Source: a virus
Lineage: Duplodnaviria > Caudoviricetes
Strand: one strand, 5' to 3'
Virus record (IMG/VR): IMGVR_UViG_2513237176_000002
DNA length: 64,000 nt
The notes beneath the pieces were generated by a model that was given only the letters and a program-made list of their open reading frames with translations, ran no database searches and was not told the DNA's origin. Shown piece after piece: positions 1 to 64,000 of this stretch. Both the position numbers and the translations under genes were made by a program. Numbering within the stretch: the first letter of the stretch is position 1; the number at the start of each line of letters is the position of its first letter.

Positions 1-9
1 TCCGGCCTG

Positions 10-1656
10 GTGTTCCTAGCGAACCCGCTTATCGGCGCGGTGCTGCTGATGTCGGCGGCGATCACCACGAACATTCGTGCCACGAAGGTCGACGCCGAGT
101 ACGCGAAACGCGGTGAACTGCCCCCGACGGCCCGCCTGGTCGACGCCTGGCTGAACCGGCAGAAAGCCGCCGGGAAGGCACCGGAATCGGCGAAGGTGCG
201 CCCGTACGGGTCGCTGGCGTACGCCCGGCAGCGGTGGCTGGCGATGTGGGAAGACCTGGGGGAGAAGCACCGCGAGCAGCGCGCCGCCCACAAGAAGCAG
301 CTTGCGGAGGCGAAGAAGAACGGCACCCCGCCGCCGAGCAAGCCGTCGTTGACGGAACAACTGGGCGGTTGGAAGTGGTCGATTCCCGGTCTGACCCGCC
401 GGGACGAGCCCGGCAGTCCGCCGCCTTCCGCCGCGAGCGCTGACCCGGAGCCGGCTGTCGCCGACGGGCCGGTCAGCACCTGCGACGAATGCGGCGTCCA
501 GCTGCCCGACGGTGGCTGGAAACACCCGCCCGGCTCGACCTGCCCGAAAGCCGCAAAACCGTCTGGCTCCTCCGACAGCAACACTGCCGCTCCGGCCGCG
601 CCGGAGGATCCGCTGCTGCGGTTCCTGTCGGATGCGCAGGAAGCGGCACGCCGCAACCCGATGCCCTTCGACCGGTGCCCGCGCTGCGGCACGACTGCCA
701 CGATCACCCCGTCGGGCTGGTGCGAAAAGTGCACCATGCAGGTCCCGCACGGCATGTGCGAGCACTGCCAGGGCGTGGTCCGCCTCGACGGCACAGTGTG
801 GCGGCACGGCGCCCACTGGCCGTGCCGGCACACCCGTCCCGCGGCCGGCGACACCATTGCCTGCACCAACTGCCGCACCCGGATCCCGGTGCACCCGGCG
901 ATCGCTGACATGGGGGCGTCAGTGCGATGCCAGCACTGTGGCGCCCAGGTCGCCGCCCGCCCACCCAGGCCCGCCTCTGCCCTGCAGCGCTGTCCTCGGT
1001 GCAGCAAATGCGACGGCCCGACCGTCCCGTCGATGAACCAGCTGCGCGGCGGCTTCTGCCCGCGCTGCGACACCACCGATCTGCCGGCCGGCAGTGAACG
1101 TCACGGCAAATGCGACCGCTGTGGGCTGCCCGGCCGGCTTGTCGTCGCCCGCAAACGCAGCACGGAACTGCTCCACGACGCCAACGGGTCAACGATTTGC
1201 CCCTACGAGACGCCGCAGCTACGCGAACTGCGCCGCACCGATCCGGGCACGGCCCGCATCTACGACGAGATCGTCGCCAAGCACCTTCGCAACACCCCGG
1301 CCGTCGACACGCAGCAGACGGCCAAGACGCCCGTACCAGCCCGAGAAGAGGGAGCATCCATGCCCGAGCATTCCGGTGAAGTCACCGGCATCCCGTCCGC
1401 CGTCCACTACCTGCAGCAGATGGCCGCCGCGCACCGGCAGCACGCCGACAACGAGGCGATGATCGCCACCCTCGCGGGTTTCCACGTCGGTGCCACCGAC
1501 CTGGCGCTGGTGCAGCAGGCCATTGCCGCCAGCAACAACGCGGCGGACCTGTACGCCGACGCCGCCACGACGATCGACGACGGTAACGCCGCGGTTCGGC
1601 AGGGCTACGCGTCCGCGCCGGACGCCGCCGACAAGCACGCCCAGATGGCGGAGTGA
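10..1656 (+). CDS. Membrane-anchored multi-zinc-ribbon protein with a C-terminal ~98-aa helical domain (5' end probably outside window)
   Basis: Frame is open from position 1. Hydrophobic N-terminal segment, at least 9 CxxC motifs, C-terminus paralogous to the next ORF. Internal RBS GAGGGAG and ATG at 1360. Confidence 0.75.
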   Translation: MFLANPLIGAVLLMSAAITTNIRATKVDAEYAKRGELPPTARLVDAWLNRQKAAGKAPESAKVRPYGSLAYARQRWLAMWEDLGEKHREQRAAHKKQLAEAKKNGTPPPSKPSLTEQLGGWKWSIPGLTRRDEPGSPPPSAASADPEPAVADGPVSTCDECGVQLPDGGWKHPPGSTCPKAAKPSGSSDSNTAAPAAPEDPLLRFLSDAQEAARRNPMPFDRCPRCGTTATITPSGWCEKCTMQVPHGMCEHCQGVVRLDGTVWRHGAHWPCRHTRPAAGDTIACTNCRTRIPVHPAIADMGASVRCQHCGAQVAARPPRPASALQRCPRCSKCDGPTVPSMNQLRGGFCPRCDTTDLPAGSERHGKCDRCGLPGRLVVARKRSTELLHDANGSTICPYETPQLRELRRTDPGTARIYDEIVAKHLRNTPAVDTQQTAKTPVPAREEGASMPEHSGEVTGIPSAVHYLQQMAAAHRQHADNEAMIATLAGFHVGATDLALVQQAIAASNNAADLYADAATTIDDGNAAVRQGYASAPDAADKHAQMAE

Positions 1657-2000
1657 ACGCCGTGACCGAGGAGAACACCGTGACCGTTCAGCAGTCCGCT
1701 GCGGGCGCCCGGCCCGCCAGTGAGATCACCGGGATCCGCTCTGCGGTGACCCGCATGGAGCAGATCGCCGCGCAGCATCAGACGCTCGGCTCTGGCGAAG
1801 GGTTCATCGGTTCCCTGAGCCGCATGGAGGTCGGCGACGACCACCAGCAGAAGGTCCGGGACGCGCAGGAAGCGTCCGGTGCCGCCGGCGCCGCCTGGGC
1901 GGAGGCGGCGGCACAGATTGCCGCGCACAACCTGCCCCTGCACGAGGCGTACCTGAACAACCCGAACGCGGCGAACAAGCACGCCAACACCAACGAGTAA
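1653..2000 (+). CDS. Small helical transfer-region protein (TraA-like or WXG100-sized)
   Basis: GTGA overlap with the upstream gene. EITGIRSAV...AANKHA matches EVTGIPSAV...AADKHA of the upstream ORF. Confidence 0.75.
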   Translation: MNAVTEENTVTVQQSAAGARPASEITGIRSAVTRMEQIAAQHQTLGSGEGFIGSLSRMEVGDDHQQKVRDAQEASGAAGAAWAEAAAQIAAHNLPLHEAYLNNPNAANKHANTNE

Positions 2001-2007
2001 CCAGGTT

Positions 2008-2032
2008 GGCCCCGCCCACCATGGGCGGGGCC
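2008..2032 (+). terminator. GC-rich hairpin (attenuator or stabiliser) before the translocase gene
   Basis: GGCCCCGCCCA-cca-TGGGCGGGGCC, 11-bp perfect stem. Confidence 0.55.
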
Positions 2033-2058
2033 CCGAGATCTGAGGAACGGAGGCAGCG

Positions 2059-4149
2059 ATGCCGACCCAGCAGAAACCGCAGCAGCCGGCCCGGCAGGCT
2101 GCCCCGCTCACCACCCGCGAGAAGATCGAACGTGCCCGGCTGCACGCGCAGACGGCACGCCGCCACGCGCAGACCGCGCACAGGTACACGGCCGGGGTGC
2201 AGAAGCAGGTCGCCCCGTTTGCCGGCATGGGCCTGCTCGTGCTCGCCGCGACGGCCCTGCACGCGGCGAAGGACGCCACCGCCGCCGACGCGGAGATCCT
2301 CGGCGGCACGGCCGCCGCCTGTGTGGTCATCGCCGTGGTCGCCGCACACCAGATGCGCCGGCGCCTCGACGACCGCAAGAGCCTGCACCGCGGCCTGGCG
2401 TTCGTCACCACCTGCGGGGTGTGGCTGATCACTACCACCGCCATCGGCGTGTCCTGGAACGCGGTCGGGTTGCTCGCCGCCATTGGCACCGCTCTTTCCC
2501 TGCACTACCTGCGCAAGGTGCGGATTCCCAACCGCGGCCCGGTGATGCCTGCCCCGCTGCCGGACCCGCTGAAGCCCGGCGTCAACCGGTACGTGGCCCG
2601 CTGGGACGAATACATCGGTTGCCCCGGCGGACAACTGCCCGGCTCGAAATTGGAGTCGCCGGAGCAGGTGAAAGCCGGGTGGCGGTTCGCGCTGCGGCTG
2701 GTCCCCGGCAAGCAGTCCATCGCCGCGCTCATGTCGGCGATGGTGCTGATCCGCGGCGGCCTCGGCCTGACCGTCGAGCAGGACGTCATCGCCGAACGCC
2801 ACCCTGTTCTTGAGGAACCCGCCGTCCAGCTGACCGTGGTCACGAAGCCGCAGGTCCGCGACGACCAGGAATGGCCGGGCCCGCAGACGTTCCGGGACGG
2901 CTACGTCGACATGGGCCCGTTCATCGACGGTGAGGGCCACGCCCGGTGGAAGGTGTACACCAAGGACCGCATGGTCGGCGGTTACATCCAGGGCGGTGCC
3001 GGCGCCGGTAAGTCCCGCCTCATCGAGTCGATCGTGATGCCTATCGCCGACTCGCAGACCCATCCGACGGTGGTGTGGTACGGCGACGGGCAGGGTGGTT
3101 CGTCGTCGCCGACACTGATGCGCTGCGCCGATTTCTCGGCACGCACCCACGAGCAGATCAAGCAGATGTTTGCGTGCGCCATGTTGATCGTCGAGCTGCG
3201 CCAGGACGAAAACAGCGTGGAGGACGACCCGGACGAGGACGGCGAGTACGACGACACGATCGGGTTCGAACCCACCGCTGACCGACCTGGACTGCTACTC
3301 ATCCTGGATGAGTGCCACAAACCCATGTCGAAGATCGAGAACGCTGAAGACTGGGTGGTCATCCAGTACATGGCGATGACCGTGGCCCGCGAAGGACAGA
3401 AGGTTGGTGTCCAAGCGATCCTCGCGTCCCAGGAGTCCACGCTCGGCGCGTTCGGTGGGGCCGGCAACAACGCGGAGATGCTGCGTTCCAACCTGCTCAT
3501 GGGCAACGGTGTGATGATGCGGTCGAAGGACGCGAACGCCCGCCAGGTGTTCAAGGTCGACGACGATCCGTCGCAGTTCCCGGTGATGCCCGGCTACGCC
3601 CTGCTCATCGACCCAGAGGAAGGTGCCCGCACCGCCCCGTTCCGGGCCTACTTCCTCACCGACCGGCTCCGCAAAGAATGGCCGTCGAAGATCCGATGGC
3701 GGTCGCTGCCCGACGGCGACGCCAATACCGCCGGGATGGCCTATCTGATGCGGCACCAGCTCGCGGAGATGGCGAAGGAGGAAACCCGCCGCCGGATCAA
3801 AGAGCGCCGGGAAGGCCGCGGCATGACCAACCCCCTCGACCGGATCTTCGCGGCGGCGAAGGGTGGCGACGGCGCCGAACAGGTCACGCCGATCGAGGCG
3901 GAGCAGGTGGCGTCATTCCCGGTATGGAACCCGGTCACCGAGCAGGTCCAGGCGCGGCAGATGCATGACAGTCACCGCAAGGTGCTGGACGCGCTGAAGG
4001 TTGGCATCTGCTCGCCGAAGCCGATCGCGGAAGCCACCGGCATTGGGCAGCGGCAGGTCCACAACCTGCTGGACGAGTTGATGGACGAGTTCGGCCGGGT
4101 GGAACGTGACGGGCACGGCAAGTACCGGCTGGTGTCCACCGATGCGTGA
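2059..4149 (+). CDS. traB: TraB-like FtsK/SpoIIIE conjugative DNA translocase
   Basis: About 4 N-terminal TM helices, Walker A GGAGAGKS, Walker B LLILDECH, AREGQKVGV/ASQ motifs, C-terminal wHTH (SPKPIAEATGIGQRQVHNLL). RBS GGAGG. Confidence 0.85.
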   Translation: MPTQQKPQQPARQAAPLTTREKIERARLHAQTARRHAQTAHRYTAGVQKQVAPFAGMGLLVLAATALHAAKDATAADAEILGGTAAACVVIAVVAAHQMRRRLDDRKSLHRGLAFVTTCGVWLITTTAIGVSWNAVGLLAAIGTALSLHYLRKVRIPNRGPVMPAPLPDPLKPGVNRYVARWDEYIGCPGGQLPGSKLESPEQVKAGWRFALRLVPGKQSIAALMSAMVLIRGGLGLTVEQDVIAERHPVLEEPAVQLTVVTKPQVRDDQEWPGPQTFRDGYVDMGPFIDGEGHARWKVYTKDRMVGGYIQGGAGAGKSRLIESIVMPIADSQTHPTVVWYGDGQGGSSSPTLMRCADFSARTHEQIKQMFACAMLIVELRQDENSVEDDPDEDGEYDDTIGFEPTADRPGLLLILDECHKPMSKIENAEDWVVIQYMAMTVAREGQKVGVQAILASQESTLGAFGGAGNNAEMLRSNLLMGNGVMMRSKDANARQVFKVDDDPSQFPVMPGYALLIDPEEGARTAPFRAYFLTDRLRKEWPSKIRWRSLPDGDANTAGMAYLMRHQLAEMAKEETRRRIKERREGRGMTNPLDRIFAAAKGGDGAEQVTPIEAEQVASFPVWNPVTEQVQARQMHDSHRKVLDALKVGICSPKPIAEATGIGQRQVHNLLDELMDEFGRVERDGHGKYRLVSTDA

Positions 4150-4150
4150 G

Positions 4151-4402
4151 CTAGTCCTTGATCTCGCGGGCCAAGTAGACGATCCCGGACCGTTCGGGTT
4201 CCTCGGTGGAGATCTCGTACTGGTACACGTCGACAAGCATGAGGATGCGGCAGTTCCGTTTCTCGAAGAAGCCCACCTTGCGATCAATGAACTTGTCCCA
4301 CACCTCGACTCGCACACCTGGCCGCGGTTCGAACGGCAGCTTGATGCTGTCGAGCAGCACCTTCTGGTGGTTGTCGGCGTCGATGAACTTCACCGTGACC
4401 AT
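4151..4402 (-). CDS. Hypothetical protein (inserted opposite to the operon)
   Basis: 83-aa ORF with protein-like composition filling the gap between traB and the hydrolase. Confidence 0.55.
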   Translation of the reverse strand: MVTVKFIDADNHQKVLLDSIKLPFEPRPGVRVEVWDKFIDRKVGFFEKRNCRILMLVDVYQYEISTEEPERSGIVYLAREIKD

Positions 4403-4458
4403 GCGCGCAGTGTAAGCACACTTGCACGCTGCGGCGAACCTGAAGGGGTGAGCGCGCA

Positions 4459-5274
4459 GTGATGGGGAAGTCGCATGCTCTGTCCGGCGCCGTCGGTTGG
4501 CTCGCCGGCAGCGCCGCGCTGACCGTAGCCGGGGTGTCCCTCGACCCGGCCACCGTGCTGTTCGGTGCCGCGATCTCCACCGGGTTCGCCCTCGCGCCGG
4601 ACGTTGACCATCCGCAGTCCACGATCGCGCACACCCTCGGCTGGGCCACCCGCGGTCTCGCCACCGGAGTCAGCCGCAGCGCCGCCGCCCTGCGCACCGC
4701 GTCCTGCGCGCACTGCTCCACCGTCCCCGACCGGGGCGGGCACCGGGCTGTCACGCACACTGCTGCCGGTGCCGCGTTCGCCGGCTTGGTCGCCGCGAAC
4801 CTGTGCCTGTGGGTCGGCCGGGGTGCCGCCCTGTGGGTCATCGCGATCGCCGTGTGGCTGGCCGCCCACTCCGCGCTGTCGTCGAGGACGCGGGCGCGGA
4901 TCGGTGACATGATCCTGCCCGGCCGGTTCCGGCGTCTCGGCAAAGGAGCCCACCGCCTCGCCGCCGCTGTCGGGGCGGTGATGGTGGCCGGGCTGGTCGC
5001 CGCGATGGCGAACAGCGCGCTTCCCGCTGACGGCCTGTGGTGGATCGGCCTCGCCGTGTTCTGGGGCTGGCTCGCCCATATCCTCGGCGACGGCCTCACG
5101 TTCTCGGCAGTCCCGCTGTGGTGGCCGATCCCGATCCGGGGCTGCCGGTGGACGAACGTCGGCACCCCGAGGTGGATGCGATTCCGCACCGGCTCCCGCA
5201 CCGAAACCGGTGTGGTGTGGCTGATGCTGCTCATCGGTGCCGGCTCGATCGCACTGCTCGGGAGCGCCTGGTGA
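4459..5274 (+). CDS. Membrane-bound metal-dependent hydrolase (YdjM-like)
   Basis: GKSHA, PDVDHP, HRAVTH and HILGDGLT motifs; multiple TM helices. Confidence 0.85.
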   Translation: MMGKSHALSGAVGWLAGSAALTVAGVSLDPATVLFGAAISTGFALAPDVDHPQSTIAHTLGWATRGLATGVSRSAAALRTASCAHCSTVPDRGGHRAVTHTAAGAAFAGLVAANLCLWVGRGAALWVIAIAVWLAAHSALSSRTRARIGDMILPGRFRRLGKGAHRLAAAVGAVMVAGLVAAMANSALPADGLWWIGLAVFWGWLAHILGDGLTFSAVPLWWPIPIRGCRWTNVGTPRWMRFRTGSRTETGVVWLMLLIGAGSIALLGSAW

Positions 5275-5558
5275 CCCGGACGCCCGATGACCATCCGGCC
5301 TGGTGCCTACGTGACGAGGTCGACGCGATCCTGCCCCGGCACCGTTCGGCGATTGTGCGGGTCGGCAGTGCCCGGCCCGGTGTGCTGTCCGATCGGGTTC
5401 AGGTCACCGTCCGGTTGACCGCGACCGCTCACGGCCCGGCCTGGGTGTCCGTGAACTGCGCCCACATGACCGGGGTGACCGTGGATATCAGCCTCGCCGA
5501 TGCGGCGGCGCTGAGGGACGGACTGACTCGGCTTCTCCAGGCCGCCGAGCACAAGTAG
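5271..5558 (+). CDS. Hypothetical protein (HPAWC motif)
   Basis: GTGA overlap; HPAWC...HRS pattern of small actinobacterial element proteins. Confidence 0.6.
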   Translation: MTRTPDDHPAWCLRDEVDAILPRHRSAIVRVGSARPGVLSDRVQVTVRLTATAHGPAWVSVNCAHMTGVTVDISLADAAALRDGLTRLLQAAEHK

Positions 5559-5587
5559 CTGTATGACTGATCGGTGAGGGCGGTCAG

Positions 5588-5944
5588 ATGAAAACCCTTT
5601 TCAATGTCATGTTTCGTCATGGGAGGTCTGGCCGCAGCATCACCCGCTATATCAGTCCAGGTGAGTTGCCGGAAGCGGGTGAGCGAGTCGAACTGAAGGA
5701 CTCGGCAAATGACCCCTGTGTGATCGCTGGGGTGGTGGCGGCTCGCCATTGGTTCGTCAATATCGGCGTTGATAACACGGCGGAAGTTGTGGTGCTGGTT
5801 GACGTCGATATTGACGAACGCAAAGAGAGCCCCACCTCGTGGCCGCCTAGTAAGGCGGTGACACGAGGTGGGGCTCTTGTGCGTCGGGTGGCGGCAAATG
5901 TGACTTCGCCAGGGCATGCCACCCGACACGATCTTGGAGAGTAG
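5588..5944 (+). CDS. Hypothetical protein
   Basis: Lower-GC ORF; its 3' part runs through the terminator hairpin. Confidence 0.4.
   Translation: MKTLFNVMFRHGRSGRSITRYISPGELPEAGERVELKDSANDPCVIAGVVAARHWFVNIGVDNTAEVVVLVDVDIDERKESPTSWPPSKAVTRGGALVRRVAANVTSPGHATRHDLGE
5826..5877. terminator. Long hairpin between convergent units
   Basis: AGAGCCCCACCTCGTG...CACGAGGTGGGGCTCT 16-bp arms plus an inner stem. Confidence 0.75.
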
Positions 5945-5954
5945 GACAGGCGCG

Positions 5955-6317
5955 CTACCTGACGGTGGCGCGGCGGTCCTTCACGCCGGAGTTGATCGCG
6001 GCGCGTTGCACGGCGGTGTCGCGGAGCAAGCCGAAGTAGACCGCGACGGCGATGCCGAAGTTCACGGCGATGCCGTAGCCGACCTGCCACGCGTCGAACG
6101 ACTCCCCGGTCTGGGTGGCGCCGAGCGCGGCCTCGAGGAACGCCTTCACCGCGGACAACGCCAGGAGGACGAGGCCTTTGGTGAACGCCGACCAGGACGA
6201 CTTCATGAGCAGGCCGGCGAGCAGCGGCAGGATCACCGTCAGCGCGAGGGAAAGCAGCCCGGCGGGGGAGGCCTCGAACAGGTAGGTGGGCAGGGTGGGG
6301 AAGACGATCGAGTCCAT
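5955..6317 (-). CDS. Holin-like membrane protein
   Basis: 120 aa, 3 TM helices, basic C-terminus, RBS AGGAG. Confidence 0.6.
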   Translation of the reverse strand: MDSIVFPTLPTYLFEASPAGLLSLALTVILPLLAGLLMKSSWSAFTKGLVLLALSAVKAFLEAALGATQTGESFDAWQVGYGIAVNFGIAVAVYFGLLRDTAVQRAAINSGVKDRRATVR

Positions 6318-6345
6318 GGGTGTCTCCTGCGGGGTGAGGGTGTGC

Positions 6346-6367
6346 GGAACTACAGGCCTGTAGTTCC
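6346..6367. promoter_or_regulatory. Perfect 22-bp palindrome
   Basis: GGAACTACAGGCCTGTAGTTCC between divergent genes. Confidence 0.55.
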
Positions 6368-6412
6368 TGGTCAGGGGGTGCGCCCGCAGGGTGGCGGGCT
6401 TAGCGTCGATGG

Positions 6413-6619
6413 ATGGCCGAGCGGATCATCGGGGCGATGCGGACAGCCGACGGCTACTGGCGGGTTGAGGTCGTCAAAGAGGGCCGCGGTCAGTGGTTCC
6501 GGGTGTGGCACGGCGCGACCGTGGTCCATGACAGAGCCGGGATCAGCACGGTGCAGCGGATCCTGGGCGACACTTTCGACACGCTCCAGCCTGTGGAGAT
6601 CGAGTCCGGCGCGGCCTGA
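6413..6619 (+). CDS. Hypothetical protein
   Basis: 68-aa ORF with plausible codon usage. Confidence 0.6.
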   Translation: MAERIIGAMRTADGYWRVEVVKEGRGQWFRVWHGATVVHDRAGISTVQRILGDTFDTLQPVEIESGAA

Positions 6620-6684
6620 CCGCATGCCTCTGGGCGAGCATCGAAACGGGCCGCCTAGCAGCCACGTTGATCAATTCGCCGTGA

Positions 6685-6834
6685 GATAATCAAGGGGCAC
6701 AAAAGGCGAGCCCGGACGCGGAGCTACCAACTCCGGCCGGGCTCTTGATCGCCGCTAGGAGGCGACCCACGATGCACCCTATTCTGCCATGCCCTGAGAA
6801 CGTCTGTGCGATCAACGGGCAGGTGTTCGCATGA
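6685..6834 (+). promoter_or_regulatory. Structured 5' leader and 20-aa leader peptide (6772-6834) coupled to the initiator gene
   Basis: GATAAT, then hairpin GAGCCCGG..CGGAG-CTACCAA-CTCCG..CCGGGCTC, then an SD-containing hairpin TCGCC-GCTAGGA-GGCGA, then MHPILPCPENVCAINGQVFA* with ATGA overlap. Confidence 0.55.
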
Positions 6835-7649
6835 AGGTAATCCGCGTCATGCCCGACGAGGGATGGGTGCCGGTCGCCAATGCCGCCGCCCGAGACCACC
6901 GTCTGAGTTGGCGCGCGCGGGGCCTGCTGCTTGAACTGCTCTCGTACCCCGACGGCTGGGAGACCAGTGTTGACAAGCTGGTAGCGCAGGCACGCCGCGA
7001 AGGATCGGCCAGTGAAGGCCGACTCGCCATGCGTACCGCCATGAAAGAACTCGCCGACCTCGGATACGTCACCTACCGGCGCGGCCACGACGAGCACGGC
7101 AGGTGGACGACGGAGATGGTCGTCAGCGATGTACCCGGCAGCCCCGAAGCCTCGGACCGACGTACCAAAAACCGGAACGTCGGAATTCCGGAACCTCGGC
7201 TGCCCGGAACGTCGGAGAACCAGACGTCGGAGGATTGGTCCGTTACTAATAAGACGTACACGGACACGGTCACGAATACGGATCTTCAAAGAGGTTCCAA
7301 CGAACATTCCACGTCGCTCGCTTCGCTCGCTGCCGCCGCTGACGCGGCGACGCGAATGAACGACCAGAAGCCGACGTTGGACGAGACGTATGCACTCGTC
7401 GACCGCATGCCGAAAGAGGTGCTGGCGAAAGCTTTGCTCGACCTCGAACGCCGCCGGGCAAGGATCTACCGAGAGGCGCGACGAGGAGCGATCGGCCAGT
7501 TCAAGCGGGAAAGTCCCGGAGTCTTCCGGGAAGGAAACTCATATGCGCGAGTCGACAACCTCAGCTACAAGTACGCCGTGCAGCACTACTTCCCGGACCT
7601 GCCGACGTGGATGGAGAAACCGCTCGGCTTGTTGCCGGTGAGGGGTTGA
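6831..7649 (+). CDS. Second replication-initiator-like wHTH protein
   Basis: W-x-P-V-x-N...DHRLSWRARGLLLELLSYPDGW N-terminus typical of phage initiators; internal repeats and AT-rich patch. Confidence 0.7.
   Translation: MKVIRVMPDEGWVPVANAAARDHRLSWRARGLLLELLSYPDGWETSVDKLVAQARREGSASEGRLAMRTAMKELADLGYVTYRRGHDEHGRWTTEMVVSDVPGSPEASDRRTKNRNVGIPEPRLPGTSENQTSEDWSVTNKTYTDTVTNTDLQRGSNEHSTSLASLAAAADAATRMNDQKPTLDETYALVDRMPKEVLAKALLDLERRRARIYREARRGAIGQFKRESPGVFREGNSYARVDNLSYKYAVQHYFPDLPTWMEKPLGLLPVRG
7172..7252. repeat. Iteron-like direct repeats (16-bp period) and AT-rich patch; putative origin
   Basis: CCGGAACGTCGGA (7172), CCGGAACCTCGGC (7188), CCGGAACGTCGGA (7204), CCAGACGTCGGA (7220), then GTTACTAATAA. 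Confidence 0.6.
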
Positions 7650-7683
7650 AGTTCAAAGGGGCACCGACGGCTAACCTGCGGTC

Positions 7684-7923
7684 ATGAGCGTGGAGCGCAT
7701 CGCCCTCGAACGGCTCGGCCCCGTCACCTGGGATCGGTGTTGGCGGCGCGGCACGGCGGAGATCCGGCTCGGCCAGGCCGAGGATGGGCGCTGGGTGGCC
7801 TGGCATTCGGAGAAACCGGAGGCCCGACTGTACGGGGACCCGCGCAGCGCGTGCGAGCTGATCGACGGCTGGATGCTGCGCGGCGAACCATGGACTGAGG
7901 TGGCCGCTACCGTCGAAGCGTGA
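7684..7923 (+). CDS. Hypothetical protein
   Basis: 79-aa Trp-rich ORF coupled to the next gene. Confidence 0.6.
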   Translation: MSVERIALERLGPVTWDRCWRRGTAEIRLGQAEDGRWVAWHSEKPEARLYGDPRSACELIDGWMLRGEPWTEVAATVEA

Positions 7924-8141
7924 ACAGCCCGCAGGTCACCGTGTCGCCGGCGCACAACCGGGGGCAGCCCAGCATGCGCGGCGTCACCACCGGGCTGATC
8001 GCGGACGCGTACTGGCTCGGCGAGAACGTTGCAGACGAGTACGGGCTCCGCCGGCACGAGCTCCTAGTCGCGCTGTGGTTTGAGGCTTCGCAGGGCCAGC
8101 AGCGGTTCCGGCAGAATGAGCCCCGGCTATGGCCGATGTAG
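7920..8141 (+). CDS. DUF433-like HTH protein, possibly C-terminally truncated
   Basis: VTVSPAHNRGQPSMRG...VADEYGL pattern; overlaps the convergent membrane gene. Confidence 0.5.
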   Translation: MNSPQVTVSPAHNRGQPSMRGVTTGLIADAYWLGENVADEYGLRRHELLVALWFEASQGQQRFRQNEPRLWPM

Positions 8142-8690
8142 CCAGGCGCGGATAAGAACTCTCACGTCCGCGGCCCGATCCTTGGCAAATACCCAGAACG
8201 GAACCGGCTCGAATCTTTCCTGGCCCGACGTTTCGATCCAGTGCATGCCTGGGATGCGGCGTAGTCGCCGCCGCGCCTTGGTGAGAAGTTGCACGGTCAC
8301 CACGGCCGTTGCGAAGTACGCAATCAGGGTTAGCCCTGCAAGGAAGATGCTCCAGGCGGAGTCTTCCGTGATCCCGGTGGTCAATAGCACTGCGGCCAGC
8401 GCAACGAGGGTCGTGGACGCCAGGGCAGCCGAGATGCGGAGTTCTTTGTGCGTCAAGTGCCGGTCGGGAATACGCCCGACGTAGACCGTGAACAGAGTCG
8501 TACAGGCCATGGCGATCAGCCATGTGATCGCGACCGGAGTCCGTGGCACCAGGCCCAGCATCACAGCCCCGCTTACGATGACGGCGGTGGCGATGAGGTT
8601 GGCGGCGACGTTGATGCTGACGTCTCTGGGGAGACGCGACCGTGTCGAGTCTGTGAATCCCATGTCTGCGATGGTGGGGTGCCACCGCAA
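8127..8690 (-). CDS. Four-TM membrane protein (moron)
   Basis: Four hydrophobic helices, atypical codon usage. Confidence 0.6.
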   Translation of the reverse strand: MRWHPTIADMGFTDSTRSRLPRDVSINVAANLIATAVIVSGAVMLGLVPRTPVAITWLIAMACTTLFTVYVGRIPDRHLTHKELRISAALASTTLVALAAVLLTTGITEDSAWSIFLAGLTLIAYFATAVVTVQLLTKARRRLRRIPGMHWIETSGQERFEPVPFWVFAKDRAADVRVLIRAWLHRP

Positions 8691-8715
8691 GGCGGATCCC
8701 TCGATCGTGGCTGGC

Positions 8716-8916
8716 TCAGCTGCCGTCTTGCCCCGGCCGCCGTTCTTTGATCCACCTTTCGACGTCTGCAGCCAGCCACACTTTGCCCTGGCCGAGCTCG
8801 GCGACGGGCGCGGGGAACTTCGGGTGGCTGGTGAGGGCGTAGACGCGCTGCCGGCTGATGTTGCCGAGTCGGGCGCGGATCTCGTGGGCGCCCATCAGCT
8901 TGAGCCTAGATGTCAT
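8716..8916 (-). CDS. AlpA-family HTH regulator
   Basis: GAHEIRARLGNISRQRVYAL...FPAPV...GKVW..DVERW. Confidence 0.8.
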   Translation of the reverse strand: MTSRLKLMGAHEIRARLGNISRQRVYALTSHPKFPAPVAELGQGKVWLAADVERWIKERRPGQDGS

Positions 8917-9100
8917 GAGACCAGCATAGGCATCAGTCAAGAGACATGGCGGTTGCCGATCCGAACCCACGGCTGGCGCCCATCCCCGAAGGCACATTCT
9001 CGCGGGAAGCTGGGTTGACGGACCGCATCTCTTCCAACCGAGCTGCTGACCAAACACACTAGCTGGTGTGGCAGGCCTGCCGAGCGGGGAAGGTGCAGAG

Positions 9101-9325
9101 ATGAGCGACGTCTTCCGACTGTGCGTTGAAACCACTGACGGAGCCTCAACAAACATTGACAAGGTGCCAGCAACAGCCGTGATGGAAACGATGAATCGCT
9201 ACGTCAACCGGCTGGGAGACGGTTTGTCGTTCATCGCCGCAGCTGGTCCCGTGTCATGGACCTGGGACGAGATTCACGCCATCCGCCTGGTGCGGGGCAG
9301 CTACACCGTCGAGGAGTATCCGTAA
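9101..9325 (+). CDS. Hypothetical protein divergent from the AlpA gene
   Basis: RBS GGAAGG, 74-aa ORF. Confidence 0.5.
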   Translation: MSDVFRLCVETTDGASTNIDKVPATAVMETMNRYVNRLGDGLSFIAAAGPVSWTWDEIHAIRLVRGSYTVEEYP

Positions 9326-9433
9326 GGTGGCCGACCCGCTTCGGTCGGAGTGGCAACTTAAACTTCGCCGCGGCGCGGTACGGTGACCATTCAACACGTG
9401 GGGGAAGCTGGACCGAGCTTCCCCGGCCAAACC

Positions 9434-9817
9434 TCATTCTGCGTTCGCCCTGCCGTTCGATGACCCCACCTCGTCGGTGCGGACCATCTCCATCAGCGTC
9501 TCCCGCGACACATGCGGCGACAGCACCGCCGCCCGCCAGCGCCGCATCAAACCCATCAGCTCAGCGAGGCTGGTCCTCAGATCGGCCATCTCCTCCCGTG
9601 CCTGCCGGGCCTCCTCGCGGGCCTCCTTCGCCTCCTTAGTCACCTCCTTGACCCGCTCCTGCAGCGGCTCCACCAGGGTGAGCGCCGTATCAGTGAGCAC
9701 ATCTGCAGCCTCGGCCCGGATTTTGCGGCGCTGGAACACCGATCCGACCAGTGCCCCGAGCCCGCCGATGCCGCCGAGCACACCGATGACCGCCGTGACG
9801 ATCTGCGTGGCGTCCAC
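9434..9817 (-). CDS. Lysis-cassette membrane protein (1 TM plus coiled coil)
   Basis: N-terminal TM helix, coiled coil, position after the lysin. Confidence 0.7.
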   Translation of the reverse strand: MDATQIVTAVIGVLGGIGGLGALVGSVFQRRKIRAEAADVLTDTALTLVEPLQERVKEVTKEAKEAREEARQAREEMADLRTSLAELMGLMRRWRAAVLSPHVSRETLMEMVRTDEVGSSNGRANAE

Positions 9818-9819
9818 GG

Positions 9820-10290
9820 CTACTTCTCCTCGGCGAGCAACGTCACCTCAGCGGTGGTACCGGTACGGGCCGCTTTGGTGGCCCGGCCGATGTCCCGGAC
9901 GATCTGCGCCACCCGCGCCCACGACGCGACCGCGATGGCGCCGATGAAGCTTCCGGCGGTGATGGCCTGTGACCCGGACACGGTGACGAGGGCGATCGTG
10001 TACATGGTGGTGGCGGCGGCGAGGACGAATACCCCGATCGACTCCAGCTTGAGGCTGGCGTACAGGGTGCCCGGCCAGAACACCCCGGTAAGACCGACAA
10101 CGCCGCCGATCAGCAGCTCGTACGTCCAGATCTGCTGCACCACCGGATGCAGCGCGGACGCCACCGAACGCGGCGACAACTGCATGGTGAGGAGCGTGAC
10201 CCCGGCCAGCGCGGCAGCAGCGAGGGTCATCACCTCGAACGGGTGCCGGCCGGTCACCACCTGAATTGGGCGCAGGAACCGGTTCGGCAT
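9820..10290 (-). CDS. Lysis-cassette four-TM membrane protein (holin candidate)
   Basis: 4 TM helices, directly downstream of the endolysin. Confidence 0.7.
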   Translation of the reverse strand: MPNRFLRPIQVVTGRHPFEVMTLAAAALAGVTLLTMQLSPRSVASALHPVVQQIWTYELLIGGVVGLTGVFWPGTLYASLKLESIGVFVLAAATTMYTIALVTVSGSQAITAGSFIGAIAVASWARVAQIVRDIGRATKAARTGTTAEVTLLAEEK

Positions 10291-11324
10291 CAGGCGGCGA
10301 GCATCTCGCGCAGCGCCCCGGTGACCGCGGACTGCAGTTCGTCGGCGCTGATGTCGTCCCGGTCGGCGGGCAGCATCCCGATCACTGCGGCGGCAACCGT
10401 CGGCGCGAGAGCCGCCGCGAGCGCCTTCTCGTCCACGAAGTCGAGCTTCGCGACCGCGGCGATCCCTGCCTGCGCGTTGCCGGCGTAGCCGCGGGCCGCG
10501 ATCGTCGCGTTGTAGATGTTCGCGATGTATGACTCCGCCGACCAGTGGGTGTTCGGTGAGTTGTCCGGGTTCTTCGACCCGGCCGGGGCGCCGAGCACGC
10601 CGTCGGTGCGGAACACGGCGGCGGCGAGTGCGGCTTTGACGTCGGTGTCCTTGAGCAGCGTCAGGAACTCGTCCTTGGTCATGGTGTCATCCTCCTGTTG
10701 CTGCGGGGCGATGGATTGCTGCCATTCGACGTACGTCCAGCCCATGTCGATCGTCAGGGCCTTCCACATGTGCGGGAAGGAACCGACGATGGCGCGGCGG
10801 AACGAGTCGTGCCGGTGCCAGGTGTGCGTGGTGTCGCCGCTGGTCTCGTCGTCGTCGCGGTACTCGTTGTAGCCCTCGATGACACGGTCGTTGTCGATCT
10901 GCCCGAGGGTGTACGCGTAGACGTCGTCCGGGCGCAGATCGTCCGGGTCCCGCATCGCAGTGATCAGGCGCTTGGTGTACAGCGAGATCGTGCGGTAGTC
11001 GCCGCGCTGGGCGTCGCGGAACGTCCAGTCGTGTGCCGAGGTGAAGTTCTTCCACCACGGTCCTGTCCGGTCGGGTGCCCGCCGGATCGAATGGTCGGTA
11101 CGACTATCGCCGAGCCCGTGATCCGGAAGCCGCGAGCCGTACGAGTGGTAGCCCGGCTTCAGGGCCAGCGTGCCGCCGTTCTCCGACTTCTCCGGCTCCA
11201 GCGCCTCGCGCATGCAGACCAGCCACCACAGGGCGTCCGTCATCCGCTGCGGGTTCGGGTTGGGCCGGGGGAGTGTGAAGTCCGGCGGAGCGCCGCGGGA
11301 GTGTGTGCGCGGGTGCATGACCAT
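10290..11324 (-). CDS. Endolysin, probable Zn-peptidase type, with internal start at 10682
   Basis: KPGYH...DHS...SAHDW...HTWHRHDS His-rich motifs; position; internal AGGAGG RBS and ATG. Confidence 0.65.
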   Translation of the reverse strand: MVMHPRTHSRGAPPDFTLPRPNPNPQRMTDALWWLVCMREALEPEKSENGGTLALKPGYHSYGSRLPDHGLGDSRTDHSIRRAPDRTGPWWKNFTSAHDWTFRDAQRGDYRTISLYTKRLITAMRDPDDLRPDDVYAYTLGQIDNDRVIEGYNEYRDDDETSGDTTHTWHRHDSFRRAIVGSFPHMWKALTIDMGWTYVEWQQSIAPQQQEDDTMTKDEFLTLLKDTDVKAALAAAVFRTDGVLGAPAGSKNPDNSPNTHWSAESYIANIYNATIAARGYAGNAQAGIAAVAKLDFVDEKALAAALAPTVAAAVIGMLPADRDDISADELQSAVTGALREMLAA

Positions 11325-11515
11325 CAGGCCGCCTCCATCCGCTCCACCCGCCGGGCGGTGTCGATGACTGCGTCGGCGGTGTCGGCGTGCCACTGGTCGT
11401 GGATGCTGCGCCCCTTGTCGGGGATCGCGGTGCCGCAGATGACGCACGGGTAGAACGCGGTGTCGGTGGGCAGCGGGCGCGGGCCGATGCCGATGAAGTC
11501 GCCGCCGCTACTCAC
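11324..11515 (-). CDS. Small zinc-finger protein (CxxC...HxxxH)
   Basis: CVICG...HDQWH; translationally coupled to its neighbours. Confidence 0.55.
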   Translation of the reverse strand: MSSGGDFIGIGPRPLPTDTAFYPCVICGTAIPDKGRSIHDQWHADTADAVIDTARRVERMEAA

Positions 11516-11684
11516 GGTGCTCTTCGAACCCGTTGAAGGCGGGCTGGGCGGCCTGGGCGAGCGCGGTGAGCCGGTCGATTTCGCGTTGCTGCATGGCGAT
11601 GATCGCCGCCTGCTCGGCCAGTTTAAATTCGATGGGATAGTCCTGCTGGATCTGGCCCAGGAGGACTGCGGGGTCAAGCTGCAT
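11508..11684 (-). CDS. Small coiled-coil protein (58 aa)
   Basis: Manual translation MQLDPAVLLGQIQQDYPIEF...; RBS AGGAG. Confidence 0.55.
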   Translation of the reverse strand: MQLDPAVLLGQIQQDYPIEFKLAEQAAIIAMQQREIDRLTALAQAAQPAFNGFEEHRE

Positions 11685-11693
11685 GCGGGTCTC

Positions 11694-12137
11694 CTAGCTC
11701 GACAGCAGTTCGATGAACAAAAATCCGGGGGCGGCTGCGGAGCCGCGGACCTGATGGTTCGCGGAGCCCGAGTTGCGTTGCGAGGTCAGGGCGAACGTCT
11801 TCGACCCGGACGCAACGGCCGTGTATTCCGCGTGGATGCGGCAGGTGAAGCCGACACCGGAGTTCGACAGGATCGCGTACTGGCCGATGTTGAGCTGGGT
11901 GCCGCTCACGCCGTCTTCGCGGATCCGCAGTTGGTTCGTTTCATTCACCGGGAAGGTGCCGGTACTGATCGACAGGCGGACGTCAGCGACAATCGCGTAC
12001 GTCCAGCCGGCGACCAGCACCCCAGCGACGGTGAGAACCGACGTTTCGGCGGTGAACGTGGCACTGTCGGCGGTGAGTTTCGCAGTGTTAACGCGGCGCG
12101 CAAGTAGGGCCGCCGAGAGGACTTGGCCGGCTGGCAT
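11694..12137 (-). CDS. Minor tail protein
   Basis: AGQVLSAALL N-terminus, beta-rich, follows the tail-tip gene. Confidence 0.7.
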   Translation of the reverse strand: MPAGQVLSAALLARRVNTAKLTADSATFTAETSVLTVAGVLVAGWTYAIVADVRLSISTGTFPVNETNQLRIREDGVSGTQLNIGQYAILSNSGVGFTCRIHAEYTAVASGSKTFALTSQRNSGSANHQVRGSAAAPGFLFIELLSS

Positions 12138-12145
12138 GCCACCTC

Positions 12146-14992
12146 CTACAGGGCCACATATGCCGGGTCGGCGAGCGATACTCGCGCCCCGCCCACATGG
12201 GGTTTGTTGACATTGTTTTTGGACCTGACCGCACCGGTGACGGTTTGCAGGTAGGGTCCAGTGCCGGTCGGGGCGGACATGCCGGCTGCGGGGACACCGA
12301 TGACTTCACCGTCGATGTCCAGGTCGTAGCCGCCCGCGGTCGCCCATGTCTCCATCCGGCTCACCGTTTTGATGACGAACGTGGTGGCCGAGGCGTTCAG
12401 TGCCGCGTTGAGGGTGCTCGACAGTGAGTCCAGCAGCGAACCAGGGTCGTCGACGACCGCGACCCGCCACGGCTCAGCTGGATCCGTGTCCACCGAGGCA
12501 GCCCACGACCGTGGCGCGAGGGTCTCGGATCCGCCGACGATAACCTGGTCGATGGTGTCGACCCCGGCGATCGTCGGCTGGTTGAGGCGCTGAATGCGGG
12601 AACCGGGCCGGCACAGCAGCCAGTCGTCGATCAGGTCGGGGTTGGCGGCCAGGTCAATGCTGGCGGCCGGATAGGTGGCGCCTTGCGCGTCCGCGGTCAG
12701 GTGGACGCGCCAGCGGGCGTGATCGCCGAGCTGGGTGTCCGACAGCAGATCCAGCGTGGCCTTGCCGGGGATGGTGCCGCGCCGCTGCCGGTAAGTGGTG
12801 TCCGCTCCCCAGGTCGCCGACGACCCACCGGTCCGCTCAACCGTCCAGTAGTTCGGGGCCCGCGAGTTGAGGACTGGCACCAGCACTTGGGCGGGGTCGG
12901 TGCCCGCGGACCGGGCGTACGTGCCGAGGTCGATCACCATTGTCGGGTCCGGGTTGTAGCGGGCCGCCCGCGGCACCATCGTGTACCCGAACGCGTCTTC
13001 GTGCAGGATGGCCCCGGACTCGGCCTCTGCCGCCGCCTTGACCAAGTCCACGAAAGTGCCAGGCTGCTGAGTGTTGAGCTGGGTGATGCCGTCTGCCGGG
13101 GGAGTGGCGGTCACCTCGAACGGCACCCGTTCCTCAGCGGACAGCCGCCCAGCCCGCTTGTGGGCGGGTTCGCCCCACCAGCCGCGGTCCGCACGGTACT
13201 GGCCGTACTCGTCGACCTTGAACGGCAGCCCCGAACTGTCCGTGTTGCGCACCAGCAGGTGACCCATGATGAACTTCAGGCCCGCCTGGTTGGTGGAGGC
13301 GGTGACGTTCGCCCGGTCCGGGTTCAAGGAGATCGGCCCGAGTACGGAGCCGAGGGTGCCGGCAACCGTGCCGCTGCCCCACGTGTTCGCATTGAGCAGG
13401 ATGTCGACGTCGATGTTGCCGCCGTCTTGGACCATGACGACGTCGATGAACATCCAGCCGACGAAGTTGTGGTTCGCGACGGCGACGGTGGTGTTGGTGC
13501 CGGCCTGCGTGTTGTAGGCGCGGACGATGTGGCCGGGCGTGTTGGTGGAGATCAACGCCCACCGGTCCCAGGTGCCGGTCGTTGACCATTCCAGCAGCCG
13601 GATTTCGCTGGTTGCTGGTAGGACGGCTTGGGTGAACTGGTTGACGGAGACGGTGACCGTCCACGCATTAGAGGTGACGAGGTTGGTGACCGACCCGGCC
13701 AGGCGGGCACCGGCTGCCAGGGACACCAGGTTTTTGGTGCCGTAGTTCGCCAGTTCGGCGTCGTCGGGAACACCGGTGCTGGCATCGAACACGACGGGGC
13801 CGGTGGGCAGCAGCGGTGGTTGCCCTTCCAGGGCGGACGCGGCCTGCGTGGACCGTTCAGCGTCTTCGAGCGGCCAGTAGGCAACCGGCTCCACCGCGCC
13901 TTTCTGCAGGGCGCGGCGCAGCGGTGACCACTCGGGTGCGTCCTTGCCTTCCAACCGGGTGCCGACCCCGCCCAGTTCGATCTGGGCGACGCTGTGCGCC
14001 GAGCCGTCAGCAAGCGGCAGGAAGGTGGTGCGGACGTCGGCGATGTAGCCTTCGAACCGCGAGTATTTGGGCTGCTCCACCCGGAAGTTGTCGACGGTGA
14101 ACACGTACGGCAGCGCGTTCGTGGTTGACGCGAAAATCCAGGCCTGGAAGCCCAGGTAGTCCTGCCGCCCGGTCTGCACGGTCACCGTGTAGTCGATCGG
14201 CCAGTCGGAAGGTTCGGTGCCGGATGCCGCCCAGGCGCGCATCCGTACCCGTTCGCCGACGACGAGGAGCCGCAGCCGGATCATCTGCCCGGCCGCGTAG
14301 GTGAGGCCCGGCTGGCTCGCGGCAGCCAGATCCGACGTGTTGTGCCGCAGCCGTAGCCCGATGGTGCCGCCGGTGCCGAAGTCGAGGGCCGCCCACAGGT
14401 TGGTGTTCGCGGCGGTGCCCCGGAAGTAGATGCCGGCGCCGACCGCGTTGCCGACCGGAATGGCGGGAACCGCGACGTCGATGGTGGCGTCGATGTCGCG
14501 GTGCGGCACCACCGCCCGCGCCCGGCGGATCACGTCTTTCGCGGTGAACGTGATCTGCCCTTGGGTGCCGTTGGTGCTCATCGCGGCGGGGCTCGAATAC
14601 GACCACATTGTCGGCCCGACGTCGGCGGGTCCGATTGAGTTGGTTTGCGGGGTGCCGGTGAACGTGTGCAACACGATCGGACCCGGCTTGGTGCGCACTT
14701 CCAGTTTGAACGGGGTGCCGGCGTCCACGTACGGCCACCACTGCGAGCCGGGATGCAGCGCGGTCAGCTGGCCGTCGTCGTTGAGCAGGTGCACGGTTGC
14801 GGACGCCGACCGGCTGCTGGACCCGCCGACGATCACACCCCACTGGATGGTGATCGGTGTCGGGAGCAGCCGGTCGGACAGGTCCGTCCACGTCCACGTG
14901 TCCGGGTCGGCGGTCAGGTCGGCACCGAACGCCGCGCTGGCGGTTATTTCCAGGTCGGCGCTGCCGGGGAACTCGCCGGTCGGGGATGTCAC
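12146..14992 (-). CDS. Large tail-tip protein with lectin/LamG-like inserts
   Basis: WTDLSDR N-terminus, PVAYWPLED motif, position after the TMP. Confidence 0.8.
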   Translation of the reverse strand: MTSPTGEFPGSADLEITASAAFGADLTADPDTWTWTDLSDRLLPTPITIQWGVIVGGSSSRSASATVHLLNDDGQLTALHPGSQWWPYVDAGTPFKLEVRTKPGPIVLHTFTGTPQTNSIGPADVGPTMWSYSSPAAMSTNGTQGQITFTAKDVIRRARAVVPHRDIDATIDVAVPAIPVGNAVGAGIYFRGTAANTNLWAALDFGTGGTIGLRLRHNTSDLAAASQPGLTYAAGQMIRLRLLVVGERVRMRAWAASGTEPSDWPIDYTVTVQTGRQDYLGFQAWIFASTTNALPYVFTVDNFRVEQPKYSRFEGYIADVRTTFLPLADGSAHSVAQIELGGVGTRLEGKDAPEWSPLRRALQKGAVEPVAYWPLEDAERSTQAASALEGQPPLLPTGPVVFDASTGVPDDAELANYGTKNLVSLAAGARLAGSVTNLVTSNAWTVTVSVNQFTQAVLPATSEIRLLEWSTTGTWDRWALISTNTPGHIVRAYNTQAGTNTTVAVANHNFVGWMFIDVVMVQDGGNIDVDILLNANTWGSGTVAGTLGSVLGPISLNPDRANVTASTNQAGLKFIMGHLLVRNTDSSGLPFKVDEYGQYRADRGWWGEPAHKRAGRLSAEERVPFEVTATPPADGITQLNTQQPGTFVDLVKAAAEAESGAILHEDAFGYTMVPRAARYNPDPTMVIDLGTYARSAGTDPAQVLVPVLNSRAPNYWTVERTGGSSATWGADTTYRQRRGTIPGKATLDLLSDTQLGDHARWRVHLTADAQGATYPAASIDLAANPDLIDDWLLCRPGSRIQRLNQPTIAGVDTIDQVIVGGSETLAPRSWAASVDTDPAEPWRVAVVDDPGSLLDSLSSTLNAALNASATTFVIKTVSRMETWATAGGYDLDIDGEVIGVPAAGMSAPTGTGPYLQTVTGAVRSKNNVNKPHVGGARVSLADPAYVAL

Positions 14993-15446
14993 CAGCCCGC
15001 CCCCTTACTGCCAGGAGCCGGAGACTGATCCATGAAATAGGTCCAGAGCAGCGGATCGGCGCTCTGGCCCACCCCCGTTGGTCCGTTCCGGCACGCCATG
15101 ACCCACCGGCTGCAATTCGAGCCAGAGGCTACGAACATCAGGCTTTAACAGTGGGCGTCTTCATGACGCAGTAGTGACTCCTTTAGATCCCAGCTGCACG
15201 CATGGATTCCCCTCGAATGCCGCAATGACCTGCACGTTTTCCTGTGCTGCCCCATGTCCCGCCAGCTGCTCAGAAGACCACGTCTCGCTATCCGCGACGG
15301 AGCGGAGTACCTCTCTGGCAGGGCCAAGAAAGGGCGGTTATGCGCGAGAGGTCCACCAGGCGGCTGTACAACTATGTCCAGGTCGGGGCGGCACCCGAGC
15401 GACTACTCGCCTGTCAGCGCTGGAGACGAGAAGCGCTCCAGCCTCA

Positions 15447-15479
15447 CCCTCCAGGCAGGAGGGCCCTCCAGGCAGGAGG
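15447..15479 (+). repeat. Tandem 16-bp direct repeat; each copy is a hairpin
   Basis: CCCTCCAGGCAGGAGG at 15447 and 15464. Confidence 0.75.
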
Positions 15480-15497
15480 ACTACACGAGGAGGCGCG

Positions 15498-15698
15498 ATG
15501 CGGAAGCACCGCACCGGCCCTGCGAAACACCGAAAGCGCGAGGCTGCGCGACGCCAACGGAAGACGGCGCCGCAAACGACCCCTCAAGGCAATCGGTGGC
15601 GTCTCAACACTGAGGCGTCGGTCGTGGTGATGAGGTTCGCCACGGCGATGGTGCGGATGTTCCACACCATCAACGGAGAGGGTCCCGCCGGCTACTAA
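15498..15698 (+). CDS. Small basic protein (moron between TMP and tail tip)
   Basis: Strong RBS GAGGAGG, 66 aa, hairpins downstream. Confidence 0.5.
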   Translation: MRKHRTGPAKHRKREAARRQRKTAPQTTPQGNRWRLNTEASVVVMRFATAMVRMFHTINGEGPAGY

Positions 15699-15822
15699 CA
15701 ACCGGCGAGACCCCGTTGAGGCGGGGCGCCCGAAAGCTTCGCGGGCGGAAGGGCGCTCCGTTCCTCCTCACCATCGCATGCTCCCAGCGATGTCAGGCGG
15801 TCAGAACTGAAAGCCGAGGGGG

Positions 15823-18800
15823 TTAGCTACCGAACGCCAACTGCGGGTCACCCCGATACGAGAACTTGATCAGGTTGCGGAAGGCGTCCAGGACTTGATC
15901 CCCGGTGGCCCCCGACACCCAGCGGGCCTCGAGAGTGCGGGAATCCGCCACCGCGAGGCTGCGGGTGATCGCCGCATCCGCGTCGAACCCGAGCCCCATC
16001 GCCGCGTCATCAATCTGCGGCAACGCGGACGCGGCCAGACGTTCGGCTGCCGCCTGCACCAGGCCGGCGTCGGCGTCGATTCCCAGGGCAAGGCCCTCCG
16101 GTACACCGCGGCCCAGCTTCGCTGCCTCTTTCGACGGCGAGTTGATGCCGAGTGCCGCTTGGATGGCGTTGGTGACATAGTTCTGCGCGAAGTTCGCCAC
16201 CCGGTTCCACAGCCACGACGACAGTTCGGCGATGCCGTTCCACAGGCCGCGGACCACGTTGCGGCCGGCGGACACTAGCCACGAGCTGGCGTTCGACACC
16301 GCCCCGGTGACCTGGCTGCGGAGCTGTCCGGCCCTCGAGCGCAGGTCGCCGAGCCGGTTGGAGATCCCCGACATGAGCCCGCCGACCGCGTTGCGGCCGG
16401 TGCCGGCCAGCCACGACCCGGCGCCCGCGACAGCGTTCGTGACGGTCGTCTTCAGCTGCTCGGCTCGGCTGCGCAGCGACCCCAGCAGATTGGAGATCCC
16501 GTTCAGGAAGCCGCGCACCACGTCGGCGCCGATGCTGGCGAACACGGTGCTCGGGGACTTGATCCCGAACAGGTTCTTGACCGCGCTGATAACGCCGTTG
16601 AACGCCGCCTTCACCACGGCCTTGACGATCGGGCCTTGCGCGACGATCCCGGCGAGGAAACCGGTGACGATCCCCGCCGCGATGTCCGCGCCGAGGCTTT
16701 CGGACTCGTCGGACGAGAACGCGGACCGGATCTGCTCATACAGGCCAGTGATCTTGTTGCCGAGTTCGATGCCCTCCGAGATCGCCGCCTGCACCTTGCC
16801 GATGAAGTCTTGGATCTTCTGCTGGTTCTGCGGGTTCGCCAGGTAGTCGGCGACCTTCTGCAAGCCGATCCGGAACTTCTCCAGCGGGGACTCGCCGGGG
16901 TTTGTCGCCTGCGACCCGGTGATGATCTCGAAGATGGAGCCGATGATCGAAGCGACCGTGTTACCGATCGCGAAGATCTCCCGCAAAGCCTGGCTAGCCC
17001 GCTCGAAGAAGTCCTCAAGGCCGCCGGACCGTTCGCCCTGCTCCACCCAATCCGAGAACCGGGTAACGATCTCGGCCAGGCCCTCGCCGAGCTCCTTCAG
17101 GAACGGCGCCGACGCCTTCGCTAGCCGCCCGAACGCCGGAACCAGCTTGTTCGCGACCGCGTCGAGCAGCGGCTCCAGGCCTTGCCGGAAACCCTCCGCC
17201 GCGGCCTGGATGTTGTCCATGAACTCGGTCGTGGACAGCTGCGAGCCGAGATCCTTGAAGAAGCCGTTGAACGTGTCCGCGTACGCGCCGAGCGTCGTCT
17301 TCAGCCGCGGGATCCAGGCGTTCCCGAGGTTCGTGACCGTGCGGTCCAAGCCCTGGAACAGGCGCTGCTGCACGTCCAGCCGCAGATCGTCGAACGCGGG
17401 CTTCAACGCCTTGATCGCGTTGACGAACTTCTGCGCGGCCGGTGCCAGCTTGGTGACCTCCTTCGCCACCCCGCCGCCGCCCGAGGCGACCTTCTGCTGC
17501 GACTGGGCAAGAGAATCCTGCGCCGACTTCAGGCCATCGGTTGCGGACTTGACGCCGTCGAGGGCCGCTTTGACCCCGTCCTGCGCCGACGCGAGGGAGT
17601 CCTGGGCGTCGATGACCCCGAGCTGGGCGTCCCGGACACCCTTGAGAGCTTCTTCCTGATCTCGGTAGGCGTCCTGAACCTCGTCGGACCCCTCCACGCC
17701 TTTCCGGTTCGCTTCGTCGGTGGCCTCACCGAGATCCCCAGCAGTGTCCTTCGCCTCTTCGAGCGCCAACTGGGCGCGCTGATAGGCGAGCTCAGCGCGC
17801 TGAATGTCCGGCAGATTGCCGGTCACCCTGGCGGCCTCGAGCTCCCGCAGGGCGTCAGTAACGCCGAGCGCGGCCTCCTTCTCCGACAGTTGCGCGCCCC
17901 GCAACGCCCGGTTGAGGTCTTCGATGTTCTCCGCCGCGTCCTTACGCGCCTGGTTGATGGCCTTCTGCGCGTCGGTGACCCGCTTCTGCGCCTCCACCAC
18001 CCGCAGCTGCGCCTCGGCATAGTTGCGTTCCGCCGCAGCCAGCGACCGCTCGGAGGCCTCGACCTGCCGATTTGCGGCGGCGATACCCCGCCGGGCGGCC
18101 TCCACCTGCCGGGCTGCTGCGGCGATCTGCCGGGCCTGGTTGACCGCACCCCCGCCGCCTCCACCGCCCCCACCGGTGTCCTTGAACGCCTCCCCGATGC
18201 CCTTGAACCCCAGCCCGAGAGTGCCGATCACCGCACCGACACCGGCCAGCGCACCGGGAATCGCCGCAGCAGCACCCGCCACCGCCGTGATAGCCGGCAC
18301 CGCAGCCACAGCCGCGGCGGACAGCGCGGCCATCGCCGCGACAGCGCCAGCGACCAGCCCGACGATGATTCCGACGGGCCCGGACGCTGATGACAGCGCG
18401 CCGGACAGGCTGCTGCCGAGCTGCACGGCCTGACCGGCACCCCGCGAGATCGCGTCACCGAGGCCGTTGAACGCGCCCTTCAGCGCAGACACGCCGGGGA
18501 TGGCGCCGGACAACATCCGGCCAATACCCGACAGCGCCCGCGACGGCTTGTCCGTGTCAACGTCAACTTCGACGTCCACGTGAACATCGGCGCCCTGACC
18601 GGCGCGCGCCGCCGCGGCACGGACCTGCTCCGGTAGCCGGGACGTGTCCGCATCCACCGGCACGCTCGCCTTGACGCCCTGCACCGCCGAGGACACGGCG
18701 GCCCGTAGCCTCTGCCCAAGTCCCTGGACGCCGTTTGTGTCGGCAGTGACCGGGACCTGTACCGGCCCGGACTGGGTGATGGCGTCCCGGATCGCGCGGG

Positions 18801-27339: not shown

Positions 27340-27708
27340 TCAGGCCCCCTGTCCAGCAATGAACATGGCGCCGCCGCGCTGCCGCCGATGCGCCTTCCGA
27401 GCTGAGATGAGCGCGTCCGTCGCGGCCTGGTAGGCGGCGAGGGTGCCATCGCCGGGGTCACCGAGGTAAGCGGCCTGCGCGGCGATGTACTGCTCACTGG
27501 CGTCCGCGATGCGCTGGCTCATGTAGTCCGACACGCGCTTCGAGTCGTCCCCGTTCGGCCCCGCCGGCGGGTTCTCCGCAACCAGCGCGGTTACCGCCTC
27601 GTGCTTGTACGGGAAGTGTTCGTCGGGGTCGGCAAGCCGCCCGGCGCGAATCAGCGCCTGGGCTTGGACCACCGCATCCTGATAGGACTGCGGGTTATTG
27701 CCGGTCAT
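27340..27708 (-). CDS. Hypothetical protein
   Basis: RBS AGGAG, 122 aa. Confidence 0.65.
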   Translation of the reverse strand: MTGNNPQSYQDAVVQAQALIRAGRLADPDEHFPYKHEAVTALVAENPPAGPNGDDSKRVSDYMSQRIADASEQYIAAQAAYLGDPGDGTLAAYQAATDALISARKAHRRQRGGAMFIAGQGA

Positions 27709-27928
27709 TGGTTCTCCTCACCCGGACGGCGCGGACAGTGGCGGGCCGAACCGTCGCATCAACGCGGTCGCCCTTGGCGTGTTCAGTGGTGGTGGTCCCG
27801 GCCTCGTCGGTGGTGGCCTTCCACGGCACCCCGGTCTCCGGATGCTGGCGGCCTTCCCGGACGGTCGAGCCGGACCGGCGGGAGATAATCCCGATGCCCA
27901 ACAGCCGGTCACGGTACGGATTCGACAC
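27695..27928 (-). CDS. Hypothetical protein
   Basis: GTG start after AAGGGG; 77 aa. Confidence 0.55.
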   Translation of the reverse strand: MSNPYRDRLLGIGIISRRSGSTVREGRQHPETGVPWKATTDEAGTTTTEHAKGDRVDATVRPATVRAVRVRRTNDRQ

Positions 27929-27984
27929 GGCAACCCCCTTGGTGGCAGTCCCTACACTCGGAAACCCGACCGGAGGGCAGCGCG

Positions 27985-28623
27985 TTGGCGGACAAGCTGC
28001 AGAAAGCGCGGGCACAACGGCCCGCAATCACCGTTCACATGGCACCGCCCGAGCCCGCGGGGGAACGGTCCCGCTGGGTGGAATGGCTGAGCCTCACCAT
28101 CGCCGTCGCCGCCATGGCAGTCGCCGGCATGACCTACCTCGATCAGCGGGACGTCAACTCGATCACCGAGGCACGCAACGAACGCCGGTACGCAGACCGG
28201 GTTGCGTGGTGGACGGAGGGCAGCTCGACTATCCTCCACGGCCCCAACGAGACCGTGCTGATGCTGCAGAACCGCACACCCACCCCCGTACGCGGGGTGG
28301 TCATCGAAATTTCCCTGATCACTGCAGGTGAGTCCGGCGTCAAACCCACATCGGAGCGAAGCGGGATATCCGGACCGGACGTGCCGCCCTGCAAAATCTT
28401 GCGGGTTCCTCTCCGAACTCGCGGCGACGACACCTTCTTCATCCCGAGGGCGGTGCACTTCGTTGACAGCGAGGGCCGCGGCTGGCGCAGAGACGACAAC
28501 GGCGCGCTGTCCGCCGAAGACCCTCCTGACGCCTCGTTCACGGCGGATGGCCCCGTCTTCACAAAAATCTGGGGATTCGTCGCTGCGGGAGAGTCACCCG
28601 CCGAGGACTGCACGGACGCTTGA
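27985..28623 (+). CDS. Membrane-anchored moron protein
   Basis: One TM helix, opposite strand inside the late operon, hairpin after the stop. Confidence 0.65.
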   Translation: MADKLQKARAQRPAITVHMAPPEPAGERSRWVEWLSLTIAVAAMAVAGMTYLDQRDVNSITEARNERRYADRVAWWTEGSSTILHGPNETVLMLQNRTPTPVRGVVIEISLITAGESGVKPTSERSGISGPDVPPCKILRVPLRTRGDDTFFIPRAVHFVDSEGRGWRRDDNGALSAEDPPDASFTADGPVFTKIWGFVAAGESPAEDCTDA

Positions 28624-28626
28624 GGC

Positions 28627-28660
28627 GCGGGCCGGCCACCCGTCCCAGAGACCGGCCCGC
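28627..28660. terminator. Hairpin between convergent genes
   Basis: GCGGGCCGG...CCGGCCCGC. Confidence 0.6.
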
Positions 28661-28664
28661 GGGT

Positions 28665-29225
28665 TCAGGATTTCTGCTGCTCGGCCAGCTTGATCAGGTC
28701 GGCCTTGTCCACGGACTGAACGTCCTCGTACCGGCTCCCGCGAGAGACCAGGTACTCGACCCACACCGCCTGGGACGCCCGGCCATCCGGGGCCTTGCCG
28801 CCGAGCTCGGCCAGCTTCGCCTTGGCGGCGGCCCGCTTGGCGTCCACCTCGCTGGCGTTCGACGCTTCCCGCGGCGACTCTGCGGCCTTGTCGATGCCAC
28901 TCTCGGCGCGAACCGCAGAAGCCACCTCGGCCGACACGTCAGAGGCAGGCGTGCCCGGCTCCTGGGCCGGCTTGCCCTGAAGGCTCTCCGTCGTCACCGA
29001 GTCCAGGCCGCGGGCCGGGTCCTGCGGCACGGACGCGTTCGGGGCGATCGGCTCCTCACCCGGCTCCGCCACAAACCCGCCCTCGAGCAGGAACTCCAGC
29101 CGCTTCGGGTCCACGCCGTCGGGCAGGAACGCACCCTTGTACAGCAGGTGCGTGGCGGTGACTCCGCTGTGATCGGTGACCGGCACGTGCGCGCACTCGG
29201 CGATCACCTGGTAGCGGGCGCCCAT
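28665..29225 (-). CDS. Post-capsid protein with a C-terminal small helical (HeH/SAP-like) domain
   Basis: APDGRASQAVWVEYL...KADLI; coupled to the capsid gene. Confidence 0.65.
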   Translation of the reverse strand: MGARYQVIAECAHVPVTDHSGVTATHLLYKGAFLPDGVDPKRLEFLLEGGFVAEPGEEPIAPNASVPQDPARGLDSVTTESLQGKPAQEPGTPASDVSAEVASAVRAESGIDKAAESPREASNASEVDAKRAAAKAKLAELGGKAPDGRASQAVWVEYLVSRGSRYEDVQSVDKADLIKLAEQQKS

Positions 29226-30166
29226 CAGGCGGTCCCGGTGCCGGTCAGCTTCACACCGGCGAGCGGGTCGGTGATGACCGGGACGGTGATGCGCCGGCCC
29301 CACATGTGCCACACGTCGCGTTCGGGCACCCGACGGGTCTGGACCTGGATGCCGTTCTCGGCGGTCGCGTAGCCGGGGTCGAGGTTCGCCTCATCGGCCA
29401 TACCGCCGATCGCGCGGGAGTCGAACACCCACACGTCGTCGGTGCCGCCGGGCATGTTCGCGATCGGCGTGGTGAGCACCTTCAGGCCGGCGATCCGGTC
29501 GATGACACCGCCGTACACCGGGTTGTCGGTCGTCTCCCGCTTCCGCAGCGTGGCGATCTTGTCGTCGGACGCCAGGTACGCGTACTTCGCGTCGGTGATC
29601 AGGATCGTGTCTGCCCGGTAGCCCATCTCCCGGCCGGCGACCCGCGCCTTGCCCTTCTCGACGTCGAGGAGCATCTTCGGCGTGGTGCCGGTCCAGTCCG
29701 ACGCCGTCAGGGTGTCGGTGACCGCCGACGCGAACGCGGCAATCGCCAGCCGGTCGATCTTCTGGGTGACGGTGTTCGACAGCACCCGCAGCGCCCAGTC
29801 GACGGCGTTGCCCATCGGGATCGACCGCTTGATGCGCTCGTCGGTGAGCTCGGTCGCCTGACCCCACTTCGACACGGCGGCGAGGGCGGCCGTGCCGGAC
29901 TGCGGCAGCGCCCGCGGGTACTCGCTGCCCGGACCGACTGCGGTGACGCTGCGGTTGGTGAACAGCGGCTGGTCGTTGATCTCGTACTGGACGGCGCCGC
30001 CGCTGGTACGGAACCGGGCCGGCAGCAGCTCGTCGGCGATGAACCCGATGTCATCGAGCGCCTTCAGGCGGCGCTCGATCAGTGCCGGGTTGGCGAGTAG
30101 CCGGTTGATGGTGAGCAGGTCACCCGACAGAGTTGCCGGGGCCGGCGGATAGGTCTGGAGAGGCAT
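29225..30166 (-). CDS. Major capsid protein
   Basis: 313 aa, VGPGSEYP and KWG...TDE motifs; position. Confidence 0.88.
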   Translation of the reverse strand: MPLQTYPPAPATLSGDLLTINRLLANPALIERRLKALDDIGFIADELLPARFRTSGGAVQYEINDQPLFTNRSVTAVGPGSEYPRALPQSGTAALAAVSKWGQATELTDERIKRSIPMGNAVDWALRVLSNTVTQKIDRLAIAAFASAVTDTLTASDWTGTTPKMLLDVEKGKARVAGREMGYRADTILITDAKYAYLASDDKIATLRKRETTDNPVYGGVIDRIAGLKVLTTPIANMPGGTDDVWVFDSRAIGGMADEANLDPGYATAENGIQVQTRRVPERDVWHMWGRRITVPVITDPLAGVKLTGTGTA

Positions 30167-30279
30167 CAGCCTGTCCCCTTTCGCCCTGCGTTGGGCATGA
30201 AAAACCCCGCACGCAGGGCGCCGGGGAAAGGTCTGGTGAGGTGGTGCTATTCAGTTGTGCCGGGCGGTCGGGATGCTGG

Positions 30280-30639
30280 TCAGCACTCCATCCAGGTGAC
30301 CAGGGCGCCGTCTGCGGCGGTGGTCATGGCGATGCCGATGTTGCCGAGCCCGGCCGCCGCCGAGGCGACGGTGCCGTTCGCGGCGGCGTTCACCCGCGCG
30401 GCGGCGGTGATCGCACCGGACGCGACGGAGATGTGGACCTGGCCGCGGCCGTGGTAGGTGACGTTCGTGCCGGATCCGGCGTCGTGGGCGGCGGTGCCGA
30501 CGACTGCGTTCGAGTCGGCGGCGGCGTGCGCGACGGTGCCGTTCCCGGACACCATCAGCTGCCGGCCGCCGGTGACGGCTCCTGAGGTGACGCCGGTGAT
30601 CGCGTCACCGGGCATGTACAGCGGGGCGTAGTCAGCCAT
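30280..30639 (-). CDS. Capsid decoration or cement protein (DUF2190-like)
   Basis: MADYAPLYMPG...VGTAAHDA...GIAMTTAADG. Confidence 0.75.
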   Translation of the reverse strand: MADYAPLYMPGDAITGVTSGAVTGGRQLMVSGNGTVAHAAADSNAVVGTAAHDAGSGTNVTYHGRGQVHISVASGAITAAARVNAAANGTVASAAAGLGNIGIAMTTAADGALVTWMEC

Positions 30640-32516
30640 CAGGCACCTGCCTTCTCGCCGAACAGGCGGGCGTACTCGGCGTCGTCGAATGACGCGCCAC
30701 CGGTCGGTTCCGGGCCGCCGGCCGTGCCGGACGCGGCGACCGGAACAGCGGTGCCGGGGGCGATGGACGCGAGAACGCGGGTGATCGCGCCGGGCGCCTC
30801 GTCGTAGTCGGTTTCCCACTGCGCCTTGTCAGCGGGCTTGATCTTGCCGTCCTTGACCGCAGCGTCGATCACACTGGCCTTGACGGTGGCAGCCTGCTCG
30901 GCCTTCGCCGAGGCGAGCTCGTCCGACATCGTCTTCACCTGGGACGCCAGAACCTGGACTTCCTTGGCGAGCTCCGTCTTCTCCTGTTCGGCCTTCTGCG
31001 CCTTCTCGGTAGCGGCAGCCGACGCGGCAACCATCTCCGGCGTCGGTTCGGGGGTGATGTTCTCGGCCTCGGTCAGCCGCGCCGCGTACGCCGTGAGCAC
31101 GGCATCCTGGTCGGCGTCGTCGGACAGGCCGAGCCGCGAGCGGTGTGCGCTCAGATCGGTGGTGGACACAGGGTCCTCCTCCTTCGGTTCGGGGTTAACG
31201 TGCTCCGGCTCGGCGGCCGGGAGAATGGGCGCCGGATCGTCCGGCGAGGGAGCGGCGGGCTCGGATGCTTTGACCTTCTGGTTCGGCGTGTGCCCGAAGT
31301 GCTCGCGGTACCAGTCGGAGGCGATCCGTTTCGCTTTGCCGGGGTTCCCGACGTGCTTGGCGATCAGCCGGTACAGGGTGGTCCACGGATGCTTCGCGCC
31401 CGCCCACCGCTTCAGGCCTTCACCCAGCCAGTACCGCTTCAACTGGTCGTCGTCACCGGCCGCTGCGGCGACGGGCTCGCTGTCGAGGTCGTCGGGTTCG
31501 CTGATCAGCGGGATGTCGACGCGTTCGCCGGCGAACGCCAGCCGCAGCCGGTCGAACCGGACCGGGCCGACCTTCTCTGCCAGCTTCCCGACCTGGGTCA
31601 GGTCGCTGGTGTAGGCGGCTGTCATGTGGGCGTGCCACGGCCGGTGCTGTTCGGGCATCGGCACCGACCACAGCGCCTCGGACACGAGGGTGTGGACGGC
31701 GTCGAGGAGGTCACCGGACAGGCCCCATACGAGGCAGGTGTCCCGGTCGGGTTCCGCATTGCCGGGGTTGAACACGTTGACCGAGAACAGGTCGGCGCCG
31801 ATGACGGGCAGCCCGTTCGCGGCGGTGGATACCGCGTCGATGACGTCCTGCTGGCCCTGCACACCGAGGTCGGCGGCCTCACCGAGGTAGGCGAGGGTGA
31901 CGTGCAAGGCGTCAGCGGGTTCGCCGCCGTTGACGGCGATCCGTTCGGCGTCCTCAGCGGTGGGGATCAGGGCGACCATCGCGCCCGTGTGCTCGACGGC
32001 CTCGGCGGCGAGGATCGTGACCTGCACATGCTCCGCGCCGTCCGGAACCACAGCATCGGCGGCGGCAACACCGAGCATCGCAGGTAGGTCGTTGAGCCGG
32101 CGGATCGTCTTCACCGCGGGCGGGGTGACGCCGAGCAGTGCCACGGCGGTCAGGACGAACTTGTGCTTGTGGCCGCTTCCGCAGGTGTGGTTGTAGTTGC
32201 CCTCGATCGACCGGGACGGGTAGGCGGCGGCCTGCACAGAATGCAGCCACGGCAGGGTCACCTGGTCGCCGACGAGGGTGTGGCCGCCGTCGGTGAGGCG
32301 AAGGTTCTCGAAGTAGCCCATCGCCGGTTCGCCGTCGAAACGCTTGTCGATGTGGCCGAGCTTGATGACAGGCTTCTCGACAGCGGGGCAGGACTGTGCT
32401 TCGACGGCGGCGGCCAGATCTTCAGGTGTCGGGTTCCACGACCCGGACATGGTGGCCCAGTTGCCGGTCTTGACCAGTTCAACGCCTTCACGGCGGGCGA
32501 GTTCGATATCAGGCAT
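30639..32516 (-). CDS. Mu-like prohead protease/scaffold with an inserted 2H phosphoesterase domain
   Basis: VELVKTG.W, KLGH, YPSRSIE and LTAVALLG protease motifs; HVTL and HMTA 2H motifs; internal RBS AAGGAGGAGG and GTG at 31169 for the scaffold. Confidence 0.85.
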   Translation of the reverse strand: MPDIELARREGVELVKTGNWATMSGSWNPTPEDLAAAVEAQSCPAVEKPVIKLGHIDKRFDGEPAMGYFENLRLTDGGHTLVGDQVTLPWLHSVQAAAYPSRSIEGNYNHTCGSGHKHKFVLTAVALLGVTPPAVKTIRRLNDLPAMLGVAAADAVVPDGAEHVQVTILAAEAVEHTGAMVALIPTAEDAERIAVNGGEPADALHVTLAYLGEAADLGVQGQQDVIDAVSTAANGLPVIGADLFSVNVFNPGNAEPDRDTCLVWGLSGDLLDAVHTLVSEALWSVPMPEQHRPWHAHMTAAYTSDLTQVGKLAEKVGPVRFDRLRLAFAGERVDIPLISEPDDLDSEPVAAAAGDDDQLKRYWLGEGLKRWAGAKHPWTTLYRLIAKHVGNPGKAKRIASDWYREHFGHTPNQKVKASEPAAPSPDDPAPILPAAEPEHVNPEPKEEDPVSTTDLSAHRSRLGLSDDADQDAVLTAYAARLTEAENITPEPTPEMVAASAAATEKAQKAEQEKTELAKEVQVLASQVKTMSDELASAKAEQAATVKASVIDAAVKDGKIKPADKAQWETDYDEAPGAITRVLASIAPGTAVPVAASGTAGGPEPTGGASFDDAEYARLFGEKAGA

Positions 32517-32527
32517 CGCTCACCGCC

Positions 32528-32806
32528 TCAGACCCGTTCCGGCCAGTGCCACGTGCCACCCGGCCAATTGCCGGGCCCGGCCTCGTTGTTCGCGCCGCCA
32601 CCCTCGCCGGTGTAGTAGCAGTCCTGGTTGAGGAAAACACCCGTCGGGTTCATCACGAACAGATCGACCGTTGTGTCGTTCTTGACGGCGGTGATGACCG
32701 CCGCGCGGCACTCCGACTTGAACGCCTGGGTCCCATCCGGGCGGACAGGGCTGCCGTGGGAAACGTAGTGCACAATGCGGCCGACGCTGGGCTTCTGGAA
32801 CTCCAC
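32528..32806 (-). CDS. Hypothetical phage protein (KPSVGRIVHY family)
   Basis: RBS AAGGAGG; PSVGRIVHYV...RAAVIT...WHWPERV. Confidence 0.7.
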   Translation of the reverse strand: MEFQKPSVGRIVHYVSHGSPVRPDGTQAFKSECRAAVITAVKNDTTVDLFVMNPTGVFLNQDCYYTGEGGGANNEAGPGNWPGGTWHWPERV

Positions 32807-32825
32807 ACCGGCCTCCTTTCGGAAG

Positions 32826-32955
32826 TCGGGTCGTGGTGTACCGGCTAAAGTCGGCGTGAAGTGGAAGCACGCCCGCTGAACCACAGGGCGGGAGGTCCGG
32901 TTCGAGTCCGCCTCCGCGTGCGGCTTTCTAGGAGTGGTGTAACCCGGTCGGCTTG
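32826..32955 (+). pseudogene. Degenerate tRNA-like sequence
   Basis: D-arm-like GTGAAGTGGAAGCAC, stem CCCGC/GCGGG, GGTTCGAGTCC; no acceptor stem; 11-nt anticodon loop. Confidence 0.35.
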
Positions 32956-32977
32956 CCGCAGCGCTGGCCGGGGCTTC

Positions 32978-35071
32978 TCACCACACGGGTTGCACAAAGC
33001 CTCTGCAACGGCCTCGTCCGTCGCAGGCGCGGAACGAACCGCCGCCCGGATAGTCGACAAGCGCATCCCGCAAGGTCACGTACGACTGCTTGCTCACTTC
33101 CCGGCAGGGGCTGCAGGTCGCTCGGTCCAGGGTTTCGTTCGAGCGGTAGGACCGGGCTGGATGTTCTTCAAGGACAGCCAGGCGGCCAGCAAACTGGCCG
33201 GCCGATAGCAGCGAGCCGATGTTGTCGCCGACCAGCCCATTCACCGACGTACCGAGCTCGGTGAGGTGCCGTTCAACTTCGTCCCGTACCTCCTGCGGGC
33301 CGACGCCGGCGAGCTGCAGCCCGGTTCGGGCGGCTCCGGACGCGTACCCGGCGGCGATGATCCGGGCAACCGCGTCCGCGTGCTGAACGACGCGGTCCGC
33401 GCCGGGCTGGTCCGGTGCGGTGATGTCGGTGCCCTGCGCGGCGGCTTCCGCCACCACCCCTGCGGCGGCGTCCGCGGCGAGGTCGGTGCCCGACTTGCGC
33501 AGCGGCACCGCAAGCGCGGCGACCACACCTGCTGAAACCTGCAGTTGGCCGAGCAGCGCCAGGTCCCCGACGTCGACAGCCGCACGCGCCTGATCGGCCA
33601 GCTCGGCAACCATCGGTGCGGCGAGTTTCGGCCAGCGCCGCAACAGGCGAGCCTTGACCGCATCCCACTGCTGCTGGATGCGGGCCGCCGCGTCTTCGTC
33701 GTCACCGAACAGGGACGGCTGGTTCTGCTTCCGCCGACGCGGCGACCGGGGCCGGGCCGCAGCAGCAACCTTGCCGACGTCGGATTCCAGCTCAGGATTG
33801 TCGTCCTTCGGCAGGTCCACACCCGGCGCCGTGGCCTTCGGTTTCGCCATGCCCTCGCGTTCCGGGAGCCGCCACTCGCGGCGGATCCACGCCTCAAGGG
33901 CAGGGTCCGCCGCGAGCCCCCCGGAGGCAAGCAGCATCTGCAGCGCTTCGGCCGTGACTTCCCGGCGGGAGCCGACGCCGGACACCACGATGCGGGGGAC
34001 GGGTTCGTCTTCGCCCCAATTCCAGTCGACGATCCGCGCGGCGATCTGCCGGGTGGCGACGTCGGCAACGAACTCGGCCTCAGCTTCGAGGGCGAGGAGC
34101 AGGGCGTCGACGAACACACTGGCGGTGGCGCGGGAGCCGTGCGGGGTTTCGCCGAGCTCGAACGCGTTCATCAACGCCGACGCGGCGCACTGCTGATCGA
34201 GCCAGCGCAGGAACTCCTGCGTAGGTGGCAGGCTGCCGGTGATCCCGAGGATTTTCATGACGAAGCCGGGCGGGGTCGCAGCACCGGCGGAGATGCCGGC
34301 GCGGGCGGCCTGCGCAACTTCGGCGGCCTCACCCATCTGCGCCTGCGTCGGGTTCGTGCCGGGCAGCGCTTCGAGGACGGGGACGCCGGCGGACCAGCGG
34401 ACGTTGGCGACGGCGAACGCCCGCCGAACCTCCTCCTTGATCAGCCACGAAGCATATGAAGGACGAAGGAGGGACGTGCCCGCCCAGTTCGAGCCCTCAC
34501 GCTCACGCGCGTACCAGGCCAGGTTATTCGCCGGCATCTGCGGCGTGTGCAGGTTCGCCAGGCCGTCCTGGGTGGCGCCGGTCAGCAGGCCGGTTTTCCC
34601 GTCGGTGTGGATGTGGGAGATCGTCCACTGCGGGCGCTCCCACAACCCGGCCAGCCGCGCCGTACCGTCCGACACGTCGGCTTCGAGTTCGAACGCGGAG
34701 AACCCGAACGGCACCATGCGGAACACCGACCGCAAGTGGTCACCCCACGACACCCCGCGCAAACGGGCAGGACCGGGCGTCTCGTCCCGGCCCTTGATAG
34801 GCAGGCCGAGGCCGTCAGCGACCGCCGCGACCACCGGGGGGCGGCAGCCCGCCGGGTCCAGCTGCCACTGGGCGCGCAGCAGGTTCAGAATCCATCCCTG
34901 CTGAATGCTGGACAGCTTCGGGTCGCGGCGCATCTTCGAATACACCGGGATGCTCAGCGGGAACGTCAGATCCGGGACGTGCTCGAGAACGTCCAGGTAC
35001 AGCGACGCGTAGCTGTCGTTGCCGAGGCGGTACGGGTCGACGTAGCCACGCGTGCTGGTCGGGGCGGTCAC
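32978..35071 (-). CDS. Portal protein (DUF935/Mu gp29-like) fused to a MuF-like minor head C-terminus
   Basis: YSKMRRDP, FGFSAFE and GTSLLRP motifs; C-terminal LDRATCSPC...CDGRGRCRG. Confidence 0.85.
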   Translation of the reverse strand: MTAPTSTRGYVDPYRLGNDSYASLYLDVLEHVPDLTFPLSIPVYSKMRRDPKLSSIQQGWILNLLRAQWQLDPAGCRPPVVAAVADGLGLPIKGRDETPGPARLRGVSWGDHLRSVFRMVPFGFSAFELEADVSDGTARLAGLWERPQWTISHIHTDGKTGLLTGATQDGLANLHTPQMPANNLAWYAREREGSNWAGTSLLRPSYASWLIKEEVRRAFAVANVRWSAGVPVLEALPGTNPTQAQMGEAAEVAQAARAGISAGAATPPGFVMKILGITGSLPPTQEFLRWLDQQCAASALMNAFELGETPHGSRATASVFVDALLLALEAEAEFVADVATRQIAARIVDWNWGEDEPVPRIVVSGVGSRREVTAEALQMLLASGGLAADPALEAWIRREWRLPEREGMAKPKATAPGVDLPKDDNPELESDVGKVAAAARPRSPRRRKQNQPSLFGDDEDAAARIQQQWDAVKARLLRRWPKLAAPMVAELADQARAAVDVGDLALLGQLQVSAGVVAALAVPLRKSGTDLAADAAAGVVAEAAAQGTDITAPDQPGADRVVQHADAVARIIAAGYASGAARTGLQLAGVGPQEVRDEVERHLTELGTSVNGLVGDNIGSLLSAGQFAGRLAVLEEHPARSYRSNETLDRATCSPCREVSKQSYVTLRDALVDYPGGGSFRACDGRGRCRGFVQPVW

Positions 35072-35087
35072 GGGACCACCACCTCAA

Positions 35088-36377
35088 TCACATCGCCGCG
35101 CTCATCAGATCAACTTCACCGGGCGCTTGCACGCGGCGGGGGTACTGGATGCCGTTCGGCCGGCGCCACGCGCCCTCAGTCGTCCGCACGATGTACCTCA
35201 GCGCATCCACGCTGTGATCCGCATCCTTGATCGGGGCATCCACGCCCTGCTTGGCGAGCTTCGGATCCCACGAATACGACGGCAACTCGTCCAGCAGCGC
35301 CTTACACGAACGGTGCACCCGCAACTTGCCGGCCGCCATCACCGACGACACCGTGCGGATCCCATCGAGCACCGCGTTGTCGGCCGGTGTGGGGGAGATG
35401 CCGTCGCGCTGCAACTGCTGCATGAACGAAGCCGCCGACGGGTCCACAACCACCGACTCGGGCTGCACACCGCACCCGGCAAGCCAGGTACGCAGCCGCA
35501 GCGAATACTCCGCGTCGGTCAACTGGCGCAAGGTCAGCTTCGCGTCGTACCGGAACTCCGACGCCACGTACAGGGTTTGCGAGGCGTCCATGCCGACCAG
35601 CAGCGCCGAGAACGCGTTCGACGTGCCGTAGTCGATACCGACACCGAGCCACCGCCAGATCGGCGGGACCTCGTCGATGACGTACCGGTCGGCGTCCCAC
35701 ATGTCGTAGATGGCGCCTTCGGCCATGCACCACTCGCCGAGCACGAACCGCCGGTAGAAGACTCCGACGTTCTCGGCTTTGATCGCCGCCACGTACTCCG
35801 GGGTGAGGGCCGGGTTGTCGTCGAGGGTGAAGTGGAAGTGCGCCAGGTCCAGTTCGCCGGCGCGGAGGATGAAGTTCTTCCGCAGCCAGTGGCCGGGCCC
35901 GTCCGGGTTCGTCGTCAGCAAAGCTTTCGCACCTGGCACCGACAGGCGGGCCAGCATCTGCGAGAAGAAGCCCTCCGGCACCAGGGTCGCCTCATCAAGC
36001 AACGCCAGGCAGGCCGTGAGGCCACGCAGCCGACCCTCCGCGCGGGCATCCGACGCACCGATCAGATGCACGGTGCGGCCGAGGATGGTTGCGGTGGGCG
36101 CGCCGCGGGTGTGATGCACGTGGTCGGCGATCGGCCCGAACAGCGCCGGGTCCTGCATCGGTTCGAGAATGTTGCGTTCGATCGTCTGCAGCGTGCGCCC
36201 GCAAATCAGCACCAGCCCTGTCTGCGGCGCCCGCGACAGGTGGATCAGGAACGCCACCAGCGACCCGATGGTCTTCCCGCTGCGCACCGCACCCGACCAC
36301 AGGGTCACGCGGGCATCAAACGACGCGGCGATCGACAGCACCTGCTTGCGGGACATCGGCAGGTGGTCGAGATTCAC
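35088..36377 (-). CDS. terL: Terminase large subunit (PBSX-like)
   Basis: GAVRSGKT, LLDEAT, TTNPD, GIDYG, VDPSA and DHSVDALRY. Confidence 0.95.
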   Translation of the reverse strand: MNLDHLPMSRKQVLSIAASFDARVTLWSGAVRSGKTIGSLVAFLIHLSRAPQTGLVLICGRTLQTIERNILEPMQDPALFGPIADHVHHTRGAPTATILGRTVHLIGASDARAEGRLRGLTACLALLDEATLVPEGFFSQMLARLSVPGAKALLTTNPDGPGHWLRKNFILRAGELDLAHFHFTLDDNPALTPEYVAAIKAENVGVFYRRFVLGEWCMAEGAIYDMWDADRYVIDEVPPIWRWLGVGIDYGTSNAFSALLVGMDASQTLYVASEFRYDAKLTLRQLTDAEYSLRLRTWLAGCGVQPESVVVDPSAASFMQQLQRDGISPTPADNAVLDGIRTVSSVMAAGKLRVHRSCKALLDELPSYSWDPKLAKQGVDAPIKDADHSVDALRYIVRTTEGAWRRPNGIQYPRRVQAPGEVDLMSAAM

Positions 36378-36871
36378 TGGCTCGCTTCCCGCGCGGCCTG
36401 CCCGATCGCCTCCGCCAGATCACCCAGCATCGAGCGGGCGCCCTCGTCGCCGCGGTCGGCGTCCAACTTCTCAAGTTCAGCGTGCCGCTGCAGGCTGATA
36501 CCGATCGCCACGTACGCCTCTTTCGCCTCCTTCAGCGGAGGCAGGTCAAGGGTGACGAGTTCGGGGCCGTCGCTGCCGCGCTCGTAGTACGTGTACTTCG
36601 ACCAGGCGCGTTCCCGGAAACGGGCCACGTCGTCGAGCAGGTCAGAAGCGATCTGCGCCCGCCGGGAGCGGTTGTCCGCTACGACCGCACGGGTGGCGTT
36701 TTCGGTCTGTGTCCGGGAGAACGCGTCCTTGATGCCGGCTTCGTTGGCGAGTTTGCCGACGGTGGGGGCGCTTACGCCGTGGTCTCGGCCGATCTGGGCG
36801 CGGCTCTTGGTGCCGGCTTTGATGTCGGCGAGGATCGCGGCGCGTTTATCGTCGGGGATGCGGGGCGGCAC
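36374..36871 (-). CDS. terS: Terminase small subunit
   Basis: N-terminal HTH; overlaps the terL start. Confidence 0.8.
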   Translation of the reverse strand: MPPRIPDDKRAAILADIKAGTKSRAQIGRDHGVSAPTVGKLANEAGIKDAFSRTQTENATRAVVADNRSRRAQIASDLLDDVARFRERAWSKYTYYERGSDGPELVTLDLPPLKEAKEAYVAIGISLQRHAELEKLDADRGDEGARSMLGDLAEAIGQAAREASQ

Positions 36872-36992
36872 ACATTCACCCCGCATATCTACGCAGTGTT
36901 ACTGGCGGATGGTGTCGGCCCGAGGATCTCGGCTCTTCGGTGACTGTGTGTTGCTGGGGTGGCCCGCAGGTTGGGGTCTGCGGGCCACGTTC

Positions 36993-37277
36993 TCAGCGGC
37001 CGGCCTCGTCCTCGACAGGTTCGGTCGGCACGTCGGAGCCGTCGGCGTCACCGACCTGCGCGTCGGCGTCCGCAACAGCCTGCTTCAGCTCGTCGAACAC
37101 GGTCTGCGCGTCCGGGGTCAGGTTGCCCTGAGCGGCGGCGAGCTGGTCGAGCTTGGCGTTGACGTCGTCCCGGAAGTCGACGAACGCGTTCTTCAGTTCG
37201 GTGAGCTGCTCTGCGGCGGTAGCCATGGTGTCCTCCAGGTTGGTGATGCCGAGGTATCGGCGAATCCGGGTGCGCAT
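36993..37277 (-). CDS. Acidic coiled-coil protein (alternative start at 37226)
   Basis: RBS GGAGG before both possible starts. Confidence 0.65.
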   Translation of the reverse strand: MRTRIRRYLGITNLEDTMATAAEQLTELKNAFVDFRDDVNAKLDQLAAAQGNLTPDAQTVFDELKQAVADADAQVGDADGSDVPTEPVEDEAGR

Positions 37278-37286
37278 GCGGCCTCC

Positions 37287-37490
37287 CTATGCGGGGCCGG
37301 TGTGGTCGGTGACGAGCCGGCAGATCAGGGCGCGCAGGTCCCGCGACAGTGACAGCGGAGCCCAGTGAGAATTCCCGTTGATCACAAGATGTCCGCGGTC
37401 GCACACGTCGGCGCCGCGCAGCAGGTACGCGTCGGCGAGCCAGTCCAGGCTGAACGGCATCTCGTCCGGGTCAGCCGGGATCACCGTCAC
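37287..37490 (-). CDS. Hypothetical protein
   Basis: GTG start after GAGG. Confidence 0.45.
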   Translation of the reverse strand: MTVIPADPDEMPFSLDWLADAYLLRGADVCDRGHLVINGNSHWAPLSLSRDLRALICRLVTDHTGPA

Positions 37491-37713
37491 CTCGCTGCTG
37501 CAGGAGTTGTTCGATGCGGTCGAGGCGGTCACAGACGTTGTGGTCGTCTCCGGCTTCGGCGGCCTCTGCGGCACCCCAGGATGTCCAGGCTTGGGTGGCG
37601 AGGCTGAGCAGGATCACGAAGAGGACACTGTCGGACCACCACAGCAGTGCGGGGATCGCAAGTAGGACGCAGGCGGCGGTGGCGCTGCGGTGGATCCACA
37701 CTCGGCGGCGCAT
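37471..37713 (-). CDS. Small two-TM membrane protein
   Basis: LLAIPALLWWSDSVLFVILLSL. Confidence 0.6.
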   Translation of the reverse strand: MRRRVWIHRSATAACVLLAIPALLWWSDSVLFVILLSLATQAWTSWGAAEAAEAGDDHNVCDRLDRIEQLLQQRGDGDPG

Positions 37714-37729
37714 CCCGGCTCCGTTCCCC

Positions 37730-37773
37730 GGACATGCGAAAAGCCCGCCGAACCGGGAAGGCTCTGGCGGGCT
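37730..37773 (-). terminator. Late-leader hairpin followed by TTTTCGCATGTCC
   Basis: AGCCCGCC...GGCGGGCT then a T-run; similar elements at 30193-30226, 21286-21318 and 20879-20906. Confidence 0.6.
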
Positions 37774-37829
37774 GTGAAGACAGTGGTGCTGGCTGTATGC
37801 ATACCAGCCGGGACAGGTCGCGGCAAGTT

Positions 37830-38243
37830 TCAGCCCGGCGTGTTTTGCCTGCGCCGCATGGTTGCTGCTGCGGCGAGGACTTGCCCGGCGAGGTAGGTGC
37901 GTTCCCGGCCGCGCATCTTGAACCGGGGTAGCAGGGGTTCGCCGGGCTGTTCGGGGTGGTCGAGGCACGCCCAGTTCCGGATGCGTTGCACGGGCACGTT
38001 GATGAGCTCGGCGGCCTGGGCGGTGGTGAGTTCCCGGTCCGGGTCGACGATGTCCGGCTTGTCGAGCATCCAGTCTTCGCCGAACGCCGCGGCGGTCGCG
38101 TCGAGTTCGTCACAGGCGTCCACGTCGAGGGCGCGGAGCCGTGCCCTGTACATGCCGGCGACGCGGCGGGCGCGGTCGAGGGCGGTGTCGGCGGGGTTGG
38201 GCCACCGGCCGCGGCGTGGCTGGTTGTTGTAGGCCGGGTTCAT
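37830..38243 (-). CDS. MerR-like HTH protein (late regulator candidate)
   Basis: LTTAQAAELINVPVQRIRNWA; last gene before the late leader. Confidence 0.7.
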   Translation of the reverse strand: MNPAYNNQPRRGRWPNPADTALDRARRVAGMYRARLRALDVDACDELDATAAAFGEDWMLDKPDIVDPDRELTTAQAAELINVPVQRIRNWACLDHPEQPGEPLLPRFKMRGRERTYLAGQVLAAAATMRRRQNTPG

Positions 38244-39157
38244 GCAGCCACCTGCACCAGCTGGTCGCTGTCTTGGCCGGGCCACATCAAGTGCTGCTGG
38301 TAGTGCTCGTAGTCGGCGTACGGGCGGACGGCGCCGCAAGCCTCGCAGTGGACGTCCATGGGGTCGCCGTCGTGGGTGGGTTCGGACCGCCATAGGGGTC
38401 CGGGGAGGTCGCGGACGGGCCGGGCGTCGCAGGCCCAGCATTCGCCGGGCACGTAGAAGGTTCGGGTGGTGCGGCCCAGGGTGGCTCGCGCCCGGCTGTG
38501 GAGGCGCTGCAGGTGCTGCACGGCCTCCCACCCGTACCTGTCGGCGGGTTCGTCTTCGATGCCGGCCGGGTGGACGACGGTGGCTGCCAGCCGGGACAGG
38601 TGCCGTAGCCGTGGGGCGATGAGGTTGATGGCGCGTTGCAGGGCGGCGCCGCCGCGCAGGCGTGGCTGGGGGAGCGGGTGGCTGCGGGTGGTGGCCCATG
38701 CGGGTTGGGGGAGGAGCATGCCGTGGTTGAGGGCGTGCGCAGCCCGTAGTTCGCCTTCCCAGGTGGTGGCTGCGTGCACGATCTCGGCCTGCAGTGCTTC
38801 GACGTGGCCGGCGAGCAGCATCGGGCTTTCGTGGCCGCCGCCGGAGGTGTGTTCGCTGGGTGCCTGTGACAGGGACGCTTCGTGCAACTGGGCGAGGTCC
38901 ACGTAGTCGTAGACGAGGCCGCGGATGTCGCGGTGCGCCCGGTCGAGGCAGGCGGTGCAGAACGGGTCGCTGGTTTCGGCGGCGAGCCGGGTGGCGGGGT
39001 TCCAGCCGGGGCAGCGGGCCAGGCTGTGGCAGAAGCCGGCGGTCGGCGTGTCAGCCGACGTCACGGTGTCGTTCATGCGGGTGATCCATTCCGGTCGCTG
39101 GTTCAGGTACCGTGCCGGGTGGATCACGTGGTGGTCATCTTCGGGAATGCACGGCAC
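38240..39157 (-). CDS. Zn-binding protein of the late-regulator locus
   Basis: CTAC, CWAC and CEAC motifs; position. Confidence 0.65.
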   Translation of the reverse strand: MPCIPEDDHHVIHPARYLNQRPEWITRMNDTVTSADTPTAGFCHSLARCPGWNPATRLAAETSDPFCTACLDRAHRDIRGLVYDYVDLAQLHEASLSQAPSEHTSGGGHESPMLLAGHVEALQAEIVHAATTWEGELRAAHALNHGMLLPQPAWATTRSHPLPQPRLRGGAALQRAINLIAPRLRHLSRLAATVVHPAGIEDEPADRYGWEAVQHLQRLHSRARATLGRTTRTFYVPGECWACDARPVRDLPGPLWRSEPTHDGDPMDVHCEACGAVRPYADYEHYQQHLMWPGQDSDQLVQVAA

Positions 39158-39266
39158 CGGACTTGCCCTCCGGTGCCGTTTCCGTCTCAGGGCCAGACGT
39201 CAGCCCATGGGTCGTCGAAGTCGGCGGGGGTTCGGCGCCAGCTGGCGGGCCAGGGTCGGCAGACCA

Positions 39267-39455
39267 TCAGAACCGGAACTCCCCGGCCTCGACACCGGCG
39301 GCGAAGGCCCGCCACTCCTCCTCGGTGAACGCGAGCGGCGCCACGTCGGGATTCTTCGAGTCGCGGAGGAGGATCCGGTCGCCGTCGCGGGCCACCTCAA
39401 CGCAGGTGCTGGTTCCGCAGCGGGATGACTTGAGCCAGGGAAGATCTGGGGTCAC
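39267..39455 (-). CDS. DUF397 (BldB-like) protein, orphan
   Basis: WLKSSRC...CVEVA...RDSKNP...FTEEEWRAF. Confidence 0.9.
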   Translation of the reverse strand: MTPDLPWLKSSRCGTSTCVEVARDGDRILLRDSKNPDVAPLAFTEEEWRAFAAGVEAGEFRF

Positions 39456-39537
39456 GGCGAGAGTGTGACACGAGAATCTGCCAGGTGGCAGGTTGCGACG
39501 CCCGAAGGGTGAGCGCGAGGGCGCCCGGGGGTGGACA

Positions 39538-40143
39538 TCACCTTGAGCGGTCCATGGCTTCCGGCGGCGCGGGCGTCCCGCTAACGATACCGATCGGCAG
39601 CATGTCGGCACGGCTGAGCGATTCCGGGCCGATCACCATGTCGTCGCGCCACTTCCCGGCCTGCCGGATCGCTTTCACGCAGTGGGCGGTGCCGGCGCTG
39701 GTCGGATCCCACACCACGAAGTCGTCCGCGGCGTCGGTCATGAACAGATTCCGGTGAAAGTTGATGTGCAGCCCGTCGACCTTCAGCGCGGTGGTGCCGA
39801 GGATCTGCTCCGCCACATACGTCACCTTCCACGCCTGCCCGACTATCTCCCCCGCCTCGGCGAGCCGGTCCCGTTCGAGCAGCGAATTCCGGCCCCAGTA
39901 GTGCCGCAGGTAAGACTTCGACGGGATCACGCACCACAGCCGCACACCTTGCCGCAGTGCCACACGCGCCAGGAGCTCATCGAAGCCCTCGGCCATGCCC
40001 GACATCACGACCAGCCGGGAACCGTGCTCCAGGACCCGCTGAGCGACCCTCTCGGTGCACAGGTGCATCGCCTCCACCTGCAGGCCACGCGGGGCGGTGC
40101 GGAGGCTGCGGGAACCAGTGCCAGCCAGCACGAAGTCGCTCAC
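39538..40143 (-). CDS. SLOG-superfamily (YspA-like) protein
   Basis: AGTGSR, SGMAEGFD, RN.FM and VWD...GTAHCV. Confidence 0.75.
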   Translation of the reverse strand: MSDFVLAGTGSRSLRTAPRGLQVEAMHLCTERVAQRVLEHGSRLVVMSGMAEGFDELLARVALRQGVRLWCVIPSKSYLRHYWGRNSLLERDRLAEAGEIVGQAWKVTYVAEQILGTTALKVDGLHINFHRNLFMTDAADDFVVWDPTSAGTAHCVKAIRQAGKWRDDMVIGPESLSRADMLPIGIVSGTPAPPEAMDRSR

Positions 40144-40370
40144 GCGGCGGCTCCTCGCTGCATCCGGCGTAGGACGGGCGCGAGTTCGCCCCACGCAACA
40201 TCGGACAGGTACGGCACGCCAGAACACGCGCACGGCCCCGGTGGTGTTCGTGCAGCCTTGCAGGCGGCCACACCGGTGCAGGGATGCCACTCGAACAGGT
40301 CGCCAGCCTCGTCACCGCCCGCACGGACCAGGGCCTTCGCGATTTCGATACGCAGTTGCTCGACGGTCAC
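40140..40370 (-). CDS. Hypothetical protein
   Basis: Coupled on both sides by 4-nt overlaps. Confidence 0.5.
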   Translation of the reverse strand: MTVEQLRIEIAKALVRAGGDEAGDLFEWHPCTGVAACKAARTPPGPCACSGVPYLSDVAWGELAPVLRRMQRGAAA

Positions 40371-40558
40371 GGCTGTTCCTGGATGCGGTCGCCGTCCTCG
40401 GTGTAGCCACACGCCTCGCACCAGGCAGGCAGGCCGTCGCGGCGCTGGACGAGACGGTGCGGGCCAGGGCACTCCTCGGCGAGGGCGTCGGCCAGGTTGT
40501 CACGGGCCTCGGCGAACATGGCTCGGGCGGCGGCGATGTTCTCGTGGTCGGCGGTCAC
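40367..40558 (-). CDS. Small Zn-finger protein
   Basis: CPGPH.LVQRRD..PAWCEACG. Confidence 0.6.
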   Translation of the reverse strand: MTADHENIAAARAMFAEARDNLADALAEECPGPHRLVQRRDGLPAWCEACGYTEDGDRIQEQP

Positions 40559-40785
40559 CGGATTAACCCCTCAGCGGCATTCATGGCTTGGCGCAGCGAC
40601 TGGTACAGCGAGCACCCACAGTTCGTGCATGCGCCGAGGGTGCCTTCGAACAGAACGCGATTACCGGGGTCGATGCAGATGGGTCGCACGATCACGGCGT
40701 CGTGCCGGTCGGCGGGGCAGCCGCAAGCGCAGGCGCCCCATGTGAGGCGCTTGGGCGGGCTGTTCTGATGGTTGTTGGCTTGCAT
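40555..40785 (-). CDS. Small Cys-rich protein
   Basis: RBS AAGGAA; CACGC...H...CTNCGC. Confidence 0.55.
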   Translation of the reverse strand: MQANNHQNSPPKRLTWGACACGCPADRHDAVIVRPICIDPGNRVLFEGTLGACTNCGCSLYQSLRQAMNAAEGLIR

Positions 40786-40870
40786 GTGGCGTTCCTTCCG
40801 AGGTTGTGGTGCAGGATGGGCGGCAGGGCAGCGGAGCGTTACCGGCGTTCCGCTGCCCGCCAACGTCAGG

Positions 40871-41662
40871 TCAACCAGTGGCGATGAACAACTGCGGCAG
40901 TTCGGCGAGATCCGCACGAACGTCGCCGTGCCGTTTGCGGCGGGCGGCCTCAGCTTCGACCTCAACCTGCAACTGGGCTTCGGCCTCGGCCAGCGGCGTT
41001 GTGGGCAACGTCGTCAGCGCCTTCTCCAACGCATCCTCAAGAAGGGGCACCGCCTCACCGGCCGGAATCCGGCGTGCCGCCGCACGAGCTGCCGCCATCG
41101 CCGCAGCCCGGCCGGTCAGCCCGGTACGAGAGTCGCGGCGATCGGCGGGGGCCTGCACCAAGTGGGCCCGACCATGGACGTCGATGTCCCGGCGCACCTC
41201 TTCGAGTCGCTGGCGTACCAGCGTGACCATCTGCGCCTCGTGGCTCATCGCCACGCGCACCGGGATGCCGGCAACGGTGCGGAGGAACTCCGCCTTCATC
41301 GGCTCCCAGCCGGTCAACGTGCCCGCCGCACCTTCACGGACCTTCGCGTCCAGCCAGGCCGAAGCCGCGTCGGTGTCGATCCACCGCGGGAACGTCGGGT
41401 CGAGGTCGACCAACGCCCGGTACAGCACCTTGCCGGCCTGCCAGACCACGTGAAGGTGCTGCTGGTCGGTGCCGCACTTGTCGGGATGGTAGTTGACCCA
41501 GCCCCACGGGGTGCCGTTGAGGTGACCGGAGTCGCTGATCAGGTCACGGCTGGGGAGCTGCTTAAACACTGCCTGTGTCACCTGACGGCCGTCGATCGTC
41601 AGAGTGCTCAGCTCCACGGTGGCAGTGTGAATCTCCGCGTTGTGGACGTTCAGCACGGACAT
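40871..41662 (-). CDS. Hypothetical phage protein
   Basis: RQVTQAVFKQL...PWGWVNYH...LPQLFI; coupled to dnaB. Confidence 0.7.
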   Translation of the reverse strand: MSVLNVHNAEIHTATVELSTLTIDGRQVTQAVFKQLPSRDLISDSGHLNGTPWGWVNYHPDKCGTDQQHLHVVWQAGKVLYRALVDLDPTFPRWIDTDAASAWLDAKVREGAAGTLTGWEPMKAEFLRTVAGIPVRVAMSHEAQMVTLVRQRLEEVRRDIDVHGRAHLVQAPADRRDSRTGLTGRAAAMAAARAAARRIPAGEAVPLLEDALEKALTTLPTTPLAEAEAQLQVEVEAEAARRKRHGDVRADLAELPQLFIATG

Positions 41663-43047
41663 CAGAAACCCTGGTCCGGGCCGGTGAAGTCAGCGAACCG
41701 GGACAGGTGCAACTGGGCTGCCACAGTCACCGTGTCCGTCGGGCCGTTGCGGTGCTTCGCCACGATGAAGTCGGCTTCACCAGCGCGTTCGTGTTCCTTG
41801 TCGTAGTAGTCCTCGCGGTGCAGCAGGATCACGATGTCGGCTTCCTGCTCGATTTCGCCCGAATCCCTCATGTCCGACAGCTGCGGCCGCTTGTCGGTGC
41901 GGGACTCCGGTCCGCGGTTGAGCTGCGCCGGAACCACCATCGTCGCTTCGAGTTCCTGGCCGAGGGTTTTCAAGTCGGCGGCGTTCCGGCCGACCTCGAG
42001 GTCCCGGCGGTCGTGTTTCTGCGTGGACCGCATCCGCTGCAGGTAGTCGACGAACACCACGCCGAGGGATCCGGCCTGCTGCCGGAAGCGGCGGGCGGCG
42101 GTGCGGATGTCGTTGACGGTGTTCGACTGGTCGTCGATCAGCAGTGGCCAGCCGGCGACTTCCTTGGATGCCCGCTTGGCTTTGTCCAGCTGGTCCGGGG
42201 TCATTCGGCCTGACGTGAACGCGGACAGGTCGATGCCGCCGACAGCGGACAGCAGCCGCCAGGTGAGTTCGCGCCGGGACATCTCCAGGCTGAACACGAG
42301 GGCGGGGTTGCCACGGCGGGCGGCGGCGATCGCGAACCCGAGCCCTGCCGTCGATTTGCCCATGCCGGGGCGGCCGGCGGGGATGACGAGCTGGCCGGGC
42401 AGGAACCCGCCGATCAGGTCGTCGAGGACTCCGAGGCCGGTGGACATGCCGCGGCGGACTTCACCGTTCATCAGTTTCTCCAGGTGGTCGAGTTCGGCGT
42501 CGTGGAAGTCGGCGTAGCGCTGCAGGTTGCCGGGTTTCTGCGAGACGGTTGCCTCATGGATTTCGGCCTGCGCGACGTCGATGACTTCGTCGACGGGCTT
42601 GGACAGCGTCTGCGAGGTGTGCACGATGCGCAGGCCGGCTTCGCGAACGCGGCGCCGTTTCGCCCAGTCAGCGACGATCCGGGCGTGGTAGCGGGGGCTG
42701 CCGGTCGTGGTGGGGATCTTCTCGGTGAGGGTGTGCAGGTAGGGCACCCCGCCGACATGTTCGAGTTCGTCGTCTTCGTCGAGTTGCCGAGCGACGAGGG
42801 TGGGGTCGCTGGGGGTGTTGTCGGCCCACATGAGGATCAGGGTGTGGAACAGGGTGATGTGCCGCGGGTCGGCGAAGTCGCGGGCGGCAACGTGGTCAAC
42901 CACCTCGTCGATGGCCTTGGCGGAGGTCATCATCATGCCGAGGACGGCCTGTTCGGCGGCGGCATCGGACATGGGGTGCTTTGACCAGTCGACATCCTCG
43001 ACGGCATGTAGATGACGGCCGGGGGAGGCTTGAGCGGGGATGGTCAT
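41662..43047 (-). CDS. dnaB: Replicative DNA helicase
   Basis: AGRPGMGKS, FSLEMS, VDYLQ, AQLNR, DSGEIEQEAD and AKHRNGP. Confidence 0.95.
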   Translation of the reverse strand: MTIPAQASPGRHLHAVEDVDWSKHPMSDAAAEQAVLGMMMTSAKAIDEVVDHVAARDFADPRHITLFHTLILMWADNTPSDPTLVARQLDEDDELEHVGGVPYLHTLTEKIPTTTGSPRYHARIVADWAKRRRVREAGLRIVHTSQTLSKPVDEVIDVAQAEIHEATVSQKPGNLQRYADFHDAELDHLEKLMNGEVRRGMSTGLGVLDDLIGGFLPGQLVIPAGRPGMGKSTAGLGFAIAAARRGNPALVFSLEMSRRELTWRLLSAVGGIDLSAFTSGRMTPDQLDKAKRASKEVAGWPLLIDDQSNTVNDIRTAARRFRQQAGSLGVVFVDYLQRMRSTQKHDRRDLEVGRNAADLKTLGQELEATMVVPAQLNRGPESRTDKRPQLSDMRDSGEIEQEADIVILLHREDYYDKEHERAGEADFIVAKHRNGPTDTVTVAAQLHLSRFADFTGPDQGF

Positions 43048-44069
43048 GCTGCAGAGTCCGCCTTTCGCGAGATAAGCCCTTCCGACCGGCATGGGCCGCA
43101 GGTGGAGGCAGGGAAGCGGGGGTGACGTTCGCAGCGCTCGCCGACGGGAATGGCCTTGGCGCCTGCGGATGGCTCGCGGTTCATGCCGTTCGCAAAGCGT
43201 CCGCCCTGCCCGTTGGTCTGGCCGTACCTGGACAGGCGGCGATTGGCCTCCATGATCCAGTTTTGGAAGGTGCGGTACCAGTCGCGTTTCGTGGCGTTCT
43301 TGCCGGGTTTGGACAGCCAGTGGTTCATGAACTTCCGAACCTCTTCATCGAGGTTGACGTTCGGGTAGTCCTTGGATGCCCACTCCCGTCCTCGTCGGCA
43401 TTCCTCCGTCTGGTCCCAGTCTTCGCGGAGTCGGGTGCCGTTTTCTGGCCGCGGCTTCGCTGCGGCGGGCGCTTGCGCCGGGGTATGCGGGTTGTGGGTT
43501 GGGGGATCTACTACTAAAGCTTTAGTAACCACAACCCCGTCCGGAGGCGATGCCGCACCGGATAGCCTATTTTCCTGCGGAAACAGCCCGTCGTCAATGT
43601 CGTCACAGGATGCGGCGCCCTCCGGTCCGGATAGGCTATCGCCATCCCTATCGCCGACAGCTAGACCATCAGTCGGGAGATCAAGTCGCCGGAATTCGCC
43701 AGCCAGCCACTGCCGAAGAAGCTCGGACTCAACCTCACTGGCGGCGCGCAGGATAACCGGGCGCCGCTTGATGTTGCCGTACCCGCCGTCCCATCGGACG
43801 AACGATCGGACCAGCAGCTCCTCGGTGTCAGTGTCGAACGCAATGAACCGATGCTCCTGGAGTTCGTTCAGGGCTTCGACAACCTCAGCAGTGGTCGCGC
43901 CATGGGTCCGTGTAGACCAGCGCTTGGCGTTCAGCGACAAGACGCCGGCCGCGCTGATGTCTGGCTGGGAGGTCAGTAGCAGGTACATATGCTGGGCCTG
44001 CCGGGACAGGTTGCGGAAGCCTTCGTTGCGCCAGATGGCGGTCGAGATGTTCGCGTAGTTGCGGGTCAT
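43044..44069 (-). CDS. Phage replication initiator
   Basis: YANISTAIW...F..LS..AQHMYL; C-terminal KRDWYRTFQNW; upstream of dnaB. Confidence 0.8.
   Translation of the reverse strand: MTRNYANISTAIWRNEGFRNLSRQAQHMYLLLTSQPDISAAGVLSLNAKRWSTRTHGATTAEVVEALNELQEHRFIAFDTDTEELLVRSFVRWDGGYGNIKRRPVILRAASEVESELLRQWLAGEFRRLDLPTDGLAVGDRDGDSLSGPEGAASCDDIDDGLFPQENRLSGAASPPDGVVVTKALVVDPPTHNPHTPAQAPAAAKPRPENGTRLREDWDQTEECRRGREWASKDYPNVNLDEEVRKFMNHWLSKPGKNATKRDWYRTFQNWIMEANRRLSRYGQTNGQGGRFANGMNREPSAGAKAIPVGERCERHPRFPASTCGPCRSEGLISRKADSAA
43505..43665. other. Putative replication origin inside the initiator gene
   Basis: Repeats CCGGATAG(C/G)CTAT at ~43558 and ~43627, CTATCGCC repeats, perfect palindrome TACTAAAGCTTTAGTA at 43512-43527. 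Confidence 0.6.
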
Positions 44070-44262
44070 CAATCCGCCGCCAATAAGGTGATGGCTGGCT
44101 CGGCATCGCCGCGCCGGGCGATTGATGCGGCGGTTTTGCCCGTTGTGCCGTAGACTTCAGCCTTAAGCTTCAACATGGCAGGTTCCTTCCGGTCGCTGCG
44201 GAACGAATCTTGCAAGCGCGGTCATGGTGTTCCAGCACCTGGCCGCGCGTCTTTTTATTCTA
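44069..44262 (-). promoter_or_regulatory. Structured leader and 35-aa leader peptide (44176-44069) coupled to the initiator
   Basis: TAGAAT, then GCGCGG..GGTG-CTGGAA-CACC..CCGCGC, then GTTCC..GGAAGGAAC, then an ORF ending with a TGATG overlap. Confidence 0.55.
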
Positions 44263-44525
44263 GTCCAGGCGTTCGATTCCACGGCCTTCCCGCGCCTCCT
44301 TTCGGGATTGATCCCGAGCATTTTTTATGCGCTGTGGCGGACTAAAAACAGTGCGTTACTGATCGGCAAATTGAGGCAATTTCCGGAGCCCTCGGAACGG
44401 CCGGACAACCTCACTGCCGTCCGCCCGACGGATCCACACGTTCCGCGGACCGCCACCCGGACCCCAGCCGCAGATCACCACCACGGGCTCGCCGCGTTCC
44501 AGGTAGGTGCGGCCGGCGATCCCGC

Positions 44526-44903
44526 TCACGACGTCGCCCCGTCCAGCGCCCGCCGCGCCGTGTCGGCGATCGAATCCATTCCGATCACCAGGTCAGCGCG
44601 CGGCCCCGCGAACTCGGCGATCACCTCAAGTGCCGTCCGCAGCCGGTCAATGCCGCCATTCGGCGCCTGATACCGGCTGTCGACCACAGCGGTCTTCCCG
44701 GCCGCGGTGAGCCGGGCCCGCACGCTGTGCTCCACGATGCCGTTCGTCAGCACCACCAGCCCGGCCTGCTCCAGGGAGCGGAGCGCCGGGCCGGCGCTGG
44801 ACGGGAACGTCCACCACTGCTCGCCAACCCGGTACCGGGCGGCGAGGACGTCGAGGATCAGGTACTGGGTGGGCGGCAGTCGGTCCACGTCGATCCCGCT
44901 CAC
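44526..44903 (-). CDS. Winged-helix-like hypothetical protein
   Basis: LPPTQYLILDVL...LEQAGLV...ARLTAAG. Confidence 0.6.
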   Translation of the reverse strand: MSGIDVDRLPPTQYLILDVLAARYRVGEQWWTFPSSAGPALRSLEQAGLVVLTNGIVEHSVRARLTAAGKTAVVDSRYQAPNGGIDRLRTALEVIAEFAGPRADLVIGMDSIADTARRALDGATS

Positions 44904-45226
44904 GAGTCGTCCCCGCTCAGCTCGACCTGTCCGGACTCCTTCGCGGCCCGCCAGGCGAGCGCCGTTGCCACCGCCGTGTCGTGCGCCTGGTCGAACGGCC
45001 GGGCCAGGACGCTGTTGGCGTGCCGCGCGCAGCCGCAGGTCCCGTACGGCGGATAGCTCTCGAACTCGACGCCCCGCTTCGCAGCTTCGATCGACAGTTC
45101 AGACGATCTGCCGCCCCAGTGGCAGCGGCCCTCCAAGCAGTCGCCGCAGGTGTCGTCGAACCACTCGGCGAGGGCGTCGCCTTCGTCATCGGTGAGGTCC
45201 GGCCAGTACGGATGCTTGCCGCTCAC
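44900..45226 (-). CDS. Hypothetical Cys-containing protein
   Basis: Coupled by overlaps; CGDC...CH, CGCARH. Confidence 0.55.
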   Translation of the reverse strand: MSGKHPYWPDLTDDEGDALAEWFDDTCGDCLEGRCHWGGRSSELSIEAAKRGVEFESYPPYGTCGCARHANSVLARPFDQAHDTAVATALAWRAAKESGQVELSGDDS

Positions 45227-45603
45227 TCCGCCCACCACCGCAGGCTGGTCAGTTCGCCGGCCCCGTCGCCGTCGTTGAGCAGGTTGCTGTGCCGCTGCAC
45301 TGCATCTGCGGCGGCTTCGCGTTCCTCGGTGGTCATGTTGCGGGTCAGCCACCGCCAGTCGCCGTGTAGCCAGACGGAGTGCATGGCGCCGTCGTATGGG
45401 TCCGGGCCGAGCTCGCCAGCCCGTGCTTGGGCAACTACCTGGGCGTGGTGCTCTCGGGCGATGCTGAGTCCGTCGGCGATGCCGCGTTCACGGACCGCGC
45501 TGATGACGTCGTGGTCGCGCCACAAGGTGTCGGCGCGACTCCGGTGTTCGCGCTCGGCAGCAGTCACGCCCCTCACTAGCGCCCGCCACGGGAACTCGGC
45601 CAT
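45223..45603 (-). CDS. Hypothetical protein
   Basis: Coupled; HSVWLHGDWRWLT. Confidence 0.55.
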   Translation of the reverse strand: MAEFPWRALVRGVTAAEREHRSRADTLWRDHDVISAVRERGIADGLSIAREHHAQVVAQARAGELGPDPYDGAMHSVWLHGDWRWLTRNMTTEEREAAADAVQRHSNLLNDGDGAGELTSLRWWAE

Positions 45604-45995
45604 CACGCCACCGCCCTGCTCGGTGTCCGGAAGTCGCCGGCCCGGTACCGGTCGTCGATGTCGGCCGGGTTGATGCCCAACCGGTCCAGAACCTTGACCA
45701 GCCACTCGGTCGGCTCGCCGTTGAGGGCGCCGCCGTCGTAGCTGAGATCCCACAGCACGGTGGTCTGGTCGCCGCCCGCGTACGACAGGGCGACTGCGGC
45801 GGAGAGGGACGCGTCGCCGATGAGCGCCAGGTAGCCGAGGTCGGCGCCGCCCTGCCCGGCCTGGTCCCGGAACGCGGCATGCGCGGCGAAGGCCTGGGCG
45901 GCGTAGTGCCGGATCCAATCGGCGCGGTCAGCGTCACGGGTGCCAGGGGTGGGTGCGAGTTCGGTGGCCCGGTTGAGCCGGTCGATGGGGGTCAT
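45603..45995 (-). CDS. Hypothetical protein
   Basis: RBS GAGGAG. Confidence 0.6.
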   Translation of the reverse strand: MTPIDRLNRATELAPTPGTRDADRADWIRHYAAQAFAAHAAFRDQAGQGGADLGYLALIGDASLSAAVALSYAGGDQTTVLWDLSYDGGALNGEPTEWLVKVLDRLGINPADIDDRYRAGDFRTPSRAVA

Positions 45996-46054
45996 GAAAG
46001 CTCCTCGTCTCGTGCAGGGGGTGAACGGCTGGGCCGCGGCGTGGTCTCGCGGCT

Positions 46055-46294
46055 TCACGTGAGCAGCCCGGCGCGGAAAGCGTTCGCGACAGCGTGTGCA
46101 CGGTCGCGGGCGCCGAGTTTGCGCATGATCCGCTTTACGTGCGTTCTGACGGTCTCCGAACCGATGTACAGGTGCCGGCCGATCTCAATGTTGGTGCTCC
46201 CGGCGGCAACCAGTCGAAGTACCTGAACCTCTCGGGCGGTGAGCGGGCCGTGCAAAACGCTCGGTGCCGGATAGAAGTCGGTCCCGTAGCTCAC
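46055..46294 (-). CDS. Stand-alone LuxR-type HTH regulator
   Basis: LTAREVQVLRLVAAGSTNIEIG..L....TVRTHV..IMRKLGARDRAHAV. Confidence 0.9.
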   Translation of the reverse strand: MSYGTDFYPAPSVLHGPLTAREVQVLRLVAAGSTNIEIGRHLYIGSETVRTHVKRIMRKLGARDRAHAVANAFRAGLLT

Positions 46295-46632
46295 GCGTCC
46301 ACCGCCAGCCGGACGCACTCCCGGCACTGGTGCTCGTGGCCCGGCGAGCCCTTCTCGAACGGCAGTGCGCAGGGCGTCGTACCGCAGCACCAGGTGCCGC
46401 ACGCTCGGGCGTCGAGGTGTGCACCGTCGTCCACCTCGCAGGCGCAGGCGATGCACTGGTTCAGCACCGCTGGCCGGGTGCCTTCCTCATGTCCCTCGTC
46501 GCCAGGGAAGGCCACCTGCCGCAGGTAGCGGTGACCGGGCGCGATGACTCGTGTGTCACCGTCATTGGCCCGCCACTGGCAGCTGAAGCAGTAGTGCGGC
46601 TTGCGGGCGGTGCGAGCGACTGTCGTGCTCAC
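46291..46632 (-). CDS. Cys-rich protein
   Basis: TARKPHYCFSC...IAPGHRY...CIAC. Confidence 0.65.
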   Translation of the reverse strand: MSTTVARTARKPHYCFSCQWRANDGDTRVIAPGHRYLRQVAFPGDEGHEEGTRPAVLNQCIACACEVDDGAHLDARACGTWCCGTTPCALPFEKGSPGHEHQCRECVRLAVDA

Positions 46633-46943
46633 GAGGTCACCGCCTCGGCGACGGAGAGCGGCACAATCCCGAGCTGCGCAAGGTAGTCCAGCGTCTCGGC
46701 CGCACTCATGCCGATCTCGTCGCGGCGGGCGTCACTGTTGCGCGCGGTGAAGTCGGCATCGGTCGAGTCGTGCCCGATCGTCACCGACATGTCCGCGGCC
46801 TCGGCCAGCCACGAGTGGACGGTGTAGCCGCGCGGGTTGCCAGGGAGCGGGAACTGGCGGACGGTGTGCTGCACACCGTCCTGGCGGCGAGCCCAGCGCA
46901 TCGCCGCGCCGGCCTCGCGCCATCCGGGGAAGATGCGCATCAT
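46629..46943 (-). CDS. Hypothetical protein
   Basis: Coupled ORF ending AEAVTS. Confidence 0.55.
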   Translation of the reverse strand: MMRIFPGWREAGAAMRWARRQDGVQHTVRQFPLPGNPRGYTVHSWLAEAADMSVTIGHDSTDADFTARNSDARRDEIGMSAAETLDYLAQLGIVPLSVAEAVTS

Positions 46944-47170
46944 GCCACCGCCGGGTCGTCGTACTGCGCGTCCTGCCAGTCACCGGCGTAACCGTTCGCA
47001 CCCCACCGGTCCATGCGTTCAGCGACAGCGTTCCAGCCGGCCTCCTCGATGCCGGGGTTGAAGTGGTCGCCGCACACGTTAGGCACGCATTTGGTGCAGC
47101 CAGCGGCGGCGGCTTGGTCCAGGGCGGCCCGGACGAGTGTGTCGTGGACGGTCTGGGCTGTCAGCATCAC
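46940..47170 (-). CDS. Hypothetical protein
   Basis: Coupled ORF. Confidence 0.55.
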   Translation of the reverse strand: MMLTAQTVHDTLVRAALDQAAAAGCTKCVPNVCGDHFNPGIEEAGWNAVAERMDRWGANGYAGDWQDAQYDDPAVA

Positions 47171-47490
47171 GCCACCGCCGCGAACGGTCCGAGGTCAACG
47201 TGGTAGTCACCGAGCACCGTCACCCGTGGGCAGCCGGGGATGCGCGGCTCGTCGTACGCCACGACCAGTTCGATGTCCTCGCGCCGGTTCTGCAGGACGG
47301 TGACGATGACGCCCGTCCCGTACCGGTACGCCTGCGGGTACTGCTGGCCGACGTGCCGGATCCGCACACCGGGCGCGAACTCGCGGACGCTGTCCACGGG
47401 CTGCCAGCCGCATTCGGCGTAGGCGGCGAGCCGCCGCTGGATCTCGGCGTGGTCATCGTCGGTCAGGGTGTCGAGCGTGATCGCGGTCAT
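47167..47490 (-). CDS. Hypothetical protein (SH3-like)
   Basis: RBS GGAGG; FAPGVRIRH. Confidence 0.55.
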   Translation of the reverse strand: MTAITLDTLTDDDHAEIQRRLAAYAECGWQPVDSVREFAPGVRIRHVGQQYPQAYRYGTGVIVTVLQNRREDIELVVAYDEPRIPGCPRVTVLGDYHVDLGPFAAVA

Positions 47491-47900
47491 CGGGTGGCCT
47501 CCGCCGCGCTCAAAGTACAGATGTGCGACAGGGCGATGCACGACCCTTCACCCTCAACCCACACGACAGCGGTGTGCCCGCTCAGCAGCTCGGCCGGCGT
47601 CCGCGTGCGAGACACCTTGCCCTCGCCCTGCCGGACGCCGGTCCAGTAGCGGACGGGCGTACCGACCGGCACCGCGTCGTTGAAGTGGCCGACACGGATC
47701 CGCTCGCGGTCGTTCTTGATGACCTGCTCGGCCATCTCGTCCGTCATCCCGGCTTCTTGGAGAGTCGCGCACGGCCAGCCCACGTTTTCTTCCGGGAACT
47801 CGGCGTCGTCCGGGGTGCAGTGCAGGCAGATGAAGCCGCCGAAGATGAGTTCGTCCCAGTCGTGCAGGGCCAGCAGGGCCGGGCTGATAGCGATGGTCAT
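47487..47900 (-). CDS. Hypothetical phage protein
   Basis: CLHC...WPCATL, and FN...PVGTPVRYW...GHTAVVW. Confidence 0.65.
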   Translation of the reverse strand: MTIAISPALLALHDWDELIFGGFICLHCTPDDAEFPEENVGWPCATLQEAGMTDEMAEQVIKNDRERIRVGHFNDAVPVGTPVRYWTGVRQGEGKVSRTRTPAELLSGHTAVVWVEGEGSCIALSHICTLSAAEATR

Positions 47901-48091
47901 CGGGCCACCTCCGTGGCGGTCAGGTATTCGGTGATGGCGTCACGTAGCAACGCGAGATCGGCGTTGGTTTCAAGGGTGATGACCTTGTATTTGTCGTCTG
48001 TCCGATACGAGATAACGGCGTCGTTGGCACCGGTCACGGCCCGGCGGATACGCCACGGTCCGACGGTGACGAACGCGGAGTCGGTCATCAC
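47897..48091 (-). CDS. Hypothetical protein
   Basis: Coupled ORF. Confidence 0.55.
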   Translation of the reverse strand: MMTDSAFVTVGPWRIRRAVTGANDAVISYRTDDKYKVITLETNADLALLRDAITEYLTATEVAR

Positions 48092-48408
48092 GCCACCGCC
48101 GTCCGCTGCTCGTGCGCAGCAGCTACGTTGAGCAGCAGCCGGGCGAACTCCCGCAACTGCGCCGGGCTAACCTCGCGTTTGACGAAGCCGCGCGCCAGGT
48201 CGTCGTCACCGAAATGCGCGCTGATCGTGAGCGGGCTGTGGTCGTCTTCGTGGTCGCACGGCCCGGCGTTGAGGGCGAACCCCCAGCCGATCGCCCAGTG
48301 CACGAATTCGGGGAGCGGCTGCTCATCCTCGCCGTACTCGCGGATGATCTCCGGGTCGCTGTGGGCGGGCTTCAACGTCCACGGCGGGGGCCAGGTCGTG
48401 TCGGTCAT
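48088..48408 (-). CDS. Hypothetical protein
   Basis: Coupled ORF. Confidence 0.55.
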   Translation of the reverse strand: MTDTTWPPPWTLKPAHSDPEIIREYGEDEQPLPEFVHWAIGWGFALNAGPCDHEDDHSPLTISAHFGDDDLARGFVKREVSPAQLREFARLLLNVAAAHEQRTAVA

Positions 48409-48605
48409 CAGAACGGCTCCTCTCCGTTGCTGCGCAGTTCGTCGGAACGCCGCGCCGCCAGGTATTCGGCGTACTGCCAGGCGGGTACGCCGTTGTCGTG
48501 CAGGACGCGCATGGCGGTGGTGATGTCGTGGTCCTGACGCGCTTCAGCAGCGGAGGTGTCGCCATCCCGCAGGGAAGGGCCGGGGTCGAGCGCGTCGAAG
48601 TTCAT
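48408..48605 (-). CDS. Hypothetical protein
   Basis: RBS AAGGAGG; ends EEPF. Confidence 0.5.
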   Translation of the reverse strand: MNFDALDPGPSLRDGDTSAAEARQDHDITTAMRVLHDNGVPAWQYAEYLAARRSDELRSNGEEPF

Positions 48606-48850
48606 CGGGTCTCCTCCTTCAGTGCGGCGTGGAGTGCATTGCGGGCCACGGCCTCGTCGTACGGGTCGTCGGCGGACTCGATGGCGCGCACGGCAGCCTC
48701 GATGCGACGCAGACGCTCCACCTCGGCGAGCAGGGCAGGGACGTCGCCGGCGCTGGCGTGCGCTGAGCAGCAAGGGAAGGCGTGCGGATGATCGTGGGAC
48801 GCGAGGTATCCGTCGTGGCGGGTGCGGACGGCGTCCAGGTCAAGAATCAT
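48602..48850 (-). CDS. Hypothetical protein (DVPALLAEVERLR motif)
   Basis: Common early-gene motif; coupled. Confidence 0.6.
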   Translation of the reverse strand: MILDLDAVRTRHDGYLASHDHPHAFPCCSAHASAGDVPALLAEVERLRRIEAAVRAIESADDPYDEAVARNALHAALKEETR

Positions 48851-49083
48851 CGGTTGTCCCGCTCGATCTCCTCGTCGGTCCACTCCCGGACCCGGACCTG
48901 CGTGTCCTGGCCGCCGTGTACCGGGTGGCCCGGTCCGAACGCGCACCAGACGCTCTCGTCGTCGCTGAGCCGGTGGTGGTAGCCGCACCGGGGGTCGGCG
49001 ATCAGACCGGCGTCACTGGCGCGCTTGGCGGGCTCGAACGGGTGGGCGGGGATCGTGACGATGGCGGGAAGGTTGATGGTCAT
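48847..49083 (-). CDS. Hypothetical protein
   Basis: RBS GAGGAGG; coupled. Confidence 0.5.
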   Translation of the reverse strand: MTINLPAIVTIPAHPFEPAKRASDAGLIADPRCGYHHRLSDDESVWCAFGPGHPVHGGQDTQVRVREWTDEEIERDNR

Positions 49084-49286
49084 CAGCTCTCGTCCTCCTC
49101 AACCCACACGTCCACGAGCGTGAAGACGTACTCGGTGAGCGCATCGGCTTGCTGGTCGCGCGACATGGCGCGCCATTCACCCCACGTGTAGCCGAGCTCG
49201 TCGGCGCCGTTGCGGCTGTTGAACTGGGCGTCGCGGCTGCTGGAGTAGCCAACCTTCACCGGATCACTGTCAGCGTGTTTGGGCAC
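49083..49286 (-). CDS. Hypothetical protein, first gene after the internal promoter
   Basis: RBS GAGGAGG and GTG. Confidence 0.6.
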   Translation of the reverse strand: MPKHADSDPVKVGYSSSRDAQFNSRNGADELGYTWGEWRAMSRDQQADALTEYVFTLVDVWVEEDES

Positions 49287-49313
49287 TTGGCCTCCTCGGT
49301 TCGGGGATTGGAT

Positions 49314-49400
49314 GCCACACCAGTGTGGCCTACACTGTGTGGCATGACAAGTCAGCTGTTCGTGCCACCGGGTGTAGGCCACCTCCGTGTCTGTCAGAAT
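49314..49400. promoter_or_regulatory. Divergent promoter region with three 16-bp imperfect palindromes
   Basis: GCCACACCAGTGTGGC (49314), GCCTACACTGTGTGGC (49328), GCCACCGGGTGTAGGC (49364); TTGTCA on the minus strand; CAGAAT before a leaderless GTG. Confidence 0.6.
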
Positions 49401-49406
49401 TTGTCC

Positions 49407-49643
49407 GTGACGGACAAACAATTGGCCGACGCGCTGCGCTCCTTTAAGCGCGCCGAAAGCGTCCTCGACGAGCGGCGGCAGGAGTTGTTCAAGGCGATCG
49501 GCCGCGCCATCGTTGAGAACGGCGAGCGGCAGGCTGCCGTCGTTGAGCAGACCGGCTACACCCGTGAGCACGTCCGGCGCATCTGCGCGGCCTATGTCCG
49601 GTGGAAGTCGGGCGAAACCACGACCCTGAAGATTGCGCGGTAG
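49407..49643 (+). CDS. Small HTH repressor
   Basis: RQAAVVEQTGYTREHVRRI. Confidence 0.75.
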   Translation: MTDKQLADALRSFKRAESVLDERRQELFKAIGRAIVENGERQAAVVEQTGYTREHVRRICAAYVRWKSGETTTLKIAR

Positions 49644-49646
49644 TCG

Positions 49647-50207
49647 ATGTCCGACGGAGATCTGCTCCCCACTGCGGTTTATCGGCTGTTCTCGACCGAA
49701 GGTGGGTTGCTCTATGTGGGCATGGGCGACGGCTTCACGCGCATCAAGGCCCATCTCCGCAAGAAGCCCTGGCGTGCCGAGATCGACCCCACGCGCACCC
49801 AGGTTGAATGGTTCGGTACGCGCGCCGAAGCGGCCCGGCAAGAAACCCAAGCCATCCGCACAGAAGCGCCCAGGTACAACATCGCTGGCACCTCTCGTGC
49901 CCACGCACTGGGCCACACCGCGTATCGACGCAAACATGGCGGCGTTGAGCCGAAACCATTCAAGACGCGGCACTTCGTGGGAGCGGGTGAGATCGGCGAC
50001 CGACTCGGCGTCTCCCGCCAGCGTGTCCAGCAACTGATCGCCAAACCCGACTTCCCCGCGCCCTACGACGAAATCCAAATGGGCAAGGTCTGGCGCATCG
50101 CCGACATCGAAGCCTGGATCCGAGAGCATCGGCCCGCGCTCGCCGACAGTGAGCCTGCGCCCACCGCTACGCCCACCCGCAAAGGACCGCGCAAGCCGCC
50201 GAGCTGA
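49647..50207 (+). CDS. GIY-YIG-like domain fused to an AlpA-like HTH
   Basis: AVYRLF...LLYVGM...R...H...E..AI..E.P.YN; C-terminal GVSRQRV...FPAP...GKVW. Confidence 0.8.
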   Translation: MSDGDLLPTAVYRLFSTEGGLLYVGMGDGFTRIKAHLRKKPWRAEIDPTRTQVEWFGTRAEAARQETQAIRTEAPRYNIAGTSRAHALGHTAYRRKHGGVEPKPFKTRHFVGAGEIGDRLGVSRQRVQQLIAKPDFPAPYDEIQMGKVWRIADIEAWIREHRPALADSEPAPTATPTRKGPRKPPS

Positions 50208-50209
50208 CC

Positions 50210-50560
50210 TCACCGCTCACCGTCCGGCAGCTCACCAGCGCCCGAACACGGCGTCTCGGACCGTTCCACCCCGTCCACCGTGCGCACCCACGCCCCGTGC
50301 GCCACGATTCGGCCGTCCTCGGTCGCGATGTCACCACCGCACACCGGGCACACGCCATGCAGTCCTGCCAGCAGTGCCACACAGCGGCCGTGGGCCTCGG
50401 CAGGCGGGTCGGCCGGCTGAATCACCGGCACAAACCCGTCCTGGCCTTTGCCCGGCGTCAACGGCCAGCCGCACAGCATCAGCCGCGCACCAGCCCGGCG
50501 CACACACCACACGTCGCCGCGGGCACCCGGCACCGCCCACTCGAAACCGTCCGGCAGCAT
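50210..50560 (-). CDS. Zn-binding hypothetical protein
   Basis: CPVCG...H...CSGAG. Confidence 0.55.
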   Translation of the reverse strand: MLPDGFEWAVPGARGDVWCVRRAGARLMLCGWPLTPGKGQDGFVPVIQPADPPAEAHGRCVALLAGLHGVCPVCGGDIATEDGRIVAHGAWVRTVDGVERSETPCSGAGELPDGER

Positions 50561-50991
50561 CAGGCAGCCACCCCAACCAGAGCGGGCACCAGCACCAGAT
50601 CACAGCCGACCGCAGCCGCCCAGTCCGCGAGCGCCCGCAGCCCCGGCTGATGCCGGCGCCGCTCCCACAGCGACAGCTGCGGCTGGGTGAACCCGGCCGC
50701 CTCAGCGACCTCCGCCTGCGACAGCCTGCGGCGCTGCCGGACCGCCGTGAGCGCCCCCACCGGGTCCACATCCAGGATCGGCAGGCCGGAATGCGGGTGC
50801 ACGGCCACCACGCTGCGCAGCCCGCCCGCCCACCCCAACAGGCTGTCCATGCCCGGCGCGTACACCCCGGCCTCCCACTGGAGCAGCAGCTGGGTGCGCA
50901 CACCGATCCGGCCGGCCAGCACCCTGCGGTCGATACCGGCAGCCCGGCGCAGATCGGTCAGCTGCTCCGTGACCGGGTGGGCGTGACTCAC
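50560..50991 (-). CDS. Tandem XRE HTH protein
   Basis: Two LxxWE.G-type HTH units. Confidence 0.75.
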   Translation of the reverse strand: MSHAHPVTEQLTDLRRAAGIDRRVLAGRIGVRTQLLLQWEAGVYAPGMDSLLGWAGGLRSVVAVHPHSGLPILDVDPVGALTAVRQRRRLSQAEVAEAAGFTQPQLSLWERRRHQPGLRALADWAAAVGCDLVLVPALVGVAA

Positions 50992-51233
50992 CGATCCGTT
51001 CCGTCCACCGGATCCAGCACGACCAAGGCGCGCGGCGTGTTCTCCGCCCGGCGAATCCAACCCATCTCGCTCAACCGGCCCACCTGGTACGAGACCGCCG
51101 ACACCGACAGGCCCGTCGCTTCGGAGATGTCACGGAACGTCGGCGAGAACCCGTTCGCCGTGGCGTACGAGCGGATCGCCTCGAGGACGCGGCGCTGTGT
51201 CTTGGTGAGCAGTGATGCGACGGCGGCGGTCAT
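50988..51233 (-). CDS. LexA DNA-binding-domain-only protein
   Basis: LTKTQRRVL..I......GFSPTFRDI...GLS.SAV..Q...L...GWIRR....PRAL. Confidence 0.85.
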   Translation of the reverse strand: MTAAVASLLTKTQRRVLEAIRSYATANGFSPTFRDISEATGLSVSAVSYQVGRLSEMGWIRRAENTPRALVVLDPVDGTDR

Positions 51234-51288
51234 GCCACCTCCTCAGAGTCAGGGTCGGAGACCAGATGCACGGCAGGGTCGGGGCTGG

Positions 51289-51840
51289 TCATGCGACCCT
51301 CCGGTGGGTTGCGCGCCGAGCCCGAGCAGCCATGCGCGCTGGCATTTCACCGCGGGCCATTCGCTGAGCAGCCAAATAGTTGACGCCGAGTCCATTGCTC
51401 AGCCGCGAGATCGGAATCCGCCTGGCGCGGGCCGCCTGGAACACCGCGACCAGTTCCGCATCCGTCAAATCGACGCGGTCACCAGCAAGAACCCGCTCCA
51501 CCACGACCTCGTCCAGGTCGTCACCCGGAGCGACGGGCTCCATGCTGTCGACAACCACAGCCAGGATCTCCGCAGCGGTCGCCCCCGCAAGCCAGCTGCG
51601 GTGCCGCAGCCGCTTCAACGTGCTGACGTTCACCCTCGCCGCGGCCGCGATGTCGTCCAGCGTCATCCCAGCGGCCTGAAGGCGAGCGACGTGCTCGCGG
51701 ACCAGTTGCGGGTCTGCCTTCGGTAGCCAGCTTCCGTCCGCGATAGCAGCCCGGCGCCGACGGTCGTAGACACGCCACACCTGCTGGCAGCCGGCGCATC
51801 CGGCAACGCCAGGAGTTTCGTGTCGGGAACAGGCCGTCAT
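51289..51840 (-). CDS. Zn-finger plus HTH protein
   Basis: C..H...AGC.GC; VREHVARLQAAGM; DLDEVVVERVL. Confidence 0.7.
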   Translation of the reverse strand: MTACSRHETPGVAGCAGCQQVWRVYDRRRRAAIADGSWLPKADPQLVREHVARLQAAGMTLDDIAAAARVNVSTLKRLRHRSWLAGATAAEILAVVVDSMEPVAPGDDLDEVVVERVLAGDRVDLTDAELVAVFQAARARRIPISRLSNGLGVNYLAAQRMARGEMPARMAARARRATHRRVA

Positions 51841-52526
51841 GCCGCCGCCCCCGTAGCCCTGCGGAAGGCACTGAACCCCTTCGGCCGTGCCCGCGGGTCG
51901 TCAAGGTCGCCGTCGTCGTCCCAGCAGATCGGCGGGGCGTAGCCGAGCGTGCGCGCGTGCACTTGTGCTTTCTCTGACGGGCCGGGCCGGCACTCCAGCT
52001 CTCGGTACAAGCGGCAGATGGCTTCGTGATGGCGGTAGGCAATGCGGTCTTGATACCGGTACCGCCACTTACACACCTGCTGCAGGTTCGTGTCTAGCCG
52101 GCCGGCGACCGCCGCAGCACTCCACCCGATCGCCATCAACGCCTGCAGTCGCCGTGACACCCCCAGCGAACTGACACGCGTAGCTGCGGACGGCGCGGCG
52201 ACAACAGCGAGTAAGGCGTGCGCGGTTGCCGCCTGAGCGGAAGCTTGCCGGCCACTGACAACCAGATCGACGGCATTGCGGCTGACGCGGGCGGCGCGGG
52301 CGATGTCTCGGCGGCTGAGCCCCGCGTCGAGCAGCGTCTGCAGGTGCCGCCGGATAGGTGTGGCGTCAACGATCCCTTGCCAGGTGCCGTAGGCGACCTG
52401 CCGAGTCCGGGCGCGCTTCTGGGTGGCCGCCACCTCCCGGCAGCCTTCGCAGCCCGCAACGTAGCGGGTGTGCCGGCGGCAGATCGTACGAAGCTTCACG
52501 GGCTTCGAGGCGAGAGTGCTGGTCAC
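51837..52526 (-). CDS. Zn-finger plus double HTH protein (N-terminus paralogous to the neighbour)
   Basis: CRRH..YVAGCEGC; RRLQALMAIGW; PPICWDD. Confidence 0.75.
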   Translation of the reverse strand: MTSTLASKPVKLRTICRRHTRYVAGCEGCREVAATQKRARTRQVAYGTWQGIVDATPIRRHLQTLLDAGLSRRDIARAARVSRNAVDLVVSGRQASAQAATAHALLAVVAAPSAATRVSSLGVSRRLQALMAIGWSAAAVAGRLDTNLQQVCKWRYRYQDRIAYRHHEAICRLYRELECRPGPSEKAQVHARTLGYAPPICWDDDGDLDDPRARPKGFSAFRRATGAAA

Positions 52527-52720
52527 GCGGCCACCTCCGTGCCGGTTCCACGCCGCCAGTAGTTAGGCGAGTCAGGGCACAGCTGGCAGCGCAGCAGGCT
52601 CCCCGGCTCCGGGCAAGGCCGGTCAGGAACACCAGCCGCACCCTTGCCCTCGCACTTACTCGGCACATCCGCCGGTGCCTCGGGAGCACGCACAGGGAGC
52701 GGGGTCACGGTGGCGGTCAC
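52523..52720 (-). CDS. Small Cys protein
   Basis: CQLCPDSPNYW. Confidence 0.55.
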   Translation of the reverse strand: MTATVTPLPVRAPEAPADVPSKCEGKGAAGVPDRPCPEPGSLLRCQLCPDSPNYWRRGTGTEVAA

Positions 52721-53079
52721 GCTGCCGCTCCAACCTCGTCAAGGAGGAAAGGCTTCACGTCCTGCACCCGCGCCCGCGGCTTCTTCGGCCCGAGCAGCCG
52801 GGTGTACTGGATGCCCTGCCCCCGCCCACCTTTTGCGGCGAGAACCGGAATGGCGCCGACCATCGCCGACACCTCGACGAGACGGTCCCATTCGGCCGGG
52901 CCGAGCGCCCCGGCGGTGGACTTGCATTGGATGAACAGCAACTGGCCGGGCTTGATGGCGATCAGGTCGACTTTGGCGTCGCCTTTCGACCCGGCGGCCC
53001 GGATGACGATGTAGCCGTTGTCGGCGAGGTCGTCACGGCACGCCCACTCGAACCGGCGGCCAGCGGCGTAGTGGCTCAC
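52717..53079 (-). CDS. Holliday junction resolvase (Hjc-type PD-(D/E)XK)
   Basis: G..FE...L...GY..IRAAGS...DLIA...LFIQCK. Confidence 0.85.
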   Translation of the reverse strand: MSHYAAGRRFEWACRDDLADNGYIVIRAAGSKGDAKVDLIAIKPGQLLFIQCKSTAGALGPAEWDRLVEVSAMVGAIPVLAAKGGRGQGIQYTRLLGPKKPRARVQDVKPFLLDEVGAAA

Positions 53080-53234
53080 CGAGCACCGTCCCGCTCGTAG
53101 TCCGCGTCGTGGTCGCCGTACGCGTCCCGCAGGTCATCCGGGGTCGCCGCCGCAGGCAGGTCGAACGCGCCGTTCAGGAACGCCACCTCGGCTGCGGCAT
53201 CCCGCTCGTCGAAGTCGGTGGTCAGATCGCTCAC
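53076..53234 (-). CDS. Hypothetical protein
   Basis: Coupled acidic 52-aa ORF. Confidence 0.45.
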   Translation of the reverse strand: MSDLTTDFDERDAAAEVAFLNGAFDLPAAATPDDLRDAYGDHDADYERDGAR

Positions 53235-53443
53235 GACTGCACCTCCGCCGAGAACTCCGAGGTCAGCTTCCACACGTGCCCGGACGCCTCGTTGATGCCG
53301 TCCGCGATCAGGTGGGCACCGGCCAGCGCCGACTCCTCGTCCACGGCGGGGATCGTGAAGAGGAACATGCGCCGGGACTGCCCGGCTGCCATGACGAACG
53401 CGACCCGCCACTCGGCGAGAGCCACTGTCTGCAGGGTGCTCAC
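53231..53443 (-). CDS. Hypothetical protein
   Basis: Coupled ORF. Confidence 0.55.
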   Translation of the reverse strand: MSTLQTVALAEWRVAFVMAAGQSRRMFLFTIPAVDEESALAGAHLIADGINEASGHVWKLTSEFSAEVQS

Positions 53444-53691
53444 GACGGCACAACCGTGGCGTCCCAGCCGATCGGCTGGCGCTGGGGCGGCAGGGCTTCG
53501 ATCGCACGGACCAGGTCACGGGCGGCCAGCGCCAGCTGCTCACCCGCGTACTCGGCCGCCGCGTCAGCGTGCCGTTCCTCGTCCCGGTAGTAGTGGCTTG
53601 CGGAGATCGAGTCCAGGGCGGCGGACTCCACGCGTTGGCGGGCGCGTGATGCCGCCATCTCAAGGTCGAACAGGTCAGTGGTCGTGGTCAT
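53440..53691 (-). CDS. Hypothetical protein
   Basis: RBS GGAGG; QPIGW motif. Confidence 0.55.
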   Translation of the reverse strand: MTTTTDLFDLEMAASRARQRVESAALDSISASHYYRDEERHADAAAEYAGEQLALAARDLVRAIEALPPQRQPIGWDATVVPS

Positions 53692-54173
53692 CACGCCTCC
53701 TCGGCGGTGGTCTGGTTGGTGGGGGTCACGTCTCCGGCGTCGGTCAGCAGCGACCACACGCCGCGGTACAGCACCGGCACAGAGGTGGGGTCTTCGTGGC
53801 TGTGGAGCATCCAGCCGCGCCAGTACGCGGCAGCAGGCATCGCATGGAGCGCCCCCGAATGGCAGCCGCGGCAGGCGTGCAGCAGGTTTGACAGGACGTG
53901 ATGCCGGGCGGCTGCCGCACCGTGCCGGCCACCCATGCCCGTCGTGATCCGGTGACTCGGGTCCACGGCCCGGCCATCGCAGCCCGGAGCCTGGATTTCG
54001 CACACGCCACAGGAACGCTGCTTGAGAGCGGCGCGCACCCGCGCCGGGACTCCCGGCGGCTGGCGCTTCGGCTTCGCCGTCTGCCGGGTGTGCTTCGGTG
54101 CCAGCGACGAGGTGCGGGCCAGCGGAGTCCCTGACCGCAGGGGAGTGCGGCGGGCGATCGCGGTGCGCTTCAC
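53691..54173 (-). CDS. HNH endonuclease-like protein
   Basis: CEI..PGC...SHR...SNLLHACRGCH. Confidence 0.75.
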   Translation of the reverse strand: MKRTAIARRTPLRSGTPLARTSSLAPKHTRQTAKPKRQPPGVPARVRAALKQRSCGVCEIQAPGCDGRAVDPSHRITTGMGGRHGAAAARHHVLSNLLHACRGCHSGALHAMPAAAYWRGWMLHSHEDPTSVPVLYRGVWSLLTDAGDVTPTNQTTAEEA

Positions 54174-54544
54174 GACACGCCCGCCAGCGAGAAGGCGCTC
54201 TGCACCGATTTACCGAGAGCCATCACGATCATGGACTGGTCGCGGAGCGTCCGCAGGTAGTCCTCGGCGGCCTTCCGGTTCGCCTCCGCCAGATCAAACG
54301 TGCGCTCCAGGACGGCGGCCTGCTCAGCAACCCACGCATCCCGCTCCGCCGTCGTGTAGCCGCCGCGGGTCACCTTCGGGCAGTCGTCGGACAGCAGCGC
54401 CTTCCGCCGGGCCGACTCGAACGCGTGCTTGGCGTCCACCTCGGCATCGCGGGCCGCGCGAAGACTCGACTGGGCCAGCGTCAGATCGTTGACGAGCCTT
54501 CGCAGCTTCGCCTCGATCTGAGCAGGCGTCAGGTCGTCGCTCAT
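54170..54544 (-). CDS. Coiled-coil phage protein of the recombination module
   Basis: LTPAQIEAKL...GKSV pattern. Confidence 0.65.
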   Translation of the reverse strand: MSDDLTPAQIEAKLRRLVNDLTLAQSSLRAARDAEVDAKHAFESARRKALLSDDCPKVTRGGYTTAERDAWVAEQAAVLERTFDLAEANRKAAEDYLRTLRDQSMIVMALGKSVQSAFSLAGVS

Positions 54545-55719
54545 GCGACCTCCCCAGCCTTGACCGCGTCAAGGAATCGGGTGAGCTCCAGCCCGTCGGC
54601 GACGGTAGACGGCTTGCCCAGGTGCGCGACGACATGCTGCTCAAGCTGCTCGGCGTTCCAGCCGTTCTCGCCGGCCACGCCCTGGATCTGCGCCCACACC
54701 TCGTCGGGGTCGGGGATCACCTCGGCGTCCACCACCTCGTCCACGGGCGGCTGCTCCGGTTCGGGCTGCGGTTTGGGCGGGGGAGTTGGCTCGGGTTTCG
54801 GCGCGAACTCGGCGGCCTTCGCGTTCAGCGCGGCCTTCACCTCGTCGGTGAGCGCCTCGTCGTCCTTGGCGTCTTTCCACAGTGCCCGCACCTGCTCAAC
54901 GTTCTTGGTGTCGTCGGCCATCGCGATGTACTCGTCCGCCGTGAACTTGCGTCGGGTCGACTCAACCTTGGCGGCTTCGATGGCGTGCCGCTGCGTCGCC
55001 GCCGCGCCGAGCGCTGCCCGCGCCGCCGCGCCGAGTTCACCGCCGAACGCCTGCGCCGGGGTCAGCCAGTCGAAGTGCAGCACCGGCACCATGAACACCT
55101 TCGACTCGACCTGCTCGCCGTCACCCTTCGACGGGTCGAAGTCCTTCTTCTCCCGCTTCTGAACCTCCAGCCGGGCCGGGATCGGCTGCGGCGCCGACTC
55201 GATCGACGCGGCCAAGGTGGGCAGCTCTGCGGCGGCGTTCCAGCCGTGGCTCTCAAGCTTCCAGGTGCCGAGCGACGGGATATCGGCGAGCATCAGCGCC
55301 ATCCGCGTCGTCGGCTTGCAGATGTCACGCGGGCCGAACGGACGGCCGGCGAGTTGCGCGGCGGCACAGTGGCACGGCTGCTGACGGATCTTCTCGACGT
55401 CGCCGTCACACATGCGGTCCCGGAACCCGTTACCCCAGTGCTCCAGGTTCGGATCGATGCGCTGCGGCGGCACCAGCACCGGGATCTCCTTCGCCCCGGT
55501 GATGACCTCCCACTGCACGCCGGTCGGGGAGTCCCACTTCTTCACCTCGCCGCCGTACGCGGCAGCCACCGCGTCGATGAGCGGCTTCGACGGGGACGTG
55601 AACCGCAACGTCTCCAGCTTGCTGGGGAACGGCTTGCCACTCTTCTTCGAGATGAGCTGCTGACCGAGCCGGATCACACCGACCTGGGTCAGACGGGCCT
55701 GAAGCTGCTTGATGGGCAT
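54541..55719 (-). CDS. Gp3-like recombination protein (recombination directionality factor family)
   Basis: G.IRLG...PSKL..RFTS...A..YGG; CDG; CKPTTR; GTWKLESHGWNAA.EL. Confidence 0.7.
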   Translation of the reverse strand: MPIKQLQARLTQVGVIRLGQQLISKKSGKPFPSKLETLRFTSPSKPLIDAVAAAYGGEVKKWDSPTGVQWEVITGAKEIPVLVPPQRIDPNLEHWGNGFRDRMCDGDVEKIRQQPCHCAAAQLAGRPFGPRDICKPTTRMALMLADIPSLGTWKLESHGWNAAAELPTLAASIESAPQPIPARLEVQKREKKDFDPSKGDGEQVESKVFMVPVLHFDWLTPAQAFGGELGAAARAALGAAATQRHAIEAAKVESTRRKFTADEYIAMADDTKNVEQVRALWKDAKDDEALTDEVKAALNAKAAEFAPKPEPTPPPKPQPEPEQPPVDEVVDAEVIPDPDEVWAQIQGVAGENGWNAEQLEQHVVAHLGKPSTVADGLELTRFLDAVKAGEVA

Positions 55720-55730
55720 GGGTGGTCTCC

Positions 55731-56795
55731 TCACGCTGCCGGGGGAGTGGACTGGGCGGTGGCCTGCTCTTTCGCGGCCTTGCGGGCGCGGGCGGCCAGC
55801 GTCTCCGGGAGGACGAAGGTGTGGCTGGACACGGAGGCAGGGCCTTCTTCGGTCAGCCAGCGGTACAGGTTCAGGGCGGGCAGGAACCCGCGCTCGTACA
55901 CGCCCTGGTCACACAGAACCGGGCGGAGCGCGTACCCGTCGGGACGAAGCTGGATGATGACGCCGCCGTCGACCGGGATCATCGGGGCTTCCTCATCCGA
56001 GTTCTTGACCCGGATCGTCGGGAAGTGCCGGTACCCGGACAGCTGTAGCGCGTTCTCTGGGTAGAACTTCGGCTTGTCGTCCTCACGCGTCTTGTAGTCG
56101 TCGATCAGGTCGACGGTCAGCTTCCGTTTCGCCGCCTGCTTCCACGACACCGGCTCACCGCGTTTGGTGAGGATCCGCGACACCAGCTTCGCCGCCGCTT
56201 CGGTGCGTTCGGCGTGGTAGCGGGTGACGCCGTCGGTCTGCCCGGCCGCACCGATGTCCCGGTGGATGAGCAGTGCTTCGGCAAGGAGGACATCGTCGGG
56301 GGTGAGCCCGTAGTCCTCGGTGTATTCGACGAACGACTTCACGTACGGGGCGATGTCGGTGTCGTGGTCGCGGATGACGCCGTGGAACGACCACCACTCG
56401 GCGACGTCGTGGACTCGGGTGCCCTCATCGGCGCGTCGCGCGGATTCCCTTTCGTGCCGGTCGGCGAGCCACTTCTGTACGCACAGCCGGCACACCCGGC
56501 ACGGGCACTTCTCGCACGACTCGTTGCCGTCGTGGTGGCAGCGGGACCAGGTGTTGTCGCACAGCGGGCGCCGTGACGCGGACACCAGCATCGGCAGGTC
56601 CGCGAATGCCTGCTCGGCGGTGAGGCCGGCGGCCCACGGGATCAGGCCGCGTTTCGCGATGGCGTTGAACGCGGTGGTGACGGACATGAGCCGCTGGCCG
56701 TCGATGATGTACCAGCGGCCGTCGTCGGACTCCTCGACGGAGTGGAACGGCAGGTCCCGGCGGAAGATCTCGGCGGCAGCCTCACTGATCGGCAC
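55731..56795 (-). CDS. PD-(D/E)XK exonuclease (Cas4/RecB-like)
   Basis: SVTT, GTRVH, AGQTD, DYKT and LQLSGY. Confidence 0.85.
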   Translation of the reverse strand: MPISEAAAEIFRRDLPFHSVEESDDGRWYIIDGQRLMSVTTAFNAIAKRGLIPWAAGLTAEQAFADLPMLVSASRRPLCDNTWSRCHHDGNESCEKCPCRVCRLCVQKWLADRHERESARRADEGTRVHDVAEWWSFHGVIRDHDTDIAPYVKSFVEYTEDYGLTPDDVLLAEALLIHRDIGAAGQTDGVTRYHAERTEAAAKLVSRILTKRGEPVSWKQAAKRKLTVDLIDDYKTREDDKPKFYPENALQLSGYRHFPTIRVKNSDEEAPMIPVDGGVIIQLRPDGYALRPVLCDQGVYERGFLPALNLYRWLTEEGPASVSSHTFVLPETLAARARKAAKEQATAQSTPPAA

Positions 56796-57057
56796 GGCTC
56801 GCCTCCCGCAGCTCGCGGGCGAACCTCACCATTGCGTCGTGGTCGGCGGTGTCTCCGCAGTAGTCGGAACGCTTGCCGAGCTGTTTGCTGAAGTCGGCCA
56901 TCACCGCGCGGAGCCGTTCGATCTCCTGGACGAGTTCGAGCATCACGGGCCGGTAGTCGCGTTCCGTGCAGACACAGGCGCTCGGTACGCCGAGGTCGCA
57001 GGAGCAGCACACCGTCAGGAACTCGGCGCTGATCGCGTTCAGGTCGAGGCTCACCAC
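56782..57057 (-). CDS. Hypothetical protein
   Basis: C.SCD.G...C.C motif; coupled. Confidence 0.55.
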   Translation of the reverse strand: MVSLDLNAISAEFLTVCCSCDLGVPSACVCTERDYRPVMLELVQEIERLRAVMADFSKQLGKRSDYCGDTADHDAMVRFARELREASRADQ

Positions 57058-57362
57058 GAACCGCCCTCCTTGCCGTCGACCGGCTGGAACAGCTCCCGGA
57101 ACTGGGCGTCCGGGTAGGTGCGGAAGTCGCCGGCGGGGGTCCGGTAGATCCAGTCACCCCAGCTGGCCTTGTTCCGGCCGGTCGGCTCGAACACCGTCAG
57201 ACCGGTGATCGGCATCGGCTCGCCGTCAGCGGGCGCGGGGCTGAAGAACGGCTTCGAGTCCGCCCACTCGAACACGACGGGCCAGTTGTCCTCAGTGAGC
57301 CGGACTGCGGGGACGGTGAGGAAGCCGCGCTTGAACAGCTGGATGTGCTCGTTGATGGTCAT
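57051..57362 (-). CDS. Hypothetical phage protein
   Basis: V.AVR.T..N...GDWI.R...G.F......F. Confidence 0.7.
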   Translation of the reverse strand: MTINEHIQLFKRGFLTVPAVRLTEDNWPVVFEWADSKPFFSPAPADGEPMPITGLTVFEPTGRNKASWGDWIYRTPAGDFRTYPDAQFRELFQPVDGKEGGSW

Positions 57363-58096
57363 GCGGCTTCACCGCCCCGGCGCGCGTCCTGAGCAGCCGA
57401 GAACCGCTCCAGGTCGCACAGGTCGCAGCCGGCGGTCACACCGGGCTGGGCACCACATTCCAGGCAGCGCCCGGACTCGGCCCGCGCCACCTGCTCGGCG
57501 ACCTGCTCATCCGTCAACCGTTTGATGATCAGACGGTGCTGGTGGTACACCTGCCAGCCGAACTCGGTCAGCTTCATCGACCGGCTGTAGCCGTGATCGG
57601 CCGTCTCGACGAACTCGACGATGCCTTTCGCTTCGAGCGCGTTCACGGTCTGCCTGTGCGCGGCATCGCCGTGGAAATGGGCGGTCGACACCGAGCCGTA
57701 GCCGCCCGACAGCACATACCGTTCGATCTCCTCGGCCTGCGCTTCCGACAGGCGGACGCCCTTCGGCGTGACCGGCTTCGCGGCCGGGACCGGGGCGGCG
57801 GCAGCCTCGAACCGGCTCCAATCGGCGGCGGCCCGCGCCTCGTAGGTGGCCCGCAGCCCCGACTTGACGAGGCGGCCGGCCTCAGCGGCGAACGTCTCAG
57901 GCCAGTCCTTCACCCGGTCGGTGCGGGCCTTGTGCGTGGGCACGTATGCGAAGTTGCCGCCGCCCGTTGACTGGCATTCGTGGCCGGGCCGGGTCTGGCA
58001 CTTCGGGCACGTCACGGCGAGCGGGGCACGCAGGACGTCGATCAGGTCGACGGTGTTTGCGGTGGTCAGGGTGGCCTGAATGGTGCTGGAAGTCAT
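57359..58096 (-). CDS. Zn-finger plus winged-helix protein
   Basis: CPKC...PG..C...H.AR; TVNALEAKGIV...LTEFG; RBS AAGGAG. Confidence 0.7.
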   Translation of the reverse strand: MTSSTIQATLTTANTVDLIDVLRAPLAVTCPKCQTRPGHECQSTGGGNFAYVPTHKARTDRVKDWPETFAAEAGRLVKSGLRATYEARAAADWSRFEAAAAPVPAAKPVTPKGVRLSEAQAEEIERYVLSGGYGSVSTAHFHGDAAHRQTVNALEAKGIVEFVETADHGYSRSMKLTEFGWQVYHQHRLIIKRLTDEQVAEQVARAESGRCLECGAQPGVTAGCDLCDLERFSAAQDARRGGEAA

Positions 58097-58147
58097 GCAG
58101 AAACTCCTTCAACGGCGAGAGCCGGAAGCTTGCACCAAGTGTACCTC

Positions 58148-58257
58148 AGTTCGTGATGTAGCATCACGCTATGAGTTCACGTAGTCAAGTCGCGCCCCAA
58201 AAGAGATGTGTGGTCACGAACGCCAGCCGTGATCCAGGACATGCGACAATCCGGCCT
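58148..58257. promoter_or_regulatory. Divergent promoter region with CGTGA...TCACG sites
   Basis: CGTGATGTAGCATCACG at 58152-58168, further TCACG/CGTGA half-sites, TTGACT on the minus strand, GACAAT before a leaderless ATG. Confidence 0.5.
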
Positions 58258-58533
58258 ATGCCGCGCCGCGCCAGGGCTTACAAAGAGACGCCCACCAGCC
58301 AGAAGCTCGACGAAGTCGTCAACCGGTACGACAAAGTTGAGAAGCAACTCGCTGCCCTGAGCGTCGAGCTGAAGACCGTGGTCGTCGAACTCGGCCGCGA
58401 AGTGCTGTCCAAAAGCACCAACCTGACGATGGCTGAGATCGGCAGGCGCGTCGGATGGACGCGGGAGTACGTCAGTCGAGTGGTCAGCGAAGCGAATGAA
58501 CGCGATGGCTGGGTACCGCCCACCGAAAGCTGA
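58258..58533 (+). CDS. Small HTH repressor
   Basis: TMAEIGRRVGWTREYVSRV. Confidence 0.75.
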   Translation: MPRRARAYKETPTSQKLDEVVNRYDKVEKQLAALSVELKTVVVELGREVLSKSTNLTMAEIGRRVGWTREYVSRVVSEANERDGWVPPTES

Positions 58534-58535
58534 CT

Positions 58536-58832
58536 TCACGACGCCTGCCGCCACGACCACGGCATCTCCACCTCACGCCGCGTCCGGCAGGCCACGTGCT
58601 GGCAGCCCGACATGCGCACACACGAGCGGCAGTGCGGCAGCTTTGCCATCTCAGCTGCCTGAGCCTGCGAAGCGCCCAGCCATTCCCACGGAGCCCACGG
58701 CCGGTGACCGCACGCCGCGACCGCCGAACCCGGCGTCAGCAGATGCCGGCGCTCACCCTCCGGCAGGAACCGCCACACAGGTTCCGCGGTGAGCACGGCC
58801 AGCATCGCCGCCACCTCGGCGTGCGCGGTCAC
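58536..58832 (-). CDS. Hypothetical protein
   Basis: H...ACG...W.G...CRSC. Confidence 0.55.
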   Translation of the reverse strand: MTAHAEVAAMLAVLTAEPVWRFLPEGERRHLLTPGSAVAACGHRPWAPWEWLGASQAQAAEMAKLPHCRSCVRMSGCQHVACRTRREVEMPWSWRQAS

Positions 58833-59062
58833 CGGTCCTCACCGTCCCGCTGCGTCTCGATGAACTCGGCCCAGAACGGATCCACCGGCTGACGCTGAGC
58901 GGGCACCAGACTGGGCACGTGCCGGGCCGTCTCGTCCTCCCACGCGGTCAACACGGCCAGACGCGCCTCCCACGTGCGCCGCCAATGCCGGATCATCAGC
59001 CACACCGCAGCCACCACGATCAGGGCGACAACACCGGCGCCGAACAGCTGCCAGTCACTCAC
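58829..59062 (-). CDS. Small membrane protein
   Basis: One TM helix. Confidence 0.55.
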   Translation of the reverse strand: MSDWQLFGAGVVALIVVAAVWLMIRHWRRTWEARLAVLTAWEDETARHVPSLVPAQRQPVDPFWAEFIETQRDGEDR

Positions 59063-59591
59063 CGGGATCACCGCGCTTGATCTCCTGCGTGGTCGCCGCA
59101 TCCCAGCGGGCCTGACGGGCGGCCTGCGCCTTCAGGAACTGCTCGGTGCTGTCGACAAGCTGCCGACCAAGCTCGGACTGCCGCTGCTCAGTGATCCACT
59201 CGGCGTTCGCCTCGTTCGCACGCCGAGAAGCCTCGTCGAAGTAGTCGCCGCGGTTAGCGTTCTTGGTAGGCCAGCGGCTATCGCGCCGCTCGTTCACCGG
59301 ACGCGCCGGCCGCAGCAGCACGTCCGGGCCGTCCTGCACCACCACACTGCCAGTGGGGTGCTCCTCGGCCACCGCATCGGCGATCGCGGCCAGGTCGGCG
59401 TCGTCGTCGGCGGGCACCACCTCATCGTCGCGCATCCAGGACAGCGCCCACGCGATTACGGCGAACAGCGCCAGCCAGCCCAGCATCGAGCCGACCGCCA
59501 GGAGCAGGTCACCCCACTCATGCCGGGCCAGGCTGATCAGATCAGCGGTCGTCATCGTCTCCGGGGCATCCCAGAACACGGCCGCGCTCAC
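59055..59591 (-). CDS. Membrane-anchored protein
   Basis: One TM helix and a charged tail. Confidence 0.6.
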   Translation of the reverse strand: MSAAVFWDAPETMTTADLISLARHEWGDLLLAVGSMLGWLALFAVIAWALSWMRDDEVVPADDDADLAAIADAVAEEHPTGSVVVQDGPDVLLRPARPVNERRDSRWPTKNANRGDYFDEASRRANEANAEWITEQRQSELGRQLVDSTEQFLKAQAARQARWDAATTQEIKRGDPGE

Positions 59592-59752
59592 CGTGGACCC
59601 ACCATGACCACGCGGGCTGGGGTCCACGGCAGCACGATCCGCCGCGTCTCGGTGTGGAAGTCGGCGAGCGTGTGCGCCCGCAGATCAGCGGTGTCCTCAC
59701 CGTGCAGGCGGTGCCGGCCGATGTACGGCCGATCCTCGATCTCAGAAGGCAT
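59588..59752 (-). CDS. Hypothetical protein (54 aa)
   Basis: RBS GAGGAG; YIGRHR motif. Confidence 0.5.
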   Translation of the reverse strand: MPSEIEDRPYIGRHRLHGEDTADLRAHTLADFHTETRRIVLPWTPARVVMVGPR

Positions 59753-59819
59753 TGCAGCTCCTCAGGTAGGGAGCGGATAAGGACGCGGGGAGTGGGGGAG
59801 GGGAGACCGGCAGTGGCGG

Positions 59820-60071
59820 TCAGTGCGTGATGTGGAAGACCGGGCGGTCGAGCGGCTTCGGCTCACGTGCGGCCTTGCGATCCGGAGATCGGCGGCGCTT
59901 CCTGTCCGGCACCGTTGCGGGATTCCGGCCAGCAGGAACCGGCTGATACCAGCCATGCGTAAGCTCGGCCTGCCGTTGGCCCGCCAGCAACCCGCGGCGG
60001 TACGCCCAGCGGGTACGGATCAGGAACGACAGCAGCAGCCCAGCCCACAGGGCCAGCAGCACGGCGATCAC
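59820..60071 (-). CDS. Small membrane protein
   Basis: N-terminal TM helix. Confidence 0.5.
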   Translation of the reverse strand: MIAVLLALWAGLLLSFLIRTRWAYRRGLLAGQRQAELTHGWYQPVPAGRNPATVPDRKRRRSPDRKAAREPKPLDRPVFHITH

Positions 60072-60198
60072 CGGTCGGCCCTCGCCGCCCGCATCTCACG
60101 CAGCTCGTCCAGCCACGCCGACATCACCGGCGCCGGGTACGGCTGCACATCACGGTCGGCCTTACGGATCCGGCGGGCACGACGCCACGCGCGCAGAT

Positions 60199-61551
60199 TC
60201 ATGCGGCCACCTGCACTTCGGCCGTCAGCTCACGAACAGCGGCCCGGAACGTCGGCAGCAGCTGCAGGGCGTACGCGCACTGCCGGGGGTTCACGCCGTT
60301 ACCGGCCAGCTTCAGGGCGTCCTTGCGCTCAACGACATCCGTGAGCCAGCCAGGCGGCAAGCCTTGCATGAACTCCGGGAATGCGGGGGAGAGGCGCGGC
60401 TTGCCGTTCCGGCCGGGCTCCGTCGGATCAGGGGCCGACAAGCCGTAGGCGAGCTCGTGCCGGCGGACCGCTGCGGCGTACTTCCCGAAGCGTTCCGGCT
60501 GCACCGCCGCCGGAAGCATCACGTCACCGGACGAGCCGCGCTGGTTCGGGCCACCCTTCTCGCCGTCGGATGCGCGAGGGGTCGGCAGCATCGGTGCCAG
60601 GGCATCGAGTGAGGGTCGTATCGCCGCACCCTGCGAGGGGGACTGGTTGTTGCCGTACGGGGTGGCGGTTGGCGTGGGCAGCATGGCGACGGCGGTCCTG
60701 ATCTCAGGACCGCCGTCGCCATGCTGCCCGGCCCCGTTCGTGTCCGACACCCGCGGTGTCGGAAGCAGGTTCAACAGCACCTCCGACAGCGGCGGACGCC
60801 ACCCCTCCGAAGCGCGCCGGCCAGGCGTGCCCGTGTCGGAAGCCTTCGGCGTCGGCAGGATGTGGTCGTTAGCGCCGCACGTATCGGCGGGCATCTCCCA
60901 TGCCGTGCCGCCCTGCGTGAACCCGGCAGCGGGCCAGCGCAGCGCCTCGAAATCACCGAACAGCACGTCCTGCGCGGGAGCCCAGCCACCCGACAGCGCA
61001 CCGGGACGGCGGTGCGCGACCGGGTCCGACATCGGCCGGCGCGCCTCGGCCAGGGTGGCGGCGATGAAAACCCTGTGCCGATGGTGACACGCACCCACCT
61101 TGCAGGCACCCACCGTCGTCCACGACACCGTGTAGCCCAGCTTGTCCAGGTCGGCGAGGATGGACCCGAACACCTGGCCCTGCTCGATCGTCAGCAGGCC
61201 CTGCACGTTCTCGAAGACAGCCAGCGGCGGCATTAGGTCCCTGACAGCGGGCAGCACGCCGGTCGGCCACAAATGCCGCTCGTCCTCCGAGCCACGACGT
61301 CGGCCGGCGTGACTGAAGCCTTGACAGGGGAAGCCCGAGGTGAAGATGTCCACCGGCTCGGCTGTCGCCCAGTCGTACGCGGTGATGTCGCCGTGGTTCG
61401 GCACATCTGGGTAGTGGTGGGCGAGCACCTTCGATGCACCAGGATCGACCTCGGCGTACCAGGCGTGCTCAACCGGCAGCAGCTCCGACAGGGCCAGGAA
61501 TATGCCGGCGTAACCCTCGCATTGGCCACCGATTTTCAGCGGGGCCATCAT
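60199..61551 (-). CDS. C5 cytosine DNA methyltransferase
   Basis: SGFPCQGFS, ENV, HRHRVF, RLSP and AGNGV; four LPTP repeats in the variable region. Confidence 0.9.
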   Translation of the reverse strand: MMAPLKIGGQCEGYAGIFLALSELLPVEHAWYAEVDPGASKVLAHHYPDVPNHGDITAYDWATAEPVDIFTSGFPCQGFSHAGRRRGSEDERHLWPTGVLPAVRDLMPPLAVFENVQGLLTIEQGQVFGSILADLDKLGYTVSWTTVGACKVGACHHRHRVFIAATLAEARRPMSDPVAHRRPGALSGGWAPAQDVLFGDFEALRWPAAGFTQGGTAWEMPADTCGANDHILPTPKASDTGTPGRRASEGWRPPLSEVLLNLLPTPRVSDTNGAGQHGDGGPEIRTAVAMLPTPTATPYGNNQSPSQGAAIRPSLDALAPMLPTPRASDGEKGGPNQRGSSGDVMLPAAVQPERFGKYAAAVRRHELAYGLSAPDPTEPGRNGKPRLSPAFPEFMQGLPPGWLTDVVERKDALKLAGNGVNPRQCAYALQLLPTFRAAVRELTAEVQVAA

Positions 61552-61763
61552 GCGACCGCTTGACCGTTGGCGAGGACCCACCGGGGACGCTTCAGCGCGA
61601 TCTCACGCCATCCGGTTTCGGAGCCCGCCCAGTCCCGGTAGCAGTCGAGCGTGCCGGGGCAGGCCGGGTCGGAGCAGTACGCGCAGCCGGGCGCGGCGAG
61701 TGTGCCAGTATTGCCGGGTTTACTGCCCGCAACCACTGGCGGGCGGATAGTATCGACAGTCAT
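61548..61763 (-). CDS. Hypothetical Cys-rich protein
   Basis: Coupled to the methyltransferase. Confidence 0.5.
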   Translation of the reverse strand: MTVDTIRPPVVAGSKPGNTGTLAAPGCAYCSDPACPGTLDCYRDWAGSETGWREIALKRPRWVLANGQAVA

Positions 61764-61832
61764 AACGCCTCATCTCGGAGTGAGGTGCAGAAAGCGGACG
61801 GCTCCCAGGGCATTGGGGGCCGTTTTCGTGTC

Positions 61833-62036
61833 TCAGGAACTGGTGAGCGCCGGGCTCGTCGCGACGACCACGACCGGGGTAGGCGCGAACGCCTCCACCT
61901 CGACCCGCTCCACCGGAATGCCACGGCGATCCGCCTCCGCCAGGGCGGCGAACACGTCGTCGAATGTGTGCTCGATACCGCGCCACACGAACAGCGCCTG
62001 ACCGCCAGGCAGTGGGGTGATCGTGGCCGGGCTCAT
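61833..62036 (-). CDS. Hypothetical protein
   Basis: ATGA overlap with the upstream gene. Confidence 0.5.
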   Translation of the reverse strand: MSPATITPLPGGQALFVWRGIEHTFDDVFAALAEADRRGIPVERVEVEAFAPTPVVVVATSPALTSS

Positions 62037-62734
62037 GGGGTCACCCCTGTGAGGTCGGCCTCGGCGAGGTAGCCGAGCGCGATCACGGCCTCCAGCAGGG
62101 GAATGCCGAGGTACAGGCACAGGACGCGGACCTGCTCACTGCCGGGGTTATCGGTTTTCCCGTTCTCCCAGCGCGTCAACGACGCCCGCGACACCCCGGT
62201 TGCCTGTGCAACTTGATCCTGCGACAGGCCTCTGGCGGTTCTGGCATCGGCGATGAGCCGACCGAATTGGCTGGGCGAGCCGGTTGGTCGCGAAGCTGGC
62301 AGGGCGGGTTCCTCGTGGCGCACCACCTGATATCCCGCGGTTCGCCGGCGAAGACCGTTCGCGCGGAGACTGTTAACAAACGGGCCGGTGCCTTCACCGA
62401 GTTCAAGTTCACCGCAGAGCTCGACGAGCTTTGCAAAGTCGACGCCCTCGAAATATTCGTGCGTCTTCTTCATTGCCCGGCCAGTAGGCGACAGGGCCTG
62501 AGCGAGGGCAATCACCGCACGTTCGGTGAACTGGTAGCCGGAGTGCGCTGGCGACAGCCACCAGTCGGTGAGGGCGACGCCGAACCGGGAGCTGTTGTAG
62601 ACGTGCACGGTAAGGCGGGTCTTCGGCGACGTCGTCATCCCGACCTTGATCGTGCTGTTGGAGAAGGCGAGGACGTACACGTAGCCGGTGCCGTCCGTGA
62701 GAGTTGGAGGGCAGTCCTGCGGCGAGAACATCAT
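62033..62734 (-). CDS. T5orf172/GIY-YIG-like domain fused to an XRE HTH
   Basis: GYVYVL...IKVGMT..P..RL..H...EYF; LSQDQVAQATGVSRASLTRWENG. Confidence 0.75.
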   Translation of the reverse strand: MMFSPQDCPPTLTDGTGYVYVLAFSNSTIKVGMTTSPKTRLTVHVYNSSRFGVALTDWWLSPAHSGYQFTERAVIALAQALSPTGRAMKKTHEYFEGVDFAKLVELCGELELGEGTGPFVNSLRANGLRRRTAGYQVVRHEEPALPASRPTGSPSQFGRLIADARTARGLSQDQVAQATGVSRASLTRWENGKTDNPGSEQVRVLCLYLGIPLLEAVIALGYLAEADLTGVTP

Positions 62735-63090
62735 GCCGCGGCCTTCTTCGTGCCGCGCCGGCTTTGAGCCTTCGCGGAGGACTCGCGGGCGGCGGCCATC
62801 TCATCGACCTCGGGCGTGACGGCCGGGCTGCCGAGTTCGCCGCCGCGGCTGTACTGGGTGAGGAACTTGGAGACCTGCAGCGGGGTCATGCACCGGGCCG
62901 TGCCGTAGTTGACGTGCTCCACCTTGTCGGCCCGGCAGTCCCGCAGCAGGCTGATGGAGGAGACTCCGCAGCGCTCGGCGACCTTGTCGATGGGGGTGGC
63001 CCCGTCGGGGGTGGCTCCGCTGATGCGCAGGTTGGACAGCATGAGGGCGTAGAAGTCGGTGACCTCGTCGAACGTCCAGGTCTCTTTCAT
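62731..63090 (-). CDS. Excisionase-like HTH protein
   Basis: IDKVAERCGVS...CRADKVEHV..G; follows cro. Confidence 0.55.
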   Translation of the reverse strand: MKETWTFDEVTDFYALMLSNLRISGATPDGATPIDKVAERCGVSSISLLRDCRADKVEHVNYGTARCMTPLQVSKFLTQYSRGGELGSPAVTPEVDEMAAARESSAKAQSRRGTKKAAA

Positions 63091-63323
63091 GCGGCGACCT
63101 TCGACACGGTGTTCCGGGGTGCCTGGAAGGTGATGCGGGTGAGCGGAACGTTGAGGACGCGGGCCATAGCGAGCCGCGTGGCAGGGGACCCGTTCGCGAG
63201 GCCGTTCTCGATGCGCGATACGTAGCCGCGGTCTTTACCGACGCGTTCGGCGAACTGGGTCAGGTTGAGGCCCTGCTCCTCACGGAGGCGGCGGATGGTG
63301 TCGCCGTCGGAGTAAGTAGGCAT
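63087..63323 (-). CDS. Cro-like XRE regulator
   Basis: IRRLREEQGLNLTQFAERVG....VSRIENG. Confidence 0.85.
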   Translation of the reverse strand: MPTYSDGDTIRRLREEQGLNLTQFAERVGKDRGYVSRIENGLANGSPATRLAMARVLNVPLTRITFQAPRNTVSKVAA

Positions 63324-63514
63324 GTCGGCAACAGTAGGCGCGGATTGGCAAGTTTTCAAGCACTGTTCGGCATCTTCGTGCCTAAGTTGCCGAAGTTCGC
63401 CCCGCCGGACGTCGTTCATCGACTAACGTCGAGATGTCGCCGTTCTGTTGGGGGAGTGATGACATGACCAGGCCCTTGCTCGATGTTGCCGATCCGTGCC
63501 TGTTTAATGAGGGC
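63324..63514. promoter_or_regulatory. Lysis-lysogeny switch region
   Basis: Minus-strand TTGAAA-17 nt-TACTGT giving leaderless cro; repeated TCGGCAAC/GTTGCCGA-like sites; TTTAAT before the repressor ATG. Confidence 0.65.
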
Positions 63515-64000
63515 ATGCCCGCCGACTGGGAACAACTCGCACACCACGTCATCCGCCGACGTATCCAACTCGGCTACCCCACACGGCAGGCCTTCCTCAC
63601 CGTCACCCGGCTCAAAGCCCGCACCCTCGGCGACATCGAAACCGCCCGCAAGACCGGCTACCACGCCGCCACCCTCAACGCCCTTGAACACGACCTGCAG
63701 TGGGCGGCCGGCAGCATCGCCGCCATCCTCGACGGCGGCGAACCCCGCATCGCAGCCAGTACACCGCCAGCTGAGCAGGCCGCCCGCGCCACCGATGACG
63801 ATCTGCCCGACGACCCGATCCTGCGACTCATCGGCGCCAACCTTCCCGAAGACCGCAAGAAGGCTCTCGTCAGGCAGCTGCTCGACGAGCAGCAGCGCTT
63901 CGCCCAGCGGCGCGCCGACGAACTGCTGCGCGAGGCGTACGGGCATCACCAGGCGACCCCTTTCGGGGGCGGTGAAACGCCCACCGGAACAGGCCGGTGA
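63515..64000 (+). CDS. Immunity repressor (XRE-like)
   Basis: WEQLAHHVIRRRIQLG...TLGDIE...LE..LQWAAGS; divergent from cro. Confidence 0.8.
   Translation: MPADWEQLAHHVIRRRIQLGYPTRQAFLTVTRLKARTLGDIETARKTGYHAATLNALEHDLQWAAGSIAAILDGGEPRIAASTPPAEQAARATDDDLPDDPILRLIGANLPEDRKKALVRQLLDEQQRFAQRRADELLREAYGHHQATPFGGGETPTGTGR

What the first reader, a model, noticed from the sequence alone, without database searches (positions are those of the whole stretch)
1..5558. TraB-type conjugation module adjoining a complete-looking tailed prophage: candidate conjugative phage
Seen: a translocase with N-terminal TM helices, one FtsK ATPase domain and a C-terminal wHTH, in an operon with small helical proteins and a membrane hydrolase. 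The operon converges on the end of the phage late region, with a holin-like gene right at the shared terminator and no visible integrase, att site or host gene between them. Established: this domain architecture is that of TraB, which moves double-stranded plasmids and AICEs between actinomycete hyphae without a relaxase or T4SS. Inference: the phage genome has two transmission routes, virions and hypha-to-hypha or intramycelial transfer of the excised circle, which would avoid receptor-based resistance.
Basis: partly seen in the sequence, partly recalled or inferred. Interest (0 to 1): 0.88.

Follow-up and report, generated by a model that had tools for sequence, protein, structure and literature searches.

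The report
Prophage carrying a plasmid-type TraB transfer operon
A 105-kb integrated tailed phage of a mycelial actinomycete carries, as a conserved part of its own genome, the kind of DNA-pumping operon that actinomycete plasmids use to move between hyphae, so it may spread without virions, as one Streptomyces plasmid-phage (pZL12) is reported to do.

Summary
Window 2059-4149 encodes a 696-aa protein with N-terminal TM helices, one FtsK-like ATPase and a C-terminal wHTH. Single-sequence Pfam, NCBIfam and PHROG scans miss it. A family profile aligns end to end with pJV1 TraB (E 9e-15) and pIJ101 Tra (E 6.5e-12).

It is not a neighbouring AICE. Exact 37-bp repeats lie at window -41208 and 64129. 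There is one tyrosine integrase, and relatives have an uninterrupted target site. Together these bound a single 105.4-kb prophage with traB inside it.

The linkage recurs: 17 IMG/VR viral contigs carry the gene, including 112.6-kb and 56.5-kb contigs with terminal repeats, rated complete, that also carry terL. So does a collinear 62-kb second contig of a two-contig genome. A plasmid-like 124-kb second contig and a 93-kb Streptomyces phage-plasmid carry a homologous operon.

New here: a ~90-aa helical-hairpin domain sits immediately upstream of traB in 23 of 24 relative loci.

Transfer itself is untested. No clt was established. pZL12 is a published precedent, so this is a new variant (integrative, Micromonosporaceae, distinct TraB subfamily) and not a new kind. 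The scan noted the same stretch in overlapping windows of this genome.

The parts
1..1656 (+). 3' part of a 651-aa gene (starts at window -299 = L003:4701). It has an N-terminal TM helix, several zinc-ribbon-like Cys clusters and a C-terminal ~90-aa helical-hairpin domain (1372-1653).
   Evidence: Weak Pfam DZR/Zn_ribbon matches; TM; hairpin domain conserved upstream of traB in 23 of 24 relative loci.
1653..2000 (+). Free-standing 115-aa paralogue of the helical-hairpin domain (P0096).
   Evidence: 37% identity to 1360-1656, E 2e-10. AF2 pLDDT 86.5, a helical hairpin. No significant PDB fold match; ESAT-6/EsxB appear only among weak hits.
2059..4149 (+). TraB/Tra-type translocase, 696 aa: TM helices, FtsK-like ATPase, C-terminal wHTH (P0001).
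   Evidence: hhalign to pJV1 TraB 98.4%, E 8.8e-15 over 592 columns, and to pIJ101 Tra 97.5%, E 6.5e-12 over 414 columns.
4151..4402 (-). Conserved 83-aa gene on the opposite strand directly after traB; function unknown.
   Evidence: Homologues at the same position in L005 and L007.
4459..5274 (+). YdjM-family membrane-bound metal-dependent hydrolase, 271 aa, 4 TM.
   Evidence: Pfam PF04307 2.8e-18 and PHROG 20744 5.9e-27; TM; present in L007 and L009.
5275..5954 (.). Convergent gap between the transfer operon and the phage lysis end, with inverted repeats (5740-5831, 5826-5877, 5883-5927).
   Evidence: No canonical terminator. No att copy.
5955..6317 (-). Holin-like gene, 120 aa, 3 TM.
   Evidence: PHROG 8269 holin 4.6e-10; TM; homologues next to traB in L005, L007, G116:C2 and L017.
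6831..7649 (+). Replication-initiator / DnaD-like DNA-binding protein.
   Evidence: PHROG 1456, 4707 and 428, E 1e-15 to 1e-8.
8716..9162 (-). Excisionase-like HTH protein.
   Evidence: PHROG 2790 and 66, about 1e-5.
12146..14992 (-). 948-aa tail-end protein, often found 4-14 kb from traB in relatives.
   Evidence: PHROG 5313 1.4e-99; tblastn hits in G116:C2, G229:C3, G178:C10, L007, L010, L018, L019 and L022.
15823..18915 (-). Tape measure protein.
   Evidence: PHROG 4197 3.9e-79.
20299..20865 (-). Major tail protein.
   Evidence: PHROG 117 5.2e-22.
29225..30166 (-). Major capsid protein.
   Evidence: PHROG 1650 4.3e-69.
30639..32516 (-). Head maturation protease with an RNA-ligase-like insert.
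   Evidence: PHROG 3894 2.6e-72 and PHROG 2659 2e-31.
32978..35071 (-). Portal protein.
   Evidence: PHROG 113 1.5e-45.
35088..36377 (-). Terminase large subunit. Relatives are annotated 'PBSX family'.
   Evidence: PHROG 2 2.1e-42; 55-57% identity to TerL of Streptomyces plasmids of 21-93 kb, four of them 88-93 kb.
41662..43092 (-). DnaB-like replicative helicase.
   Evidence: PHROG 19 6.4e-99.
60199..61581 (-). C5 cytosine DNA methylase.
   Evidence: Pfam PF00145 7.3e-32.
62033..62734 (-). XRE-type HTH protein near the right end of the prophage. attR lies just outside the window at 64129-64165 = L004:2129-2165. attL and the integrase lie at -41208 and -41065..-39713 = L001:3792-3828 and L001:3935-5287.
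   Evidence: Pfam HTH_31 4.2e-14; att repeats; empty-site alignment.

Best explanation
The stretch is the distal part of a plasmid-type dsDNA transfer operon that is an integral, conserved part of one 105.4-kb temperate siphovirus prophage.

Shown:
- The prophage is bounded by a 37-bp direct repeat and has a single tyrosine integrase.
- It is inserted in the first codons of an ABC-transporter gene that is uninterrupted in relatives.
- The operon runs from window -2580 to 5274. It encodes a DUF2637-like membrane protein with a coiled coil and an HTH-like tail, small membrane proteins, a membrane/zinc-ribbon protein ending in a helical-hairpin domain, a free copy of that hairpin, the TraB-type translocase and a YdjM-type membrane hydrolase.
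- The translocase is homologous over its whole length to the Tra/TraB proteins of plasmids pJV1 and pIJ101. Published work on pSVH1 TraB (as cited in PMC3583192) describes that family as hexameric, membrane-anchored pumps that recognise repeated 8-bp motifs through the wHTH and move unprocessed double-stranded plasmid DNA between hyphae.

Inferred mechanism: after excision or during replication, the circular phage genome is bound by the wHTH at a cis site that is still unidentified. It is then pumped through the membrane-anchored ATPase ring into a neighbouring hypha or hyphal compartment. The other membrane proteins play the role of Spd-type spreading factors. This would give the phage a virion-independent route, as reported for plasmid-phage pZL12.

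Odds: about 0.9 that traB is a bona fide TraB homologue belonging to the phage genome; about 0.5 that its function is transfer or spreading of the phage DNA.
For: Architecture and homology:
- TM, ATPase and wHTH.
- The profile hits EccC, HerA and FtsK ATPases.
- The fold best matches the FtsK-like conjugative coupling protein TcpA and the FtsK motor.
- The hhalign match is collinear from the TM region to the wHTH with pJV1 TraB (E 8.8e-15, 592 columns) and pIJ101 Tra (E 6.5e-12, 414 columns). The genome's own EccC-type proteins match only about 210-240 ATPase columns.
- Catalytic residues are invariant over 28 relatives of 29-77% identity.

One unit:
- The 37-bp repeat occurs exactly twice in the genome.
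- The integrase sits beside attL. It is the only tyrosine recombinase in the element, and the genome has no serine recombinase.
- Two relatives have the empty site.

Recurrent linkage to virion genes:
- 17 IMG/VR viral contigs carry the gene. TerL is present in all 6 that are rated at least 90% complete, including DTR contigs of 112,563 and 56,457 bp.
- The same synteny is seen on 104-kb and 112-kb metagenome contigs.
- G116:C2 (62 kb) is collinear from portal to traB.
- TerL lies 20-33 kb from traB in G229 and G322.

Plasmid connection:
- G384:C2 (124 kb, Cas genes and a toxin, no virion genes found among its 10 largest ORFs) carries the same operon.
- The phage-plasmid NZ_CP107843.1 has a DUF2637 gene, a 612-aa gene, a 126-aa gene and then a TraB-like gene (hmmsearch 1.9e-20), together with ParA, TerL and coat genes.

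Precedent: the pZL12 tra locus (PMC3583192; record GQ919031).
Against: - No transfer, expression or packaging data exist.
- No clt-like repeat array was found at the 3' end of traB or downstream. The only local candidate is four copies of CTTACCGC at -1839 to -1551, spaced in multiples of 3, which may simply encode a peptide repeat.
- The 8-mer arrays in relatives do not covary cleanly with the wHTH recognition helix.
- The accessory proteins show no sequence similarity to the pIJ101 or pJV1 Spd/TraA proteins.
- pZL12's own FtsK-like protein is only a distant match (88%, E 3e-6, ATPase domain only).
- No cultured phage in the phage collection has a homologue.
- The universal helical-hairpin partner is not a feature described for plasmid TraB systems.
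- The left 38 kb of the prophage is not conserved in the 112-kb relative.
Confidence: 0.5

Rival explanations
1. The translocase serves the phage inside the cell rather than moving it between cells. It might partition replicating or excised phage DNA into hyphal compartments or spores, in the manner of FtsK/SffA. It might instead act as a superinfection-exclusion or defence device at the membrane.
For: The FtsK-like motor plus a DNA-binding wHTH fits DNA segregation as well as transfer. There is a weak PADLOC match to mad8 (7e-4). FtsK-like genes of unknown role occur in other phages: Bacillus myoviruses and Streptomyces phage Gilgamesh, and Thermobifida phage P1312 ORF63 (PMC4569894). No clt was found.
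Against: The whole-length collinearity is with conjugative Tra/TraB, not with FtsK. A homologous operon sits on a plasmid-like replicon and on a phage-plasmid related to pZL12 by TerL. No established defence family matches at a meaningful score.
Confidence: 0.25
2. The ATPase and the helical-hairpin proteins form a minimal type-VII-like export pair. The FtsK/SpoIIIE-family ATPase would recognise the conserved C-terminal tail of WXG100-like hairpins and export them or their fused membrane protein.
For: A ~90-aa hairpin domain with a conserved C-terminal EAY..P(D/N)A..K tail lies immediately upstream of the ATPase gene in 23 of 24 relative loci, and close relatives also have a free paralogue. 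The family profile's best PDB sequence match is EccC (7.7e-8). ESAT-6, CFP-10 and EsxB appear among the weak fold matches (TM about 0.55-0.62).
Against: There is one ATPase domain, not three. The C-terminal wHTH and the full-length match to TraB argue for a DNA substrate. There is no WxG motif. The fold matches are not significant (E above 0.5), and helical hairpins are generic. The profile search of PDB finds no WXG100 protein.
Confidence: 0.1
3. A separate AICE or plasmid is integrated beside or within an ordinary prophage, so the linkage is accidental.
For: The module is of plasmid type and occurs on a plasmid-like replicon. An extra initiator-like gene and an excisionase-like gene lie nearby at 6.8-9.2 kb. 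The flanking arms are mosaic.
Against: There is no third att copy, even allowing 8 mismatches. The whole 105 kb holds only one recombinase. The empty site in relatives equals the outer flanks. The same traB-to-lysis/tail adjacency is seen in DTR contigs rated complete and in a 62-kb replicon. The holin gene sits between traB and the initiator block, which interleaves the modules.
Confidence: 0.05

Closest known systems
Streptomyces plasmid-phage pZL12 / phage ZL12 (GQ919031; Zhong et al. 2010, J Bacteriol 192:3747)
   Same: One replicon combines a siphovirus virion module with an FtsK-like tra gene. That gene is flanked by a large protein and by a membrane protein with an HTH-like tail (pZL12.73c-71c), and there is a GntR regulator. 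Its transfer is cited as needing a major tra gene plus two adjacent genes (PMC3583192). Our TerL is 55-56% identical to TerL of Streptomyces plasmids of 88-93 kb, a size like pZL12's 90.4 kb, one of which carries a TraB-like operon organised like ours.
   Different: pZL12 is an extrachromosomal plasmid with ParAB; ours is chromosomally integrated, with a tyrosine integrase and att sites. The host family differs (Micromonosporaceae). pZL12's Tra matches our family only weakly (88%, E 3e-6, ATPase only), and its accessory proteins are not detectably homologous. The pZL12 paper itself could not be read here.
TraB of pSVH1 and pJV1, Tra (KilA) of pIJ101: conjugative dsDNA translocases of Streptomyces plasmids
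   Same: Same size and same order of TM, FtsK-like ATPase and wHTH, with collinear profile alignment over 414-592 columns. Like pJV1 TraB, our protein falls below Pfam's FtsK_SpoIIIE threshold.
   Different: Only about 19-24% identity. No clt or TRS array was identified. The accessory genes are unrelated to spdA, spdB, kilB or traA. The gene sits upstream-coupled to a helical-hairpin domain. It resides in a phage.
Actinomycete integrative and conjugative elements (pSAM2, SLP1, pMEA300; PMC2440964)
   Same: Site-specific integration by a tyrosine integrase, an FtsK-like Tra protein, and a GntR-family gene near the integrase.
   Different: The AICEs named in that paper's abstract are 10.9-17.3 kb and sit in tRNA genes; to my knowledge AICEs carry no virion genes. 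This element is 105 kb, carries a full virion module and sits in a protein-coding gene.
TcpA of pCW3 and the FtsK motor domain (PDB 6o1w, 2iut, 6t8b)
   Same: Best structural matches to the ATPase core (E 7e-15 to 4e-14).
   Different: 13-16% identity. TcpA works with a relaxase-type Tcp system. FtsK lacks this N-terminal beta domain and uses a gamma domain.
Type VII secretion ATPase EccC/EssC with WXG100 substrates
   Same: An FtsK/SpoIIIE-family membrane ATPase encoded next to ~100-aa helical hairpins with a conserved C-terminal tail.
   Different: A single ATPase domain, a wHTH, no WxG motif, and no significant fold or sequence match of the hairpin to WXG100.

Membership tests
TraB/Tra conjugative dsDNA translocases of actinomycete plasmids | N-terminal transmembrane anchor | tested here: met
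   AF2 helices 47-153 and hydropathy peaks at 51-69, 78-96 and 113-131.
TraB/Tra conjugative dsDNA translocases of actinomycete plasmids | Single FtsK/HerA-type ATPase with intact Walker A and B motifs | tested here: met
   G312, G317, K318, D417 and E418 are invariant or nearly so. PDB profile hits to EccC, HerA and FtsK. Foldseek to TcpA and FtsK.
TraB/Tra conjugative dsDNA translocases of actinomycete plasmids | [quoted passage not shown] | tested here: met
   AF2 shows three helices plus a beta hairpin at 637-691. Profile matches to MarR/ArsR regulators. The region aligns with the wHTH of pIJ101 Tra and pJV1 TraB.
TraB/Tra conjugative dsDNA translocases of actinomycete plasmids | Whole-length homology to an experimentally defined Tra/TraB | tested here: met
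   hhalign to pJV1 TraB 98.4%, E 8.8e-15, query 49-681 against 31-676 of 678. hhalign to pIJ101 Tra 97.5%, E 6.5e-12.
TraB/Tra conjugative dsDNA translocases of actinomycete plasmids | Pfam FtsK_SpoIIIE (PF01580) above the gathering score | tested here: not met
   No hit even at E 10. This is not decisive, because bona fide pJV1 TraB also scores below the cut-off (18.3 against 24 bits).
TraB/Tra conjugative dsDNA translocases of actinomycete plasmids | A cis-acting clt with repeated ~8-bp motifs recognised by the wHTH | tested here: inconclusive
   No array at or after the 3' end of traB. Four copies of CTTACCGC lie in the first operon gene. Relatives have dense one-orientation 8-mer arrays in the same gene, some with the 8-mer in two reading frames. 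The motifs do not track the wHTH helix.
TraB/Tra conjugative dsDNA translocases of actinomycete plasmids | Hexameric pore that transfers dsDNA between hyphae | not testable with these tools
AICE | Small element made of int, rep, tra and spd genes, without virion genes, usually in a tRNA gene | tested here: not met
   105.4 kb with a full virion module. No tRNA in or beside it. The target is the 5' end of an ABC-transporter gene.
AICE | Its own att pair and integrase flanking the tra module | tested here: not met
   Only the outer att pair and one recombinase are present.
Integrated temperate tailed phage | TerL, portal, protease, major capsid, major tail, tape measure and holin in one block | tested here: met
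   An endolysin was not identified among the genes scanned.
Integrated temperate tailed phage | Integrase, att repeats, and an empty site in relatives | tested here: met
pZL12-type plasmid-phage | Virion genes and an FtsK-like tra locus on one replicon | tested here: met
pZL12-type plasmid-phage | Maintained as an extrachromosomal plasmid (ParAB) | tested here: not met
   In this assembly the element is integrated. Par genes were not specifically searched. The relative G116:C2 is assembled as a separate 62-kb contig.
Type VII secretion (EccC/EssC plus WXG100) | Multi-domain (three) ATPase and WXG100 substrates | tested here: not met
   One ATPase domain. The hairpin has no WxG motif and no significant match to WXG100.

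The most novel reading that the evidence does not exclude
Temperate phages of mycelial actinomycetes commonly own a TraB-type dsDNA pump and a dedicated helical-hairpin adaptor. With these the excised phage genome is passed directly between hyphae or compartments without virions. That would be a second, receptor-independent transmission route, encoded by integrative prophages as well as plasmid-phages. The DNA-level 8-mer arrays inside the first operon gene would be its cis site.
Probability: 0.35. Interest if true: 0.85.

Novelty: new variant of a known kind. Interest (0 to 1): 0.6.

Why it matters
If the operon works as its plasmid homologues do, these phages blur the line between virus and conjugative element. 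They would do so in a different way from the known Gram-negative phage-plasmids. A complete tailed prophage could spread by contact through a mycelium or to neighbours that lack the phage receptor. That would change how lysogeny, host range and resistance are modelled in soil actinomycetes, which are major antibiotic producers.

The work also defines a TraB subfamily that Pfam, NCBIfam and PHROGs all miss, together with an invariant partner domain. Surveys of mobile elements in Micromonosporaceae therefore likely under-call both.

[quoted passage not shown] The loci found here make the question testable in a second host family and in an integrative setting.

Tried and rejected
- Single-sequence Pfam, NCBIfam and PHROG scans of the 696-aa protein gave nothing useful. 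phmmer against PDB gave nothing.
- tblastn against the phage collection found no homologue with the query or with a distant relative. Megablast of the late region found no related phage.
- PADLOC gave only a weak mad8 match.
- The search for a clt at the 3' end of traB and downstream found no repeat array. Two strong repeat clusters elsewhere in the element are probably unrelated to TraB: AAGTTACG x8 near an AAA_25 helicase gene, and AGGGGTCTC hairpins x7 at about -5 kb.
- The covariation test between the 8-mer arrays of relatives and the wHTH recognition helix was not supportive. L018 and L019 share a motif but differ in the helix. L010 and L039 share the helix but differ in motif.
- P0094 against pJV1 TraA showed no similarity. 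The pIJ101 and pJV1 Spd proteins have no Pfam family to compare with.
- The hairpin domain against WXG100 gave no significant sequence or fold match.
- The specific TerL protein was absent from 18 of 19 other genomes that carry traB. This was revisited with the PHROG family: nearby TerL in G229 and G322 only.
- A PF10145 tape-measure search in five genomes was uninformative.
- The left-arm helicase and the integrase were not found in the 112-kb relative, so whole-genome collinearity with it is not shown.
- The genome search could not reach the metagenome records.
- The flanking NMO and ABC genes have a different relative orientation in relatives, so the empty site was shown by alignment of the ABC 5' end rather than by gene adjacency.

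Full report
**Setting.** The window is G000:C1:2174794-2238793 of an 8.77-Mb, single-contig, roughly 68% G+C actinomycete genome. Every named homologue of the key protein comes from Micromonosporaceae: Actinoplanes, Micromonospora, Plantactinospora and Catellatospora. Because spurious ORFs abound at this G+C content, I called genes by third-position G+C.

**The observation.** Window 2059-4149 (+) encodes a 696-aa protein, P0001. Pfam, NCBIfam and PHROGs give no family for it, even at E = 10 for FtsK_SpoIIIE.
- The sequence carries Walker A GGAGAGKS (311-318) and Walker B LILDE (413-418).
- An alignment of 28 homologues of 29-77% identity keeps G312, G317, K318 and E418 invariant and D417 in at least 90% of them.
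- A profile of that alignment hits the EccC FtsK/SpoIIIE ATPase (7.7e-8), HerA and FtsK, and its C-terminus hits MarR/ArsR-type winged helices.
- The AlphaFold model (pLDDT 79.5) shows membrane helices up to residue 153, a beta domain, a RecA-like core and a terminal wHTH.
- Its best fold matches are TcpA, the FtsK-like coupling protein of pCW3, and the FtsK motor (E 7e-15 to 4e-14).

The test that matters for the name 'TraB' is a direct comparison with experimentally defined proteins taken from the plasmid collection.
- The profile aligns with pJV1 TraB over 592 columns, from the TM region to the wHTH (98.4%, E 8.8e-15).
- It aligns with pIJ101 Tra over 414 columns (97.5%, E 6.5e-12).
- The genome's own EccC-type proteins match only about 210-240 ATPase columns.
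- pJV1 TraB itself scores below Pfam's FtsK cut-off, so the missing Pfam hit does not count against membership.
- Nearest clusters in the ESM Atlas are actinobacterial FtsK-plus-MarR/IclR proteins of 590-700 aa.

- There is a 115-aa helical protein at 1653-2000, paralogous to the tail of the upstream gene.
- A YdjM-family membrane hydrolase lies at 4459-5274.
- A holin-like gene at 5955-6317 converges on the operon.
- A complete-looking siphovirus module follows: TerL, portal, protease, capsid, connector, major tail and tape measure.
- The convergent gap contains hairpins but no canonical terminator.

- An exact 37-bp direct repeat, GACATGAGCATGGAGATGGCGGCGTGGAACTCGATGT, lies at window -41208 and 64129. 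It occurs nowhere else in the genome, even allowing 8 mismatches.
- A tyrosine integrase lies 143 bp inside the left copy. Host genes for an AMP-binding enzyme and a nitronate monooxygenase precede it. The right copy overlaps the start codon of an ABC-transporter gene.
- This integrase is the only PF00589 match inside the element, and the genome has no serine recombinase.
- In two congeners the orthologous ABC gene (93% and 87% identity) is uninterrupted. Its upstream region matches the left flank of attL, and its coding sequence matches the right flank of attR, with the switch exactly at the core.

The unit is therefore a single 105.4-kb prophage, and traB sits 43 kb from attL, well inside it.

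**Is the linkage accidental?** A search of IMG/VR found 17 viral contigs that encode relatives. A PHROG TerL profile is present in 10 of them and in all 6 that CheckV rates at least 90% complete. Those include a 112,563-bp contig with direct terminal repeats (TraB 66% identical) and a 56,457-bp one.
- The 112-kb and 104-kb metagenome contigs show the same local order as the window: operon, small minus-strand gene, hydrolase (YdjM-family in the 112-kb contig), holin, then lysis and tail genes.
- In isolates, 24 of 401 Micromonosporaceae genomes searched (the window's own genome included) have a homologue.
- G116:C2, the 62,067-bp second contig of a two-contig genome, is collinear with the window from portal through capsid, tail, tape measure and holin to traB and a GntR gene.
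- G229 and G322 have a TerL 20-33 kb from traB.

The module also occurs off phages.
- G384:C2 (123.8 kb) carries the operon together with type I-C Cas genes and a polymorphic toxin. No virion gene was found among its 10 largest ORFs.
- Our TerL is 55-56% identical to TerL of circular Streptomyces plasmids of 88-93 kb.
- One of these, NZ_CP107843.1, has ParA, a P22-type coat protein, a tape measure protein and an operon ordered as a DUF2637 protein, two small genes, a 612-aa protein, a 126-aa protein and a 781-aa 'type IV coupling-like' protein. That last protein is homologous to our family (hmmsearch 1.9e-20; hhalign 98.8%, E 1.2e-16). The gene order parallels ours.

**The operon.** It begins outside the window at -2580.
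- Its first product, P0095, has N-terminal membrane helices, a coiled coil and an HTH-like tail. The equivalent protein of relative L019 reaches Pfam's DUF2637 threshold.
- Small hydrophobic ORFs follow, then a 193-aa protein (P0094) that accompanies TraB in 20 of 25 loci.
- Next comes the 651-aa membrane/zinc-ribbon protein whose 3' part opens the window.

Following a lead from another first-stage note, I confirmed that the last ~95 aa of that protein and the 115-aa protein are paralogues. An HMM shows the same domain at the C-terminus of the protein encoded immediately upstream of traB in 23 of 24 relative loci. It is absent from pIJ101 and pJV1. The domain folds as a confident helical hairpin. 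It has no significant match to WXG100 or to anything else. It is thus a hallmark of this TraB subfamily, and I infer it to be an adaptor or partner of the ATPase.

**Cis site.** I found no repeat array at or after the 3' end of traB. In many relatives the first operon gene holds 5-20 copies of one 8-mer in one orientation.
- In L010, L019 and L039 the same 8-mer occurs in two reading frames of one open frame. In L010 it gives 'ADQ' and 'RTS' peptides; in L019, 'MNT' and 'DEHP'. In L008 and L017 it continues beyond the ORF. This points to selection on the DNA.
- The window's own element has only four CTTACCGC copies there, spaced in multiples of three.
- The motifs do not track the TraB recognition helix.

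The site therefore remains unidentified.

**Mechanism and rivals.** The best-supported reading is that this is a plasmid-type dsDNA transfer and spreading module owned by the phage. Function is inferred from homology to Tra/TraB and from the pZL12 precedent.
- The GQ919031 record shows a membrane protein with an HTH-like tail, a 766-aa protein and an FtsK-like protein in a row beside the head genes, plus a GntR regulator.
- pZL12's own ATPase is only distantly related to ours (88%, E 3e-6).

I give about 0.9 to 'true TraB homologue integral to the phage genome' and about 0.5 to 'mediates intercellular or intramycelial transfer of phage DNA'. The rivals are an intracellular segregation or exclusion role (0.25), a type-VII-like export pair (0.1) and an accidental neighbour (0.05).

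**Novelty.** A conjugative plasmid-phage is already described in Streptomyces, so the category is known. The following are new here:
- an integrative, att-bounded prophage version in another family;
- the recurrence of the linkage in contigs rated complete;
- a TraB subfamily that standard libraries do not detect;
- its invariant hairpin partner;
- the DNA-level 8-mer arrays.

Noticed in passing
L001:3730-3828 (attL) and L004:2040-2165 (attR; window 64040-64165, just past the window end): The phage integrates in the first ~11 codons of an ABC-transporter gene. Upstream of attR it carries its own look-alike of the host promoter region (a shared GAAA..TTGACCTC.ACC box), so the transporter gene is probably still expressed in the lysogen.
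   Followed up: partly
L001:12907-13091 (window -32093 to -31910): Eight copies of AAGTTACG, the only ones in the 105-kb element, cluster just downstream of an AAA_25 (RepA-like) helicase gene. This may be an iteron origin or a partition site.
   Followed up: no
L002:19970 to L003:141 (window -5030 to -4859): Seven copies of AGGGGTCTC/GAGACCCCT, the only ones in the element, are partly arranged as 9-bp-stem hairpins around an AT-rich patch between two minus-strand genes. They may be an operator set or a terminator/promoter region about 2.3 kb upstream of the transfer operon.
   Followed up: no
L010:3167-3467, L019:8127-8565, L008:6293-7125, L017:6070-6983, L038:15555-15759: Relatives carry dense one-orientation arrays of a lineage-specific 8-mer inside, and sometimes just beyond, the DUF2637-like first gene of the transfer operon. 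In L010, L019 and L039 the same 8-mer is read in two frames of one ORF, so the repeat seems selected as DNA.
   Followed up: partly
window 30639-32516: The head maturation protease gene carries an internal segment that matches phage RNA ligase families (PHROG 2659, residues 156-338).
   Followed up: no
L001:7601-8299; relative L005:1-3189: RNA-repair genes are present. The prophage has an RlaP-type nucleotidyltransferase. The 104-kb relative has a TROVE/Ro-like protein, a PNKP-like kinase/phosphatase and a T4 Rnl1-type ligase, which suggests a counter to anticodon-nuclease defences.
   Followed up: no
G384:C2 (L051-L057), 123,818 bp: The second contig of a two-contig congener genome carries type I-C Cas genes (Cas3, Csd1), an ALF/PT-HINT polymorphic toxin and the same TraB operon. 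No virion genes were found among its 10 largest ORFs, so it is a plasmid-borne copy of the module.
   Followed up: partly
window 22994-26092: A 1032-aa ORF between the head and tail genes has unusual codon-position G+C (0.60/0.63/0.87) and no PHROG match.
   Followed up: no
G000:C1:274994-276220 and 288655-289179: A second TerL (46% identical) with a nearby integrase indicates another prophage in the same genome. It has no TraB-like gene (one match only).
   Followed up: no
G270:C4:775000-778959, G096:C2:256760-262445: In congeners the nitronate-monooxygenase and ABC-transporter genes are convergent and 1-2.7 kb apart. In this genome they are co-directional across the prophage, so a local inversion has occurred in one lineage.
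   Followed up: no
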